A stretch of 64,000 nucleotides of DNA from an uncultured Solirubrobacterales bacterium (lineage in GTDB: Bacteria > Actinomycetota > Thermoleophilia > Solirubrobacterales > Solirubrobacteraceae), in assembly GCA_963794715.1 (NCBI GenBank), contig CAWCEY010000009.1:94385-158384 (forward strand). Reading direction: 5' to 3'. Made by a program: the position numbers and the translations under genes. Below are positions 1 through 64,000 of this stretch, piece by piece (the stretch's first letter is position 1; every line of letters starts with the position of its first letter). The notes below the pieces were generated by a model that made no database searches, was not told where the DNA came from, and saw only the letters and a list, made by a program, of their open reading frames with translations.

Positions 1-228
1 ACCCTCCCGGAAGCACCCAACGCCGCCGTCGTGCAGCTGCGCTCGACGATCGGCCCCCTGCATCTCACCTACTACGAACACATCCGCGGCAAGTACCGCC
101 CCTACCACCCCCGCGGCATCGTGCTGCCCCGCACCTGCCCCCACGGCGGCTTCCCCTTCGCCGCCTCGTTTTCCTTCGAAGACGGCACCCACACCCGCGC
201 ACACACCATCGTGCCCTGTCCGCGGTAG
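1..228 (+). CDS. C-terminal part of a hypothetical, probably secreted protein (runs off the window start)
   Basis: Frame is open from base 1 (TLPEAPNAAVVQLRSTIG...CPHGGFPFAASFSFEDG...VPCPR*). It loosely resembles the end of the repeat unit of 12506..15442. Confidence 0.55.
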   Translation, partial: TLPEAPNAAVVQLRSTIGPLHLTYYEHIRGKYRPYHPRGIVLPRTCPHGGFPFAASFSFEDGTHTRAHTIVPCPR

Positions 229-300
229 GGGCCGCCGCGCCGCGCCCAAAGCGTGTTGAATGTGCCTGCGCTCGCGCCGGCGGCAGACGAGGAGAACGCA

Positions 301-1302
301 ATGAATGCAGTCCAGATCGTAGATCTCACGGGCCCCACCAGCGCCCTGCGCCTGGTCGATCTCCCCATGCCCCAGTCACCCCCGTCGCATATGTTCACGC
401 CCGGGGAGGGCGTGGTAATCGACGTGCACGCGGCCGGCGTCTCCTTCCCCGAGGTGCTGCAGACGCGCGGCGAGTACCAGTACAAACCGCCGCTGCCGTT
501 CGTCCCGGGCGGCGAGGTCTCCGGGGTCGTGCGCGAGGCCAGCGGGCAGGCGCTGCAGTTCGGCGTGCGCCCCGGCCAGCGCGTGGCCGGCTTCTGCATG
601 ACCGGCGGCTTCGCCGAGGCCGCCGTGGCGCCCCCGTTCCTCACCTTCGCGTTGCCGGAGGCGCTGGACTTCGCGGAGGGCGCCAGCTTGATCCTCAACT
701 ACCACACCGCGTACTTCGCGTTGGCTTTGCGCGGGCGGCTGAAAGCGGGCGAGAGCGTGCTCGTGCACGGCGCCGCCGGCGGCGTCGGCACGGCCGCGTT
801 GCAGGTCGCGGCCGGCCTCGGGGCACGCACGATCGCCGTCGTTTCAAGCGAGCAGAAGGCGCTGGTGGCGCGCGAGGCGGGGGCGAACGAGGTGCTGCGC
901 CTCGATGGCTCGTGGCGGGAGGAGGCCAAGGAGCTCACCGGCGGCGGCGTCGATGTGGTGCTCGACCCGGTCGGCGGCGATCGCTTCACCGACAGCCTGC
1001 GCTCGCTGCGCGCCGACGGCCGGCTGGTGGTCGTCGGGTTCACCGGCGGCTCGATCCCCGAGGTGCGGGTCAACCGGCTGCTGCTCGGCAACGTCGAGGT
1101 GGTCGGCGCCGGCTGGGGCGCCTACGCGCTCACCCGCCCCGAGCTCTGCCGCGAGATCGGCACGCGTCTGGAGCAGATGATCGAAAGCGGCGTCGTGCGC
1201 CCGCTCGTCGGCGCCCGCTTCCCGCTGGAGCGGGCCGCCGACGCGCTCCGGGAGATCGACGAGCGGCGCGCCACCGGCAAGGTCGTGCTCGAGGTGCGGT
1301 GA
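301..1302 (+). CDS. NADPH:quinone oxidoreductase family (MDR, zeta-crystallin-like)
   Basis: VHAAGVSFPE, VPGGEVSGVV, and GAAGGVG NADPH motif. Start at ATG 301 preferred over 253. Confidence 0.9.
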   Translation: MNAVQIVDLTGPTSALRLVDLPMPQSPPSHMFTPGEGVVIDVHAAGVSFPEVLQTRGEYQYKPPLPFVPGGEVSGVVREASGQALQFGVRPGQRVAGFCMTGGFAEAAVAPPFLTFALPEALDFAEGASLILNYHTAYFALALRGRLKAGESVLVHGAAGGVGTAALQVAAGLGARTIAVVSSEQKALVAREAGANEVLRLDGSWREEAKELTGGGVDVVLDPVGGDRFTDSLRSLRADGRLVVVGFTGGSIPEVRVNRLLLGNVEVVGAGWGAYALTRPELCREIGTRLEQMIESGVVRPLVGARFPLERAADALREIDERRATGKVVLEVR

Positions 1303-2621
1303 TGGATTTCGAGCACTCTCCCCGCGCGCGCGAGCTGCTGGAGCGCCTCGACGCGTTCATCGAGCGCGAGATCCTCCCCCGCGAGGAGCCCTATCACCGC
1401 GAGATCCTCGCGCGTTCTGACCCGTGGATCGTGCACCCGGCGATCGAGGAGCTGAAGGGCAAGGCCCGGGAGGAGGGCCTGTGGAACCTGTTTCTGCCGG
1501 GCAGCCCCGTGGTCGGCGGGCAGGTCCAGGGCGCGGGGCTCTCCAACGTCGAGTACGCTCCGCTGGCCGAGCGCATGGGCCGCTCGCTGATCGCAAGCGA
1601 AGTATGCAACTGCAACGCGCCCGACACCGGCAACATGGAGGTGCTGCTGCACTTCGGCTCCCCCGAGCAGCACGAGTGCTGGCTTGTGCCACTGCTCGCC
1701 GGTGAGATCCGCTCGGCCTTCTGCATGACCGAGCCCGACGTCGCCTCCGCCGATGCCACCAACATGCAGGCCACGGCCGCGCTCGATGGCGATGAGGTCG
1801 TGCTCAACGGGCGCAAGTGGTGGAGCACCGGCGTCGGGCACCCCAACTGCAAGGTGGCGATCTTCATGGGGCTCACAGACCCCACGGCCGACCGTTACCA
1901 CCAGCACTCGATGGTGCTCGTCCCGCTCGACACCCCCGGGGTGAAGGTCGAACGGATGCTCTCCACGATGGGCTTCGACGACGCCCCCGGCGGGCACGGC
2001 GATGTCTCCTTCACCGACGTGCGCCTGCCCGTCAGCGCGATCGTCGGTGGGCCCGGGCAGGCGTTCGCGATCGCCCAGGCGCGCCTCGGCCCCGGGCGCG
2101 TACACCACTGCATGCGCCTGATCGGGCTCGCCGAGCTGGCGCTGGAGCTCGCCTGCCGTCGTGCCACCGAGCGGGTCGCGTTTGGCAAGCCGCTCGCCAA
2201 CCTCGGCGGCAACCGCGAGCGGATCGCCGACGCGCGGATCGCGATCGACCAGGCGCGCCTGCACGTGCTGCACGCCGCGTGGTTGATCGACCAAGCCGCC
2301 AAGCCCTCCCTCCCCTCGGGGGCCACCGGCTCGCCCGGAGGGGGCGCCAGCTCGGGAGGGAGCGCCGGAGGGGGTGAGTGGCTGGGGGCCATCTCGCAGA
2401 TCAAGGTAGCGGTGCCCAATATGGCCCAGCGCGTGGTGGACATGGCGATGCAGCTGCACGGCGGCGCCGGCCTCAGCGACGACTTCCCGCTCGGCGCCGC
2501 GTGGACCGTGGCCCGCGCACTGCGCATCGCCGACGGCCCCGATGAGGTCCACCGCGGGGTGATCGCGCGGCTGGAGCTCGCCCGCTACGGGCAGGGAAAG
2601 TGGGGCGGCGCGAGCTCCTGA
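1302..2621 (+). CDS. Acyl-CoA dehydrogenase (ACAD10/11-like)
   Basis: TGATG coupling at 1300-1304; motifs CNAPDTGNME, FCMTEPDVASADA, LGPGRVHHCMR, RIADGPDEVH. Confidence 0.93.
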   Translation: MDFEHSPRARELLERLDAFIEREILPREEPYHREILARSDPWIVHPAIEELKGKAREEGLWNLFLPGSPVVGGQVQGAGLSNVEYAPLAERMGRSLIASEVCNCNAPDTGNMEVLLHFGSPEQHECWLVPLLAGEIRSAFCMTEPDVASADATNMQATAALDGDEVVLNGRKWWSTGVGHPNCKVAIFMGLTDPTADRYHQHSMVLVPLDTPGVKVERMLSTMGFDDAPGGHGDVSFTDVRLPVSAIVGGPGQAFAIAQARLGPGRVHHCMRLIGLAELALELACRRATERVAFGKPLANLGGNRERIADARIAIDQARLHVLHAAWLIDQAAKPSLPSGATGSPGGGASSGGSAGGGEWLGAISQIKVAVPNMAQRVVDMAMQLHGGAGLSDDFPLGAAWTVARALRIADGPDEVHRGVIARLELARYGQGKWGGASS

Positions 2622-2696
2622 GGCCAACATCAAGCGGACGGAGCGACCGGTGGAGTCGTCAAATCCTCCGCCGCCGCTCGCGCCATCCTTTCTGCG

Positions 2697-3407
2697 GTGT
2701 CGCCCGACGGCGCAGATGACAGCTCCGGCCCCGGGGGCGCGCGCGCGGCGGGCGCCCGCTCCTCGGAGCACCGCTACGGCATCGTGCTCGCGCTCACGAT
2801 CCTCGCCGTGCTCTTTTCGATCCTCGCGCCCGACACCCCCTTCGGCCGCGCCGTCGCGGTGGTGCTCCAGGGCGCGATGCTGTTTGCGGTGATCGTCACC
2901 GCGCGCGAGGGCGGGCAGGATCTGGCCGCGCGCCGGCTGGCCGCGGCGCTGACGGTGGCGGTGATCCTCGGCCTGGCCGTGCTGGTCGGGTTGAACGTCG
3001 TTCCGCGGTGGGTCGGCGCAATCGCCACCGCCGGCGCGGTGATGGCGGTGCTGGTCGTGCTCACGCGCGGGATCGTGCGACTGATCCGTGAGCGTGGTGT
3101 GACCGTGCAGGCAGTCGCGGGCGCGCTCACCACCTACCTGCTGATCGGCCTGGAGTTCGCGCTCGTGGCGCGCGTGATAGTGAGTATCGGCCCCCACCAG
3201 TACTTCGAGCAGGTCACCAACGCCGCGGTCACGCAGAGCCAGGAGATCTACTTCAGCTTCACCACGCTCACCACCACCGGTTATGGAGATCTCACGCCTC
3301 TCCTCAGCATCGGGCGCGCGCTTTCGGTGCTGGAGATGCTCGTCGGCCAGATCTACCTCGTGACCGTGATCGGGTTGCTCGTCGGCAACCTCCGCCGCAG
3401 CCCCTGA
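2697..3407 (+). CDS. Potassium channel family protein (several TM helices plus pore loop)
   Basis: YFSFTTLTTTGYGDLTP selectivity-filter signature; hydrophobic helices. Confidence 0.85.
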   Translation: MSPDGADDSSGPGGARAAGARSSEHRYGIVLALTILAVLFSILAPDTPFGRAVAVVLQGAMLFAVIVTAREGGQDLAARRLAAALTVAVILGLAVLVGLNVVPRWVGAIATAGAVMAVLVVLTRGIVRLIRERGVTVQAVAGALTTYLLIGLEFALVARVIVSIGPHQYFEQVTNAAVTQSQEIYFSFTTLTTTGYGDLTPLLSIGRALSVLEMLVGQIYLVTVIGLLVGNLRRSP

Positions 3408-3423
3408 TCGTCGGTCGGGGTCC

Positions 3424-3596
3424 GGGTTGTGTATGAAACTTTTCAGGCCCAACCCTTCATTTTGTAAAGCGAGGGCATGGGCTTGATGTCTTCTTTTTCG
3501 ACCCCCAACCCTTCATTTTGTGAAGCAAGGGCATGGGCTTGATGTCTTCGTTTTGGACCCCAACCCTTCATTTTGTAAAGGGTTGGGGTCCAAAAA
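3424..3596. repeat. AT-rich composite repeat: three units at 55-56 bp spacing, ending in a hairpin
   Basis: CCCAACCCTTCATTTTGT(A/G)AAG recurs at 3448, 3504 and 3559. Terminal inverted repeat TTTTGGACCCCAACCCTT...AAGGGTTGGGGTCCAAAA. Confidence 0.85.
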
Positions 3597-3686
3597 GAGA
3601 GATATGTCACCGCTCGCACTCCGTCGGCCACTCGTTGGCGCCGGCGTCGTTGCTCGGCCGTTCGTTGGCGACAGGGTCGTTGCTGT

Positions 3687-4517
3687 ATGGTCGCGCCCGT
3701 GAGCCCACCACTCATCGCGTTGATCACCGGCGCCTCCAGCGGGATCGGCGAGGCGACCGCGCGGCGACTGGCACGGGAGCCCGGCGCGCGGCTGGTGCTG
3801 GTGGCGCGCCGCGAGGAGCGCCTGCGCGCGCTCGCCGCCACGCTGCCCGCCGAGTGCAGCACGCTCGCGCTCGACCTCACCGACGAGGACGCGCCCGCGC
3901 GCGTGCTGGCGCATGTGCGCGAGCAGTACGGAGGGCGCCTGACCATGCTCGTGAACAACGCCGGCGCGGCCTGGCGCGCGCCCTTCGGGGAGGGAGGCTA
4001 CGACAACGTGCGCCAGACGATGACGCTCAACTTCGATGCGCCCGTGCGCCTCACCGAGGCGCTGCTGCCGCTGCTGCGCGAGAGCGCGCCGAGCGCGATC
4101 GTCAACGTCTCTAGTACCGCCGCGCGGGTGACGCGTCCCGGCACCGGCGCCTACTCGGCGAGCAAGTTCGCGCTCACCGGCTGGAGCGACGCGCTGTATG
4201 CCGAGGAGCACGCCCACGGCGTCCACGTCGGCACGGTGTTCCCCGGGTTCGTCGCCACCGAGGGCTTCCCCGCCCGCGAGCTGCTCGCGCGCCCGCAAAC
4301 GGCCTGGATCGTCTCCACGCCCGACCGGGTCGCCGAGGCGATCGTGGAGGTCGGCCTCGGGCGCCGCGCGGAGCGCTACGTGCCGCGCCCCTACTTCCTG
4401 GCGGCGGTCGCGCGGCTGCTGCTCCCCGGGCTCGTGCGCCGCACGCTCACGCGCGGCAGCGCCGCGGTCCTCACCACTACAACCGGGGCTGAAGCGGAGG
4501 CTCGGAGCAGCCCATAG
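3687..4517 (+). CDS. Short-chain dehydrogenase/reductase
   Basis: ITGASSGIG, NNAG, and YSASK catalytic motif. Confidence 0.93.
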   Translation: MVAPVSPPLIALITGASSGIGEATARRLAREPGARLVLVARREERLRALAATLPAECSTLALDLTDEDAPARVLAHVREQYGGRLTMLVNNAGAAWRAPFGEGGYDNVRQTMTLNFDAPVRLTEALLPLLRESAPSAIVNVSSTAARVTRPGTGAYSASKFALTGWSDALYAEEHAHGVHVGTVFPGFVATEGFPARELLARPQTAWIVSTPDRVAEAIVEVGLGRRAERYVPRPYFLAAVARLLLPGLVRRTLTRGSAAVLTTTTGAEAEARSSP

Positions 4518-4708
4518 CCGGAGGCTCGGAACAGCCCATAGCCGGAGGCTCGGAACAGCCCATAGCCGGAGGCTCGGAACAGCCCATAGCCGGAGGCTCG
4601 GAACAGCCCATAGCCGGAGGCTCGGAACAGCCCATAGCCGGAGGCTCGGAACAGCCCATAGCCGGAGGCTCGGAACAGCCCATAGCCGGAGGCTCGGAAC
4701 AGCCCATA
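4493..4708. repeat. 24-bp tandem repeat GCCGGAGGCTCGGAACAGCCCATA: 8 perfect copies plus 1 degenerate
   Basis: Units start at 4517, 4541 ... 4685 with no spacers. The degenerate copy at 4493-4516 supplies the SDR stop codon. Confidence 0.97.
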
Positions 4709-5025
4709 GGCGTACGCTCAGGCAATGAGACGGCGTGCGGCCCAGGCAGCCCGGGGACGAACGCTCGGCCAGCGAGCTGCCGGGCAGCTCGTGCCAACCT
4801 CTCGACCGTCCGATGAGCCGAACACAGGCCGCGCAGGTTTCTCGGCTTGGCGCACGAATAAAGAAGCGGATCGCGAGAGATAACTGTCGAATAACGATCT
4901 GCCCGCCCGGGTAGAGGAAGTTCTCGGGTAGAGCAACTTATGGGCCTCCGATGGGCTCCAACAGGGGCGCACCGCCGTGTACAGGGTGGACGAACGTGCC
5001 CGTCGAGCCACTCCGCCAGGAATAA

Positions 5026-5054
5026 TTGACAACGCAACTATTGTGCCCTATAAT
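5026..5054 (+). promoter_or_regulatory. Perfect sigma-70 consensus promoter TTGACA-N17-TATAAT
   Basis: TTGACA 5026-5031, TATAAT 5049-5054. An ACAA-N8-TTGT inverted repeat overlaps the -35 and spacer. Confidence 0.85.
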
Positions 5055-5127
5055 TCCGACTCCAGACATAGGAGTTCAGGAAGGTGGCTCGATAGGGCCG
5101 CCCCTTTCAAGCCGAAAGATCAGTCCC

Positions 5128-6123
5128 ATGACAGACGATAAGCGCCAGATCACCACACTAGACACTTTGGAGGCCGCGGACGCCCCCAACGGCACGCCGC
5201 GGACGCCGGTTGCCCTCGATTCGCCCTTCGCCGAGACCTCCCCCGAGCGCGCCGCGAGCGCCCGTCGCCGCCGTCCGGTGGCGGCCGCCGAGCCGGAAAG
5301 CTTCATCCCCGAGTCGGTCGACCAGCTGCTCGCGCATTCGCGCCGCTACCCCCTGCTCACGCCCGACCAGGAGATCGAACTGGCGCAGCGGATCGAGCGC
5401 GGGGACCTGCGCGCGAAGGAACTGATGATCAACTCCAACCTGCGCCTGGTCGCCTCCAACGCCCGTCGCTACCAGAACCAGGGTTTGCCGCTCGCCGACC
5501 TCGTGCAGGAGGGGATGCTCGGCCTGATCCGCGCCAGCGAGAAGTTCGACTGGCGCAAGGGCTTCCGCTTCTCCACCTACGCCACGCTGTGGATCCGCCA
5601 GGCGATCCAGCGGGGCCTGGAGAACTCCGGGCGCACGATCCGCCTGCCGGTGCACGTCGCCCAGCGCACCCGCAAGGTGGGCCGCGTCGAGCGCGAGCTC
5701 TCGGTGCGCCTGGGGCGCGAGCCGACCTCCGAGGAGATCGCCCTGGAGACCGGGTTGGAGCTCGAGCAGGTCGAGGAAGTGCGCCACCAGCGCGCCGCGC
5801 TCGTCAGCCTCGACCAGCAGGTGGGCGAGGACGGCGACACCGCGCTCGGGGACCTGCTGCCCTCCGACCAAGAGCCGCCCGAGGAGACCGCCTACGAGAA
5901 CGAGCGCGAGCGCCTCGTGCAGCTCGCGATCTCGCAGCTGCCCGAAACCGAGCGTACCGTGCTGACGCTGCGCTTCGGCACCGGTCACGAGGCGCCGCAG
6001 ACGCTCACCGCGATCGGCAAGCGCCTCGGCTTCTCCGCGGAGCGGGCCTCGCAGCTGGAGCAGCGCGCGCTGAAGAAGCTCGCGGAGTCGCCGGAGTTGG
6101 CGGCTTTGCGCGAGGCAGCCTGA
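5128..6123 (+). CDS. Sigma-70 family RNA polymerase sigma factor, group-2-like (no region 1.1)
   Basis: Region 2 NLRLV...DLVQEGMLGLIRASEKFDWRKGFRFSTYATLWIRQAI; region 4 HTH. Start at ATG 5128 preferred. Confidence 0.93.
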   Translation: MTDDKRQITTLDTLEAADAPNGTPRTPVALDSPFAETSPERAASARRRRPVAAAEPESFIPESVDQLLAHSRRYPLLTPDQEIELAQRIERGDLRAKELMINSNLRLVASNARRYQNQGLPLADLVQEGMLGLIRASEKFDWRKGFRFSTYATLWIRQAIQRGLENSGRTIRLPVHVAQRTRKVGRVERELSVRLGREPTSEEIALETGLELEQVEEVRHQRAALVSLDQQVGEDGDTALGDLLPSDQEPPEETAYENERERLVQLAISQLPETERTVLTLRFGTGHEAPQTLTAIGKRLGFSAERASQLEQRALKKLAESPELAALREAA

Positions 6124-6169
6124 GCCGCGCGCAGCGGTCTGCCGACGGGCCGCGTAAGATCTGAGCCGT

Positions 6170-6943
6170 ATGTGGGATCGTGTCGTCCAATGGACGATCG
6201 CCGTAGGTGAATGGATTCTGGCCCCGGTCGAGCGCTTCATCGGCAAACGCTCGCTGGTGGGCGACGCGACGTTCTTCCCGCTGGAGCGCTTTCCCTGGGT
6301 GGAGCACATCGAGCGCAACTGGGAGGTGATCCGCGACGAGGCCGCCGCGCTGCTCGACGACCACGAGGCGCTGGCCAACTTCCAGGACATCTCCAAGGAC
6401 CAGATCGAGATCACCGACGACGACCGCTGGAAGACGTTCTTCCTGTACGGGTACGGCTTCGAGGCGAAGCTGGGGGTGGAGATGTGCCCGCGCACGGCCG
6501 CGCTGATGCGCGAGATACCCGGGATGAAGACGGCGATGATCTCGATCCTCTCGCCGCGCAAGCACATCCTCGACCACCGCGGCCCCTACAAGGGCGTGCT
6601 GCGCTACCACCTTGGGCTGATCGTGCCCCAGGATGCCGAGTCCTGCAGGATCCGCGTCGGCGATGACATTCGCCACTGGGAGGAGGGCAGGAGCATGGTC
6701 TTCGACGACACCTTCAACCACGAGGTGTGGAACGACACCGACGAGACGCGCGTGGTGCTGTTCGTGGACGTGATGCGGCCCCTCCCCTTCCCCGAGTCGG
6801 CGATCAACGAGGGGATCGTCAAAGCGATCGGCTACTCCCCGTTCGTGCTGGACGCCAAGCGCAACCAGGAAGCCTGGGAACGGCGGTATCGGGAGCGCAA
6901 GCCTCAGGCTCAGACGTTGGACACTTCCAGGCCCGTGCCCTGA
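6170..6943 (+). CDS. Aspartyl/asparaginyl beta-hydroxylase domain protein (2OG-Fe oxygenase, LpxO/AspH-like)
   Basis: HRGPYKGVLRYHLGL and FDDTFNHEVWN motifs. Confidence 0.85.
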   Translation: MWDRVVQWTIAVGEWILAPVERFIGKRSLVGDATFFPLERFPWVEHIERNWEVIRDEAAALLDDHEALANFQDISKDQIEITDDDRWKTFFLYGYGFEAKLGVEMCPRTAALMREIPGMKTAMISILSPRKHILDHRGPYKGVLRYHLGLIVPQDAESCRIRVGDDIRHWEEGRSMVFDDTFNHEVWNDTDETRVVLFVDVMRPLPFPESAINEGIVKAIGYSPFVLDAKRNQEAWERRYRERKPQAQTLDTSRPVP

Positions 6944-7686
6944 AGCCAGCTGTTGGCCTGGGCATTGAGCGCCGTGAACTCGCCGGTGACAATCAGCAGC
7001 CCCAGCGCGATCATCACCAACCCGCCGACGCCGACGATCACCGAGAAATGGCGCTTGACGATCGCCAGTGCGCCGGTGGCGCGCTCGAACGCGAGCGCGA
7101 TCGCGAGGAATGGGATCGCGAGACCCAGCGAGTAAAAGGCGAGCAGCAGCGCCCCATGGGCGGCGGAGTTCGACACCGCCGCCTGTGTGAGGATCGCCCC
7201 CAGTGTGATGCTCGTGCACGGCGTCCACGCGATCGCGAACGCCGCCCCCGCCACCAGCGGCCCGCCGCGGCCTGCCAGGCGCTGTAGCGACTCCGAGTGC
7301 CACTGGAAGTTGAGCGCGTCCACGAACGGCGTGGCGAGGAACACCACCCCCATCGCGATGATCAGCACGCCTCCGACCGTGCGCAGCGTGACGATGTGAT
7401 CGGTCAGCACCGAGCCGATCTGCGTGGCTGTCAGGCCCAGCAGGATGAAGATCAACGAGAAGCTTGCGATGAACAGCAGGCTCGGGCCGAGTACCCGGCG
7501 CGCCCCGGTGTGCTTGATATCCGCCGGCGCCACCCCGATCACGGTCGAGAGGTAACCCGGCACCAGCGGCAGCACGCAGGGCGAGAGGAACGACACCAGC
7601 CCGGCCGCGAGCGCCAGGGGGATGCCCACCCCGGTGGCCGTGTCGCCGGTTGCGCTGGTCGTCGCGGCGAGGATCGCGGCCGTCAT
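6910..7686 (-). CDS. ccdA: Cytochrome c biogenesis protein CcdA
   Basis: AGLVSFLSPCVLPLVPGY and AWTPC motifs; six TM segments. Confidence 0.9.
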   Translation of the reverse strand: MTAAILAATTSATGDTATGVGIPLALAAGLVSFLSPCVLPLVPGYLSTVIGVAPADIKHTGARRVLGPSLLFIASFSLIFILLGLTATQIGSVLTDHIVTLRTVGGVLIIAMGVVFLATPFVDALNFQWHSESLQRLAGRGGPLVAGAAFAIAWTPCTSITLGAILTQAAVSNSAAHGALLLAFYSLGLAIPFLAIALAFERATGALAIVKRHFSVIVGVGGLVMIALGLLIVTGEFTALNAQANSWLQGTGLEVSNV

Positions 7687-8291
7687 GTGGCCGCCCGCAG
7701 TTCAGCCACTTCTCGCTCCAGCCGCGCCACGCGCTCCTCCAGCCCGTCCACCGCGCGCGGGACCGGCGTCGGTGTCGACATCGGCGATGGCGCAGCCGCA
7801 TCGGAAACCTCGGCCTCCTCCCCCAGCAGCTGGACGTAGCGCTCCTCCTTCTGGCCGGGCCGGCGCTCCAACACGGCGACCAGCCCGCGGCCGATCAGCC
7901 GCTCGATCGTCTCGTGCACGCCGTCGAGGTCGGCGAAGGCGTGCATCCGCTCGGTGCGCTGCTTGAGCTCCCCCGGGGTCTGCGGGCCGCGCAGCATCAG
8001 CACGCACATCACCGCCTGCTCGTCCTCGCCCATCGGCAGCGCCTCCGCCAGCAGGTGGCGGAACTTCGGCGCGCGGGCGCCGCTGGCCAGGCGTGTGTAT
8101 CCGCGGCGCTGAAGGCGATGCAGGGCATCGCGCAGCACCTCGTCGTCGTACATCACCACCGGGTCGCGGTTGGTGGACTGGTTGCACGCCAGCCGCAGCG
8201 AGTTGAGGCTCAGCGGGTACACGTCCGGTGTTGTGCGCTGCTTTTCCAGCAAGCAGCCCAGCACGCGGATCTCCGACGGAGAGAGGTTCAT
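7683..8291 (-). CDS. DUF480 (YceH/UPF0502) protein
   Basis: EIRVLGCLLEKQRTTPDVYPLSLNSLRLACNQSTNRDPV; LMLRGPQTPGEL. Confidence 0.9.
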   Translation of the reverse strand: MNLSPSEIRVLGCLLEKQRTTPDVYPLSLNSLRLACNQSTNRDPVVMYDDEVLRDALHRLQRRGYTRLASGARAPKFRHLLAEALPMGEDEQAVMCVLMLRGPQTPGELKQRTERMHAFADLDGVHETIERLIGRGLVAVLERRPGQKEERYVQLLGEEAEVSDAAAPSPMSTPTPVPRAVDGLEERVARLEREVAELRAAT

Positions 8292-8411
8292 GGCCTCAAT
8301 CGTATGACGCAGCGCCTTTGGCCGCGCGACCCAGCTACTATACTGAGAAAATCCGTAAAACACTGACCATACGCGCACAAAACCTGGACTTCAAGTCAGA
8401 TCGACACCGCT

Positions 8412-9890
8412 ATGCCCACTTTTTCCCTCGACGCGCAGCCGGAGGTGTTCTTCAGCACCGCCGCTACCAATGACGCGGTTGCGTACGCGGTGCAGACGGG
8501 ACGTGCCCGCAAGCTCGGGCCACGCCTATACACGAAGTCGATGAGCGGGGCGCCGGAGGATGTCTGCCGTCGCAATTGGGCGGCGGTCACCGCCGGCTAC
8601 TTCCCGGGGGCCGTTCTCACCGGCCGCTCGGCGTTCGCCTTCAGGCCGGCGGACGACGGGTCGGTATTTGTGAGCTCCCGGCAGGCCCGCGACGTGCGCG
8701 TCCCCGGCTTGCGCCTGCGCTCCCAGCGCGGGCCGGGCCGCCAGGAGGGCGATATGCCGTTCATGGGCCAGAACCTGTTCATCAGCTCCCGACCGCGGGC
8801 CTTTTTGGAGAACCTCAGCCTCTCCCGCTCACGTGCTGGCGCCGTGACGCGCACGCTGAGCCGGGAGGAGCTGGAGGAGGCGCTGGAGGAGTTCGGTCGC
8901 TATGACCCGGGCAGCCTGAATCGGCTGCGCGATGAGGCTCGCGCCCTAGCGGGACCCCTCCACGCCGAGCGCCAGTTCGGGCGGCTCGATGAGCTCATTG
9001 GCGGCCTGCTGCGCACGCGCAAGGTCGAGCTCTCCAGCCGCCGCGCCCGGGCGAGCGCCCGGGGCGAGCCCTTCGACCCCGCGCGGATCGAGGCGTTCGA
9101 GCAACTCGCCAACCACCTGCTGGGGGTGGGCTTGCCCTCCGTTCCCGAAGGCGCGTCGGCCGACATGAGCGTGCTGGCGTTTTACGAGGCCTACTTCTCC
9201 AACTACATCGAGGGGACAGAGTTCACTGTCGCCGAGGCCCGCGAAATCGTCTTCGCGGGACTGCTGCCACAGCAGCGCCCGCAGGACGCGCACGACATCT
9301 TGGAGACCTACCGGCTGGTCGCCGACCGTCACCAGCGTGGGCGCGCGCCGGGCAGGGCCGACGAGCTGGTGGCTATCATCCGCGACCAGCATCGAATGAT
9401 GCTCAGGGAACGTCCGGAGATCGGGCCCGGGCGCTACAAGCAGCGCAACAACCACGTCGGCGGGCACGAGTTCGTCGATCACCGACTCCTCGACGGCACG
9501 CTCCGCGAGGCCTTTCGCTTCTACGCATCGCTACCGGCCGGGTTTGCCCGGGCGGCCTTCGCGATGTTCGTGATCGCCGAGGTGCACCCGTTCGCCGACG
9601 GCAACGGCCGCACCGCGAGGCTGCTGATGAACTCCGAGCTGACCGCCGCCGGTCAGCAGCGCATCATCGTCACCACCCACGACCGTGGCGACTATCTCGC
9701 CGCGTTGCGGGGGATCAGCAACCATATGAACATACCGGCTTACATCTCGATGCTCGCCGAGCTGCAGCGCCGTACCGCGAGCATCGACTTCTCGACCCTC
9801 CCCGCGGCCGAACGCGACCTCCTGCGGGCAGCAGCGTTCACCGACCCCGACGTCGAGGAGCTGGCCGACCGGATCGACTGGCCGCGCTGA
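8412..9890 (+). CDS. Fic family protein, long form with N-terminal extension
   Basis: Canonical HPFADGNGRTAR motif; EAYFSNYIEGTEF. Confidence 0.88.
   Translation: MPTFSLDAQPEVFFSTAATNDAVAYAVQTGRARKLGPRLYTKSMSGAPEDVCRRNWAAVTAGYFPGAVLTGRSAFAFRPADDGSVFVSSRQARDVRVPGLRLRSQRGPGRQEGDMPFMGQNLFISSRPRAFLENLSLSRSRAGAVTRTLSREELEEALEEFGRYDPGSLNRLRDEARALAGPLHAERQFGRLDELIGGLLRTRKVELSSRRARASARGEPFDPARIEAFEQLANHLLGVGLPSVPEGASADMSVLAFYEAYFSNYIEGTEFTVAEAREIVFAGLLPQQRPQDAHDILETYRLVADRHQRGRAPGRADELVAIIRDQHRMMLRERPEIGPGRYKQRNNHVGGHEFVDHRLLDGTLREAFRFYASLPAGFARAAFAMFVIAEVHPFADGNGRTARLLMNSELTAAGQQRIIVTTHDRGDYLAALRGISNHMNIPAYISMLAELQRRTASIDFSTLPAAERDLLRAAAFTDPDVEELADRIDWPR
9855..9890 (+). repeat. 36-bp repeat shared by the 3' ends of the Fic and Uma2 genes (partner 10424-10459)
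   Basis: 33/36 identical; proteins end EELADRIDWPR* and EQLAERIDLPR*. Confidence 0.85.
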
Positions 9891-9937
9891 GCTCAACCCG
9901 GATCGGGAGGCGAGAGAGCAGCGTCTATCCTTGTGCA

Positions 9938-10459
9938 ATGCCCACGCTGGTGATGGACCCTGCTCCGGCCGAGATTGTCGCGCTGATCGAGCGTCGGCGT
10001 CGCCTCGGGCTCGACCACCGCGACGAGATTTGCGAAGGTGTCTACCGGATGAATCCACCGCCCTCGCACGAGCACCAGGTCATTCTGCAACAGCTGGCCG
10101 AGCTGCTCGGGCCGCTGGCGCGAGACGCCGGCCTGGAGGCCGTCATCCAAGAGTTCGGCCTGGGCACGTCCGACGAGTACCGCGTGCCCGACGGAGGCCT
10201 GCACCGCCCCGGTGCCGGCGGCGTCTGGCACCCCACCGCGGCGCTCGTCATCGAGATCGTCTCTCCCGGCGACGAGACGTGGAAGAAGCTCCCCTTCTAC
10301 GCCGCCCACCACGTCGACGAGCTGCTGATCATCGACCCGGCCAAGCGCACTGTCGATTGGCTCGGGCTCGACGGCGGCGAGTACCGCCCGATCGAGCGCA
10401 GCGGCCTGATCGACCTCGGCTCCGAGCAGCTGGCCGAGCGGATCGACTTGCCGCGCTGA
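9938..10459 (+). CDS. Uma2 (DUF820) PD-(D/E)XK endonuclease-fold protein
   Basis: YRVPDGG, LVIEIVSPGDETWKKLPFYAA. TATCCT lies 6 nt before the ATG (leaderless). Confidence 0.88.
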   Translation: MPTLVMDPAPAEIVALIERRRRLGLDHRDEICEGVYRMNPPPSHEHQVILQQLAELLGPLARDAGLEAVIQEFGLGTSDEYRVPDGGLHRPGAGGVWHPTAALVIEIVSPGDETWKKLPFYAAHHVDELLIIDPAKRTVDWLGLDGGEYRPIERSGLIDLGSEQLAERIDLPR

Positions 10460-10493
10460 ATCGACCAGTCCGCCGGCTCGCCACGCGCAACCT

Positions 10494-10706
10494 CCCGAGG
10501 ACATCCCCGACAAAGCGGTTTCGCTGCGGCGGATCGGGCGGCTGTTCGTGCCCTACCGCGTGCGGCTCGGGTTGCTGCTGGGGCTGATCGTGTTCGGCTC
10601 GATCCTCAGGGTCGCCTCGCCCTTCCTGCTGCGCGAAGCGGTCGACAAGGGGATCGTCGGGCACGACCTGGAACTGCTGACGTGGATGGTGGCGGGGATG
10701 ATCGCG
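10494..10706 (+). pseudogene. Start-less 213-bp fragment of the ABC transporter gene (direct repeat of 22060-22272)
   Basis: 10 mismatches over 213 bp by manual alignment; homology ends abruptly at 10706. Confidence 0.93.
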
Positions 10707-10738
10707 TTGACGCATGCGATTGGTAGCGTGCTCGACAT

Positions 10739-11392
10739 ATGAGTGGTTTCGAAGGTTTTCGCGATTCGCCGCAGGCACCGTTCTACCGAGCGGGCGCCCG
10801 CTCGCCCGATGACACCTGGAACGATGCCTCCAGGCGACTGGAGAAGACGATCGAATCCGCCACCGCGGCGGCCGGGCATCGGCCGATCGAGATGACCGTC
10901 GAGCGCGTGTGCGGCTGGCACCGGGGAATCTTCCTGAGCACATTCCCGCGCGAGGCCGGATACATCCGCTCCGACCATGAGCCCGCCGAATTCGCGATTC
11001 CGATCGACATCGACGGCGAGACCGTCACGACACCGATGCACGGCACGCTCCCACACAGCGAGATCCTCACGCGCCTGCGTGGCGCCTGCGAGACGTACAA
11101 CGCCAAGCAGGCCACGCTTCAGCGCCGGACGGGAGCGCTCACCGCCGTCGAGGGCGCCACACCCCCGGCGGAGCTGTACGCCGCGATCCTCGAGATCCAC
11201 CCCTTCATCGACGGCAACCTGCGCGCGGCCTACGTCGCGCTGCAGGTCGGGCTCGCTTCGCTGGGCCTGCCAACGGTCCGCTTCGGGCACGCAATCGACC
11301 GCCACGACGAGTGCCTGGGCTGGGCGATGCGGGGCGATGCCGAGCGCACGATCGCACCGCTGGCCGAGCTGATCGTGGAGCTGGCGCAATGA
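10739..11392 (+). CDS. Fic/Doc family protein with variant motif
   Basis: HPFIDGNLRAA (canonical HPFxDGNGRxxR). Confidence 0.75.
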   Translation: MSGFEGFRDSPQAPFYRAGARSPDDTWNDASRRLEKTIESATAAAGHRPIEMTVERVCGWHRGIFLSTFPREAGYIRSDHEPAEFAIPIDIDGETVTTPMHGTLPHSEILTRLRGACETYNAKQATLQRRTGALTAVEGATPPAELYAAILEIHPFIDGNLRAAYVALQVGLASLGLPTVRFGHAIDRHDECLGWAMRGDAERTIAPLAELIVELAQ

Positions 11393-11432
11393 CCACGCAA
11401 CGACGGGTCCATCACGCGCTATCCTCAAGGAC

Positions 11433-11636
11433 ATGACGAGGATCCGATACCGAGACCTGGATCTACCCCCCGGGCTCTGCATTGCTGACGGCAACGGCGT
11501 CAGACCGTGGGACGAGAACTCCGCCAAAGAGCTCGCCCTCGACGCCATGATCCTCTCCCAAGGCGCCGAGCGCGGCCAGGCAATGCTCGACGCCCTAGAG
11601 CAGACCGAGCACTCACCGGCCGTCTCCAGCCGCTGA
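11433..11636 (+). CDS. Small hypothetical protein downstream of Fic (possible partner)
   Basis: 67-aa ORF with AAGGA just upstream; no recognised family. Confidence 0.45.
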   Translation: MTRIRYRDLDLPPGLCIADGNGVRPWDENSAKELALDAMILSQGAERGQAMLDALEQTEHSPAVSSR

Positions 11637-11698
11637 ACATTGCAACGACCTCCCCGGGCGGGGATTGGAGTCGCGGCGCGGGCGTTAGAATCCTGTCT

Positions 11699-11908
11699 AT
11701 GACAGCTAAAGATCTGCTGCTGGAGCAGGCACCAAGTTGGAGTGATGCGCAGGCCACCGCGGCCCTGCGCGTGGTGGCGGCCCAAACCGCACTGGCGGCA
11801 TACCTCACCGACGAGGCGAACGGCTCGACTGAGGAGCTGGATGCGCGCGAGGACTGCTGGGCAGAGGCGAGTGCCCGCGAGGCGATCCTCGCGTCCGTCG
11901 ACTGCTGA
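11699..11908 (+). CDS. Small acidic helical protein, antitoxin-like
   Basis: TAGAAT-N7-ATG leaderless start; MTAKDLLLEQAPSWSDAQATAALRVV; acidic C-terminus. Confidence 0.55.
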   Translation: MTAKDLLLEQAPSWSDAQATAALRVVAAQTALAAYLTDEANGSTEELDAREDCWAEASAREAILASVDC

Positions 11909-11981
11909 ACCACCACGGCGCCCGCGGCAATCCGCCGTGGTACGCGGGTGCGGTATTTGTTCGGCTGGCTAAGATCTGGGC

Positions 11982-12191
11982 ATGGCATTGGCCCTGAAAC
12001 GAATCCACACCGACTTCTCCGGCTACGAAGGCCAGTGGGTCGCGATCGACATGCGTACGGGCAAGATCGTGATTGCCGACAAGGACCCGCATGTGGTCCT
12101 GCGCAAGGCCAAGGGCCGCAACCACGTAGTCGTGCATGGCCGCGTCCCGTACGCGGATGAGCCGCTCCGCGACCACTTCGGCTTTGCCTGA
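11982..12191 (+). CDS. DUF5678-like small protein
   Basis: YEGQWVAID...IVIADKD pattern; TAAGAT-N6-ATG leaderless start; overlaps the next gene. Confidence 0.65.
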   Translation: MALALKRIHTDFSGYEGQWVAIDMRTGKIVIADKDPHVVLRKAKGRNHVVVHGRVPYADEPLRDHFGFA

Positions 12192-12579
12192 GACACCCCC
12201 GCTGCCCTGGCTGTACGCGTACCAGGAGGACGCCCATTCGACCCGGCTCAGCCAGCCGATCCTGCGGCCGTTCGTGCTGGTCTCGCTCGTGCACGGCAGC
12301 CAGAGCACCTCGCTGCTGCAAGGCCTGGTCGACACCGGCGCCGACGCGATCCTCGCGAGCGACCTGCTCACCGTCGAGCTCGAGATCGACCTCGACGACA
12401 ACGAGGGCGAAGCCACCCACGCGGTCGGTGGCAAGGTGCTTGAGACCCGCTACAAGACGCTCGATCTGCGTCTGTATCCCAGCGACGGCGCCGAGGACTC
12501 CTCCGTCAGCTCTTCTTGCCCCCTTTGGTCTTGTGCTTGGTGCTCTTCGCGTGCACGGCCTTCTTCGCGCAGCCGGTGA
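12184..12579 (+). pseudogene. Retropepsin-like (clan AA) aspartic protease, probably 3'-truncated near 12500
   Basis: RP.V.V...GLVDTGAD motif; TTG start overlaps the DUF5678 stop; the last ~25 codons are antisense of the next gene. Confidence 0.65.
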
Positions 12580-15442
12580 CCGTGACCGGCGTGATCTGGT
12601 GGATTTCGGCGCCGTTCTGGGCGACGAATTCAGTCGGCATCTGCAGTGTCGCCGGCTTGGTCTGTTTGGCCTTGCGGGTGATCGTCTTCGTTTGGCCGTG
12701 GATCTTGACCGTGACCTTCTTCTTGACCGTGACGGTCTTTGTGGTCGCGCAGAGGTTCCCGAGCGCGGTGAGTGCGCTGTAGGGGCCCTCTGGGAGCGTC
12801 AGTTCGAAGCTCGTGACGGGCTGGTCGGGGACGGTCTTGAACGTGCTTGACGTGACGCCGGCTTTGCTGATGAACGTGGTGCCGACCAGGTCGATCGTGA
12901 ACCCGTAGCCCTGCAGCACGACGATGAGACTTGGCCACCCTTCGCCGCCGTGGGAGACGAAATACGCGGGGCCTTCCAGCGGGACCGGGAGGATCGGAGT
13001 GATCGCCCTGGCGTGCCCGATGATCGACGCCGGCGGGCACCCCGCGGGGTTGGCTTCAAACTGTGCGGCGGTGCACGCTTTCTGCAGCGTCGGCAGACGG
13101 GAGGGCAACTGCTCGGGGAGTTCGACTTTGACGCGGCTGATGTTGGCCTGGGTGCCGAGCGCGCCGGGAACCGTGAGCTTCGCGGTCAGGCTCGCGCCGT
13201 CCGCGCGGCTGGTCTTCGCAGAGGTGGAGACGGAGAACGAGGGCTTGAACGCGAGGCTTGAGCAGTCCGCGGCCTCAAACGGCGTGTTCACACTCACCGG
13301 GACCTGGTCTGAGGGGTCGGCAAAGTTCGCGCCGGCGCCGTCGATCGTGTTCGTGATCTGTAGGGGGCTGCAGTTGGTGGGGTTGATGATGAACTTACTG
13401 CGGTCCATGTACACCCGGATGTCGCGGACGTGTACGACGATGCCTTTGATGATGTGGGGGATTGGGTCTGAGCCGTTGGCTGAGACTTCGACCTGTGCGG
13501 TCGAAGGGTTGATGTCGAGCGCGAAGCGGATCACGACAGTCCCCAAATCGAATGGGCCCACCTTGGCCGAAGTGATCGAGACGATCGATAGCGGCGCGCC
13601 ATGATATGGGCCCGCCAGATAGATCTTGCCGGGTGTTTGCGCGAGTACGGTGCCGACGCCCGCTTCGACGATTGTGTGCCCGATTTCGCTTGAGGCGGGG
13701 CAGGAAGGGTTTGCTTCCTCTTGTGCGCCGGTCATGTTCTTTGACGCTTCGATCGCGGCTTCGGGGCAGAACGGGATCCCTGTGAGGTTGCCGGTCAGTC
13801 CCGGTGGCAGCGTGGTCGAGAACCTGGTGAGCTCTTGTTCGCCGTCTTCGCGGATGATCCGCAGGTAGAACGGGCTGTAGGTGCCGCCGGCGTTGTTCTG
13901 GGTGCCGGAGATTACCTGGGGATGGAATGGTGGCACGCCACCGGAGGGGCAGGGGCCTTCGCGGACGCCCTGGGTGATCTGGAACGGCTGGCTCAAGGAA
14001 AAGCTCGGTTCTGCGGGTGCTGACCACGGCGTCAGCTGCGCCTGGGTGCTGTATGACCCGCACGCTGGTGGGCTCACCAGCGGCGCGGTCGCGCCAGGAC
14101 GGAACTTCAGCGTGAACTTGCTGAACGGCTGCTGGGGATTATCATCAAACGTCGTCACCAGCTGCCCCGTCACCGGGTTCGGCTCGATCTTGCCCGCGAC
14201 CTTCACCACGATCCCACGCGCGGGATCCTTCGCCACGACATACAGCGCGAGCAGCGACCCACCCGGGTGCTGCGGATCGCCGAACGCGGGAACATTGTCA
14301 TACGGTGTGGCGATGTAGATCGCGCCCGGGATCTTTTCCGCGAGCACCGGTGTTTCGATTTCGATCGAGCCGATCTTCGATTCAGGCGGACAACCAACCC
14401 CCGGCAAGGATTCCGCCGTCTCGGCTTCATACTCGCCCCGGGTGCACGCCCCAAGCCCCGCCGCCAGCGACGGGTTGGCCGTCACCCCTTCCGGAAGCGT
14501 CACCACCGCATCCTTCAGATTCGACGCGGACCTCGCCGTCGGATCTTCCCACGTCTGCGGGTTCACCACCGAGAAATCCAAGCCAGTGGGCGATTCCGCA
14601 GCGACCGTCGAGGGCGTCACCTCGATCGAGGGATGAAACGGCAAGCGTTCGCATTCGACCATCGGAGCGATCTGCGTGGTTTCTTCGAGCACTTCTTCAG
14701 GATCCTGCCAATCATTGCTCTTGAATGTCGCGGTGAACGGTTCCGAAGAGCAGCTCGTCGGGTTGGCGAGATACGGACGAGGACTGACGTCCGCCGACAG
14801 CCCACCACCGTGGCACACACCGTTCGTGCATTCCTGGCCACGCTGTTCGTCATGAGCCGGGTCAGCCGGAACCCCCCACACCGTGACAGACACTTCGGAA
14901 AGTTCGGTCAAACCCTGAAGATCTTCGCTGGTGATCGTCAGCCCCAGATCGCTAGGACGCACCTTGACCACCAAATTCTGAGTGATAATGCCACCAAGAT
15001 TGAACGCGAACATCGCCGCGATACCAGGATCGATGACTTCCATGTTATACAAAGGAAGAGTGACCAGCTCCGCGGTGGGACGATCGGGAGCACCCGAGAT
15101 CGCGAAGCTGATCGTCCCCACCTGAGAATCCGGCGAGCACTGCGGATGTTTGCTGTTGAGGAGCTCCGAAGCCGTGCAGGTCGCAACAGCGGTGTTGTTG
15201 CCGACGAAACCGGCGGGCAGTTCGACCGAGGTGGTCCTCGCGTTGCCCTGCGTCTGACCCGCGCCGTTATGAACGAATTTGAAAGCGGTCGTGAGATCCT
15301 CATGAACACCGGCCTGCTGAGTAGACGGAGTGACATGAAACGAGCCGGGCTGGATCGCAAACGCGCCGGCACCCGCCGGCAACACACCCCCCGCAAGAAC
15401 GCATACGGCAACGACCAGCCTCAAACGAGCAGCAGCGCTCAT
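12506..15442 (-). CDS. Large secreted protein (978 aa) with four ~230-aa Cys-containing repeats and a Lys-rich tail
   Basis: Signal peptide (RLRLVVAVCVLAGGVLPAGAGA); LP.G...C...CP..S.IG occurs four times; C-terminus KKAVHAKSTKHKTKGGKKS. Confidence 0.88.
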   Translation of the reverse strand: MSAAARLRLVVAVCVLAGGVLPAGAGAFAIQPGSFHVTPSTQQAGVHEDLTTAFKFVHNGAGQTQGNARTTSVELPAGFVGNNTAVATCTASELLNSKHPQCSPDSQVGTISFAISGAPDRPTAELVTLPLYNMEVIDPGIAAMFAFNLGGIITQNLVVKVRPSDLGLTITSEDLQGLTELSEVSVTVWGVPADPAHDEQRGQECTNGVCHGGGLSADVSPRPYLANPTSCSSEPFTATFKSNDWQDPEEVLEETTQIAPMVECERLPFHPSIEVTPSTVAAESPTGLDFSVVNPQTWEDPTARSASNLKDAVVTLPEGVTANPSLAAGLGACTRGEYEAETAESLPGVGCPPESKIGSIEIETPVLAEKIPGAIYIATPYDNVPAFGDPQHPGGSLLALYVVAKDPARGIVVKVAGKIEPNPVTGQLVTTFDDNPQQPFSKFTLKFRPGATAPLVSPPACGSYSTQAQLTPWSAPAEPSFSLSQPFQITQGVREGPCPSGGVPPFHPQVISGTQNNAGGTYSPFYLRIIREDGEQELTRFSTTLPPGLTGNLTGIPFCPEAAIEASKNMTGAQEEANPSCPASSEIGHTIVEAGVGTVLAQTPGKIYLAGPYHGAPLSIVSITSAKVGPFDLGTVVIRFALDINPSTAQVEVSANGSDPIPHIIKGIVVHVRDIRVYMDRSKFIINPTNCSPLQITNTIDGAGANFADPSDQVPVSVNTPFEAADCSSLAFKPSFSVSTSAKTSRADGASLTAKLTVPGALGTQANISRVKVELPEQLPSRLPTLQKACTAAQFEANPAGCPPASIIGHARAITPILPVPLEGPAYFVSHGGEGWPSLIVVLQGYGFTIDLVGTTFISKAGVTSSTFKTVPDQPVTSFELTLPEGPYSALTALGNLCATTKTVTVKKKVTVKIHGQTKTITRKAKQTKPATLQMPTEFVAQNGAEIHQITPVTVTGCAKKAVHAKSTKHKTKGGKKS

Positions 15443-18400
15443 CGCTTCACCCTCCCGTTCTTGCCGGCCTTCCCGGCTTTTTTCTTGGGTCTCGTCCTAT
15501 GCTTGCGCTTCTTGGTTTTCTTCGTGGTGGCATGCTTCGGTTTCCCGCCTTTCACCGCCGGTTTGCCGGACGGCACCGGCGTCACGTTCCCCGACCCGGC
15601 GAACGTCGAGCTCGACGGCGTCGCGTCGACCGGAGCGCTCGGCGGCGTTGAGCACGCATCCGCTTCGCATTCCACCGTCGAGGCCGCCGGCGGCGCGAAA
15701 CCACCATCGATCCGCACATCATAAAGATCCCCAGCGGTGTCCTGATCGGCCGGAGCCAGCTGCGAGTGAGTGGCTATCAGAACGTCCCGGCCCGAGGGAT
15801 CCGTACCGAGCAACACATTACGGAACCCATCAATCCCGTTCGTCAACAGAGCGACACAACCCGCGACCCGAGAACAACCATCGACACCATTCGCACGCCA
15901 CTCATACACATCCCAACTATGGCTGGGCGGTACAAACGTTTCTGGTTCTTCACCATCGATATCCTGGGGAACGAGCTCAGAGACCGACCTGAAGAACGCG
16001 AAGCGACCGTCGTCGGACCCCCACGTAGGACGCGGCGTAGCACCATTTATATACTTTTCTTTGCCCGCGCCGAGCTGCCCATAAGGCGCAAACTCGCCCC
16101 CTCCGGCCGGATGGAAGGCAGTGCACGCGATGCAGGTCGCAGTACCCGAATCGCGGTCATAGCGATACGGCCCCGCACCCGGCGCACCGAAGAAGCCCTG
16201 CTGAAAATAGAAGAAGCGGCCGTCCGCGGTGACGAAGAAGTGCGCGGACGCCTGGCCTTCTTCGCGGTCCTGGAAGATGAACTGGAGCTTTTCGCTGGCT
16301 ACGTCGAAAACGTACCAATTTTGGATCCCCTTGTTGTAACTGGTGATATCAGGGGTCGGCGGCGCTTCGGGCGTGAGTTGACGGGGCGAACTAAAATAGA
16401 CAGTGCTGGCGTCATTGGAGACCGTCGCGGCGATTCTTTCACCTGCCCTCTGCCCAAGGATCGCCTTGCTGCCGTCGAGCACGAGCGGCTTGAGTGTCCG
16501 AGTTTTGGTGTCGTAGCTGAACGTGATCTGTTCGCCGTCGTGGCCGAGCAAGAGCATCGCGCCGTTGGGGCTCGCGGCGTCGAAGGTATATTCGCCGATG
16601 TCAACGGTTTCAGACCCGTTCACCCGCATGTACAGGTGGCTGTGATATACGGCCGGGTCATAGCGGAGCCCACCCGCTGGACACGGGCCGTCAGGGATCG
16701 CTTCGAAGAAGATCTTGGAGCCGTCTTCGGAGATCGCGTGGGCAGCGAAGACGTCCACGTAACCTTCGAAGTTTTCGCTGCCGAGGGGAACCCTGGCGCC
16801 GCAGACGCCGATCGTGTGGCCCTGCGAATCGACGTTCACCTGCGCCAGGCCGGCCCGGGCGGTGTATTCATACAGGTCGGGAAGGCCCGCGGCGGTCGTG
16901 CTCTGAGGCAGTCCGGGCAACGCGTGGTCACGGGTCATCACCACAAGCTTGCTGAGCGTCGGCGTGGCAGCCGCCCACATATCCTTGCCTTCACCATTTT
17001 CGAGCAACTGATTGAAAGGTGTCGAAGCGACAGGCGTGTAAGGGCCACCGTCGGGACCAAGCAGCAGATCCTGGTCAGCTGAATGACTCTGATAAGTCGG
17101 TTCGGAATAGCGAGCGAGGGCGACCTGCGAAAGATCCGCGCTGAAGATTTCCGGCAGATACGTGTCCTCCCCAGAGCCAGGCGGCGTGAGCGAGGTCATC
17201 CGCCAGCCGGCAGTGGGATCGCGGTCAAAGACATAATCGGACACGAACGGGTTGGGATCCGAGCCGTACTTCGCGAGCGTCCGCAGCAAGACGTGTTCGC
17301 CGCCTTCGCCGAGACGCGCCAGCGAGGAGGCCGAGCCGTAGTTGAAATTGTCCTGCGCGCCGTTCTTACTCGCCGGCGTGATCAACTCATAGGCACGACA
17401 GTCCGGCAGGCGAGCCGCGAGCCCGGAACGGAAACTTTCGTTCGGACAGGACACCGACGGCTGCGCAGGCGCGGGAACAGGGACAGTGAACGTCTGTTCA
17501 GCACCAGCGATAACCCCCGCTTCGCTATGCGCAAGCAGACGATAATGATAAGTGACGCCAGACTGCAATCCAGGCAGCGTGACACCCACGATCTGCGACT
17601 GGTAGAGCAGGAGATTGGCCTTACCTTCCTGTGAGCGTTCTTCAGTGCGGTGAGCCCCGACGCCAAGGTCAACGTCGGGGCTCGTCTCAGGGTTGGCAAA
17701 ACCTTCCGCTTCGAAGTGTTGCTGAGTGACGTACTCGACGTGATAGTGAGCGTCAGTCGTCACGCTGCGAGGATCGACCGAGCCGAGGACGCGGAACGAT
17801 TCGCCGTCGAGGACCCGGGTGGCAAACGTGACCGCGGCGGGCGGACCTGCGGTTTCGAAGCCGATCGGCGAGGTGGTCTGGGAGCCAGCCGCGTTTTCGG
17901 CAAAGAGGCGCACATAGTAGATGGTGGCCGGGTTCAGGCCGGTGAGGTCGGTGGAGAAGCTGTGAGGCTCCTGGTCGGCTTCGCCGGCGGGGATGGTTCC
18001 TTCAACGCCCGGGGTCCACGGACCGGTTTCCGAGCTGGCCGTTTCAAAGCGCCAATGCGTTTCGGAGCTGTCGGGGATGACGGTGCCTGGGACGTGGGCG
18101 GCGGTAGCGGAGACGTTGTCGGGCAAGCCGACGTTCGGGCGCGGCTGGGCCGGTGAGGTGGCGAATGTGGCCGTCTCAGTCGCGGAGCCTAGGGAGTTGG
18201 AGGCGAACGCGCGAACGTAGTAGACGGTCTGGGGGGTGAGGCCGGTGAGGTGCGCGACCTTCGTCGGAGCAAAATCTTCAGCGACGCTGACGCTGCCTTC
18301 GGTGCCCGCGACCGGGATGTAAAAACCATTTTCTTCGGTCGAGTAAGCAAGGTGATATTCAGTCGGGATGCCATCCGTGTCCAGTTCGGCGAAGACACTG

Positions 18401-19029
18401 GCCGCAGTAGGGGTAGGCAACGAAGCAGAACACATATGGGGTGTAGTGTTTTCGAAGGACTGTGGCACCCTTTCGATTCCCTCGCCGCTGCCACATTTAG
18501 CAACAAGAAATTCGGGAGCAGCGGGCGCCTTCGTGGTGAATTCGGCCTGGTTCGGTGGCGCTTCGCCGAAAGAGTTCTTCGCGGTGACGCGGACAGTGTA
18601 GGTGGTGCTGGGATGAAGCCGCTTGATCGATTGGCCGCCGACAGTTTCAAACGAGCACTGTTCGGTGCAGGTGAGACTTGTGAACAGCTGCCAGGCGGCG
18701 GGGTTGGAAGGTTCGGTGGTGTATTCGAGGCGTGCTTCGGTCGTTGCGCCTTCGGCCGAAATGATCTGATCGACTTCGGCGCGAGTGGAGTATACGTGTT
18801 CGATTTCGAGCGTAGCGAGGCGAGGGGGGCCGGCGGCAACTGCGGGCGCCGTGGCGACGGCGAGGAAGAGGAGGAGAACAGCAGGGAGAACGGCCATGAC
18901 CGCCGACCGGCGAAGGGCAGGAGCGGATGAGGGCGCGCCACTGCCCCGGGCCAAGCGCAAGACACCGAGACGAGAAACGACACCCCTCGTGGCGTCAGGC
19001 GTCTTTTGGGATCGCTCCAGATAAGTCAC
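15439..19029 (-). CDS. Large secreted protein: about four FN3-like repeats, a beta-propeller-like region and a Lys-rich tail
   Basis: GTG 19029 follows GAGAAAGG; LTGL.P.T.YYVR repeats; ISEDGSKIFF and SDDGRFAFF blades; ATGA overlap with the downstream gene. Confidence 0.85.
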   Translation of the reverse strand: MTYLERSQKTPDATRGVVSRLGVLRLARGSGAPSSAPALRRSAVMAVLPAVLLLFLAVATAPAVAAGPPRLATLEIEHVYSTRAEVDQIISAEGATTEARLEYTTEPSNPAAWQLFTSLTCTEQCSFETVGGQSIKRLHPSTTYTVRVTAKNSFGEAPPNQAEFTTKAPAAPEFLVAKCGSGEGIERVPQSFENTTPHMCSASLPTPTAASVFAELDTDGIPTEYHLAYSTEENGFYIPVAGTEGSVSVAEDFAPTKVAHLTGLTPQTVYYVRAFASNSLGSATETATFATSPAQPRPNVGLPDNVSATAAHVPGTVIPDSSETHWRFETASSETGPWTPGVEGTIPAGEADQEPHSFSTDLTGLNPATIYYVRLFAENAAGSQTTSPIGFETAGPPAAVTFATRVLDGESFRVLGSVDPRSVTTDAHYHVEYVTQQHFEAEGFANPETSPDVDLGVGAHRTEERSQEGKANLLLYQSQIVGVTLPGLQSGVTYHYRLLAHSEAGVIAGAEQTFTVPVPAPAQPSVSCPNESFRSGLAARLPDCRAYELITPASKNGAQDNFNYGSASSLARLGEGGEHVLLRTLAKYGSDPNPFVSDYVFDRDPTAGWRMTSLTPPGSGEDTYLPEIFSADLSQVALARYSEPTYQSHSADQDLLLGPDGGPYTPVASTPFNQLLENGEGKDMWAAATPTLSKLVVMTRDHALPGLPQSTTAAGLPDLYEYTARAGLAQVNVDSQGHTIGVCGARVPLGSENFEGYVDVFAAHAISEDGSKIFFEAIPDGPCPAGGLRYDPAVYHSHLYMRVNGSETVDIGEYTFDAASPNGAMLLLGHDGEQITFSYDTKTRTLKPLVLDGSKAILGQRAGERIAATVSNDASTVYFSSPRQLTPEAPPTPDITSYNKGIQNWYVFDVASEKLQFIFQDREEGQASAHFFVTADGRFFYFQQGFFGAPGAGPYRYDRDSGTATCIACTAFHPAGGGEFAPYGQLGAGKEKYINGATPRPTWGSDDGRFAFFRSVSELVPQDIDGEEPETFVPPSHSWDVYEWRANGVDGCSRVAGCVALLTNGIDGFRNVLLGTDPSGRDVLIATHSQLAPADQDTAGDLYDVRIDGGFAPPAASTVECEADACSTPPSAPVDATPSSSTFAGSGNVTPVPSGKPAVKGGKPKHATTKKTKKRKHRTRPKKKAGKAGKNGRVKR

Positions 19030-19170
19030 GGGCGTACCTTTCTCGTTGGTGTGGCGCATGTGGTCTAGTCCGGTGAATGAGATGTGTTGGCGATATGCAG
19101 AGATGGGCCACCGAGGCCTCCCCGTGGCCGACTGGCGACCGCGGGGAGACACCCAGCTTGGCAAGCGCCG

Positions 19171-20022
19171 CTAGGGAGCGGTCACCGCCCACGAACCGGA
19201 GAAGCCGGCACCATATCCCGGTTCTGGTTCTTCCGGAGCGACAAAGATCATGTGAGCGCCACTGGTAGGGGTGGTGGTCGCCTCGGGCTTTTCATCTTGG
19301 AATTCGAAGAATTCCATATTTCCGTTTGCCGCGGTTTCAGCGTACACACAGAGGTTGCCTTCGACGGCAGACGGCACCGCCGCGGATCCCGGACATTCGG
19401 CGGGCGCCGTGTGACCTTCCACTTCAGCAGCGGTGACAAAATGAGCCTTCCCCTTGGCGAGCGGCGCCGCCAGGGGTATCGCGTAGGAGAGCGGTTCGAC
19501 GTAGAGACCCGCGGTATGGACGCTGAAGCCCCAGGTGCCGGTCTCGGTCTTGCCTTCGGGGAGCGTTTCCGTGAAGCCGGTCTGGCCGTTTTCGCCGTTG
19601 CACGCATACGTCGTCCCGCTCGCGGAGACGAACTTCGAGCCGCCGGCTTTGCAGTTGACGCCCGCGGGCTCTTTGCTACTGGTGACGCTCACCCCAGCGG
19701 CGCCGTCTTGACCGTTGGTCCCATTGGTGGCGTCTTTGCCCGCCGCGCCTGCTGGTCCTGCCGGCCCGGCGGGGCCGGCAGCTCCGGTAGCGCCCTGGGG
19801 GCCGGCGGGGCCGCGAGGGCCGGCCTTCGTTTTGGGCTTGGCCTTGCTCTTGGCGATAGTCGCAACCGGGGCTCCGCGCCTGACGGAAGCAGTCGTCTTC
19901 GAGCCGGTACCGCCGCCCCTGCCACCGCTCGCGGCGAACGCGCCACCGGTGATCGCGAAGACCAGCGCCACAAAGGCCAGGATCGTCGCGGGGGTAATGT
20001 GCCTACGTAGTGTCTGGAACAT
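19171..20022 (-). CDS. Secreted collagen-like (Gly-X-Y) protein
   Basis: AGGAGG RBS; signal peptide; GPRGPAGPQGATGAAGPAGPAGPAGAAGKD run; Cys-containing C-terminal domain. Confidence 0.88.
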   Translation of the reverse strand: MFQTLRRHITPATILAFVALVFAITGGAFAASGGRGGGTGSKTTASVRRGAPVATIAKSKAKPKTKAGPRGPAGPQGATGAAGPAGPAGPAGAAGKDATNGTNGQDGAAGVSVTSSKEPAGVNCKAGGSKFVSASGTTYACNGENGQTGFTETLPEGKTETGTWGFSVHTAGLYVEPLSYAIPLAAPLAKGKAHFVTAAEVEGHTAPAECPGSAAVPSAVEGNLCVYAETAANGNMEFFEFQDEKPEATTTPTSGAHMIFVAPEEPEPGYGAGFSGSWAVTAP

Positions 20023-20132
20023 CGTTCATCTCCTCCTAAGGAGTACGGAGGGAACAGACGACGCCCCTCGGTTGTTGTTGTGCTGCGCGCCCGAGGGGCG
20101 CGGGAAGATTGGAGTAGTGCAACCAAGCGGTG

Positions 20133-21221
20133 TCACGCTGCCTCGCCCTCGTCGCGGGTGAGGACGCTGAGGCGCCGCGCGACCTGGCCGCCCAATGGTG
20201 TGAGCCGCCACGCGTTCGGCTCGCCGGAGAGACGACCCCCGCCCGTATTCACCGTGAGACCCAGACCCTCCAAGCGCCGCAAAAGCTTTGAGATCTGCCC
20301 CGGGTCGATGATCCCCGCACGCTCCGCGACCGCCCGGTTGCTGGCACCCGAGAGCTCGCCGACGCACCCGAGCACCCGCGCGGTGCGATAGGTGAGACGC
20401 ATATTCACCTCATCCAGCGGATCGCGCTCCTCACCCACGGAGGACCGCTCGCCCTCCGGCGCCGGAGCCGGCACGGGGGCAGGACGCCGTTGTTCGCGAC
20501 GAGCGGCCCTTGGCCCGAGGTACTGCAGCGCGATCATCCCCATCAGCTCGTCCAAGAGGTCGGTCAACGGCCTGCTGTCGCCGCTGCGCAACCGCGCGTA
20601 GATGACGCCGAGCGCGCCGCCCACGAGACCTTCCGCAGTCACCAACGTGCACTCCGCCCCACGCGGCCCCTCCCCGCGGCCCTCATCCAGGACCGCCGCC
20701 AGCCACGCGAGGACCTGCTCACGACGTTCCAAAGTCTGCGGCCCACCGTGCAACGCATGCACAACCCAGATCCGCGCCAGCAACGGCTCGCGCTCCAGAA
20801 ACGACAGGATCACCCACAGCCCGCCGCGGACCCGCTCACGCCACTCCAGGCCCTCAAGACCCGCCGCGGCGAGATCCCGCTCGACGCGCTCCACGACCGC
20901 GTCGATCAACGCGACCAGGCACGTTTCGCGGTTCTCGAACAACTCGTAGAAGGTCCGCCGCGAGACCTTCGCCCGTGCGGCGATCCGCGTCACCGTGCTC
21001 TGCTCAAAACCAAACTCGTCGATCGTCGCCGCGACCGCGACCAACAAACGCGAATGCTGAATCTCCTCAACCTGCACCCGCGGCGCACCCCGCAAGGAAA
21101 CCCGCTGCTCACGCCGCCGCGCCAAACGCCCCTCCACCGGCAAAGCGCGCTTAGCCACACGCGGCCGCACCGCCGTCGCCCGACCACTGCTGGCCGATCT
21201 CCGATCGGTCGACGCGGCCAT
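20133..21221 (-). CDS. TetR/AcrR-type regulator with an extra C-terminal winged-helix domain
   Basis: N-terminal TVTRIAARAKVSRRTFYELF; C-terminal SNRAVAERAGIIDPGQISKLLRRLEGLGL. Confidence 0.82.
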   Translation of the reverse strand: MAASTDRRSASSGRATAVRPRVAKRALPVEGRLARRREQRVSLRGAPRVQVEEIQHSRLLVAVAATIDEFGFEQSTVTRIAARAKVSRRTFYELFENRETCLVALIDAVVERVERDLAAAGLEGLEWRERVRGGLWVILSFLEREPLLARIWVVHALHGGPQTLERREQVLAWLAAVLDEGRGEGPRGAECTLVTAEGLVGGALGVIYARLRSGDSRPLTDLLDELMGMIALQYLGPRAARREQRRPAPVPAPAPEGERSSVGEERDPLDEVNMRLTYRTARVLGCVGELSGASNRAVAERAGIIDPGQISKLLRRLEGLGLTVNTGGGRLSGEPNAWRLTPLGGQVARRLSVLTRDEGEAA

Positions 21222-21418
21222 CAGCAGCCACCCCCCACGAGCGCCCGTGAACCAGTGACCCCAGTGGCCCAGTTCAGAGGCGCCGAGAACCTACCCCCCG
21301 CGGGGACGAAGCAAAGACGGCGCGAATGCCCCAGCCCTTCCCTTCCCCCCTCCGGGGGGTTCCGGGCGGCCCGCGAAAGCGGGACGCAGGGGGGCTCCGA
21401 GGCTAGACCGCTAGCCGA

Positions 21419-21441
21419 AGAGAGAGAGAGAGAGAGAGAGA
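21419..21441. repeat. (AG)11 dinucleotide microsatellite
   Basis: Read directly from the sequence. Confidence 0.97.
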
Positions 21442-21683
21442 TGCGACAGCGCCAAGCTGGCGCATCTAGCATCAGCCCTACGGGCCGACGCGCACATCCC
21501 CATCACGAATCTCCCTCTAGAAACCACGCTCAAACAACTCCCTCATCGATCCGATCCAGTCCCTCTCCCACACCTACAAGACCCTGCTAGCGCCTGAAGT
21601 CAACCACAAGGCGGTATGACCCCAACCAGACCCTATGTACACCGGCCGCCCCCACAACGGTGGGACGACCAGCCATGCGGCAC

Positions 21684-21712
21684 ACCGTAGCCGAGCTACG
21701 TATAAATGTCAA
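21684..21712 (-). promoter_or_regulatory. Putative sigma-70 promoter TTGACA-N17-TACGGT facing the TetR-like gene
   Basis: Reverse complement of TGTCAA 21707-21712 and ACCGTA 21684-21689; 17-bp spacer. Confidence 0.65.
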
Positions 21713-21987
21713 GCCCTACCCGCCCGGCGGAGGCTTTAGGGGTCCACGACAAAGTATCTGACGGTCCGGTGCGGCCGCTTCGCGGCGGTCTGCGCCACCC
21801 GCGATGCTCGCCGTGCCACCAGCACGGCTGCGCTCGCGTGCGTCGCATCCCATCCCCGAATCGACCACCCCGATCCCGCCATCTACTTTGTCGCGAACCC
21901 TTAGAGCCGGAGCCCCCTCCCAATCTTCCCTGTCCGGTGGCTGGATACAGTCATCTGGATGAACGTGCGGCGATTTGAGACGGTGCG

Positions 21988-23892
21988 ATGAGCAGCTTCC
22001 ACGGCGAGGGCCGCGGTGGACAGGGGGGCGGCCCGCCGCGTGCGCCCAAAGCGCTCCGCCCCGAGGACATCCCCGACAAACCGGTTTCCCTGCGGCGGAT
22101 CGGGCGGCTGTTCGTGCCCTATCGCGTGCGGCTGGGGCTGCTGCTGGGGCTGATCGTGTTCGGCTCGATCCTCAGCGTCGCCTCGCCGTTCCTGCTGCGC
22201 GAAGCGGTCGACAAGGGGATCGTCGGGCACGACCTGGAACTGCTCACGTGGCTGGTGGCGGGCATGATCGCGCTGGCGATCATCAACGGCGTGATCGGCG
22301 TGGCGCAGACGTGGATCTCCAACCAGGTCGGCCAGCGCGTGATGCACGACCTGCGCGCCGCCGTGTACGCGCACCTGCAGCGGATGTCGCTGGCGTTCTT
22401 CACGCGCACCCGCTCGGGCGAGGTGCAGGCGCGGATCGCCTACGACATCGGGGGCATCGACGACGTCGTCACGAGCACCGCGACCTCCACCGTCTCCACG
22501 ATCGCCACCGTCACCGCGACGATCGTCGCGATGTTCGCGCTGAGTTGGCAGCTGACCCTGTTCTCGCTGATCCTGCTGCCGTTCTTCGTGTGGCTGACGC
22601 GCCGCGTGGGCAACGAGCGCCGGCGCATCCAGTCGGTGCGCCAGGGCCGGCTCGCCGACATGTCCACGCTGGTCGAGGAGTCGCTGTCGGTGTCGGGCAT
22701 CCTGCTCGGCAAAACGATGGGCCGCTCCGGCGAGCTGGTCGAGCGCTTCTCCTCGGAGTCCTCCGAGCTCGCCGACCTGGAGGTGCGCGCGCGGATGGCG
22801 GGCCGCTGGCGGATGGCCTCGGTGCAGATGAGCTTCGCGATCATGCCCGCCGCCGTGTACTGGTTTTCCGGCTACACCTCCGTGCACGGTCACGCTGTGA
22901 TCTCGATCGGGACCGTGGTCGCCTTCACCACGCTGCAGACCCGCCTGCTGTTCCCGATGCAGCAGCTGCTGTCGGTGGGCCTAGAAGTGCAGACCTCGCT
23001 GGCGCTGTTCGGGCGGATCTTCGAGTACCTCGACCTGCCGATCGACATCGTCGAACGCCCCGGCGCCCGGCCGCTCGGCGCGGGCGCGGCGAGCCGCGAT
23101 GGCGCGGTGGGCCGGGAGAACGGAACGGGCCCCCGCGATGGCGTCGCCTGCGAGGTGCGCCTGGAGGACGTGTGGTTTCGCTACCGACCCGACGGCCCGT
23201 GGACGCTGCGGGAGATCGCCGCCGAGATCCCCGCGGGGACGCGCACCGCGCTGGTGGGCGAGACTGGCTCGGGCAAGACCACGCTCGCCTACCTCGTCGC
23301 GCGTCTGTACGAGCCCGAGCGCGGGCGCATCACGATCGACGGCACCGACATCCGCGACGTGACGCTCGCCTCGCTCGCCGCCACCGTGGGGCTGGTCTCG
23401 CAGGAGACCTATCTGTTCCACTCCTCGATCGGCGAGAACCTCCGCTTCGCCTGTCCGGAGGCAAGCGACGAGCAGATCGAAGACGCCGCGCGCGCCGCGC
23501 AGATCCACGAGCTGATCGTCTCGCTGCCCGACGGCTACGACACCCCCGTGGGCGAGCGCGGCTACCGCTTCAGCGGCGGGGAGAAGCAGCGCATCGCGAT
23601 CGCGCGCACGATTCTGCGCAACCCGCCGGTGCTGATCCTCGACGAGGCCACCTCCGCCCTGGACACCGAGACCGAGCGCGCGGTGCAGCTCGCGCTCGAC
23701 GAGCTCTCCCGCGGGCGCACCACAATCGCGATCGCCCACCGCCTCTCCACCGTGCGCGACGCCGACCAGATCCTCGTGCTCGACGCGGGGCGCATAGTGG
23801 AGCGCGGCACGCACGATGAGCTGCAGGAGCTGGGGGGACGCTACGCGGCGCTGACGGGGCGGGCGGAGACGGACTCCGCCGCGCTGGCGTGA
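21988..23892 (+). CDS. ABC exporter, fused permease/ATPase
   Basis: TM domain; Walker [10 protein letters not shown]; FSGGEKQR; [10 protein letters not shown]. Confidence 0.95.
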
Positions 23893-23997
23893 GCCTGACG
23901 CATATTTTGGGAGCGTCCGCGCGCGTCTGCTGATCAACGACCGCGCGGGGGCTGGGCCTCCGTGCCCAGCCGCCAGCCGCACCGCTTCGGCCGGCGG

Positions 23998-24765
23998 TTA
24001 CGCGACGGCGTCGATGTTGAGGCGGATGTAGTCGACGACCACGGGCTCCCCCAATTCGGCGAGCACGGTGTCCATGAACCGCTCGCGCAACTCCTCGGGC
24101 AGCTGCTGATAATGAGGGCCCAGCACGATCTCCGAGAGAAACGCACGCGGGTGCTCGGGCTGCTGCGGGGCAGGCTGCAACCAGCACTCGGCGCTCGCGA
24201 AGCCAGCGCCCAGCAGGCGCTCCTCGGTCTCCTCGGGGCCGGCGTAATTCCACGGCGCCCGCCAGTCGCGGAAGTGCGCGGCGTACGGTTGGCGCGCCAG
24301 GACTTCGTTGGCGACTCCCCGCAGCACGTCGATGTTGCCCTGCCCCCCGCACTGCGCCACCAGCCGCCCGCCGGGGCGCAGCACGCCGTGCAGACGGGAG
24401 AACAGTCGCCGGTGGTCGAGGATCCAGTGGAAGGTGGCGGTCGAGAGGATCGCATCCACCGGCTCGTCCACCGCCAGCTCCAGCAGGTCCCCCGCCCGCA
24501 CCTCCACTCGCTCCGGGCCGATCCCCAACCGCCCCAGCCGCTCGCGCGCGGCGGACACCATCGAGGGCGAGGCATCCACCGCGATCACCCGCCCCCGCGG
24601 CAGCCGCTCAACGAGCGCCTCGGTCACACGTCCCGACCCGCAGCCGGCGTCGATCACGGTCTCCTCGCCGGCGAGCGCCAGCCGATCGAGCACAGCCCGC
24701 CCCAGCGCCTCCATCGGCGCGGAGATGCGGTCGTAGACGCCGCCGTCCCACTCGCGTACGGTCAT
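23998..24765 (-). CDS. Class I SAM-dependent methyltransferase (Tam-like)
   Basis: VIDAGCGSGRVT; DAILSTATFHW. Confidence 0.88.
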   Translation of the reverse strand: MTVREWDGGVYDRISAPMEALGRAVLDRLALAGEETVIDAGCGSGRVTEALVERLPRGRVIAVDASPSMVSAARERLGRLGIGPERVEVRAGDLLELAVDEPVDAILSTATFHWILDHRRLFSRLHGVLRPGGRLVAQCGGQGNIDVLRGVANEVLARQPYAAHFRDWRAPWNYAGPEETEERLLGAGFASAECWLQPAPQQPEHPRAFLSEIVLGPHYQQLPEELRERFMDTVLAELGEPVVVDYIRLNIDAVA

Positions 24766-24768
24766 GCT

Positions 24769-25704
24769 TTATGTATAACGCACGCGTCCGAGGAGCTCCA
24801 CGAGCACCTTCGACAACTGCCCCCCCTGCCACGCGATCGGGGAGCGGATTCGATGCCCGCCCACCCCACCGTCCTCGACGATGAGCGTGGCGCCCGGGAT
24901 CGCATCCGCGTAACGCTCGGCCAGCACGAGGGGGTGCCCCGGATCGACCTCGTCGCGGGAGGCGACGACGACCGTGGGCACCGCGATCGCGGCGAGCTCG
25001 GCGAAGCCCTCGAACGGCCGCGAGCGGGACACGACTTCCATCGCGTCGGCGACCGCCTCGGGGTGCTCATGGGCGGAGAGCCGCTGGCGCACGACCCTCT
25101 CGACGGTCTCACGCCAGGCGGGGAGCACGGTGGAGAAGTCGTAGGCGCGCACGAACCCCTCCACCCCATCCTCGCGCAGCGCGCGCGCCAGCACGTCGCG
25201 GTCACCTTCGGGCCTAACCACCACCCCGGCGGGTCCGCCTGCCCCGCCGAGGGCGGCGCCTGCGTCGGGGTCACCGGCGTTCGTCGCCGGGTCGAAGGCC
25301 GGCGTCACGAGCCCCAGCGCAGCAACCCGCTCGGGGTGGTCGAGCGCGAAACGGAGGATGGTGTGCGCGCCCATCGAGGCCCCCGCAAGCGCGGCGCGAG
25401 CAAGCCCCAGCGCGTCGAGCACCACCTCCAGGTCGCGCGCCAACCGGGCGTAGCCGTACGCGGCCTCGCCGGCTGCCTCTCCGCCGGCCACGACAGGTGG
25501 CGTCGAGCGCCCATGCCCGCGGGCGTCGTAGGCGATCACCCGATACCCCGAACGCTCCAGCAGGCGGGAGCCCATCACCACGTAGCGCCGGGTGGCGGTG
25601 AGCCCGTGCAGCAGCACGATCGCGGGCGCGGACTGCTCGCCGGAGTCCTCGCCCGCGAGCAGGACGCCGTCGTCGGTGGGAATACTCAACGCGCGCGGGG
25701 CCAC
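24769..25704 (-). CDS. Alpha/beta hydrolase
   Basis: VLLHG, YDARGHG, GASMG nucleophile elbow. Confidence 0.88.
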   Translation of the reverse strand: MAPRALSIPTDDGVLLAGEDSGEQSAPAIVLLHGLTATRRYVVMGSRLLERSGYRVIAYDARGHGRSTPPVVAGGEAAGEAAYGYARLARDLEVVLDALGLARAALAGASMGAHTILRFALDHPERVAALGLVTPAFDPATNAGDPDAGAALGGAGGPAGVVVRPEGDRDVLARALREDGVEGFVRAYDFSTVLPAWRETVERVVRQRLSAHEHPEAVADAMEVVSRSRPFEGFAELAAIAVPTVVVASRDEVDPGHPLVLAERYADAIPGATLIVEDGGVGGHRIRSPIAWQGGQLSKVLVELLGRVRYT

Positions 25705-25744
25705 CCGGGCATTATCCGTCTGAAGCGCACCCTACGATCCATCA

Positions 25745-27205
25745 ATGACAACCCTCCCGCGCACCGCGGCCCTTACGCTCGCCCTGTCGATTCTCGCGGC
25801 TCTCTCGCCCACCGCCGGCGCGGCCCCGAGCGAAGCTCCCAAGCCGCCGGCGAACGACGAAGTCGCGAACGCACAGGCGATCCACTCGCTGCCGGCCAGC
25901 ATCGAAGGGACGACCGTCGGCGCCACAACCGTACCGGGGGAAGCGCAGTCCGGTTGCGTCCCGGGCACGGTGGCCTCGGTGTGGTACAGCCTGCACACCG
26001 GCGCGGCGGCGCAGCGGGTCGCGGTCGAACTGGCCGCCGGAGGCAAGCTGGACGGCACGATCGACGTGTACAAGGCGGTGCGCTCGCAGCTGCAGCCGGT
26101 CGCGTGCCAGGCGACCGAAGAAGAAGGCAAGGCTTCGCTGACGTTCAGGGCGCAGAAGAACACCGAATACGAGATCCGCGTGGCGGCGCTCCCCACCTCC
26201 CAGCTGGCTGCCTTCACGCTCAACGTCTTCCAGCCGACGCCGTCCGTCCTGCCGCCCGGCCCGCGGCTGCCCAGCGCTGGCGCCAGCGGGCAAGTCGATC
26301 GCATCCAGAACATCAACGCGGCCTACTCCGTCGTCATGCACGCCGGGGTCAGCTACCTGGTCAACCTCGTAAACGAGACGAAAGGCGGCTGCGTGAACGG
26401 GGCCCTGTTCGGGCCGGGGACGCACTCCTTCGAAGGAGCCTCCGCCCGCTTTCGCGTCAACTGCGGCGGCTACCGGCTGTTCACCCCCGGACAGGGCAAG
26501 GGCGGGATCTACAGCTTCGAGGTGACCCCCGACACCGAACGCAAGGGCGAGCAGCGCTTCCACCTGCAGGTGAGCGCGGCCAGCGGCGCGCAGACCACTC
26601 CGGGGCAGGAGCTCGGCAACTACGGACGCTCCAGCGGGCGCCTGGAAGGGCGCGGCACCGAGGTGCTGCGCCTCTACCGGATCGACGTCACCAGCCACTC
26701 CAACCTGACGCTGCGGCTGAACGCGCCGACAAGCGCCGAATTCAACCTGCAGCTGCGCGACCAGAACGGCGGCCTGATCGCCTGCGCGTGCGGCGGCAGC
26801 GGCTCGCAGAAGCTCCAGCAGCAGCTGCGCAAGGGCCACTACTACGCGGTCGTCTCCGAGCGCAACCACACCTCAGCCAACTTCACGCTCACGCGCGAGT
26901 CACGCACGATTACCCGTACGAAGGTGGCATTCGGCGCCGCGCACGGCCGCGCGGGCCAGGCGGTGGAAATCAAGGTGCGCGTCACACCGGGCGCGGTCGG
27001 CCCGGTGAAGGTCGAAGTGCAGCGCTTCGACCCCGTGTTCGGCTGGCAGTTCTACCGCACGCTGGAAGCGACGGTAAGCCAAGGCACGGCCTCGATCCCA
27101 TTCACGCCACCGTCCCCCGGCAACTGGCGGGCGAACGCCACCTACGCCGGCTCAAGGGTCTTCAGCCCGAGCGCGGTGGGATTCACGTACCTGTTCGTGG
27201 AGTGA
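25745..27205 (+). CDS. Secreted protein with repeated PPC-like beta domains
   Basis: Signal peptide; PANDEVANA; repeated ~100-aa beta-rich units ending in Y.v.V motifs; no catalytic motif seen. Confidence 0.7.
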   Translation: MTTLPRTAALTLALSILAALSPTAGAAPSEAPKPPANDEVANAQAIHSLPASIEGTTVGATTVPGEAQSGCVPGTVASVWYSLHTGAAAQRVAVELAAGGKLDGTIDVYKAVRSQLQPVACQATEEEGKASLTFRAQKNTEYEIRVAALPTSQLAAFTLNVFQPTPSVLPPGPRLPSAGASGQVDRIQNINAAYSVVMHAGVSYLVNLVNETKGGCVNGALFGPGTHSFEGASARFRVNCGGYRLFTPGQGKGGIYSFEVTPDTERKGEQRFHLQVSAASGAQTTPGQELGNYGRSSGRLEGRGTEVLRLYRIDVTSHSNLTLRLNAPTSAEFNLQLRDQNGGLIACACGGSGSQKLQQQLRKGHYYAVVSERNHTSANFTLTRESRTITRTKVAFGAAHGRAGQAVEIKVRVTPGAVGPVKVEVQRFDPVFGWQFYRTLEATVSQGTASIPFTPPSPGNWRANATYAGSRVFSPSAVGFTYLFVE

Positions 27206-27291
27206 GCCGTTGGCCGGGGATCGTCCGCGCGGGCGGCTTGCCTGCCGCGCGCCTGGGCGCGGGCATCCGTGCCCGCGACGACCGCTGCCAC

Positions 27292-28401
27292 TCAAACGGG
27301 CAATGCAAGCTGATCCTCCGCGGGCATGCCCGCCGCCTCCGTCTGGCGCCCGGCGGGGGTGACCCCGCCGAGGCCGGCGACGCGCACGCCCAGCAGCCTC
27401 ACGGGCCGCGGCGGGGCGTACTCGCGCAGCAGTCGTTGGGCAACCGAGTTGACCAGCTGTGAATCGCACGTCGGCTCGGCGAGCGTGTGCGCGCGAGTCA
27501 CCGTGGTGAAGTCGTCGAGGCGCACCTTGATCCCGATCGTGCGCCCGCTGCGCCCGTGCGCGGCGAGGCTGGCACACAACTCGGTTGACATCCGCTCCAG
27601 CAGCGCTCTCAGCTGCGCGGGGTCGTGGAGGTCTTGGTCGAAGGTGCGCTCGCGCGACTCCGAGACCACCTTGCGCGCGGCGCCCACCACACCGTCGTGT
27701 TCGAAGCGCGCGCGGCGGCCCAACTCGCGGCCGAGGTTGGGGCCGAAGCGCTCCACCAACACACTCTCGGGCGCGGCGGCGAGGGCGGCGAGCGTGGTCA
27801 GCCCCAGCTCCGCCAGCCGCGCGGCGGTCTTGGGGCCGATCCCGGGCACGAGTCCCGGGGGGGAGCCGCCGAAGCGCGCGCACGCCTGCTCGCGGCTCAG
27901 CACCACGAAGCCCGCGGGCTTCTCCGCGTCGGAGGCGACCTTCGCCACGAGCTTGTTGGGGCCGATCCCCACCGAGCACACGATCCCCGTCGCCTCGCGG
28001 ATCTCCCGCACCAGCCGGCGCATCGCCGCGCGAGGGGAGTAGAGGCCGCTGACGTCGAGGTAGGCCTCGTCGAGCCCCACCACCTCGACCCGCTCGACCT
28101 GCGCACGCACGATCCCCATCACCCTCCCCGACACCTCGCGGTAGGTGGGGAAGTCGGGCGGGAGGAACACCGCCTGCGGGCACAGCCGTCGGGCGCGCGC
28201 GGCGGGGATGGCAGAGCCTACGCCGAAGCGCCGCGCCTCATAGCTCGCGGTCGTGACGACCGCGCGTGGGCCGGTGCCGGCGACGACCACCGGCAACCCG
28301 CGCAGCTCGGGCCGGCGTTGCAGCTCGATCGAGACGTAGAAGGCGTCGGCGTCGAGGTGGGCGGTGCTCAGCTCAGAGGGCTCGGGGGGCTCGGCAGACA
28401 C
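27292..28401 (-). CDS. dinB: DNA polymerase IV (Y-family)
   Basis: HLDADAFYVSIE, TASYEARRFGV, GLDEAYLD, NKLVAKVASD. Confidence 0.95.
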   Translation of the reverse strand: MSAEPPEPSELSTAHLDADAFYVSIELQRRPELRGLPVVVAGTGPRAVVTTASYEARRFGVGSAIPAARARRLCPQAVFLPPDFPTYREVSGRVMGIVRAQVERVEVVGLDEAYLDVSGLYSPRAAMRRLVREIREATGIVCSVGIGPNKLVAKVASDAEKPAGFVVLSREQACARFGGSPPGLVPGIGPKTAARLAELGLTTLAALAAAPESVLVERFGPNLGRELGRRARFEHDGVVGAARKVVSESRERTFDQDLHDPAQLRALLERMSTELCASLAAHGRSGRTIGIKVRLDDFTTVTRAHTLAEPTCDSQLVNSVAQRLLREYAPPRPVRLLGVRVAGLGGVTPAGRQTEAAGMPAEDQLALPV

Positions 28402-28501
28402 TCTCGGGCGAATCTAGCGCCCCTTCCGGCGGGGTGTGATGGGCTCTTGTGCCGACAGGTTCGCACCCCTCCGCCGAACGCGCGGCTCTGGCGAGCCCAG
28501 C

Positions 28502-28900
28502 CTACCCCGTGAGCGCCGAGGCGATGTCCGTGTGCCGGAAGTCCTCGCCCTTGAACAGCAGCGGCTCTCCCGTCGTCCTTGCCAGCGCGTAGGAGAAGCA
28601 GTCGCCGAAATTCAGGCCGGCAGGGTGGCCGCTGCCCTTCCCGAAATCGCGGTAGGCCTCGCGCGCGATCCGCGCATGGCTCGCCGTCACCGGTTCGATC
28701 CCGATGCCCGCGGTGATTAATAGCTCGTCCACGCGCCGGCTGGCGATCGCATCCCCCGCGCGGTCGATGACCGCCCCCACCTCCACATAGCTGGCCGCGG
28801 ACAGCCGACGTACGCTCGCCGACTCGATCGCATCCGCGCATGCCGCTGCCTCCGGCTCGGCGCGAAGGATCGCGATGATGGCCGAGGTGTCGAGGATCAC
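28502..28900 (-). CDS. vapC: VapC PIN-domain toxin
   Basis: [11 protein letters not shown]; [12 protein letters not shown]. Confidence 0.95.
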
Positions 28901-29151
28901 GCCGGCAGGCCGTTCTCGTCGTAAAGCAACTCGCCGTGGTCGATCCTCCGCACACGCTCGGGCAGCCGCCCAGCGCAGTCCCTGCCGATCTCGAGCATCC
29001 GCTCCGCCAGGCCGCCTGACCGCTCGGCGAGGACCCTGTCGCGCCGCTCACGCACGGCGATCGTGACGGCTGAGCTCATGCTTTCCCCAGTCAGCTCGGC
29101 AAGTTCGCGCGCGAGCTCGTGCGCCTCTGGATTCTTCACATTCAGCGACAT
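28897..29151 (-). CDS. vapB: VapB antitoxin (Rv0623-like)
   Basis: [24 protein letters not shown]; LLYDENGLP; overlaps the vapC start. Confidence 0.93.
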
Positions 29152-29158
29152 TGGTTGC

Positions 29159-29198
29159 AGTCTACCATATGATGGTAGCTTTCTACCGCCCTGGTAGA
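29159..29198 (-). promoter_or_regulatory. vapBC leaderless promoter with two palindromic operators
   Basis: -10 TAGACT 7 nt before the ATG; CTACCAT-N3-ATGGTAG (29162-29178) and TCTACC-N5-GGTAGA (29182-29198). Confidence 0.7.
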
Positions 29199-29225
29199 CG
29201 AGCCCCCGATAGCAGACATCGAGAC

Positions 29226-30026
29226 CTACCTCTGTTGCTCGACCAACGCCCCGGGCCCGACTTCGTCGATCGCGGCGTACCCGCTGAGCGCCATCGCCAG
29301 ATCGAGGTCGGCGAGGAACGAGCGCAGCACCTCGGCCACGCCCTGCGCGCCGCCCAGCGCGAGGCCCCAGATGTAGGGGCGGCCGAGCAGCACCGCGCGG
29401 GCGCCGAGCGCGAGCGCCTTCAGCGCGTCCGAGCCGGAGCGGATGCCGCTATCGAAGAGCACCTCGCAGCGGCCCTCAACGGCGGCCACCACGTCGGGCA
29501 GCGCGTCGAGCGCACCGACGGCGCCGTCCACCTGGCGCCCACCGTGGTTTGAGACCAGCACCCCCTGCACCCCGTGCTCGACCGCGAGACGTGCGTCGTC
29601 GGGGCGCAGAATGCCCTTCAGCACGATCGGCAGCTCGGTGCACTCGCGCAGGAACGCGAGGTCCTTCCAGGTGACGGCTGGGTTGGCGAACTGCCATGCC
29701 CAGTGGCCGATCGCGGCCTGCATGTTCTCCTCCGGCGGGGCCGGCAACGCCGCGCGGAAAACGGGGTCCTCCAAGTAGTTGCGGTTGCCCTCCCCCCACA
29801 GGAACGGCAGGAAGCCGTTCGTCAAATCAGCGGGGCGCCACCCGAGCAGCCACGTGTCGAGCGTCAGCACGATCGCGCTGTAACCGGCGCGCTCGGCGCG
29901 CTCCACGAAACTGCGCGCCAGCTATGTGGAGGTGGGGGCGGTCATCGACCGCGCGGGACGTTGTCCGCCCAGCCCGCGCAGGTAGATCTCGTACTGGTAG
30001 TTGGCGTAGGGGACCTGCTCGCTCAC
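29226..30026 (-). pseudogene. FMN-dependent alpha-hydroxy acid oxidase (lactate 2-monooxygenase-like) with internal deletion and in-frame stop
   Basis: N-terminus VSEQVPYANYQYEIYLRGL; C-half [32 protein letters not shown] at 29922-29924 lies inside a vapC-derived insert. Confidence 0.88.
29918..29957. repeat. 40-bp perfect inverted copy of vapC bases 28755-28794
   Basis: CCCGCGCGGTCGATGACCGCCCCCACCTCCACATAGCTGG at 28755 (+); its reverse complement at 29918. Confidence 0.95.
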
Positions 30027-30096
30027 GCGCACCGCCTCTCAGGTAGTCGCCGACCGTGGACTCTACCGGCGTGCGGTGGGACGTCCGCGTGCGGCC

Positions 30097-30522
30097 CTAT
30101 GGGGCCCCGCCCTCGGGCAGCAGCGTGAAGCCGGCCACGTGCCGCGGGCGCACAACCGCGAAGTGGCGGCGATCGAGCGTGGCGATCTCGCGGGCGGCGT
30201 GGCGTTCGGCGAGAACGACCACCGATGCGTCCACGATGCCGAGCGGCAGATCCCCGTACTGCTCCACCAACTCCGCGATGCGCTCCCACTCCGACTCGCG
30301 CACCGACTCGACGACGACCTCGCCGTCGGCGATCGCACGCGCGAACGCGATCTCGGCGTGGGGGCCGATGCGATCGCCGAGCAGATACGAGACCTCAGTT
30401 ACAACCAGCTCGGGGACAAGCAGCGGCCGTGAAGCGCCGGTGAGCAGTTCGACGCACCGGCGATGGTTGCGATCACGCGTGGCCGAAGCCGCGTAGATCG
30501 GCCCGGCGTCGAGGATCAGCAC
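30097..30522 (-). CDS. vapC: VapC PIN-domain toxin (second locus)
   Basis: VLILDAGPIYA; VVTEVSYLL; LGIVDASVV; TLDRRHFAVV. Confidence 0.92.
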   Translation of the reverse strand: MLILDAGPIYAASATRDRNHRRCVELLTGASRPLLVPELVVTEVSYLLGDRIGPHAEIAFARAIADGEVVVESVRESEWERIAELVEQYGDLPLGIVDASVVVLAERHAAREIATLDRRHFAVVRPRHVAGFTLLPEGGAP

Positions 30523-30770
30523 TACCGCGGACGGATCGTCTCGCGGCTGCCGAGAGCGTGCCCCACGTAATCCTCGACGTGCTCGGATACGTCGTCCGGA
30601 CCGCCCTCCCCGACGGCGAAGAAGGACAATCGACCATCCTTGGGCGGGCTGGGCAGGTCTCGCTCGATCGCCCGGCGGGCAACATCGGCGATCGAAACGC
30701 CCTGCCGCCTGGCCTCCTGACGCATCCGGGCATCGAGATCGTCGGGAACCATAATGGTTGTGCGCTTCAT
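30522..30770 (-). CDS. vapB: CopG/ribbon-helix-helix antitoxin
   Basis: MKRTTIMVPDDLDARMRQEARRQGVSIADVARRAI; TATGCT-N6-ATG; TAGTG overlap with vapC. Confidence 0.88.
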   Translation of the reverse strand: MKRTTIMVPDDLDARMRQEARRQGVSIADVARRAIERDLPSPPKDGRLSFFAVGEGGPDDVSEHVEDYVGHALGSRETIRPR

Positions 30771-30864
30771 GCATACAGCATAACGCATCACAGGATAGCC
30801 GGCGAGCTCGGCACCCAGACGAGGACGGCGCCACGATCTCGCCTCGCGAAGGGCGGCAGGACGC

Positions 30865-31299
30865 TCACGCGCTCGCCCACATCTCCCCCACGCCTTCGAA
30901 CCGGAGCGCGCGCGCCGTCGCTTCGGTGAGGTCGTATTCGCGGCCTCCCACGTAGGGGCCGCGGTCGACGACGGGCACACGCACGGTGCGCCCGTGGTAG
31001 CGCAGCGTCACGCGTGTGCCGCACGGCAGGGTCTTGTTGGCGACGCCCATCGTGGAGCTCGTCAGTAAGCCTCCGCAGGCGAGGCTGCCGCCGCCTCCGT
31101 ACCACGAGACCTCGACGAGGCGGTAGGGCTGCCGGTGGCGGTGCCCGTGGCCCGTCCGAGGGTGTGTGGCGCGATGCGCGCTCGACGACGTCGTGGCGCG
31201 AGTGGCGGACGGGGTGGGCGCGCGGGTTTCCTTCACCTCCGCCACTATTCCCACGGGCGTAAGGGGCAACGCGGTCAACGCGGACGCGGGTACGTACAT
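30865..31299 (-). CDS. rlpA: RlpA-like double-psi beta-barrel (lytic transglycosylase-like) protein
   Basis: SWYG...GVANKTLPCGTRV...VPVVDRGPYVGGREYDLT; GAGGAGG RBS before ATG 31299. Confidence 0.8.
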   Translation of the reverse strand: MYVPASALTALPLTPVGIVAEVKETRAPTPSATRATTSSSAHRATHPRTGHGHRHRQPYRLVEVSWYGGGGSLACGGLLTSSTMGVANKTLPCGTRVTLRYHGRTVRVPVVDRGPYVGGREYDLTEATARALRFEGVGEMWASA

Positions 31300-31317
31300 A
31301 CGGTCCTCCTCGGTCAC

Positions 31318-31486
31318 CGCCTACGGGGTTAGCTGTCGGGCTCACGCGCCGCCGGCGCACGATGGCGTGCGTCGGCGCGGGCGTTACGGCCGCATCAGCG
31401 GCCGATTCGCCCCATCCGGACCGCTCTCTGGCGGTCCGGCAGTGGGTCCCCCGCTCGCCTCCAACGACGGAGGCGACTCGGCTGAA
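31318..31486 (-). ncRNA. c-di-AMP (ydaO/yuaA) riboswitch
   Basis: Minus strand reads GCCGAGUC...GCGGGGGACCCA...UGGGGCGAAUC...GAGCCCGACAGCUAACCCCGUAGGC; lies directly upstream of a cell-wall enzyme gene. Confidence 0.85.
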
Positions 31487-31692
31487 TCGAACTCGGCACG
31501 ATAGAGCGGCAGCCGCCCGTTTCAATGTGCGTTTGATCACAGATGGCCGCTGCACGCGCCCGATCAAGGGGGCGGCCGGTCAAAGACACGGGTTTTCTAC
31601 GCCTTCGCCACACGCACTTGAGAGCCCATTTGGAGTCGATTTCTCATCCGCGCGTTGACGGACGGCCTTCCAGCAGCGACAATCCACGCCCG

Positions 31693-33294
31693 ATGGCAAA
31701 CCCCGACCGCCTCACCGGCCTCGACACAGCCTTCCTGCACCTGGAGGATCACTCCACCGCGCACATGCACGTGGCGTCGGTGATGATCTTCGAAGGCCGC
31801 GCGCCGAGCCCTCGGGAGCTGGTCGAGCACGTGCAGGGCCGCCTGCACCTCGTGCCGCGCTACCGCCAGCGCCTGGCGTACGTGCCGCTCGATCAGGGGC
31901 GTCCGATATGGACCGACGACCCCCACTTCAACCCGCACTACCACATCCGCCACACCGCGCTGCCGCGGCCGGGGGACGAGGCGGCGCTCAAGCGGCTCGC
32001 CGGGCGGCTGTTCTCCCAGCGCCTGGATCGCTCCAAGCCGCTGTGGGAGATCTGGCTGGTCGAGCGCATGGCGGGGCGGCGCTTCGCGCTGATCGCCAAG
32101 ACCCATCACGCGCTGGTGGACGGGATCTCCGGGGTGGACATCACCACCGTGCTGTTCGACACCGCACCCGAGCCCGTTCCAAGCTCACAGGGTGGGCGGG
32201 CCTCCGATCAGGGTGGACGGGCATCCAATCCTCCACCCTGGAGCCCGCGGCCACTGCCCGGTTCGGCCAAGCTGCTCGGGGAGGCGCTGCTGGAGCGCAC
32301 AACCGTGCCGGGGGAGATGGCGCGCGGGGCGCGGCGGGTCGTGCGCCGCCCGCTGCGCGCGCTGGGGCAGCTGCGCGACGGGCTCGCCAACGTCAGCGCC
32401 ACCACGCTTGCCGGGATCAACGCGCCGGCGCCCCCCTCCCCCTTGAACGTCGACATCGGCCCTCACCGCCGCTACACCTGGGTCGACGCCGACCTCGCCC
32501 GCTTCAAGGCGATCAAGGACTCGCTCGGGGGCACGCTCAACGACGTGGTGCTCGCCGCCGTCAGCCTCGCGCTGGGGCGCTGGCTGCGCGCGCACGACCA
32601 CCCCACCGAGGGCCTGGTGCTGAAGGCGATGGTGCCCGTCTCGGTGCGCGCCGACGTCGAGCGCGGCGCGCTCGGCAACCGCGTAGCGGCGATGTGGGCG
32701 CCGCTGCCGGTCGGCATCGAGGACCCCGCGGCCTGCTACGAGCAGATCCGCGTGGCGATGGAGGATCTCAAGCACTCCGGCCAGGCGGTCGGCGCCCAGG
32801 TGCTCACCAACCTCGCCGGCTTCGCCCCGCCGACGATCCTCAGCCAGGCCGCGCGCCTGCAGGCCCGCCAGCGCTACTTCAACCTGGTTGTCACCAACGT
32901 GCCCGGACCCCAGTTCCCGCTCTACCTGCTCGGCCGCCGCCTGCGCTCGCTCTACCCGGTGGTGCCGCTGGCCCGCCGTCAAGCGCTGGGGATCGCGGTG
33001 ATGAGCTACAACGGCCACCTCGGCTTCGGCCTGCTGGGCGACTACGACGCGCTCCCCGACCTCGACACGATCGCGCAGGAGCTCGAGCGCGCGATCCGCC
33101 GCCTCACCCGCGCCGCCAACCCTCCGAAAGCCGGCCCGCGCGGCTCCCGCGCCGGCACCGCGAAACGAGCCGCCCCGCGCGGCGGCCGTAGTGGCAAAGC
33201 CAAAGCATCGGCGTCCGCTGAGGGCGCCGGCGCCAACGGCCGTGCCGGCAAGAGCGGCGGTCGCCCCGCCGGCAGAGCCGCCGCCAAGCCATAG
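31693..33294 (+). CDS. Wax ester synthase/diacylglycerol acyltransferase (WS/DGAT)
   Basis: HHALVDG catalytic motif; TLNDVVLA; NLVVTNVPGP; basic low-complexity tail. Confidence 0.93.
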   Translation: MANPDRLTGLDTAFLHLEDHSTAHMHVASVMIFEGRAPSPRELVEHVQGRLHLVPRYRQRLAYVPLDQGRPIWTDDPHFNPHYHIRHTALPRPGDEAALKRLAGRLFSQRLDRSKPLWEIWLVERMAGRRFALIAKTHHALVDGISGVDITTVLFDTAPEPVPSSQGGRASDQGGRASNPPPWSPRPLPGSAKLLGEALLERTTVPGEMARGARRVVRRPLRALGQLRDGLANVSATTLAGINAPAPPSPLNVDIGPHRRYTWVDADLARFKAIKDSLGGTLNDVVLAAVSLALGRWLRAHDHPTEGLVLKAMVPVSVRADVERGALGNRVAAMWAPLPVGIEDPAACYEQIRVAMEDLKHSGQAVGAQVLTNLAGFAPPTILSQAARLQARQRYFNLVVTNVPGPQFPLYLLGRRLRSLYPVVPLARRQALGIAVMSYNGHLGFGLLGDYDALPDLDTIAQELERAIRRLTRAANPPKAGPRGSRAGTAKRAAPRGGRSGKAKASASAEGAGANGRAGKSGGRPAGRAAAKP

Positions 33295-35096
33295 TGCGCC
33301 TGGCGCTCTGCCAGATGAATGCCACCGTCGGCGACATCGCCGGCAATGCGCGGCGCATCCGTGCGGGCATCGCGGCCGCGCGTGCGCAGGGGGCGCAGCT
33401 GGTGCTGTTTCCCGAGCTCGCGCTCACCGGCTACCCGCCCGAGGATCTGCTGTTGCGCGAGCATTTCCTGCAGGACACCGCCACCGCGCTGCGGGAGCTG
33501 GCGGAGGGCGTCGAGGGGATCGTCGCCGTGGTCGGGTTCCCGGAGTGGGCAGCTGACGCGGAGGGGGCCAAAGGCGGCGAGCAGGCGGGGATGGCGGCGG
33601 TGGAGCGGGAAAGCGAGGAGTTCGTGGGCACGCCGCAGACTCCCCGCGTTCACAACGCGGCGGCCGTGCTCGCCGACGGCGGCGTGCGCTCCATCTACCG
33701 CAAGGTGCACCTCCCCAACTACGGCGTTTTCGACGAGCAGCGCTACTTCAGGGCGGGGTCGGGGGGCGCCGTGACAAATGTCGGTGGCGATCCCGTCGGG
33801 CTGACGGTGTGCGAGGACCTGTGGCGGCCCGGGGTGGGCGGGGACCCCGTTCCCGAAGAGGCCGATGCCGGGGCGCGGTTGATTGTCAACATCTCCGCCT
33901 CCCCCTACCACGCCGGCAAGGGCATGGAGCGCGAGCGCCTGTTCGCTCAGCGCGCCCGCGAGCACGGCGTCCACATCGCCTTCTGCGGGCTGGTGGGCGG
34001 CCAGGATGAGCTTGTCTTCGACGGGCACTCCTTTGTGCTCGACCCCACCGGCGCGACGATCGCGCGCGGCGCGCAGTTCGAGGAGGACCTGCTGGTGTGC
34101 GAGCTCGATCTCGACCACGCCCGCGCTCAAACGGCGCCGCGCGCGCCGAGTGTTCCGATTGCCACCCATGCGCCGACTGCCCCCCGCGTGATCAAGCCGC
34201 TCGCGCCGGTGGAGGCCGAGGTCTACGCCGCGCTGTGCCTCGGCCTGCGCGACTACGTGCAGAAGAATGGTTTCGCGCACGTGGTGCTTGGCCTGTCCGG
34301 TGGGATCGACTCCGCGCTGGTGGGCTGTCTCGCGGTGGACGCGCTGGGCGCCGAACGGGTGAGCGTGGCGATCATGCCCTCCCCCTACTCCTCCTCGGCG
34401 ACCCAGAACGACGCGCGAGCGCTGGCCGGTGCGCTGGGGGTCCGCATCCACGAGCTGCCGATCGCCGCCGCGATGGACGCGTATGCGGCGACGCTCCACC
34501 CCGAGTTTGCCGGCAGACAGGCCGACCTGACCGAGGAGAACCTGCAGGCGCGCATCCGCGGCAACCTGCTGATGGCGCTCTCCAACAAGTTTGGCTGGCT
34601 GGTGCTGACGACGGGCAACAAGTCGGAGATGTCGGTCGGCTACACCACGCTCTACGGCGACCTCGCCGGCGGCTTTGCGGTGATCAAGGACGTACCCAAG
34701 ACACTCGTCTACCGGCTGTGCGAGTGGCGCAACTCGGACGCCGGCGCGCGGCCGGCACCACCCGGCGGCGACCACGGCGAGCGTGTGGCGGCGCCGATCC
34801 CCCGGTCGATCATCGCCCGCGCGCCCTCCGCGGAGCTGCGCGAGAACCAGCGCGATGAGGATTCGCTGCCTCCCTACGAGCTGCTCGACCGCATTCTGCA
34901 CGGCTACATCGAGCAGGACCACGGCCGCGAGCGGCTGATCGCCGATGGGCTCCCCACCGAGGCGGTGGACCGGGCGATCCGTCTCGTGGACCTCGCCGAG
35001 TACAAGCGCCGCCAGGCGCCGCCCGGCATCAAGATCACGACCCGCGCCTTCGGGCGCGACCGGCGCATGCCGATCACCAACAGCTATCGCGGATAG
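33294..35096 (+). CDS. nadE: Glutamine-dependent NAD+ synthetase
   Basis: Nitrilase domain (FPEL, YRK, VCEDLW) plus GLSGGIDS, ENLQARIRG, TGNKSE. Confidence 0.95.
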   Translation: MRLALCQMNATVGDIAGNARRIRAGIAAARAQGAQLVLFPELALTGYPPEDLLLREHFLQDTATALRELAEGVEGIVAVVGFPEWAADAEGAKGGEQAGMAAVERESEEFVGTPQTPRVHNAAAVLADGGVRSIYRKVHLPNYGVFDEQRYFRAGSGGAVTNVGGDPVGLTVCEDLWRPGVGGDPVPEEADAGARLIVNISASPYHAGKGMERERLFAQRAREHGVHIAFCGLVGGQDELVFDGHSFVLDPTGATIARGAQFEEDLLVCELDLDHARAQTAPRAPSVPIATHAPTAPRVIKPLAPVEAEVYAALCLGLRDYVQKNGFAHVVLGLSGGIDSALVGCLAVDALGAERVSVAIMPSPYSSSATQNDARALAGALGVRIHELPIAAAMDAYAATLHPEFAGRQADLTEENLQARIRGNLLMALSNKFGWLVLTTGNKSEMSVGYTTLYGDLAGGFAVIKDVPKTLVYRLCEWRNSDAGARPAPPGGDHGERVAAPIPRSIIARAPSAELRENQRDEDSLPPYELLDRILHGYIEQDHGRERLIADGLPTEAVDRAIRLVDLAEYKRRQAPPGIKITTRAFGRDRRMPITNSYRG

Positions 35097-35164
35097 ACAC
35101 GTGCAGGCCGGCAGGTGACCGCCGCCTGCCTTCGGATTGGCGGCGTGCCGCTACGCTGCGCCCG

Positions 35165-35842
35165 GTGCAATCCCGACCGCCCCTCCGCGCCCGGCCCCTC
35201 GCCGTGCTTGCGCTGCTCGCGCTCGGCGCCATCGGTCTCAGCGCCTGCGCCGACACGCTCCAAGACCAGCCCACCGCGCCGAACATCCTGGAGGGGCTGG
35301 TGATGCAGGAAGCGTTCCCGGTGTACTGGCTCGGTGGCGATTTTCACGGGCTGGCGATCACCCACGTGGGGCGCGACCCCAGCGGCGCGTATGAAATCCA
35401 GTACGGCAACTGCGTCGTGGGGGGACAGAGCGTGTGCGTGACACCGCTTGAGATCGTCACCTCGCCCGACAGCGGCTTCATGCCCGGCGGCGGCGCCACC
35501 CACAGCGCGGTGCTCGTGCGAGGTGTGCGCGGCGGCTCGGCCGTGGGCGGCAGGGCGCTGACGCTGCGCACCGGTGGCGTGGTGGTCGACCTCTACGCCC
35601 ACTCCCCGGCGCTCGCGCGGGCGGCCGCCGAGGGGATGGTGGCGATCAACGCCGCCGGCCTCCCGGGGGCGCCGCTCCCCTCGCCGCTGCCCAACACCGG
35701 CTACGGCGAACAGCCGCTGCCCTCCCAGCAGCCGGCAATCGCGCCGGCGGGGGCAGCCCTTACGACGGCGACGCGTCTGCCAGCGCCCGCACGGCGATCG
35801 TCATGCGCGTCACCGCGCACAGCCTGCCGGCGTCGTCGCTGA
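35165..35842 (+). CDS. Hypothetical lipoprotein
   Basis: Lipobox LSA-C; FPVYWLG. 3' end overlaps the convergent thioesterase gene, so the true end is uncertain. Confidence 0.65.
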   Translation: MQSRPPLRARPLAVLALLALGAIGLSACADTLQDQPTAPNILEGLVMQEAFPVYWLGGDFHGLAITHVGRDPSGAYEIQYGNCVVGGQSVCVTPLEIVTSPDSGFMPGGGATHSAVLVRGVRGGSAVGGRALTLRTGGVVVDLYAHSPALARAAAEGMVAINAAGLPGAPLPSPLPNTGYGEQPLPSQQPAIAPAGAALTTATRLPAPARRSSCASPRTACRRRR

Positions 35843-36185
35843 AATGCACATCCCACACCCACGTGGTGCGGCCTCTATGCAGGCGCGTGGCCCGCGCGTT
35901 CACCGCGCCCGCGGTGATCGGGCGCAGGAAGCTCGTGCTGTTTGAAAGACCCATCGCCACCGAGCCCTCAGGGAGCACCGACATCCCGGTGGCCAGCGAG
36001 GCGATCGACTCCGCGATCGAGGCATACACGCCGCCGTGCACGAGACCGGCTGGCTGCTTGAGCTGATCGTGCACCTCCACGCGGGCGCTCACCTGCTCGG
36101 CGGACACCTCCAGCAGCTCCAGGCCGTACAGGCGGTCGAAGCCTTGCAATACCTGGTTGATCTGCCGGGCATCGGGGAGACTCAT
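35760..36185 (-). CDS. PaaI family thioesterase
   Basis: KQPAGLVHGGVYASIAE; FLRP; HRGRTTWVW. Confidence 0.92.
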   Translation of the reverse strand: MSLPDARQINQVLQGFDRLYGLELLEVSAEQVSARVEVHDQLKQPAGLVHGGVYASIAESIASLATGMSVLPEGSVAMGLSNSTSFLRPITAGAVNARATRLHRGRTTWVWDVHFSDDAGRLCAVTRMTIAVRALADASPS

Positions 36186-36214
36186 CGCGGCGCCACGATA
36201 GCCTACGAATCCCC

Positions 36215-37288
36215 ATGAGTCGCGTCGACCACCTACCCCCCGACCTGCGCGCGGCGCTCTCTCTGCTGGTCAGCCGGCGCCAGCGCTACAGCGAGATCGC
36301 CACGATGCTCAGCATCGAGGAGCGCGCCGTGCACGATCGCGCCCACGCCGCGCTCGCGCTGCTGGCTCCCCGCCAGGCGCGCGAGCTGAACGCCGCGCAG
36401 CGCGCGCAGGTGGGCGAGTACCTGCTCGGGCAGGCCCCCGCGGCGGAGCAGTCGGCCGCGGTCACGTACCTGGAGAGCTCCGCCGCGGCGCGTGCCTGGG
36501 CGCGGGCGATCGCCGCCGAGCTCGCATCCCTCTCAAGCGGCGCGCTGCCCACGATTCCCGCTGGCGCACCCCCGGAGCCTCCGCTTGCGAGTGGAGTCGC
36601 GCCGGATCGTAACGGTGGACGTGCGTCGGGCGCTCCGCCGCTGACGACTCCCGCCGGTGCGCCAGCGCGCGGGGTACAGGCGCCCAGCTCGCGGCGGGGT
36701 GGCGCGATCCTGCTGGGCGGGCTGGCCGTCGTGGTGGTCGTCGCCGTCGCTTTGATTGTGGGCCTCGGCGGCGGCTCCTCACCCAGCTCCGCCACCACCT
36801 CCACGGCGCCGGGCGCGTCCAACGGCGGGGGCGGGTCGAACGGGACATCCTCAACCGCCGCATCCACCAGCCCAAGCACCACGCCGGGCGCGGCGGCCAA
36901 ACCGGGTCAAACCACGAAATCCGGCAAATCCTCCAGCACGCCCCGCCTCACCGCGACGCTCCCGCTGACGCCCCCCGACACCACCAGCAAAGCGCTGGGG
37001 CTGGTCGAGGTGATCGCCGAGGGCAGCGAACACGCCTTCATTCTCGCCGCCGAACACCTGCCGCCCACACACGGCTTCAGCTACGCGGCGTGGCTGTACA
37101 ACACGCCCACCGACGCCTACTTCCTCGGCGGCGGCACCACCGTCGGCGCCAACGGCACCCTCAAAGCGGCCCAGACGCTGCCCGCCAACGCGACCCACTA
37201 CGCGACGATCATCCTCACCGAACAGCACGAAACACGGCCCAAACAGCCCGGCCCGATCGTGCTGAGCGGGCCGTTCAAGCTGCGGTAG
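36215..37288 (+). CDS. Membrane protein: sigma-4-like HTH N-terminus, one TM helix, RskA-like extracellular domain
   Basis: LPPDLRAAL...YSEIATMLSIEERAVHDRAH; hydrophobic ILLGGLAVVVVVAVALIVGL; YAAWLYN. Confidence 0.6.
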   Translation: MSRVDHLPPDLRAALSLLVSRRQRYSEIATMLSIEERAVHDRAHAALALLAPRQARELNAAQRAQVGEYLLGQAPAAEQSAAVTYLESSAAARAWARAIAAELASLSSGALPTIPAGAPPEPPLASGVAPDRNGGRASGAPPLTTPAGAPARGVQAPSSRRGGAILLGGLAVVVVVAVALIVGLGGGSSPSSATTSTAPGASNGGGGSNGTSSTAASTSPSTTPGAAAKPGQTTKSGKSSSTPRLTATLPLTPPDTTSKALGLVEVIAEGSEHAFILAAEHLPPTHGFSYAAWLYNTPTDAYFLGGGTTVGANGTLKAAQTLPANATHYATIILTEQHETRPKQPGPIVLSGPFKLR

Positions 37289-37344
37289 CGCCTCGAAACT
37301 GGGGGAGGCATGGGGCGCGAGAGGCATACGCGCGAGAGGCGTTG

Positions 37345-37500
37345 GGTGTATGTAACTTTTTCAAGGCCGTGCGCAATTGCTATCGGCTTTGATTTTTTTC
37401 ATTACACCACCCACCCCTCCCACGTATATACCTTTGCAATAGAAGTGGCAAGCTCGTGCCACCATTCCACGTATATACGTTTGCTATAGGGGTGGCAGGA
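37345..37500. repeat. AT-rich palindromic element plus two 47-bp-period direct repeats between convergent genes
   Basis: GGTGTA...TCAAGGCCG...CGGCTTTGA...TACACC hairpin (37345-37408); CCACGTATATAC at 37420 and 37467. Confidence 0.75.
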
Positions 37501-39181
37501 GCTTGCCGGGATTCATGATCCCCGCGGGGTCCAGCTGGTGCTTGAGCGCGCGCAGCGCCTCCACCCCATGCGCGCCCAGCTCGCGCTCCATCCACGGCAG
37601 GTGGTCGCGCCCGACGCCGTGGTGGTGGGTGATGGTGCCGCCGCCGCGGACGATCGCGTCGCTGGCCGCGCGCTTCAGCGCCCGCCACTGCTCGATCTCC
37701 GCGCCCTCGCGCTGCCTGGCCAGCAGCGTGAAGTACAGCGAGGCGCCCGTCTCGTAGAGGTGCGAGACGTGGCACATCACCACGCCCTCGCTTCCCTGTG
37801 CGCGCAGCTCCCGCTCGATCGCGGAGCGTGTCTGCAGGTGCAGTTGGCGCAGGTTCGACCATGTTGTGGCGCTCTCCAGCGTCTCGACCATCACTCCGTG
37901 AGTGAGCAGCTCGTCGCGCAGGTAGGGCGCCGCGAAGCGATGCCGCCGCCACGCCTCCCCCGGCGAGCTGCCAAGCGGCAGTCCGCCGTGACCGCGCACC
38001 ACCTCGTGCGCTCGCGCTTTGGCGTGCCGCACCTCCTCCGCGGCGCCCTCGAACCCGAGGATCGCCAGGCACCCCTCGCCGTAGCCGCGCACGCGCAGGT
38101 AGGCCCTGCCGGCGCGGCTCTTGGCGCGGGCCTGCAGCGCGCGACGCATGCTTTCCCCCACCCCCTCCGCTCTCCCCGACCCCGCCGCCGCCTGCGCCTG
38201 CGCGAGCGACATGCGCGTCTCCGCCTCGTCGGACAGCCGCGTCACCGCCGGCGCCGCGTGCTCCTGGGCGAGCTCACGCAGGGCGTTCACGCCGGAGGGG
38301 AAGTCGGCGAAGAACGCGCCCTCAAAGCAGCGCTCGCGGGGCGCCGCGCGCACGCGCAGATCGAGCTCGCCGATCACTCCCAGCGCGCCCTCGGAGCCGA
38401 CCAGCAGCCCGCGCAGATCCGGCCCAGCCGCGCTCGCCGGCCGCGCCGGGAGCGCGATTTGACCAGCGGGCGCGGTGAGGCGGATCCCGACCACCAGCTC
38501 CTCGAAGCGCCCATACCCGGTCGAGGACTGCCCGGCCCCGCCGCTTGCCGCGCAGCCCCCCAGCGAGACATACTCAAACGACTGCGGGAAGTGCCCCAGC
38601 GTCAGGCCCACCTCCGCCAGACGCCGCTCCAGCGCGGGCGCGCGCATCCCCGCCTGAACGGTGGCCAGGCGCGACTCGCCGTCGATGTTCACGAGTGCCG
38701 CCAACTCGCGCATGTCGAGCGCGATCACCGCCGCGTGCTGGCCTCTGAGCGGCGCCACGCCCCCCACCACGCTGGTGCCGCCACCGAACGGCACCACCGC
38801 GATCGAGTTGCCAGCGCAAATCTGCAGCAACGGCCCCACCTGCTGGGGGTCGCTCGGATACAGCACCGCGTCGGGCGCCTCCCCCGGCTCGCCCGCCCGC
38901 ACACGTAGGAGGTCGGGATAACTCTTGCCGGCGGCGTGCGCCACGCGCTCGGCGCGATCGTCGCGCACGGCGTGCGCCCCCAATAGCGCGCGCAACCGCG
39001 CGCCGGCGCCCTCGGGGAGTTCCACGGGGGGCAGCTGTACGCGCGCGAGCGCCACCGGCGGACGCGGTTGGGGCGAGGTCCCGATCGTCTCCTCCAGCAG
39101 CCGCAACATTCTCGGCCCCACAGCCGGCGCGCGGTCCGGATCGCCCCACCCCCACCAGCGCATCGCGGGCGCGTCAGCCAT
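37484..39181 (-). CDS. FAD-binding oxidoreductase, alkylglycerone-phosphate synthase-like
   Basis: VVPFGGGTSVVGG; GHFPQSFE; THHHGVG; DPAGIMNPGKL. Confidence 0.88.
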   Translation of the reverse strand: MADAPAMRWWGWGDPDRAPAVGPRMLRLLEETIGTSPQPRPPVALARVQLPPVELPEGAGARLRALLGAHAVRDDRAERVAHAAGKSYPDLLRVRAGEPGEAPDAVLYPSDPQQVGPLLQICAGNSIAVVPFGGGTSVVGGVAPLRGQHAAVIALDMRELAALVNIDGESRLATVQAGMRAPALERRLAEVGLTLGHFPQSFEYVSLGGCAASGGAGQSSTGYGRFEELVVGIRLTAPAGQIALPARPASAAGPDLRGLLVGSEGALGVIGELDLRVRAAPRERCFEGAFFADFPSGVNALRELAQEHAAPAVTRLSDEAETRMSLAQAQAAAGSGRAEGVGESMRRALQARAKSRAGRAYLRVRGYGEGCLAILGFEGAAEEVRHAKARAHEVVRGHGGLPLGSSPGEAWRRHRFAAPYLRDELLTHGVMVETLESATTWSNLRQLHLQTRSAIERELRAQGSEGVVMCHVSHLYETGASLYFTLLARQREGAEIEQWRALKRAASDAIVRGGGTITHHHGVGRDHLPWMERELGAHGVEALRALKHQLDPAGIMNPGKLLPPL

Positions 39182-39261
39182 CGAGACTCCGCCTCCGCAG
39201 TCGCCCCCGCGGTCGCGGTTTCCGGGCGCGCGGCGATGACTCGCGGGCCGACTGGGGGGCC

Positions 39262-39699
39262 TCAGCCAACGACCCGCTCCAGCCCGTCGAGCGCCTCGTC
39301 GAGCAGGTTGCCGGCCGCGCTGCGCACGCGGCTGGCCCCGAGGTTGGCGAACACGCCTCGCAGCTTCTGGCGCAGCTCGATCGTCACCTTGGTGCCGGCA
39401 CCGGCCGCTTCCAGGCGCAGCTCGGTGTGCGCGGCCGACAGCACGCGCGCGAAGGGGGTGTCCTGCACCCGCTGCTCCCACTTCAACGTCAGCGCCCGCT
39501 CGTCCGCTTCGGTGTGGAAATCAGCCCGCACCAACCTGCCGTTGCGACTGGCGAACACCATCGTGAAAGCGTTCCGCTCGACGTCCTCGACGCGTGTGAC
39601 GCGCGGCCACCATCGCGGCAGGTGGGCGGGGTCGGCGATCAGCTCCCACACCTCGCCGGCGGGCGCGTCCACCGTGCGGGTTCGTTCGGTGGTGGGCAC
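39262..39699 (-). CDS. SRPBCC (polyketide cyclase/dehydrase-like) protein
   Basis: VDAPAGEVWELIADPAHLPRWWP. Confidence 0.85.
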   Translation of the reverse strand: MPTTERTRTVDAPAGEVWELIADPAHLPRWWPRVTRVEDVERNAFTMVFASRNGRLVRADFHTEADERALTLKWEQRVQDTPFARVLSAAHTELRLEAAGAGTKVTIELRQKLRGVFANLGASRVRSAAGNLLDEALDGLERVVG

Positions 39700-39737
39700 G
39701 ACTCGAAGCCTACGACGCGGCGCCCCGCGGGCGTCCC

Positions 39738-40580
39738 TCAGCCCGCGATCTTGCGCAGGTCGCGCACCAGCAGCAGATGGCGCAGATGCGAGGTCACCGC
39801 GGCGAGGTTCTCCAGCGCCTCCAGCGCCTCCTTGCGCCGCTGCGGGTTGCGCGAGCGCAGCGCCGGGGCGAGGATCTGCTGCAGCAGGCCCGCCTCGCGG
39901 TCAGCGGAGGTGCGGAACACACGCAGGTTGCGCCCGCCCACGCCGTAGCGCGCCAGCTCGGAGACGGCGCCGACGATCTCGCGCTCGGTTTCGTCGTAGT
40001 AGCGCTGCCCCCCGCGCTGCTCGCCTTTGACCACCCCGTATTCCTCCAGCTCGCGCACCAGCTTCGCGTCGGCCTGGGTCTCCTCCAGCACTTCCTCCAG
40101 GGAGTACAGCGCGCCGCTCTCCTCGCGCACGCTGACGCTCGCGCGGCGCATCCGCGCCGAAAACGGATATCCGCCCGCGCGCTGGGCGCCCGGCTGTGCG
40201 GGAGCGGCGGGGTTGGTGGGGTCCCCGTCGAAACCGGGGGCGGGCGTCTCGCCGCTGCGCCCCGCCGCCAGCTCCTGGCGGATCACCCGCAGCGGCAGAA
40301 ACTCGTCGCGCTGCATCCGCAGGATCGTGCGCAGGCGCGCCACGTCGCCGTGGCTGTAGAGGCGATACCCGCCCGGGGTGCGCCGCGGGTTGAGCAGCTT
40401 CTGATCCTCCAGATAGCGAATCTTGGAGATCGAGATGTCGGGGAACTCCTGCGCCAGCGCCTTGCACACGGCGCCGATCGTGTAGGGCTTCTGGTTGGGC
40501 GTCGGCCCGCCGCCGGCCGCCGGCGCGGCCGGCGCGGGAGCGGTCGAGGTGGAGAGGGTGGGTGTGGGAGTGGCCATCAA
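39738..40580 (-). CDS. MerR-family regulator (Rv1828/FtsR-like)
   Basis: TIGAVCKALAQEFPDISISKIRYLE; RRTPGGYRLY; lies downstream of an FHA gene. Confidence 0.88.
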   Translation of the reverse strand: MMATPTPTLSTSTAPAPAAPAAGGGPTPNQKPYTIGAVCKALAQEFPDISISKIRYLEDQKLLNPRRTPGGYRLYSHGDVARLRTILRMQRDEFLPLRVIRQELAAGRSGETPAPGFDGDPTNPAAPAQPGAQRAGGYPFSARMRRASVSVREESGALYSLEEVLEETQADAKLVRELEEYGVVKGEQRGGQRYYDETEREIVGAVSELARYGVGGRNLRVFRTSADREAGLLQQILAPALRSRNPQRRKEALEALENLAAVTSHLRHLLLVRDLRKIAG

Positions 40581-41071
40581 CGTGCGTGGTAGCTGAGCTT
40601 GTACTTGCCGATCTGCAGCTCGTCGCCCTCTTCGAGGCGGTGGGACTCGATCCGCTCGCGGTTGACGTAGGTGCCGTTCAGCGAGCCGCAGTCATCGAGA
40701 TGCCAGTCGTCGCCACGGCGGATCAGCAGCGCGTGGTCGCGCGAGACGGTGATGTCGTCGAGGAACACCGCGCTGTCGGGGCGCCGGCCAATGCTCATCC
40801 GCTCGCCCTCGATCGAGAAGCTCTCGCCCACGCGACCCCCTCCGGCTCTCACCACCAGCGCCGGCCCATGCGCGGTGACATCGCCGAGCTCGACCGGCAC
40901 CAGCTCCCCGCTCTCGTCGATGCGGTAGGTGGCGGTGACCGAATCGCCCAGCCCGCCGGCTCCCTCCGGGTGGGCGGGACCCTGATCCGCGCGCAGCGAG
41001 GCGCCGCAGCGCTGGCAGAAGTTGGCGCCCTCGCCGTTGGCGGAGCCGCACTCGGGGCAGAGCGTCGCCAT
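40577..41071 (-). CDS. Zinc-ribbon plus FHA domain protein (GarA/OdhI-like)
   Basis: CPECG...CQRCG; IGR, VSRDHA, GSLNGTYVN. Confidence 0.92.
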   Translation of the reverse strand: MATLCPECGSANGEGANFCQRCGASLRADQGPAHPEGAGGLGDSVTATYRIDESGELVPVELGDVTAHGPALVVRAGGGRVGESFSIEGERMSIGRRPDSAVFLDDITVSRDHALLIRRGDDWHLDDCGSLNGTYVNRERIESHRLEEGDELQIGKYKLSYHAR

Positions 41072-41082
41072 CCGGCTGTTCC

Positions 41083-41400
41083 TCAGGCGTCGTTCTGGGG
41101 TGCGGTCTGGCCGCTGATCGAAGATCGGTCGAGCTCGGGGGACACTCGCCGTTGGCTCGCATCCACGCTTCGGCCGGCGAGGATCTGGCTGAGCTGCTCG
41201 ACATCCGCGCCGGTGATCAATTGCTCGCCGTTGTCGTGCTTACGCTGCAGGCGGTTCACCAGCTCCGCGCGCAGGATGTCGATCTTGCCGTGCAGGATGC
41301 GCCGCCGGTAGGAGATGTCGGTCTCCTCATCGGTCAGCTCGGCGATCAGACTCTTCAGCTCTGCGTCCGTGAGGGCGCCCAGATCGGGAAACGTGTCCAT
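41083..41400 (-). CDS. rsiG: Single-motif RsiG-like c-di-GMP-binding anti-sigma factor
   Basis: E-X3-S-X2-R-X3-H-X3-D (EETDISYRRRILHGKID) versus the RsiG motif E-X3-S-X2-R-X3-Q-X3-D. Confidence 0.7.
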   Translation of the reverse strand: MDTFPDLGALTDAELKSLIAELTDEETDISYRRRILHGKIDILRAELVNRLQRKHDNGEQLITGADVEQLSQILAGRSVDASQRRVSPELDRSSISGQTAPQNDA

Positions 41401-41439
41401 TGCGGTGTGCTCCTCTCGCGGCTCGTCAGTTCATCGTCA

Positions 41440-41473
41440 ACTATAGCCAAAGCGTCAAGTTGAGGTTGAGGGC
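41440..41473 (-). promoter_or_regulatory. Promoter -10 (TATAGT) with a TCAA-N7-TTGA inverted repeat (putative MerR/FtsR operator)
   Basis: GCGTCAAGTTGAGGTTGAGGGC 41452-41473; ACTATA 41440-41445. Confidence 0.55.
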
Positions 41474-42084
41474 TTGCATCTAAGCTGCCTCACGCCATCT
41501 CGCACGTACAACGCCGAGGCGGCGAGCGCGAGCAGAAGGCCGGCATACAACAGGATCGCGCCGAGGCCTTCCAGCCCGACCATCGCAAAGAAGAAGGCGC
41601 CCATGAGCGGCGCCACCGACAGGCGCCCGGGCCAGTTGATGCGCAGTTCGAGGCCGCGCGAAAGCCCGTAGCGGCCGAGCGCGAGCATCGCGAGCTCGCG
41701 CGCCACCAGCACCGCCAACGCCCAGCGGGGCAGCAGCGCGAAATGCCAGCACACCACCACCCCGGCGATCGCCAGCAGACGGTCGGTGAGGGGATCCATC
41801 AATGCCCCCAGACGGCTGTACTGACCGGTGACGCGCGCCGCGATGCCGTCGGCGTAGTCCCCCCAGCCGATCGCGGCGAACAGCGCGGCCGGCAGCGCGC
41901 CGGTGCCATCCGTGGTGGAGAGCGCCACCACGAGGAACACTGGGATCAGCGCCAGGCGCACGAAGCCGATCGCGTTGGGCACGGTCCACGGCCGCAGCGG
42001 CTGCCCGGCGGCGGTCTCGGGCGGCGGCGGGCCGGAGCGGTCGAGGCCGACGAAGCGACGAACGGTCAGGGCAGGCTGTGGCAC
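41455..42084 (-). CDS. pgsA: CDP-alcohol phosphatidyltransferase (PgsA2-like)
   Basis: TVPNAI; DYADGIAAR...LGALMDPLTDR. Confidence 0.88.
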   Translation of the reverse strand: MPQPALTVRRFVGLDRSGPPPPETAAGQPLRPWTVPNAIGFVRLALIPVFLVVALSTTDGTGALPAALFAAIGWGDYADGIAARVTGQYSRLGALMDPLTDRLLAIAGVVVCWHFALLPRWALAVLVARELAMLALGRYGLSRGLELRINWPGRLSVAPLMGAFFFAMVGLEGLGAILLYAGLLLALAASALYVRDGVRQLRCKPSTST

Positions 42085-43355
42085 AGCTCGTCCACCGCCC
42101 GCAGCAGCGCCTGCGGCTCGGCGCCCAGGGGCAGGCCGGGGGCGCTCTGGCGGCCGCGGCGCAGCTGCACCTCGATCTCGCCCGACTCAAGCGTTCGGCG
42201 CCCGATGGTGAGCCGCAGCGGGCAGCCGAGCAGCTCGGCGTCGGCGAACTTCTCGCCATTGCCCCGTTCGCGGTCGTCGTAGAGCACCTCCACGCCGCCG
42301 GCCCGCAGCGCCTCGTACACCCCGTCGGCCGCGTCGCGCTCGGGCGTGCCGGGCTTGCCGAGCGCCACCAGGTGCACTGCGAAGGGGGCCAGCGCGCGCG
42401 GCCAGGAGATGCCGTGCTCGTCGGCGAACTGCTCCACCGCCGCGGCCACGATGCGCGCCGGGCCCAGCCCGTAGGAGGCCATCCAGATCGGCTGCTCGGC
42501 GCCCTGCTCGTCGAGGTAGCGGGCGCCCAGCGGCTCGGAGTAGCGGGTGCCGAGCTTGAAGATGTTGCCGATCTCAATCGCCGTCTGGAGATGGATCGGC
42601 TCCCCGTTCAGCTCCTCTCCCTCGTTCAACTGCTCTTTGCCGAGTTGCGCGCGGACGACCTCGGCGTTGGCGGCGTACCCCGAGTCGGTGAGCACCACCT
42701 CGTCCTCGCCGGCGGCGCACGGCGCCATGTACTCGTGGGCGCCGCTGCCGCCCATCATCCCCACATCCCCCTCCACCCGGTACCAGCGCAGGCCGGTGCG
42801 ATTCATCATCCGCTCGTAGGCGCCCACGTGCAGCGCGTAGCTCTCCTCCAGCGCGGCCTGATCGCGGTCGAAGCTGTAGGAGTCCTTCATGATGAACTCC
42901 CGTGTGCGCAGCACGCCCGCGCGCGGGCGGGGCTCGTCGCGCTCCTTCACCTGAAAGTGGTAGACGATCAACGGCAGGTCGCGGTAGGAGCGCACCAGCT
43001 GGGCGATGTGGAACGTGACGGCCTCCTCGTGGGTCATCGCCAGCACGAGCTCGGAGCCCTTGCGATCGGTGAGCTTGAACAGCTCGTCGATCCCCAGACG
43101 GCCGGTCTTGCGCCACAGCTCGGCCGGCTGAAGCACCGGCATCAGCATCTCCTGCGCGCCGATCGCGTCCATCTCCTCGCGGATGATCTGAACGACTCGC
43201 TGGTGCACTCGCCAGCCGGCCGGCAGCCACGTCCACATGCCGGCGCCCATCTGGCGTACCAAACCGGCGCGCACCATCAGCTTGTGCGAGAGCGCCTCGG
43301 CGTCGGAGGGGGCCTGCTTCTCGGTGGGGAGCAGGTATTCGGAGAGGCGAGCCAT
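42066..43355 (-). CDS. proS: Proline--tRNA ligase, short form without INS editing domain
   Basis: MARLSEYLLPT; LAMTHEE; RDERPR-like RDEPRPR; EFIMKDSYSF; IGNIFKLGTRYS; anticodon-binding domain. Confidence 0.93.
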   Translation of the reverse strand: MARLSEYLLPTEKQAPSDAEALSHKLMVRAGLVRQMGAGMWTWLPAGWRVHQRVVQIIREEMDAIGAQEMLMPVLQPAELWRKTGRLGIDELFKLTDRKGSELVLAMTHEEAVTFHIAQLVRSYRDLPLIVYHFQVKERDEPRPRAGVLRTREFIMKDSYSFDRDQAALEESYALHVGAYERMMNRTGLRWYRVEGDVGMMGGSGAHEYMAPCAAGEDEVVLTDSGYAANAEVVRAQLGKEQLNEGEELNGEPIHLQTAIEIGNIFKLGTRYSEPLGARYLDEQGAEQPIWMASYGLGPARIVAAAVEQFADEHGISWPRALAPFAVHLVALGKPGTPERDAADGVYEALRAGGVEVLYDDRERGNGEKFADAELLGCPLRLTIGRRTLESGEIEVQLRRGRQSAPGLPLGAEPQALLRAVDELCHSLP

Positions 43356-43489
43356 CGCCGGAGAGCCTAGAGGGTGGCGCAGCTGGCCGCCAGGCCGCCT
43401 GCGCCGGGCCCCTCGTTGTTCGATCAGCCTTTGATAGAACAGCGTCCAACTGCCGAGCGCAAACTGAGACTGAGAAGGAGCTTCCCCCA

Positions 43490-44101
<612 letters not shown>

Positions 44102-44121
44102 GCCATAGGTATACAGGGTGT

Positions 44122-44200
44122 GGGTATGTGTATCGATTTTAAAAGGCGTGCGCAATAGCAAACACCTTTTGAAAAGACAACATATACCCGCCCCCTCCTA
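44122..44200. repeat. AT-rich palindromic element related to 37345-37408
   Basis: GGGTATGTG...TTTTAAAAGGCGT GCGCAAT...ACACCTTTTGAAAA...CATATACCC, followed by a C-rich tail. Confidence 0.75.
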
Positions 44201-44244
44201 CCTATCTCTCCTCACTCCGGCCAACCTTCCCCTCAACCAGCGGT

Positions 44245-45573
44245 TCAACCGCGGCTGAAGCGTCGACCAGCGACAGGCGACTCCGACTCGTCGAGCCGAG
44301 CCGACGGCGCATCGGTGTGGCCGTTCCCGGCGGCCGGCGTGAACCCCACAGCCGGCGTGAGCATCGACTCAAGTACGGCGTCAGCCACCTCGTCGTTCTC
44401 GGCTGCGGCGGCCTCCAACGCGGCGAGGCGCTCGGGTGTCATCTGCGTGGCGTCCTCGTTGGCGGCCAGCCACTCGCGCGCCTCGGCGGCCGCGCGCTCG
44501 TCGCGCTGCACCGTCTTCCCGGCGGCGTAGTAGCGGTCGATCTCCTTGAACAGCTCGTCCACGAGTTGCTCGGTGGCGACCTTCTTCAGCGGCTCGCCCT
44601 TGGAGTAGATCATGCCCATGTCTTTGGCGCCGGTGATCCCGAAGTCGGCGTGGCGGGCCTCACCGATGCCGTTGACGGCGCAGCCCAGCACCGACACCTC
44701 GATCGGATCCTCGTAGGCTTCCAGGCGCCGCTCCACCTCGGCGACGACGGAGTCCATGTCGAACTGCAGGCGCCCGCAGGTGGGGCAGGCGATCAGCACC
44801 GGCCCGCGCTCGCGCAGCTTCAGCGCCTTGAGGATCTCCCAGGCCACCTTCACCTCCTCCTCGGCGTGGAAGGTGGAGAGCGAGATGCGGATCGTGTCGC
44901 CCACCCCGTCGGCCAGCAGCGTGCCCAGCCCGACGGCCGACTTCAGCGAGCCCGACCACTTGGTGCCGGCCTCGGTGACGCCGAGGTGCAGCGGGTAGGG
45001 GATTTTCTCGGCCAGCAGCCGGTTGGAGGCGATCGTGTTGGGCACCGAGGTGGACTTCATCGACACCTTGAAGTTTTCGAAGTCGAGGCTCTCCATCAGC
45101 GCCACGGTCTCCAGCGCCGCCGTGACCAGCGCCTCGACGGGGTTGTCGTACTCCAGCTGGCGCAGGTGGCGGGGCAGCGAGCCAGAGTTGACGCCCACGC
45201 GCAGCGGCACGCCCCGCTCGCGGGCCAGCGCCACCACCTCCCCCACCTTCTCCGGCCCGCCGATGTTGCCGGGGTTGATCCGCACGCAGTGCGCGCCCAC
45301 CTCGATCGCCTTCAGGGCGAGCGTGTGGTTGAAGTGGATGTCGGCGATCACCGGGATCGGCGAGCGCTCGACGATCGTGCGCAGCGCCTCCACGTCCTGC
45401 TCGCGGGGCACGGCCACACGCACGATGTCGGCGCCGGCGTCCGCCACCTTCACGATCTGATCCATCGTCGCCGCCAGGTTGGCGGTCTCGGTCTTAGTCA
45501 TCGTCTGCACCACCACCGGCGCGCCGCCGCCGATCGGGATGCCGCCTACAGTGATCTGTCGCTCCGAAGCCAT
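44245..45573 (-). CDS. ispG: HMB-PP synthase IspG
   Basis: VQTMTKT; ADIHF; RINPGNIG; ACPTCGR; GCAVNGIGEA. Confidence 0.96.
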   Translation of the reverse strand: MASERQITVGGIPIGGGAPVVVQTMTKTETANLAATMDQIVKVADAGADIVRVAVPREQDVEALRTIVERSPIPVIADIHFNHTLALKAIEVGAHCVRINPGNIGGPEKVGEVVALARERGVPLRVGVNSGSLPRHLRQLEYDNPVEALVTAALETVALMESLDFENFKVSMKSTSVPNTIASNRLLAEKIPYPLHLGVTEAGTKWSGSLKSAVGLGTLLADGVGDTIRISLSTFHAEEEVKVAWEILKALKLRERGPVLIACPTCGRLQFDMDSVVAEVERRLEAYEDPIEVSVLGCAVNGIGEARHADFGITGAKDMGMIYSKGEPLKKVATEQLVDELFKEIDRYYAAGKTVQRDERAAAEAREWLAANEDATQMTPERLAALEAAAAENDEVADAVLESMLTPAVGFTPAAGNGHTDAPSARLDESESPVAGRRFSRG

Positions 45574-45617
45574 GTCTACGGTGATTCTACGATGACACGC
45601 GGCAACCCCCGACGCTC

Positions 45618-46280
45618 ATGACACGATCTCCCTCCGAGGTGTACCCCACGGCACGCGGCCCGCTGGCACGGATCGCCTCCCCCTTGGCCGCCCGCGCGCG
45701 CCGCCGCCGGCACGAGCGCTTCTTCAAGCTGACCGGCCTACCGCCCGGCGCTCGTGTGCTCGACGTGGGCTGTGGGCGGGCCGGCCTGCGGGCGCTGGAG
45801 CCCGAGCTCGACATCACGGGGGTGGACATCGCGCCCGACCAGGGCTACCCCGGCCCGTTCGTGCGGGCCGACGCCGCCGCGGGGCTGCCGTTCGCCGCCA
45901 ACGAGTTCGATCTCGTGTACTGCAGCAGCGTGATCGAGCACGTTGCGCCGGCTCGCCGCGCGGCGTTCGCCGCCGAGCTGCGACGGGTGGGACGCGGCTG
46001 GTATGTGCAGACCCCGGCGTGGTCGTTCCCGATCGAGCCGCACGCGCTGCTGCCGCTCGCGCACTGGCTGCCCCCGCGTCTGCGCCGCCCCTACTGGAGA
46101 CTTGGAGCGGCCGGTAAATGGGAAGAGATCGAGCTGCTGCGCCGGGAGGAGATCGAGTCGCTGTTCGGGCCGGCGCTGCCCGAGCGCGCGGGTCCGCTGG
46201 TCAAGAGCTGGGTGTGTGTGGGGCCGCGAGCACGTCCCCGGCCCCACACTGCTGCTTCTACTACAACACTAAAGAACTAG
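45618..46280 (+). CDS. Class I SAM-dependent methyltransferase
   Basis: VLDVGCG; FDLVYCSSVIEHV. Confidence 0.85.
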   Translation: MTRSPSEVYPTARGPLARIASPLAARARRRRHERFFKLTGLPPGARVLDVGCGRAGLRALEPELDITGVDIAPDQGYPGPFVRADAAAGLPFAANEFDLVYCSSVIEHVAPARRAAFAAELRRVGRGWYVQTPAWSFPIEPHALLPLAHWLPPRLRRPYWRLGAAGKWEEIELLRREEIESLFGPALPERAGPLVKSWVCVGPRARPRPHTAASTTTLKN

Positions 46281-47014
46281 CTTTGCCAGGCGCCGAATAA
46301 TAAGCCGCTCGTCAATTTGCTTAACATATCCGCTTTGAACGTCACCGTGGCGCCGGCCATTTCCAGCCCGACTTTCACGGCTTTGCCTTCTTGTTCCACT
46401 TCGGTGATCGCCGGTTCGGTGCACATGATTAAGGCGGTCGATTCTTCGACTTCCTGATGGGTATCCGCGCACGCCACGCCATATTTGGCTTCTTTGGCGA
46501 CCTTGATTTCAGTGCCCGCTAAGGCGTATATACAGGTTTCGCCGGATTTGCTTGTGATGGTGAGCTTGGAAAACGCAGACCCCGTCGCCGGACGGTAATC
46601 GACCAATATCGGTTTTGGTTCACTGCCGCCGAGTAAGTGATCGAGTTCGGCCAGCACTTTGCTCTTTTCCAACGTAACCACACAGGCCGCACTTAATTTG
46701 CCTTCGACTTCGAGTCCGCATTCTTTATATTCGATGCTCCCTTCGCCTTTGCCGGGGTTACCGCCGAGGATTAAGCCTTCGGTGGTGAAGGCTTTGCATA
46801 GGATGATGAGTTTTTTACCGAGGATCGTTGTGCTCATCGTTGCTGTGGATCCGGCAAAATTTTCTCCCGTGAACGCGGCTTTTTCGCCGGCAAGGAAGGT
46901 TTTTGAATTGACATGCCAGACCGGCCCTTCCTGCGCCGATGCGACGGCCGACGCCGACGCGCTGGCGATGAGTACCGCCGCCAGCGCCAACAGGGCTGCA
47001 CGTAGTTTGAACAT
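46277..47014 (-). CDS. Low-GC secreted beta-rich hypothetical protein
   Basis: AAGGAG RBS; signal peptide; several Cys; markedly AT-richer than its flanks. Confidence 0.8.
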   Translation of the reverse strand: MFKLRAALLALAAVLIASASASAVASAQEGPVWHVNSKTFLAGEKAAFTGENFAGSTATMSTTILGKKLIILCKAFTTEGLILGGNPGKGEGSIEYKECGLEVEGKLSAACVVTLEKSKVLAELDHLLGGSEPKPILVDYRPATGSAFSKLTITSKSGETCIYALAGTEIKVAKEAKYGVACADTHQEVEESTALIMCTEPAITEVEQEGKAVKVGLEMAGATVTFKADMLSKLTSGLLFGAWQS

Positions 47015-47167
47015 AATGTTTTTATCTCCTTCTAACTCGGCGGAACGCCGAGATTATGGGTAGGAAGAGGGAGCCACCCCAACCACTTGGGGCAGCGCCC
47101 CCGATTGCTTTATCGATCTCCCCCGCCGTCCACCTCACGTCCGGGTCCAGCGGGCGAGGTGATGAGC

Positions 47168-47196
47168 AGTATGGTCTCCCCACTGGGGGAAGTCAA
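47168..47196 (-). promoter_or_regulatory. Promoter TTGACT-N17-CATACT with a TCCCC-N4-GGGGA palindrome in the spacer
   Basis: Reverse complement of AGTCAA 47191-47196 and AGTATG 47168-47173. Confidence 0.65.
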
Positions 47197-47222
47197 CGGC
47201 CCGGCCGACCCGGGCGGGCGCC

Positions 47223-49070
47223 CTACGCGTACATCGCCTCGATCTCCGCCCCGTACTTGGCGGCGATCGGCTTGCGCTTGAGCTTCATCGTGGGCGTGAG
47301 CTCATCCTCTCCGGGGAGCCAGTCGCCGGGGACGATCGTGAACTTCTTGATCTGCTCGACGCGTGCCAGGCGTGTGTTGGCGGCGTCGATCGCCTCCTGC
47401 ACGGCCTCGCGCACGGGAGGCTCGCCCGCGAGCTGCTCCAGCGTGCGGCCCTCCAGGCCGTGCTGTGAAGCCCACATCGGGGCGAAGTCGGCGTCGAGGA
47501 CGATCAGCGCGGTGTTGTAGGGGCGACTGTCGCCGATCGCGCAGGCCTGGCCGATCAGCGGCGAGGCGCTCTTGACGGCCGCCTCGATGTTGGCGGGCGA
47601 CATGTTCTTGCCGGCGGCGTTGATGATCAGCTCCTTCTTGCGGTCGACGATCCGCAGGTAGCCGTCCGCGTCGAGTTCGCCCACGTCGCCGGTGTGCAGC
47701 CAGCCATCGGGGTCGATCGTCTCGGCGGTCTTCTCGGGGTCGCCGCGATAGCCAAGCATCACCGTCTCGCCGCGCACCAGCACCTCGCCATCCTCGGCGA
47801 GCGAGATCTCCACGCCCGGGGCCGGCGGGCCGACCGTGCCGAGCTTGATTCGCTCCGGCGGGTTGACGCAGCCGGCGCCGCAGGTCTCCGACATCCCCCA
47901 CAGCTCGGCGAGCGGAATGCCGATCGCGTGGAAGAACTCCAGCACCTCCAGCGGTGTGGGAGCGGCGCCGACGTTGACCGCGCGCACCTCGTCAAAGCCC
48001 AGCATCGCGCGCAGTCCGGCGAAGATCTGCTCGTCGGCGGCGGCCACCTCGGCGGCGAGCTCCGCCGGGACCGGCTGGCCGCGCTGCTCCAGGCGCACCT
48101 TCTCGATCGCGGCGGCCAGCGCGCGCTCGGTGCGCTCGCGCTGCTCCCGCGGCTGGCCGGCGATCATCGTCTCCAGGCCCGCCTTCAGCTTCTCCCAGAT
48201 GCGCGGCACCGCGAAAAACCACTGGGGGCGGACGTCGGGCAGGTAGGAGAGCACCTGGCGGGGGTCGGGGCAGCAGGTGATCTGCATGCCGTACACGATC
48301 GGCACGTAGTGGTGGGCGTTGCGCTCGGCCACGTGCGCGGCGGGCAGCCACGAGATCACGCGCGACTGCGGCGGAAACTGCACCAGCTGCTCGATGCCGG
48401 CGACGGTGTGCATCAGGTTGCTGTGGGAGAGCTGCACGCCCTTCGGCGGCCCGGTGGTGCCGGAGGTGTAGATCAGCGTCAGCACATCCTGTGGCCCAAC
48501 CCGCGCGGCTGCCTCCTGCACGGCGGCCTGCGTCTGCGGGTCGCGTCCGAAGGCCTCCACCTCAGCCAGCGTGAGCACGCCGTCGGTGAGCGACTCTTCC
48601 TCGGGCAGGTCCACGACGATCACGCGCTCCAGCCGCGGCAGCCTGGCGCGGACCTCCAGCATCCGCTCCAGGTACTGGCGCTCGATCACCGCGATGCGCG
48701 TGTCGGCGTCGCAGAGCAGGAACTCGATCTGGTTGGGGGCGTAGGTCTGGTAGATCGAGTACGGCGTCGCGCCCAGCGTGACCGCCGCCAGGTCCACGAC
48801 GTGGAACTCGGGCCGGTTGGTGAGCATGATCGCGAGCGTCTCCCCGCGCGCCAGCCCCAGCTTGTGCAGCCCTCCGGCGAGGTCGCGCACGCGCCGGTGC
48901 CACTGCGCCCAGGTGAGGGTCTGCTCGTCGCCTTTGGTGCGGATCGCCACGCGATCGGCGAGCGCGGCGCTGGTGATCTCGAACGCCTCCACGATCGTGG
49001 CGGCGTGCGCCGCCGAGTGACCCTCCCGCTCGGTCGCAGGCTCGGTCGTGCCAGTGGCCGGGTCGCTCAT
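47223..49070 (-). CDS. Long-chain fatty acid--CoA ligase
   Basis: YTSGTTGPPKG; WGMSET; WLHTGD; RKKELIINAAGKN. Confidence 0.93.
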   Translation of the reverse strand: MSDPATGTTEPATEREGHSAAHAATIVEAFEITSAALADRVAIRTKGDEQTLTWAQWHRRVRDLAGGLHKLGLARGETLAIMLTNRPEFHVVDLAAVTLGATPYSIYQTYAPNQIEFLLCDADTRIAVIERQYLERMLEVRARLPRLERVIVVDLPEEESLTDGVLTLAEVEAFGRDPQTQAAVQEAAARVGPQDVLTLIYTSGTTGPPKGVQLSHSNLMHTVAGIEQLVQFPPQSRVISWLPAAHVAERNAHHYVPIVYGMQITCCPDPRQVLSYLPDVRPQWFFAVPRIWEKLKAGLETMIAGQPREQRERTERALAAAIEKVRLEQRGQPVPAELAAEVAAADEQIFAGLRAMLGFDEVRAVNVGAAPTPLEVLEFFHAIGIPLAELWGMSETCGAGCVNPPERIKLGTVGPPAPGVEISLAEDGEVLVRGETVMLGYRGDPEKTAETIDPDGWLHTGDVGELDADGYLRIVDRKKELIINAAGKNMSPANIEAAVKSASPLIGQACAIGDSRPYNTALIVLDADFAPMWASQHGLEGRTLEQLAGEPPVREAVQEAIDAANTRLARVEQIKKFTIVPGDWLPGEDELTPTMKLKRKPIAAKYGAEIEAMYA

Positions 49071-50176
49071 CCGCCGAGCCGTCCAATGTCGTTGCTGACG
49101 CCGTTGATGACAAGAAAAGCTAGCAACACGATCCCGATCGAGCTGAAGCGCCACATCGCGGCGAGCGACACGCGCCGGCCGCGCACCTTCTCGGCGAGCG
49201 ACCACAGCACGTGGCCGCCGTCGAGCGGCAGGAACGGGAAGAGGTTGACGATCGCCAGCGCCAGCGAGACGAAGCCGATGATCACGAGCGCATAGCCGGC
49301 GCCGGCGGTGACCGCTTCCTGGGTCACCACCGTGATCCCGACGATGCTGCTGAATTCGTGGCGCACCTTCGGGTTGGTGAAGGCATGGCTGATGTTGGTG
49401 AGCGTGTGGGCGGTGATCCCCCACATCTCCCCAAGCGCCGCGCCGGCGGCGGCGAACGGGCCGTAGTGCTTGGCGGTGGCGCCGAAGCCGAGACCGAGCA
49501 GCATACGGTGCAGCTGGGCGCTGTAGCGGGGGTACACCGTGAGCGAGACCGTTCCTCCCGCACGCCTGACGGTCAGGTGCGCGGGCGTCGCCGCGCGGCA
49601 CCCATCGCGCGGCGTCCCCGCGCAGCGATGGGCGCCGATCGCCCTAACCGCGGAGGCCTCATTCACGCGCCGCCCATCGATCGCGACGATCCGGTCGCCC
49701 AGCCTCAGCGTCCCGTAGGCGGGCTGGCCCTTCTCCAGCGACACCACGCTGGTACCGGGGATGCGCGTGTGGATCGAGGGGTTGAGGCGTTCAAGCGTGC
49801 TGACGCCGGCGAAGCTGCCCGAGAAGAGGATCGCCCAGAACAGGACGAAGGCGATCAGCAGGTTGACGCCCGGGCCGGCGAGGATCACGGCGATGCGCTT
49901 CCACGGCGGCTGGTTGTAGTAGGCGTGCCTTGCCACCTCCGGGTCGAGCCCCTCCAGTTCCTGGGGGCTCATCCCGGTGATCTTCACGAACCCCCCGGCG
50001 GGGATGGCGCCGATCATGTACTCCGTTTCCCCCCTGCGGAAGCCCACGATCTTCGGCGGGAAGAACAGCGAGAAGCGCTCCACGCGCATCCCGGTCGCCT
50101 TGGCGACGGCGAAGTGCCCCGCCTCGTGCAGGATCACGAGCGCGGAGATGCCAAGAATCGTGAGCAGCCAGCTCAT
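49067..50176 (-). CDS. rseP: Site-2 intramembrane metalloprotease RseP
   Basis: HEAGH; AGPGVN; PDZ-like segment; NLFPFLPLDGG. Confidence 0.93.
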   Translation of the reverse strand: MSWLLTILGISALVILHEAGHFAVAKATGMRVERFSLFFPPKIVGFRRGETEYMIGAIPAGGFVKITGMSPQELEGLDPEVARHAYYNQPPWKRIAVILAGPGVNLLIAFVLFWAILFSGSFAGVSTLERLNPSIHTRIPGTSVVSLEKGQPAYGTLRLGDRIVAIDGRRVNEASAVRAIGAHRCAGTPRDGCRAATPAHLTVRRAGGTVSLTVYPRYSAQLHRMLLGLGFGATAKHYGPFAAAGAALGEMWGITAHTLTNISHAFTNPKVRHEFSSIVGITVVTQEAVTAGAGYALVIIGFVSLALAIVNLFPFLPLDGGHVLWSLAEKVRGRRVSLAAMWRFSSIGIVLLAFLVINGVSNDIGRLGG

Positions 50177-50274
50177 CTGCTCAGTGTGGCAGGCCGTGGC
50201 GAGACTTCACGAGAGTTGGATGCGCGGGGCGCCCAGAGGCAGATCGGGCAACCACCGATCCACGGTCCCACTGC

Positions 50275-51426
50275 TCACGCCAGCGCTGCGACCGCCTCGC
50301 TCGCAAGGGCGCGCGCCTCGCGGTCGGCCTCGTACAGCGACTCGAAGGCGCGCACTGGCGCGGCGGGGAGCCGCTGCAGCGTCGCTTCGATCACGGCGGG
50401 GATGCCGCTGAAGGGCAGACCGTCGTTGACGAAGGCGTGCACGGCGACCTCGTTGGCGGCGTTCAGCACGCACGGCGCGGTGCCGCCCGCGATCGCCGCC
50501 TCGCGCGCGATGCGCAGGCAGGGGAAGGCGTGGAGATCGGCCGCCTCGAAGGTCAACTCCCCGACCTGCACGAGATCGAGGGGCGCGATCGGGAGCTCCA
50601 CGCTCTCGCCCCCGTGCAGCGCGTAGGAGATCGCCACGCGCATGTCGCGCGGGCCGATGTGGGCGAGCATCGCGCCGTCGGCCAGCTGGACCAGGCCGTG
50701 GACGAGCGACTGCGGGTGGACCACCACGTCGATGCGCTCGTAGGGGGTGCCAAACAGATGGTGGGCCTCCATCAGCTCCAGGCCCTTGTTCATCAGCGTG
50801 GCCGACCCGATCGTGTTCATGCTCCCCATCTCCCAGGTCGGGTGGGCGAGTGCCTGCGTGACCGTCACCTCTCGCAGCCGCGCGGGCGTGTAGCCGCGAA
50901 AGGGGCCGCCGGAGGCGGTGATCGTGATGCGCTCCACCGCTCCCGGTGGCTGTCCAGCGAGCAGCTGGTGCAGCGCCGTGTGCTCGGAGTCGACGGGGAT
51001 GATCTGCGCGCCGGTGGCTTGCGCCAGCGCGGTGACCAGCTCGCCGCCGACCACGAGGGACTCCTTGTTGGCGAGCGCGAGGTCGATTCCCTCGCCGAGC
51101 GTCGCCACGGTGGGCCCGAGGCCGGCGGAGCCGACGAGCGCGTTGAGCACCAGATCGGCGCCCGACTCCACCACCAGCCGCACGAGGCCCTCCGCACCGT
51201 GGAGCACCTCCCCCCCGGTCCACGCCTCGGCGGCGCGGGCGGCGGCATGAGGCTCGACCAGCGCGATCCGACTCACGCCGTGCTTGGAGGCCTGCGCCAG
51301 CAGCGCGTCCCAGGAGCGCTCGGCGGAGAGCCCCACCAGCTCGAACTGGTCGCTGCGGCCCACGATGTCGAGCGCCTGCTTGCCGATCGAGCCGGTGGAG
51401 CCGAGGATCAGCAGGCGCTTGGGCAT
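50275..51426 (-). CDS. dxr: 1-deoxy-D-xylulose-5-phosphate reductoisomerase
   Basis: LGSTGSIG; LANKES; PVDSEH; NKGLE. Confidence 0.96.
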   Translation of the reverse strand: MPKRLLILGSTGSIGKQALDIVGRSDQFELVGLSAERSWDALLAQASKHGVSRIALVEPHAAARAAEAWTGGEVLHGAEGLVRLVVESGADLVLNALVGSAGLGPTVATLGEGIDLALANKESLVVGGELVTALAQATGAQIIPVDSEHTALHQLLAGQPPGAVERITITASGGPFRGYTPARLREVTVTQALAHPTWEMGSMNTIGSATLMNKGLELMEAHHLFGTPYERIDVVVHPQSLVHGLVQLADGAMLAHIGPRDMRVAISYALHGGESVELPIAPLDLVQVGELTFEAADLHAFPCLRIAREAAIAGGTAPCVLNAANEVAVHAFVNDGLPFSGIPAVIEATLQRLPAAPVRAFESLYEADREARALASEAVAALA

Positions 51427-51470
51427 ATGGGTGCTCGAACTCACGAACGCGCCCCGCACACGTTGGCGCA

Positions 51471-51496
51471 CTTCATTTTGTAAATGGTTGGAGTCC
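51471..51496. repeat. Solo copy of the 3566-3591 AT-rich unit
   Basis: CTTCATTTTGTAAATGGTTGGAGTCC, 24/26 identical to CTTCATTTTGTAAAGGGTTGGGGTCC. Confidence 0.75.
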
Positions 51497-51530
51497 GTTT
51501 CGATGACATCACTGCCCGCCCTGCCTGCCC

Positions 51531-52325
51531 TCACACATACGCCAGCCAGATGTAATAGCCGACCACGGCCGTAAACAGCACCGCGTCGAGGCGGTCCAGG
51601 GCACCGCCGTGCGCGCCGAACAGGCCGCCGGCGTCCTTGACGCCCGCATGGCGCTTGAGGAAGGACTCGAACAGGTCGCCCAGCGGGCCGGCGAGCGCGA
51701 TGCCGGCGCCGAGCACCAGCGCGTGCGTGCCGGGCAGCCATTCCTGGTAGCGCCCCGCCAGCCACACGGCGGCGACGGCGCAGATCATGCCGGCCACCAG
51801 CCCCTCCACGGTCTTGCCGGGTGAGACAGCCGGCGCGAGCGGGCGGCGGCCGAACAGGCGCCCCCCCAGGTAGGCGCCGGTGTCGCCGAGGAAGGTGCCG
51901 ATCAGCACGTCGATCACGATCCCCTCGCCGTGCGGCAGCTGGCGCAGCATCACCGCGTGGGCGAGCGCGAGGCCGATCCAGAAGATCCCCAGCAGCGTGA
52001 TCGCGAGACCGGCGACGGAGGGGCGGGGCTGGCGCAGGGTCAGCAGGAACAGCAACGGCAGCGAGGCGACCGCGGCGAGCAGCACCTGCGAGGGCCCGCC
52101 GTACAGCGCGGCGGCGATCAAACCGGCGAGCGCGACGAAGCCGGCGAGGCGCACCGGGTGGGTGCGCGCGTACATGGCGCACAGCTCGTGCATGCATACC
52201 CAGGCGAGCACCAGCACGCCGAGCGCGAAGATCAAGCCGCCCTCGATCACGATGAACAGCGCGAACGCGATTGCCGGCAGCGCGGCGAGGACGCGCGCGG
52301 CGAGGTCGGAGCGCCCGGCGCTCAC
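51531..52325 (-). CDS. cdsA: Phosphatidate cytidylyltransferase
   Basis: DTGAY; SPGKTVEG; GDLFESFLKR; HGGALDRLD. Confidence 0.95.
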   Translation of the reverse strand: MSAGRSDLAARVLAALPAIAFALFIVIEGGLIFALGVLVLAWVCMHELCAMYARTHPVRLAGFVALAGLIAAALYGGPSQVLLAAVASLPLLFLLTLRQPRPSVAGLAITLLGIFWIGLALAHAVMLRQLPHGEGIVIDVLIGTFLGDTGAYLGGRLFGRRPLAPAVSPGKTVEGLVAGMICAVAAVWLAGRYQEWLPGTHALVLGAGIALAGPLGDLFESFLKRHAGVKDAGGLFGAHGGALDRLDAVLFTAVVGYYIWLAYV

Positions 52326-52341
52326 CCTCGACCCCCGGAGT

Positions 52342-53127
52342 TCATCGCCCGCCGAAGCGCCGCCGCCGGGCGCTGAACTCGGCGAGCGACTGCTGCAGCG
52401 CCGCGCGCGTGAAGTCCGGCCACAGCTCCTCGCGGAAGACGAGCTCGGAGTAGGCCGACTGCCACAAAAGGTAGTTGGAGAGCCGCCGCTCGCCGCTGGT
52501 GCGGATGATCAGGTCGGGGTCGTGCATCTCCGGCGCGTACAGGCAGCGGCGGAAGCGCTCCTCGATCGACCCGGCCTCCCCGCCTGCCTCCGCCGCCCCG
52601 ATCGGCCCAGCGCCCTCGCCCGCGGAGTCCAGCGCGCGTAGCTCTGCCGCGAAGCGCCGTGCCGCGTCGAGGATCTCCGCGCGCCCGCCGTAGTTGAAGG
52701 CGACGAACATCGTGATCGTGGAGTTGGCGTCGGTGAGTTCCTCCGCCCAGCGCATCTGCTCGACGAGCTCCGCGGGGAGCTGCTCGCGACGGCCGATGAA
52801 GCGCATCCGCACGCCCTCGGCGTGCAGCTCGGGGGTCTCGCCGGCGATCCGCCGCGAGAACATCTCGAACAACCCCTGCACCTCCTCCGGCGAGCGCGAC
52901 CAGTTCTCGGTGGAGAAGGAGTACACCGTCAGCTCCTCGATCCCGAACTCCACGGCGTCGCGCAGGCGCGCCTTGACCGTGTCGGCTCCGGCCTCGTGCC
53001 CCGCGTTGACGGGCAGTCCGCGCCCGCGCGCCCAGCGGCCGTTGCCGTCGGTGATGATCGCCACGTAGCGAGCGTGCGCGGATTGCTCTGCGCGCGCGGA
53101 TGCCGCGGCCGGGTCGGCGCCCGCCAT
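52342..53127 (-). CDS. uppS: Polyprenyl diphosphate synthase
   Basis: DGNGRWA; FSTENWSR; DLIIRTSGERRLSNYLLWQ. Confidence 0.95.
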   Translation of the reverse strand: MAGADPAAASARAEQSAHARYVAIITDGNGRWARGRGLPVNAGHEAGADTVKARLRDAVEFGIEELTVYSFSTENWSRSPEEVQGLFEMFSRRIAGETPELHAEGVRMRFIGRREQLPAELVEQMRWAEELTDANSTITMFVAFNYGGRAEILDAARRFAAELRALDSAGEGAGPIGAAEAGGEAGSIEERFRRCLYAPEMHDPDLIIRTSGERRLSNYLLWQSAYSELVFREELWPDFTRAALQQSLAEFSARRRRFGGR

Positions 53128-53696
53128 CAGACTTCGAGGATCTCCTCTTCCTTGGCCTTCAACACCCCGTCGAGGTCAGCAACGCGGGCGTCGGTGAGCT
53201 TCTGCAGCTCCACCTCGGCGCGGTGCTCGTCATCGGAGCCGGCCTCGCCGGCCTCCTTGAGTTCGCGCAGGTCGTGCATGGTGTCGCGGCGCACGTTGCG
53301 GATCTTCACGCGGCCCTCCTCGATCAGGTGGCGCACGACCTTCACCAGCTCGCGGCGGCGTTCCTCGGTGAGCTCGGGCACCACCAGGCGCACGACGTTG
53401 CCGTCGTTGGAGGGGTTGAGCCCGACGTCGGACTCGTTGATGGCCTTCTCGATGAACTTGATGGAGGACTTGTCGTAGGGCTGCACGGTGAGCAGCCGCG
53501 CCTCGGGCGCGGAGATGGTGGCGAGCTGATTGAGCGGCGTGGGCGCGCCGTAGTAGTCGACCACCACGCGCTCCAGCAGCGCGGGGGACGCACGGCCGGT
53601 ACGCACGGTGGCGAGCTCGTGCTGGGTGGCCTCCACGGACTTGGCCATCCGCCCGCGCGCGTCCTCGATCAGCTCGTCGATTATCTCAGCGGCCAT
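53127..53696 (-). CDS. frr: Ribosome recycling factor
   Basis: VRTGRASP; YYGAPTPLNQLA; PELTEERR. Confidence 0.96.
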   Translation of the reverse strand: MAAEIIDELIEDARGRMAKSVEATQHELATVRTGRASPALLERVVVDYYGAPTPLNQLATISAPEARLLTVQPYDKSSIKFIEKAINESDVGLNPSNDGNVVRLVVPELTEERRRELVKVVRHLIEEGRVKIRNVRRDTMHDLRELKEAGEAGSDDEHRAEVELQKLTDARVADLDGVLKAKEEEILEV

Positions 53697-53749
53697 CGTG
53701 ACGAAGACCTCCCTCGCCGGCTGGGGTTGCGGCGGCAGTTCCGTAAAGC

Positions 53750-54502
53750 TCAACCATGACCGCTACTGCCCTCCTCCTCGCTCGGAGTTGTCGATACAAG
53801 CGTGCCCACCCGCTCACCGGAGATTATCCGCGAGATGGAACGCTCGTCGTCCATGTTGAAGACGTTGAGCGGCATCCCGTTCTCCATGCACAGCGCCAGC
53901 GCCGTGGAGTCCATCACGCGCAAACGGCGCTCCAGCGCCTCCATGTGGGTGATCTCGGGGATGAACCGCGCGGTGGGGTCGAGCGCGGGGTCGGCGGTGT
54001 AGACGCCCTCGACGCCGTTCTTGGCCATCAGGATGATCTCGGCGTGCACCTCGGCGGCGCGCAGCGCGGCGGCGGTGTCGGTGGTGAAGAACGGGTTGCC
54101 GGTGCCGGCGGCGAAGATCACGACGCGTCCCTTCTCCAGATGGCGCATGGCGCGGCGGCGGATGTAGGGCTCGGCGACCTCGGAGATGGCCAGCGCCGAC
54201 TGCACGCGCGTGTCGGTGCCGCTCTTCTCCAGCGCGTCCTGCAGCGGCAGCGCGTTGAGCACGGTGGCAAGCATCCCCATGTAGTCGGCGGTCGAGCGGT
54301 CCATCCCGGCGGCGGCGCCCTGCATGCCGCGGTAGATGTTGCCGGCCCCCACCACGATCCCCACCTCGACCCCGCGGTCGCGCACCTCGCTCACCTGGCG
54401 GGCCACGGCGGCCACGCGCGCGGGGTCGGTGCCGAACTCGAGCTCCCCCATCAGCGCCTCGCCGGAGAGCTTCAGGAGGATCCGTTTGAACGCGGGTGCC
54501 AT
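53750..54502 (-). CDS. pyrH: UMP kinase
   Basis: LLKLSGEAL; GTGNPFFTTDTAAALRA. Confidence 0.96.
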   Translation of the reverse strand: MAPAFKRILLKLSGEALMGELEFGTDPARVAAVARQVSEVRDRGVEVGIVVGAGNIYRGMQGAAAGMDRSTADYMGMLATVLNALPLQDALEKSGTDTRVQSALAISEVAEPYIRRRAMRHLEKGRVVIFAAGTGNPFFTTDTAAALRAAEVHAEIILMAKNGVEGVYTADPALDPTARFIPEITHMEALERRLRVMDSTALALCMENGMPLNVFNMDDERSISRIISGERVGTLVSTTPSEEEGSSGHG

Positions 54503-54610
54503 CGCGGGAGAGCCTATCGTGTGCATTTGGTGGGCATCCGCGCGGGGGACCGCTTCGGCGAACGCGGTTGGGGCGGGGCCTCCGTGCCCCGCTGCCACAG
54601 TGGCTGTGGT

Positions 54611-55216
54611 CTATTGGCCGACGGCAAACCGCACGAAGCGGCGGATCACGACGTTCTCGCCGGTCTTGGCGGTGAGCTCGTCGCGCAGCTGCTGCACGGT
54701 CTTGCCCTCGAACTTGGGGTGGTGGAGCTCCTGCTCGAGCAGGACGATCGTGCCGTACCAGGCGTCCAGCTTCCCGGTGACGATCCGCTCGCGCACGTTC
54801 TCGGGCTTGTCAGCGGCCTCCTGCTCGTAGATGCGGGCCTCCGCGTCGCGTGCCTGCGCGGGGACCTCCTCGCGGCTGACGTAGGCCACGGTGGGGCTGG
54901 CGGCGATCTGCATCGCCACGTCACGGGCGAAGCCGGTGAAGTCCTCGTTGTTGGCCACGAAGTCGGTGTTGCAGTCCACCTCGATCAGCACTCCCACCTT
55001 GGCGCCGGGGTGGATGTAGGCCTGCACCGTGCCCTCGGTCGCCACGCGCTCGCCGAGATCCTGGATCTTCTTGCCCTGGCGCAACCGCAGAATCTCGATC
55101 GCCTTCTCAAGGTCTCCCGCCGCCTCGGTGAGCGCCTTCTTGCAGTCCATCATCCCCGCGCCGGTGCGCTCGCGCAGAGCCTTCACGTCTTTGGCGCTGA
55201 TCTCCACAGCGTTCAT
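54611..55216 (-). CDS. tsf: Elongation factor Ts (short form)
   Basis: VKALRERTGAGMMDCKKAL; CNTDFVA. Confidence 0.96.
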   Translation of the reverse strand: MNAVEISAKDVKALRERTGAGMMDCKKALTEAAGDLEKAIEILRLRQGKKIQDLGERVATEGTVQAYIHPGAKVGVLIEVDCNTDFVANNEDFTGFARDVAMQIAASPTVAYVSREEVPAQARDAEARIYEQEAADKPENVRERIVTGKLDAWYGTIVLLEQELHHPKFEGKTVQQLRDELTAKTGENVVIRRFVRFAVGQ

Positions 55217-56424
55217 GCTTGGGCCTCCTCAGGGGTCTCGACGGCGGCAGCGGCGCCATCAGGCTGGGCTTCGACCAGAGGCGGGACCGCGACGCTCTCG
55301 GGCGTCTCCGGGGCGGCAGCCTGCTCGGGCGGCTTGACCTCGGCGACGGGCGGCTCCGGGACCACAGGGGCTGGGGACTCGGCAGCCGGCGACTCTGAAG
55401 CCTCAGGGACTGGGGACTCGGCAGCCGGCGACTCTGAAGCCGCCGGAGAAGCTGGCGCCTGCTTGGGTGCTGCTTGCACCGGCGACGGGGGCACCGCCTG
55501 GGGCTGTGCTGGCGCCTCCTTAGCCGGTGAGGCTGACTGCGCCGGAGGCGCAGCCTCGGCAGCAGCGGCGGCGGCTGCCGCCGCCTGCTGCGCCGCGAGG
55601 CGTTCCTGTGCCTGCTGGGCCGCCTGCTCCTCGGCCTCGCGGCGCGCTGCCTCTTCCTCCGCTTCGCGTTTGGCGCGGGCCTCCGCCTCGATCCGGGCGC
55701 GCTCTTCGGCTTCCTGACGGGCACGTTCCTCCTCGGCGCGGAAAACGTTGCGGCCCTCCGCAACCACATCACCGATCGCGCGGGTGATCAGCGAGCAGGA
55801 GCGGATCGCGTCGTCGTTGCCCGGAACCACAAAGTCGATCCCATCGGGGTCGCAGTTGGTGTCGACCAGGCCGATGATCGGGATCCGCAGCCGCTGCGCC
55901 TCGCGCACCGCGATCGCCTCGGTTTTGAGGTCGATCACGAACATCGCGTCGGGGACACGCTGCATGTCTTTGACCCCGCCAAGGTTGGCGCGCAGCTTCA
56001 GCAGGTCGGCCTGGCGGGCCATCCGCTCGCGGGTGGGCAGCAGCGCGAGCTGACCGTCGGCCTCGTAACGTTCCAGGTCGTGCAGGCGGCGGATGCGCAG
56101 GTTGATGGTCTGGAAGTTGGTCAGCAGCCCCCCCAGCCAGCGGTGGTTGACGTACGGCATGCCGGCGGCGGTGGCGACGTCGCGGACGATGTCGCGCGCC
56201 TGCTTCTTGGTGCCCACAAACAGCACGGTGCCGCCGCGGTGGGCGAGCGTGCCCGCAAACTCGCGCGCCTGCTCCAGCAGCACAGCGGTCTTCAACAGAT
56301 CGATGATGTAGATGCCGCCGCGCTCGCCATGGATGAAGCGGCGCATCTTGGGGTTCCAGCGGCGTGTCTGATGGCCGAAGTGAACCCCGGCCTCCAGCAG
56401 TTCCGCGATGCCTACCTGTGCCAC
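55213..56424 (-). CDS. rpsB: 30S ribosomal protein S2 with a long low-complexity C-terminal tail
   Basis: LLEAGVHFGHQTRRWNPKM; GTG start after AAGGGAG RBS. Confidence 0.96.
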   Translation of the reverse strand: MAQVGIAELLEAGVHFGHQTRRWNPKMRRFIHGERGGIYIIDLLKTAVLLEQAREFAGTLAHRGGTVLFVGTKKQARDIVRDVATAAGMPYVNHRWLGGLLTNFQTINLRIRRLHDLERYEADGQLALLPTRERMARQADLLKLRANLGGVKDMQRVPDAMFVIDLKTEAIAVREAQRLRIPIIGLVDTNCDPDGIDFVVPGNDDAIRSCSLITRAIGDVVAEGRNVFRAEEERARQEAEERARIEAEARAKREAEEEAARREAEEQAAQQAQERLAAQQAAAAAAAAAEAAPPAQSASPAKEAPAQPQAVPPSPVQAAPKQAPASPAASESPAAESPVPEASESPAAESPAPVVPEPPVAEVKPPEQAAAPETPESVAVPPLVEAQPDGAAAAVETPEEAQA

Positions 56425-56590
56425 GGTGTTCTCCCTTGTGTGTATGCCTTGGTGGTTGCTGTGTGCGGTCCGTACGGCGGGTCGTGGACTCGCGGGAAGC
56501 TGCCGGCGCAGGCCGGCCACCACGAGCAGGGTCACGATCCGGACCCCATACGGGTCGAGGGTCAGATTTGAGGGGTCAGGATAGCCCAAA
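56425..56590 (-). promoter_or_regulatory. rpsB promoter and structured 5' leader (possible S2 autoregulatory element)
   Basis: TATCCT -10 near 56578-56583, then ~150 nt with GACCC...GGGGUC pairing. Support is position plus partial structure only. Confidence 0.35.
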
Positions 56591-56657
56591 CAGCCCCCTC
56601 CCGTCCGGTAAAGGCGGCCGGCCGGGATCACCGCGGGGAGGCAAACCGGGGCCTTTG

Positions 56658-57329
56658 CTATCCCTCGGCACGTTCGAGTGCGGCGGCGAGATCGGCGGGC
56701 AGCTCAGAATGCACCTCCAGCCGCGCCCCCGTCATCGGGTGCGCCAGCGCCAGGCGGGTGGCATGCAGGAATTGGCGCTCCAAGCCGAGCATCCCCGCGG
56801 TTCCGTACTCGGGGTCGCCGGCGACGGGGTTGCCGATCGCCCGCAGGTGCACGCGGATCTGGTGGGTGCGCCCGGTGTCCAGATGCAGACGCAGCAGCGA
56901 GTGCGCGGGGAGGGCACGATCGAGCGTGAAGTGGGTGCGGGCCTCGCGGGGGAAGTTGCCGCCGACCGCCATCCGCGTACGTACGCTCGGGTCGCGGCCG
57001 ATCGGCGCCTCGATCGTGCCGCTGCGCGCGCTCGGGCGACCCTCCACCAGGGCGATGTATTCGCGCTCGATCTGGCGCGCGGCGAGCGCCCGCTGCAGCA
57101 GGCGGTGGGCCTCCTCGGAGCGGGCCACCACCAGCAGCCCGGAGGTGTCGCGGTCGAGGCGGTGCACGATGCCGGCGCGGTCCGGTTCGCCACCGGCGGC
57201 GACGCCGGCCAGCAGCTGCGAGAGCGTGCCCTCGCGATGTCCGCGCGCGGGATGCACCACCAGGCCGGCGGGCTTGTCGACGACCAGCAGGTGCTCATCT
57301 TCGTAGGCGATCGCGAAGGTAGGGATCAG
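56658..57329 (-). CDS. RluA/RluD-family pseudouridine synthase lacking the S4 domain; start uncertain
   Basis: YEDEHLLVVDKPAGLVVHP; HRLDRDTSG; TGRTHQIRVH. Confidence 0.85.
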   Translation of the reverse strand: MIPTFAIAYEDEHLLVVDKPAGLVVHPARGHREGTLSQLLAGVAAGGEPDRAGIVHRLDRDTSGLLVVARSEEAHRLLQRALAARQIEREYIALVEGRPSARSGTIEAPIGRDPSVRTRMAVGGNFPREARTHFTLDRALPAHSLLRLHLDTGRTHQIRVHLRAIGNPVAGDPEYGTAGMLGLERQFLHATRLALAHPMTGARLEVHSELPADLAAALERAEG

Positions 57330-57778
57330 CCCTCCCGGGGGCGCTCGATGATCAGCAGCAGGATCAGAACCCCCAGTGTTATGGAGACGTCGGCGAGGTT
57401 GAAGGGGGGCCAGCCCAGCGGCAGCTTGACGAAGTCGGTGACATACCCGGCGCGCAGGCGGTCCAGCACGTTGCCGAGCGCCCCCCCGAGCAGCATCCCC
57501 GTCGGCAGCCAGATCAGCGGACGCGAGGTGTGCAGGGCGAAATACACCAGCAGCGCCAGCAGCGCCAGCGCAATCACGATCGTCACGGCGACGGGGTCGC
57601 CGGGAAGGAAGCCGAAAGCGACGCCGCGGTTGCGCGTGTTCACCAGCGCCACGCCCGGCAGCACCCCGCGTTCTTCGCCCTGCACGATCCCCGCCCGCAC
57701 GGCGTGCTTGGCGAGCTGGTCGACGGCGACCACGGCGAGGGCGACAAGCGCGGCGCGGATCCAGGGAGAGCGCGTCAA
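57326..57778 (-). CDS. lspA: Lipoprotein signal peptidase
   Basis: DQLAK; NRGVAFG; GGALGNVLDR; DFVK; FNLAD. Confidence 0.95.
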   Translation of the reverse strand: MTRSPWIRAALVALAVVAVDQLAKHAVRAGIVQGEERGVLPGVALVNTRNRGVAFGFLPGDPVAVTIVIALALLALLVYFALHTSRPLIWLPTGMLLGGALGNVLDRLRAGYVTDFVKLPLGWPPFNLADVSITLGVLILLLIIERPREG

Positions 57779-58080
57779 CCGCCGATGATGTGCTGCACGA
57801 CGACGCTGTTGATGAGCTCCAGCGCGATGATCGCGATGATCGGGCTGAGGTCCAGGCCGCCGAAGCTGGGGAGGATGCGGCGGAAGATCCGCAGGAATGG
57901 TTCGCACACGTCGCGCAGAAAGCCGATTGTGGCGCTCACCCCGCGCGAGTAGGGCAGGCGCACGCCGAACGCGAGCAGCCAGCCCACCACGATGTGGGCG
58001 AAGATCAGCAGGATGTAAACGTAGATCAGCGTCGAGAGGTAGTTGGCCACCTCGGTGCGGGCGCTGGCGAGCGGCATCAT
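57775..58080 (-). CDS. yggT: YggT family membrane protein
   Basis: CEPFLRIFRRILPSFGGLDLSPIIA. Confidence 0.93.
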   Translation of the reverse strand: MMPLASARTEVANYLSTLIYVYILLIFAHIVVGWLLAFGVRLPYSRGVSATIGFLRDVCEPFLRIFRRILPSFGGLDLSPIIAIIALELINSVVVQHIIGG

Positions 58081-58166
58081 CGCCGCGGCCCCTGCGGTGG
58101 GGGCTGGCGAGCAGCATCATCGCCGGTTCTGTAGCGACGCGCGCTGGCGAGCGGCATCATCGCCGC
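58061..58166. repeat. Three copies, 40 bp apart, of the yggT start region
   Basis: G(C/G)GCTGGCGAGC(G/A)GCATCATCGCCG at 58061, 58101 and 58141. Confidence 0.9.
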
Positions 58167-59005
58167 GACCCCCGGCGGGCGCCGCCGGGGCCTCCGCGTC
58201 TGCGCAGCACCGCGTCGAGCGCATCGCTGAACGCCGCGCGCACCCCGCCGCGCTCCAAGGCCGCCACCCCGCGCGCCGTGAGTCCTCCGGGCGATGACAC
58301 CTCGCGGCGCAGCGCCAGTGTGTCGTAGTCGCGGCGGCGCAGCAGCTCCGCGGTGCCGGCGAGCGTTTGCACGACCAGCCGGGCGCCCTCCGCCGCGGGG
58401 ATGCCGCGGCGCACGCCGGCGTCGATCTGCGCCTCCGCGACGAGCGCCACGTAGGCGGGGGCACACGACATGAGGCCGGTGGCGACATCCAGAAGGGAGT
58501 CGTCGAGCACCACAAGCGAACCGAGCTCGGCGAACAGCTCGCGCACCTGCGCGTCAAGGGCGCCGCCCCCACCGGGCGCCTCCTGGACCCCGTCGGCGGC
58601 GAGGTCGCCGAAGTCCGCCGCCGCCTCGCGCTCGGGGTCGGCCGCCTGCACCACGGCCCCCTGACGAACCTCGACGGGCAGGGAGGGCATGAAACGGTAG
58701 ACCGGTACCCCGGGGTACGCCTCCTTCACGTCCACCAGGGGCGTGGCGGCGAGGATCGAGGCGACCGCGTGCGCATGGGGAGCGACATCTTCGGCGACAC
58801 CGCGCAGCTGCGCCGGCTTGTGGCAGAGCACCACGAGCTCCGCGCGCGAGGCCACCTCGGCGTTGCTCGCCAGCGCCTCCCCCCCGGTCTCCCGCGCCAG
58901 CGCGCGAGCCCGCTCGGCGACGGGATCGAAGCACAGCACCGGCCGCCCCCACCCGCGGGCGAGCGCGCGTGCCATGTTGCCTGCACCGATCAGACCGATC
59001 TGCAT
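58157..59005 (-). CDS. proC: Pyrroline-5-carboxylate reductase
   Basis: IGAGNMA; LCHKP; RFMPSLP; SCAPAY; VSSPGG. Confidence 0.93.
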   Translation of the reverse strand: MQIGLIGAGNMARALARGWGRPVLCFDPVAERARALARETGGEALASNAEVASRAELVVLCHKPAQLRGVAEDVAPHAHAVASILAATPLVDVKEAYPGVPVYRFMPSLPVEVRQGAVVQAADPEREAAADFGDLAADGVQEAPGGGGALDAQVRELFAELGSLVVLDDSLLDVATGLMSCAPAYVALVAEAQIDAGVRRGIPAAEGARLVVQTLAGTAELLRRRDYDTLALRREVSSPGGLTARGVAALERGGVRAAFSDALDAVLRRRGGPGGARRGSRR

Positions 59006-59063
59006 TGCGGGCTTAGGCTATCGGGCATCCCGGCCCTGACGAAGCGAGAACTCGCGCCCGAGC

Positions 59064-59606
59064 TCAGGATTGATTGAAGAAGCCCTTCTCGATTAGCCGC
59101 GCTCGCTCCTCCGCGGAGATCTCGACGTTGCGGGGAGTCAGCATGAACACCTTGTCGGCGATCCTCTGCATGCCGCCGTCCAGCGCGTAAGTGAGACCCG
59201 AGGCGAAGTCGATCAGGCGCTTGGCCAGATCGGTTTCGGTGCCCTGCAGATTGAGGATCACGGGGATCGAATCCTTGAAGCGGTCGGCCACCTGCTGGGC
59301 GTCGTTGAAGGACTTGGGGATCACCAGGTGCACGCGCACGTCGCCGTTGGCGCGCGAGCCCACGGAGCGCAACACGGTGGTGGGACTCCCCGCCACCCGG
59401 CCCGGGCCCGCTCCCGCCGGTTCGTCGTCGGCGAAGATCTCGTCGAAGTCGTCGCGCCTGCGGCGCAAACGCCGGACGTTGGGGCGCTCGCGGTAGCGAT
59501 CCTCGATCGCCGCCTCGTGCGGTGCCTCGTCTTCGTACTCCTCGTGGTACTCCTCGGCGAGGCCGAAGTACACGAGCGCACGGTGCCATGAGTCTCGAAA
59601 CGCCAT
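59064..59606 (-). CDS. sepF: Cell division protein SepF
   Basis: PKSFNDAQQVADRF; VILNLQ; KRLIDFASGL. Confidence 0.95.
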   Translation of the reverse strand: MAFRDSWHRALVYFGLAEEYHEEYEDEAPHEAAIEDRYRERPNVRRLRRRRDDFDEIFADDEPAGAGPGRVAGSPTTVLRSVGSRANGDVRVHLVIPKSFNDAQQVADRFKDSIPVILNLQGTETDLAKRLIDFASGLTYALDGGMQRIADKVFMLTPRNVEISAEERARLIEKGFFNQS

Positions 59607-59651
59607 TGTCGGGGGCACTCTTCGCTGAAAACGCGAATTTCCCTGCTTATC

Positions 59652-60395
59652 CTAGCGTTTTGCCTCGGCTGGCCGGCTGGCGTTTGGCCGCGACGCCCTG
59701 TGGCGGGCGTGGCCGTTGATCGGTCGGCGATACAGCGCGCCGCCCAGCCTGACGATCGTGGCGCCCTCTTCCACCGCCGTCGTGTAGTCCTGGGAGGTGC
59801 CCATCGACAGCTCGCCCAGCCCGTGCTCCCACGCAAGCTCGCGCAGGGCCCCAAACCAGCGGCGGCTCTGCTCGGGGTCGGCAACCTGCGGCGGCATCGT
59901 CATCAAGCCGGCAACGCGAAACGGGGAGCGCGCCAAATAGCGCGGCAGCTCCTCCGGGAGCACGCCCGCCTTGCCGGCCTCGCGGGCGATGTTGACCTGC
60001 ACCAGCACTTCCATCCCCGGCCGCGCCTGCTCGCTGTGGCGCTCCAGCGCCCGCAACGCCGACTCGCTAGCCAGGGAGTGGATCACGCGCACGTGGGGCA
60101 CGATCAGCGGCACGCGGCGGCTCTGCAGCTGGCCGATGAAATGCCACGCGAAACGCTCGCCATGCGCGGCAACCTTCGCCTGCAGATCCTGCGCGCGGTT
60201 CTCGCCCACCAGCCAGATGCCCGCCTCGGCGAGCGCGGGCAGATCGTCGAGCGCGACGTACTTGGTGGCCGCCAGCACCTGCACCTCGGAGGGGTCGCGC
60301 CCGGCCTCGGCGGCCGCCAGCACGATCTCCTCGCGTACGCGCGCCAGGTTGGCGCGCACCCGCTCGGGCGTGATGCCGGCGATCAGCTCAGGCAT
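59652..60395 (-). CDS. yggS: PLP homeostasis protein YggS
   Basis: LAATKY; GENRAQD; WHFIGQLQ; GLMTMP; LSMGTS. Confidence 0.95.
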   Translation of the reverse strand: MPELIAGITPERVRANLARVREEIVLAAAEAGRDPSEVQVLAATKYVALDDLPALAEAGIWLVGENRAQDLQAKVAAHGERFAWHFIGQLQSRRVPLIVPHVRVIHSLASESALRALERHSEQARPGMEVLVQVNIAREAGKAGVLPEELPRYLARSPFRVAGLMTMPPQVADPEQSRRWFGALRELAWEHGLGELSMGTSQDYTTAVEEGATIVRLGGALYRRPINGHARHRASRPNASRPAEAKR

Positions 60396-61137
60396 GGGAT
60401 CGGCTCAACCATGCAATCCCGGCCTGGCGTCCCGCTTGGAGCCCTTCGCGGCGGTGCGAGAAGAAGCGCTCGTCGCAGATCGTGCACACCCCCACGTCCT
60501 CTACGCGCGCCACTCCGGCCGCCTCCAGGCGCTCGCCGGCGAGCGCCGCCAGGTCGAGCTTGCCAGACCCCTCGCTGTGGGCGCCGTCTGACTGAGAGCC
60601 AAGTTCGCCGGCCTCACGGCCGGCCGCGCCACCCTTCACGGCGTGGCGCACCTCCGCGCCGACCTCGTAGCAGCAGCCGCGCGCGCCGGGGCCGATCACG
60701 GCGACGATCTCGCCCTCTCCGCCGAGCTCGCGTACGGCGCGCACGCCCTCCTCCAGCACACCACCCGCCAGCCCACGCCAGCCGGCGTGCACAGCCGCCA
60801 CCGCGCTCCCCGACCCGAGGATCACCGGCAGGCAGTCCGCCACCAGCACCATCGTGCCGAGCTCGCGCAGTGCGGTGGCGTGGCCGTCGGCGTCGATCGC
60901 CGCGGGCTCCCCGCCGCGGTGGGCGCCATCAACCCCTCCAGCCACGCGCTGCACCGTGGCGCCGTGCACCTGGCGGCTGGCGCACAGCCAGTGCAGGCCG
61001 AGCTGCTGGCAGAGACGATCGCGTTCCCCACGGCCGCGCTCGTGGCCGTTACCGCGCATCGTCGAGAGGTTGCCCTCGGCGCGACTGGTGAACAGCGCGT
61101 GGCCGCCGCCGGGGAGCTCGAAGCGCATGCGGCTCAC
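60388..61137 (-). CDS. pgeF: PgeF/YfiH family protein
   Basis: QVHG; ADCLPV; HAGWRG; CCYEVG; FFSHRR. Confidence 0.93.
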   Translation of the reverse strand: MSRMRFELPGGGHALFTSRAEGNLSTMRGNGHERGRGERDRLCQQLGLHWLCASRQVHGATVQRVAGGVDGAHRGGEPAAIDADGHATALRELGTMVLVADCLPVILGSGSAVAAVHAGWRGLAGGVLEEGVRAVRELGGEGEIVAVIGPGARGCCYEVGAEVRHAVKGGAAGREAGELGSQSDGAHSEGSGKLDLAALAGERLEAAGVARVEDVGVCTICDERFFSHRREGLQAGRQAGIAWLSRSHA

Positions 61138-62504
61138 CGTAGCTGGAGCGCCGCCGCCAACTCGGCCTCGCGGCCGTCGGCCAGCTCGCCGTCCAGCTTC
61201 GCGCAGAGAGCGGCATCCAGGCGACGTCCGATCTCGGGGCCCTCCGGGAGCCCGGCGGCCAGCAGGTCCTCGCCGGTGATCTCCAACCGGATGTTGCGCA
61301 GATCCGCAAGCCAGCGGTGGGCCGCCATCCGCGCCTCGCTCCAGCTCGCCTCATACCAGGCGCCGGCAAGCGCAACACACTCCAGCGACTCAAACGAAGA
61401 GATCTCGTAGATTTCTGAGTTCTCTTCCGCGTTAACCAGTTCTTCGGCGACGGCGTCGGCACAAATCGCCGCGCGGGCCACCAGCGCGATCTCGGGCGCT
61501 CGGAACTCCATCCCTTCGAGCAGCTCATGCATGTTGCCTTCCACGTCCGCATCCTCCTCCAGCAGATCGACCGTCATCGGCTGAAACAGAATCGCCAGCA
61601 GCACCAGGTCTGGGCGGGGATCCGGCCCGGTGCCGCCCCCGGCGTTGGACAACAGATCGAGTGCGTCACGTGCAAGTCGTGCGTCGAAGCCCATCCGCGG
61701 GTGCAGCGCGGCGAGCAGCCCGAGCTCATCCAGCGCGCTTAGCGCGGCGACGGGGTCGGCTTCGCCCAGCGCCAAGCGCAGCTCGGCGCCGACACGCGCC
61801 AGGGAGACCGTCCGCGGGGCGCCCCGCGCCACCGCGGCGGCGGCCAGCTCCGCGGTGCGCTCCTCCACCGTGAAGCCGAGGCGGGCGCGATAGCGCGCCA
61901 GTCGCCACAGGCGCGTGGGGTCATCGAGGAAGCTCCGCTCGTGCAGCACGCGCAACCGCCCCTCACGCAGGTCCTCCCGCGCGCCGGGCACGGCATGCAG
62001 CTCCCCAGGGCGCGGCCCGTCAAGCGCGCAGGCCAGCGCGTTGACCGTGAAGTCACGCCGTCGCAGGTCCTCCTGCAGTGTGGCCGGCTGCACCTCGGGC
62101 AGGGCCCCAGGGGCGGGATAGCGCTCGCGGCGAGCGGTGGCGATGTCGATCCGCCACCCCTCCCCCTCCCCCTCCCATTCAACGCTCGCCGTGCCGAAGC
62201 GCTCGTGCTCGTTCACCGAGGCGTGTGCACCGATGCCGTCGCGGAGCGCGCCAGCCAGCCGTGCGGCGGCGCGGCCGAACTGGGCCTCGCCGCCCTCCAC
62301 CACCACGTCCAGCTCGCGGGGGTGACGACCAAGCAACAGGTCACGCACGGCGCCCCCCACCAGGTGAGCACCAGCCGGCGCGACCGTGCCGGCTGCCGCC
62401 AGCAGCTCCGCTCCCCCGGGCCGCGTGCGCAGCTGCTCCAACAGGTCCGCCGGGTCGGGCGGCGCGCCGCGCTCGGATGGCGTGCTCGGGAGCGCCTCAG
62501 CCAT
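61134..62504 (-). CDS. cca: Class II tRNA nucleotidyltransferase (CCA- or A-adding type)
   Basis: VGGAVRDLLLG; ATARRERYPAPGALP loop; RRDFTVNA; SFLDDPTR. Confidence 0.88.
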   Translation of the reverse strand: MAEALPSTPSERGAPPDPADLLEQLRTRPGGAELLAAAGTVAPAGAHLVGGAVRDLLLGRHPRELDVVVEGGEAQFGRAAARLAGALRDGIGAHASVNEHERFGTASVEWEGEGEGWRIDIATARRERYPAPGALPEVQPATLQEDLRRRDFTVNALACALDGPRPGELHAVPGAREDLREGRLRVLHERSFLDDPTRLWRLARYRARLGFTVEERTAELAAAAVARGAPRTVSLARVGAELRLALGEADPVAALSALDELGLLAALHPRMGFDARLARDALDLLSNAGGGTGPDPRPDLVLLAILFQPMTVDLLEEDADVEGNMHELLEGMEFRAPEIALVARAAICADAVAEELVNAEENSEIYEISSFESLECVALAGAWYEASWSEARMAAHRWLADLRNIRLEITGEDLLAAGLPEGPEIGRRLDAALCAKLDGELADGREAELAAALQLR

Positions 62505-62506
62505 GC

Positions 62507-63322
62507 TCACCGCCGCACGGGGATGCCCGCACGCTCCAGGTGCTCCTTGGCTTCGCCGATGGTGTGTTGCCCGTAGTGAAAGATCGACGCGCACAGCGCG
62601 GCGTCGGCGCCCGCGTTCAGCGCTTCGGCGAGGTGCTCCAGCTCGCCCGCGCCGCCCGAGGCGATCACCGGCACCCCCACGGCGTCGCTCACGGCCGCCG
62701 TCAGCTTCAGGTCGTAGCCGTCGCTGGTGCCGTCGCGGTCCATGCTCGTCAGCAGAATCTCCCCCGCGCCCCGCTCGGTCGCCTCGCGCGCCCACCCCAG
62801 CACGTCGCGGCCGGCGAGGGTGCGCCCGCCCGCGACGTACGCCTCCCACGTCCGTTCCAAGCCCAGATCCACGCCCTCCGTGCCGCTGGGCCGGGCGCCG
62901 TTGGTGGCGGCCGGGCGCGCCTGCGCCTTGGCGTCGATCGCCAGCACCACGCACTGCGCGCCAAACACCCCCGCCAGCTCGTCGATCAGCTGCGGGCGCT
63001 CAAGCGCGGCGGAGTTCACCGACACCTTGTCGGCGCCCGCATCCAGCACCGCCTGCGCGTCCGCCACCGAGCGGATGCCGCCGCCGATCGTGAACGGCAC
63101 AAACACCTCGTCGGCCGTGCGCCGTGCCAGCGCCACAATCGTCTCACGCCGCTCGTGGGTGGCGGTGATGTCAAGAAACACCAGCTCGTCCGCCCCTTCG
63201 CGGTCGTAGTGGGCCGCCAGCTCCACCGGGTCGCCGGCGTCGCGGATGTCGAGGAATTCGACGCCCTTCACCACGCGGCCGCCATCGACGTCCAGGCAGG
63301 GGATGACGCGCTTGAGGTGCAC
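62507..63322 (-). CDS. hisF: Imidazole glycerol phosphate synthase cyclase subunit
   Basis: RVIPCLDV; [10 protein letters not shown]; TSMDRDGT. Confidence 0.97.
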
Positions 63323-63346
63323 GCGTTCACGGTAGCGTTTAAGCGG

Positions 63347-64000
63347 TCAACCGGCGAGCGCGGCGCGCGCCTCGGCGACCGTGAAGCGGCCCTCGTACAG
63401 CGCCTTGCCGACGATCACGCCCGTGAGGCTCGGCTCGCCCAGTGTCGCCAGCATGCGCAAATCGTCCAGCTCGCCGATACCGCCCGAGTAGATCAGGTGG
63501 CCGCCTGTGGCCGCCTTCGCCACCCACGTCACGTCGTCGCGATTCACGCCCTCCAGCATCCCGTCGCGGTCGACGTTGGTATACGCCAACTCGCGCACCC
63601 CCCGCGCGATCAGATCCGCAAACACCTCGCTTGCGCTCACCTCCGCCGCCTTCGTCCAGCCCTCGGTGGTGACGCGGCCGTCGCGAACATCCACCGACAC
63701 CACCACGCGCTCCTGCCCGTGCGCCTGCAGCGCCCACTCCAGCAGGTCGGGGTCGGTGAAGGCCGCGGTGCCGAGAATCACGCGCTCCACGCCCGCCGCC
63801 AGCGCATCGGAGATCGCCTCCAGCGTGCGCAGCCCGCCGCCCAGTTGCACCGGCACACCCAGCTCGCTCGCGACGCGCCGGACGTGCTCGAGGTTCACCG
63901 GGCGCCCCGCACGGGCGCCGTCGAGGTCCACCATGTGCAGATGGTCGGCGCCTTCGTTCACCCAGCGACGCGCCGCCGACAGCGGGTCCTGGTCATAGAC
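63347..64000 (-). CDS. hisA: HisA isomerase (5' end beyond the window)
   Basis: HMVDLDGA; QLGGGLR; YTNVDRDGMLEG; SGGIG; GKALYEG. Confidence 0.95.
   Translation of the reverse strand, partial: VYDQDPLSAARRWVNEGADHLHMVDLDGARAGRPVNLEHVRRVASELGVPVQLGGGLRTLEAISDALAAGVERVILGTAAFTDPDLLEWALQAHGQERVVVSVDVRDGRVTTEGWTKAAEVSASEVFADLIARGVRELAYTNVDRDGMLEGVNRDDVTWVAKAATGGHLIYSGGIGELDDLRMLATLGEPSLTGVIVGKALYEGRFTVAEARAALAG

What the first reader, a model, noticed from the sequence alone, without database searches (positions are those of the whole stretch)
28755..30026. Lactate-oxidase-family gene with its middle replaced by an inverted 40-bp copy of the adjacent vapC toxin gene
Seen: 29918-29957 is the exact reverse complement of vapC 28755-28794. 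It joins codon ~23 of the oxidase to its C-terminal half in the same frame but brings one TAG. Roughly 130-140 codons are missing relative to a typical ~390-aa family member (estimate). Inference: a double template switch (FoSTeS/MMBIR-like) using short microhomologies about 1.1 kb away, a rarely seen footprint in bacteria, and next to dinB. An assembly chimera is the main alternative.
Basis: partly seen in the sequence, partly recalled or inferred. Interest (0 to 1): 0.68.

Follow-up and report, generated by a model that had tools for sequence, protein, structure and literature searches.

The report
Gene broken by copied-in toxin-gene snippet
A soil bacterium's lactate-oxidising enzyme gene was recently destroyed when DNA copying jumped to the neighbouring toxin gene, copied about 30 bases backwards and jumped back; this is a clean natural example of a known mutation type, not a new biological system.

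Summary
Window 29917-29957 is the exact reverse complement of 28755-28795 (41 nt, not 40) inside an intact vapC (PIN) gene. No other exact inverted repeat of 20 nt or more exists in the 64 kb, apart from one self-palindrome.

A close relative (L004, 97.5-98% identical in the aligned blocks on either side of the gap, same gene order, identical VapC) carries the intact 391-aa lactate 2-monooxygenase-like gene. Against it, the window has lost 400 nt (gene nt 79-478) and gained 25 nt found only in vapC. The two junctions are a 9-nt (CCCGCGCGG) and a 7-nt (AGCTGGC) microhomology. The net change is -375 nt, which keeps the frame, but a TAG forms at 29924-29922.

The donor vapC is unchanged, so the patch was copied rather than moved.

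It is not an assembly chimera. Independent k-mer contigs of run ERR11523675 cover junction 1 (L007, exact) and junction 2 (L005, 1 SNP). An Illumina run, X1, holding the same strain also covers junction 2.

Best explanation: one recent microhomology-primed double template switch across strands (FoSTeS/MMBIR type). The retained gene parts differ from L004 at 3 of 776 nt and at no amino acid. The adjacency to dinB is incidental. This is a new instance of a known kind of mutation and of modest interest.

The parts
29958..30026 (-). N-terminal remnant of the lactate 2-monooxygenase-like gene: GTG start and codons 1-23, oxidase-only sequence
   Evidence: Identical at protein level to L004 residues 1-23. 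There are 2 nt differences in the first 78 nt.
29949..29957 (-). Junction 1 microhomology CCCGCGCGG (sense strand; codons 24-26, P-A-R). It is present in both the ancestral oxidase and the vapC antisense strand. Its 8-nt core CCGCGCGG is a palindrome.
   Evidence: Orthologue alignment. The junction is read through by L007, an exact match to window 29928-31418.
29924..29948 (-). 25-nt insert found only in vapC (sense TCGATGACCGCCCCCACCTCCACAT), the inverted copy of vapC 28764-28788
   Evidence: Absent from the intact orthologues L001, L003 and L004 and present in the vapC of both the window and L004.
29917..29923 (-). Junction 2 microhomology AGCTGGC, shared by vapC antisense and oxidase gene nt 479-485
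   Evidence: The junction is read through by the X1 606-nt contig (29352-29957, 0 mismatches) and by L005 (28766-29946).
29922..29924 (-). In-frame TAG stop (codon 35). The T comes from the vapC-derived insert and the AG from microhomology 2.
   Evidence: Translation and sequence.
29226..29916 (-). C-terminal remnant of the oxidase gene, ancestral nt 486-1176 including the stop. The 226-aa ORF 29226-29906 is what a gene caller would report.
   Evidence: Pfam FMN_dh 129-348/350, E 3.7e-78. There is 1 nt difference and no aa difference from L004 over 698 nt.
28755..28795 (+). Donor (template) segment inside vapC, codons 36-49 ([14 protein letters not shown]). It is unchanged.
   Evidence: vapC has a full-length PIN match, residues 1-125. 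The same 41-mer is in the vapC of L004, whose oxidase is intact.
28502..28900 (-). vapC, PIN-domain toxin gene, intact
   Evidence: Pfam PIN, E 7e-22. The protein is identical to that of L004.
28897..29151 (-). vapB antitoxin gene (Rv0623-like). It overlaps vapC by 4 nt and lies between the two repeat arms.
   Evidence: Pfam PSK_trans_fac, E 1.8e-25.
27292..28401 (-). dinB (DNA polymerase IV). It is context only and not part of the event.
   Evidence: Pfam IMS plus IMS_C. NCBIfam DNA polymerase IV models: PRK02406 scores 276.4 against a cut-off of 256; the three higher-scoring models listed fall below their own cut-offs.
30097..30773 (-). Second toxin-antitoxin pair (RHH antitoxin 30522-30773, PIN toxin 30097-30522) on the other side of the oxidase gene. 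It is context only.
   Evidence: Pfam. It is also present in L004 but absent from L001 and L003.

Best explanation
The lactate 2-monooxygenase-like gene of this Solirubrobacteraceae-type strain was inactivated recently by one copy-choice event. This was a microhomology-primed double template switch between the two DNA strands.

Proposed steps (inferred):
1. A growing 3' end that had just made ...CCCGCGCGG (oxidase codons 24-26) left its template.
2. It annealed to the only inverse-oriented CCCGCGCGG nearby. That site is on the opposite strand inside vapC, about 1.56 kb away in the ancestral arrangement.
3. It copied 32 nt there, running in the opposite direction, through AGCTGGC.
4. It left again and re-annealed to AGCTGGC in the oxidase gene, 400 nt beyond the departure point, and continued.

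Shown result: a 400-nt deletion, a 25-nt inverted vapC patch, 9-nt and 7-nt microhomology junctions, an in-frame TAG, an intact donor, and a new perfect 41-bp inverted repeat 1,121 bp apart.

Shown: the junction structure, the ancestral state, the direction of copying, the recency, and the reality of both junctions in independent data.

Inferred: that it was a single event, and that it happened at a stalled or uncoupled replication fork. Negative GC skew suggests the minus strand is the leading strand, which would make it a leading-strand end switching to the lagging-strand template ahead of the fork.
For: - Exact 41-nt inverted pair, unique in the window.
- L004 is a close relative with the same gene order, an identical VapC and an intact 391-aa oxidase. 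The window aligns to it as 31142-29949 = L004 5382-6577 and 29923-27368 = L004 6978-9533. That leaves 400 nt of L004 unmatched against 25 nt of the window.
- The junction sequences show CCCGCGCGG and AGCTGGC shared by both parents. The chance of 9 or more matching bases is 1.3e-5, and of 7 or more 1.6e-4.
- Within 5 kb of L004, the vapC site is the only inverse-oriented copy of either motif.
- The donor vapC is intact in the window.
- The retained oxidase parts differ from L004 at 2 of 78 and 1 of 698 nt, with no aa change.
- Both junctions appear in independent contigs: L007 covers 29928-31418 exactly, L005 covers 28766-29946 with 1 SNP, and an X1 contig covers 29352-29957 with no mismatch.
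- X1 is an Illumina library, shown by Nextera adapter sequence in the loose ends, and holds the same strain with 1 listed base difference in 16 kb.
- Contig ends fall 30 nt (k-1) inside the arms, as a k=31 graph requires for a true 41-nt repeat.
- Cumulative GC skew falls across most of the window.
- Known precedent: 4-15 bp microhomology junctions and long-distance template switching in E. coli. In that work, a leading-to-lagging switch gives an inversion that needs a second switch to be viable (PMC1428787). Inverted templated insertions flanked by microhomology are the MMBIR signature (PMC8421209).
Against: - No raw reads were available, only Logan contigs, so allele frequency and single-molecule linkage of the two junctions could not be measured.
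- The two junctions are joined on one molecule only in the window's own assembly. In k=31 contigs the 41-nt repeat breaks the path.
- The type of run ERR11523675, and whether it is independent of the window's source data, is unknown.
- No stall-prone structure was found at the junctions (z -0.2 to -1.7).
- The template lies 1.1-1.56 kb away. This is much further than the 100 bp or less used to define templated insertions in PMC8421209.
- Sequence alone cannot separate a fork-based switch from break-repair synthesis.
Confidence: 0.8

Rival explanations
1. Double-strand-break repair rather than fork switching. A break in the oxidase gene was resected. One 3' end annealed by 9 nt to single-stranded vapC DNA and was extended by 32 nt. 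It then dissociated and joined the other resected end through the 7-nt microhomology. This would be synthesis-dependent microhomology-mediated end joining, or MMBIR in the strict sense. The product is identical to that of the best explanation; only the initiating lesion and the enzymes differ.
For: The junction anatomy is the same. Templated inverted insertions at breaks are documented in yeast (PMC11724301), and microhomology end joining with template switching in bacteria (bioRxiv 10.1101/2022.03.14.484287).
Against: It needs vapC, 1.1-1.5 kb away, to be single-stranded at the time. That is more natural at an uncoupled fork. Nothing in the sequence favours a break.
Confidence: 0.13
2. Artefact: an assembly chimera, or chimeric molecules made during library preparation or amplification (for example MDA-type inverted chimeras, which also show microhomology).
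For: The window's origin is undisclosed. No raw reads were seen. The junction pattern is absent from the GTDB representative genomes and the JGI metagenome contigs.
Against: Both junctions are reproduced by a different assembler from run ERR11523675 (L005, L007). Junction 2 is also reproduced in a second run, X1, at k-mer depth about 7 in a Nextera Illumina library. Logan contigs in these runs go down to a mean word depth of 2, consistent with a requirement for repeated k-mers (my understanding of Logan), so single chimeric reads are unlikely to yield such contigs. The k=31 graph cannot create a path through 9-nt or 7-nt overlaps. The window is otherwise a clean assembly with long intact ORFs.
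Confidence: 0.03
3. Two successive break-and-join recombinations, for example two inversions between the inverted 9-mers and the inverted 7-mers, rather than copying.
For: Both motif pairs are in inverted orientation, which is what inversions use.
Against: Reciprocal exchange would swap the segments, placing the 400 nt of oxidase in vapC in place of its 25 nt. Instead vapC is intact and the 400 nt is gone. Recombination at 7-9 nt occurring twice is also less parsimonious.
Confidence: 0.02
4. The 41-bp inverted repeat is a functional element, either an invertible switch or an RNA stem controlling vapBC, rather than a by-product of mutation.
For: The arms bracket vapB and the first 35 codons of vapC. 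No terminator-like site lies between the oxidase remnant and vapB, so a read-through transcript could form a 41-bp stem.
Against: The repeat is absent from the near-identical relative L004 and from all other orthologous loci. It destroys a conserved enzyme gene. No inverted isomer was seen.
Confidence: 0.02

Closest known systems
FoSTeS / MMBIR templated insertions (MMB-TI; PMC8421209) and long-distance template switching in E. coli (Slack et al. 2006, PMC1428787)
   Same: Two novel junctions, each at a short microhomology (9 and 7 nt, against 4-15 bp in E. coli). The inserted patch is an inverted copy of nearby sequence. The donor is unchanged. A deletion accompanies the event. A cross-strand switch requires a second switch to restore polarity.
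   Different: The template is 1.1 kb away now and about 1.56 kb from the departure point in the ancestor. The MMB-TI definition uses 100 bp or less. This is a natural allele in an uncultured soil actinobacterium, not a selected laboratory event, and no amplification is involved. The enzymes are unknown.
Quasipalindrome-associated template-switch mutations in E. coli (PMC7202029, PMC6357072) and short-range template switches in eukaryote genomes (PMC7954356)
   Same: Copying of the opposite strand by a displaced 3' end, which creates or perfects an inverted repeat.
   Different: Those events act within a pre-existing imperfect inverted repeat a few to tens of bases apart and change a few bases. 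Here there was no prior quasipalindrome, only 9-nt and 7-nt matches. The arms lie over 1 kb apart and 400 nt was lost.
ODIRA-type leading-to-lagging strand switching at short inverted repeats (PMC10766183)
   Same: A nascent strand crosses the fork at a short inverted repeat. The CCGCGCGG core here is palindromic.
   Different: ODIRA yields inverted triplications through hairpin-capped intermediates. Here the strand switched back after 32 nt, giving a small patch plus a deletion.
L-lactate 2-monooxygenase (PDB 6dvh/6dvi) of the FMN-dependent alpha-hydroxy-acid oxidase family
   Same: The intact allele in L004 matches 6dvh over residues 7-383 (E 2e-108). Sources name the close homologues lactate 2-monooxygenase.
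   Different: The window's copy lacks the sequence from codon 27 to the first base of codon 160 and carries a stop at codon 35. It is a pseudogene.

Membership tests
Microhomology-mediated template-switch rearrangement (FoSTeS/MMBIR type) | Novel junctions coincide with short sequence identity between the two parental sites | tested here: met
   9 nt (CCCGCGCGG) and 7 nt (AGCTGGC) sit at the two junctions. Chance probabilities are 1.3e-5 and 1.6e-4.
Microhomology-mediated template-switch rearrangement (FoSTeS/MMBIR type) | The inserted sequence is copied from a nearby template that itself stays unchanged (non-reciprocal) | tested here: met
   vapC is intact, with a PIN match over residues 1-125 and the same 41-mer in L004. 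The 400 nt deleted from the oxidase is not found in vapC.
Microhomology-mediated template-switch rearrangement (FoSTeS/MMBIR type) | Template close to the insertion (100 bp or less in the MMB-TI working definition, PMC8421209) | tested here: not met
   The distance is 1,121 nt between the arms now, and about 1,560 nt from the departure point in L004. This is within the kilobase-range 'long-distance' class of PMC1428787.
Microhomology-mediated template-switch rearrangement (FoSTeS/MMBIR type) | Arises in one replication or repair-synthesis event at a stalled or broken fork | not testable with these tools
   This is inferred only from parsimony and from the need for a second switch to restore strand polarity.
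Quasipalindrome-associated template-switch mutation | A pre-existing imperfect inverted repeat whose arms are made more complementary | tested here: not met
   The ancestral-type oxidase sequence in L004 shares only the 9-nt and 7-nt motifs with vapC. The 25 nt between them is unrelated.
Assembly or library chimera | Junctions not reproduced in independent data or by an independent assembler | tested here: not met
   Junction 1 is in L007 and junction 2 in L005 (run ERR11523675). Junction 2 is also in an X1 contig.
FMN-dependent alpha-hydroxy-acid oxidase/dehydrogenase (Pfam PF01070), lactate 2-monooxygenase-like | Complete FMN_dh TIM-barrel domain in one reading frame | tested here: not met
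   Only profile positions 129-348 of 350 remain in the 226-aa ORF, and there is a stop at codon 35. The orthologues are complete at 391 aa.
VapBC type II toxin-antitoxin module | PIN-domain toxin gene preceded by, and overlapping, a small antitoxin gene | tested here: met
   PIN (E 7e-22) and Rv0623-like antitoxin (E 1.8e-25), with a 4-nt overlap at 28897-28900. Toxicity and neutralisation were not tested.

The most novel reading that the evidence does not exclude
By chance, the event built a perfect 41-bp inverted repeat that brackets vapB and the first 35 codons of vapC. Such arms could support RecA-mediated inversion of 28796-29916. Inversion would sever vapC after codon 49 while leaving vapB whole, giving an accidental toxin on/off switch. 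Alternatively, the arms could form a 41-bp RNA duplex in a read-through transcript that alters vapBC expression. More broadly, kilobase-range cross-strand template switching may be a regular source of pseudogenes and new inverted repeats in wild high-GC Actinobacteria.
Probability: 0.06. Interest if true: 0.6.

Novelty: new member of a known kind. Interest (0 to 1): 0.36.

Why it matters
- It is an unusually clean natural record of a double template switch in a bacterium. The ancestral allele is available in a near-identical strain, both microhomologies are unambiguous, the donor is intact, and almost no later mutations blur the picture.
- It shows that cross-strand switching can reach more than 1 kb in an uncultured soil actinobacterium. 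It also shows that such events make pseudogenes and new perfect inverted repeats in one step.
- Practically, it warns annotators that the 226-aa 'FMN_dh' ORF here is a gene fragment.
- It does not reveal a new system or function.

Tried and rejected
- Searches for the junction sequence in GTDB representative genomes and JGI metagenome contigs (49-nt and 27-nt patterns) found nothing. The allele is therefore not widespread in those sets.
- Runs X2, X3, X21-X26, X34, X36, X37 and X41 gave no informative coverage of the junctions. X4 holds a relative about 92% identical that carries the intact allele.
- X1 has a coverage gap at 29958-30060, so it could not confirm junction 1.
- Looking up the dinB product to recover the vapC-distal contig failed because there is no exact product on record.
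- Folding the junction regions as single-stranded DNA showed no unusual hairpin that might explain stalling.
- The truncated homologues P0040, P0055, P0044 and P0064 were checked as possible sister deletions. They are ordinary N-terminally shortened proteins with none of the vapC-derived patch.
- MAFFT misplaced the short N-terminal remnant. The junctions were therefore read by hand and by BLAST.
- dinB adjacency as a cause was rejected on general grounds.

Full report
**1. Observation**

The region holds a perfect 41-nt inverted repeat, 28755-28795 and 29917-29957, with 1,121 nt between the arms. None of 100 dinucleotide-preserving shuffles gave a match even with 3 mismatches allowed. A whole-window scan shows no other exact inverted match of 20 nt or more, apart from a self-palindrome at 60528.

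**2. Genes**

All genes in this block lie on the minus strand:
- dinB, 27292-28401 (IMS and IMS_C domains; NCBIfam DNA polymerase IV).
- vapC, 28502-28900 (PIN domain over residues 1-125).
- vapB, 28897-29151 (Rv0623-like antitoxin, overlapping vapC by 4 nt).
- A 226-aa ORF, 29226-29906, matching Pfam FMN_dh positions 129-348 of 350.
- A second PIN/RHH pair, 30097-30773.
- A DPBB_1 gene, 30865-31317.

Reading 30026->29226 in one frame gives VSEQVPYANYQYEIYLRGLGGQRPAR, then SMTAPTST, then a stop, then [14 protein letters not shown]... through to the normal end. The left arm of the repeat is vapC codons 36-49 ([14 protein letters not shown]).

**3. Ancestral state**

The C-terminal ORF has thousands of homologues. 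The closest are 391-aa proteins named lactate 2-monooxygenase from Solirubrobacteraceae metagenome bins, at up to 94% identity. The intact protein matches the solved lactate 2-monooxygenase 6dvh over residues 7-383 (E 2e-108).

Looking up the window's exact VapC sequence returned L004, a 723-kb contig (ENA ERZ25039517). It has the same gene order: DPBB_1, RHH, PIN, FMN_dh (391 aa, intact), vapB, vapC, dinB. More distant relatives (L001, L003) keep DPBB_1, FMN_dh and, in L003, dinB, but lack both toxin-antitoxin pairs.

**4. The rearrangement, base by base**

BLAST of the window against L004 gives two blocks. Window 31142-29949 equals L004 5382-6577 (97.5%), and window 29923-27368 equals L004 6978-9533 (98.2%).
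- L004 6578-6977 (400 nt, gene nt 79-478) has no counterpart in the window.
- Window 29924-29948 (25 nt) has no counterpart in the L004 oxidase.
- Those 25 nt, with 9 nt on one side and 7 nt on the other, are the inverted vapC segment. L004's own vapC carries the same 41-mer.

On the sense strand the ancestor reads ...CAACG(C/T)CCCGCGCGG|CCG(T/C)TGGAC... and ...GACCG(G/C)G|AGCTGGC|GCGCAG... The window reads ...CAACGTCCCGCGCGG|TCGATGACCGCCCCCACCTCCACAT|AGCTGGC|GCGCAG....

Both junctions therefore sit on microhomologies shared by the oxidase and the vapC antisense strand: CCCGCGCGG (9 nt, whose CCGCGCGG core is itself palindromic) and AGCTGGC (7 nt). With this base composition, the chance of 9 or more matching bases is 1.3e-5, and of 7 or more 1.6e-4. 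In 5 kb of L004 around the locus, the vapC site is the only inverse-oriented copy of either motif.

The net change is -375 nt, or 125 codons, so the frame is kept. However, the last T of the patch plus the AG of the microhomology make TAG at 29924-29922.

**5. Copy, not cut-and-paste, and recent**

vapC is intact. The 400 nt removed from the oxidase is not in vapC. A reciprocal double inversion through the same motifs would have swapped the two segments, so break-and-join recombination is excluded and the patch must have been synthesised on vapC as template.

The retained oxidase parts differ from L004 at 2 of 78 and 1 of 698 nt, with no amino-acid change. Between 28400 and 29200 the two strains show no difference at all, while the flanks reach several differences per 100 nt. 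The pseudogene is therefore very young.

**6. Is it real?**

The window's source is not disclosed. The window has long intact ORFs and looks like a clean assembly. Three independent pieces of evidence reproduce the junctions.
- **X1.** This soil metagenome is an Illumina library, shown by Nextera adapter sequence in the loose ends. It holds the same strain at about 3-4x, with one listed base difference in 16 kb. It has a 606-nt contig equal to window 29352-29957 with no mismatch at depth about 7. That contig crosses junction 2 and the whole 41-mer.
- **L005** (run ERR11523675, 1,181 nt). It equals window 28766-29946 with one SNP, 28992 C>T.
- **L007** (same run, 1,491 nt). It is an exact match to window 29928-31418. 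It reads through junction 1 into 21 nt of vapC-only sequence...GGACAACGTCCCGCGCGG|TCGATGACCGCCCCCACCTCC.

L005 and L007 stop exactly 30 nt (k-1) inside the arms, as a k=31 de Bruijn graph must at a true 41-nt repeat. Such a graph cannot jump across 9-nt or 7-nt overlaps, so an assembler chimera is excluded. Logan contigs in these runs go down to a mean word depth of 2, consistent with a requirement for repeated k-mers (my understanding of Logan), which makes single chimeric reads an unlikely source.

Some limits remain. Only contigs were available, not raw reads. Linkage of both junctions on one molecule rests on the window's own assembly. Allele frequency is unknown. X4 contains a relative about 92% identical that carries the intact allele. 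The junction is absent from GTDB representative genomes and JGI metagenome contigs.

**7. Mechanism**

The anatomy is that of a microhomology-primed double template switch. The steps below are inferred.
1. A nascent 3' end finishing in CCCGCGCGG dissociates.
2. It pairs with the opposite strand at vapC, about 1.56 kb away in the ancestral layout.
3. It is extended 32 nt in the reverse direction through AGCTGGC.
4. It dissociates again and re-pairs with AGCTGGC 400 nt beyond its point of departure.

Cumulative GC skew falls over most of the window. By the usual rule that the leading strand is G-rich, the minus strand is the leading strand. The oxidase sense strand would then be the nascent leading strand, and the vapC template the lagging-strand template ahead of an uncoupled fork. 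This is inference only.

Slack et al. (PMC1428787) describe 4-15 bp microhomology junctions and long-distance template switching in E. coli. They note that a leading-to-lagging switch yields an inversion that needs a second switch to be viable, which is what is seen here. Inverted templated insertions flanked by microhomologies are the accepted MMBIR signature (PMC8421209), although there the template lies within 100 bp.

A break-initiated version (synthesis-dependent end joining) gives the same product and cannot be excluded. No unusual hairpin was found at the junctions. dinB being next door is irrelevant to where a mutation falls.

**8. Consequences**

The enzyme gene is dead. There is a stop at codon 35, and the region from codon 27 into codon 160, the first half of the FMN-binding barrel, is missing. 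vapBC is untouched.

The event created a perfect 41-bp inverted repeat enclosing vapB and the 5' end of vapC. No terminator-like site separates the oxidase remnant from vapB. Inversion between the arms, or an RNA duplex in a read-through transcript, is therefore conceivable. There is no evidence for either.

**9. Verdict**

The artefact alternative is rejected with good, though not read-level, evidence. This is a new, well-resolved instance of a known mutational mechanism, notable for the kilobase reach and for being caught fresh in an uncultured soil actinobacterium. It is not a new kind of system. Interest is modest (0.36).

Noticed in passing
window 31304-31493 (-): c-di-AMP (ydaO-type) riboswitch, Rfam RF00379, 45.3 bits against a gathering score of 38. 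It lies directly upstream of the DPBB_1 (RlpA/lytic-transglycosylase-like) gene 30865-31317. I recall this pairing as known in Actinobacteria; it was not checked here.
   Followed up: partly
window 28400-29200 compared with L004: The vapBC module shows no differences between the window and L004 across 28400-29200, and the oxidase remnant (29226-29923) has only one or two. The flanks (27300-28400 and 30000-30400) carry 1-14 differences per 100 nt. This suggests recent exchange or a sweep of this segment between strains.
   Followed up: partly
window 30097-30773 and 28502-29151; L001, L003: The oxidase gene is flanked on both sides by toxin-antitoxin pairs (RHH-PIN and VapBC). These are absent at the same locus in L003. 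In L001 a Fic protein and a TrwC relaxase gene sit there instead. The locus looks like a hotspot for accessory-gene insertion.
   Followed up: partly
window 4495-4709: Nine near-perfect (99%) tandem copies of a 24-nt unit (CGGAGGCTCGGAACAGCCCATAGC). The array begins at the 3' end of a short-chain dehydrogenase ORF, 3687-4517.
   Followed up: no
window 3448-3580 and 51471-51496: A visibly A+T-richer 56-nt unit repeated 2.4 times in tandem in this roughly 70% GC sequence (...CCCAACCCTTCATTTTGTAAAG...). A related 26-nt copy lies 48 kb away. There is no Rfam or tRNA hit.
   Followed up: no
window 10470-10712 and 22036-22278; 12000-20000: A 243-nt direct repeat (91% identity) lies 11.6 kb apart and brackets a lower-GC stretch (0.62-0.64 against about 0.70). 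That stretch encodes very large FN3/Ig-repeat proteins (1,241 aa; 978 aa with no Pfam hit) and a collagen-like protein. It may be an acquired island.
   Followed up: partly
L004 1480-4582: In L004 the NAD synthase and WS/DGAT genes are split into several short ORFs, with many gaps relative to the window (37 gap openings in 1.5 kb). The window has them intact at 600 aa and 583 aa. L004 probably carries long-read indel errors, so its small indels should not be trusted.
   Followed up: partly
window 28992: There is a single C>T difference between the window and the ERR11523675 contig L005. X1 agrees with the window at this position. This indicates minor population variation on the rearranged allele.
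   Followed up: no
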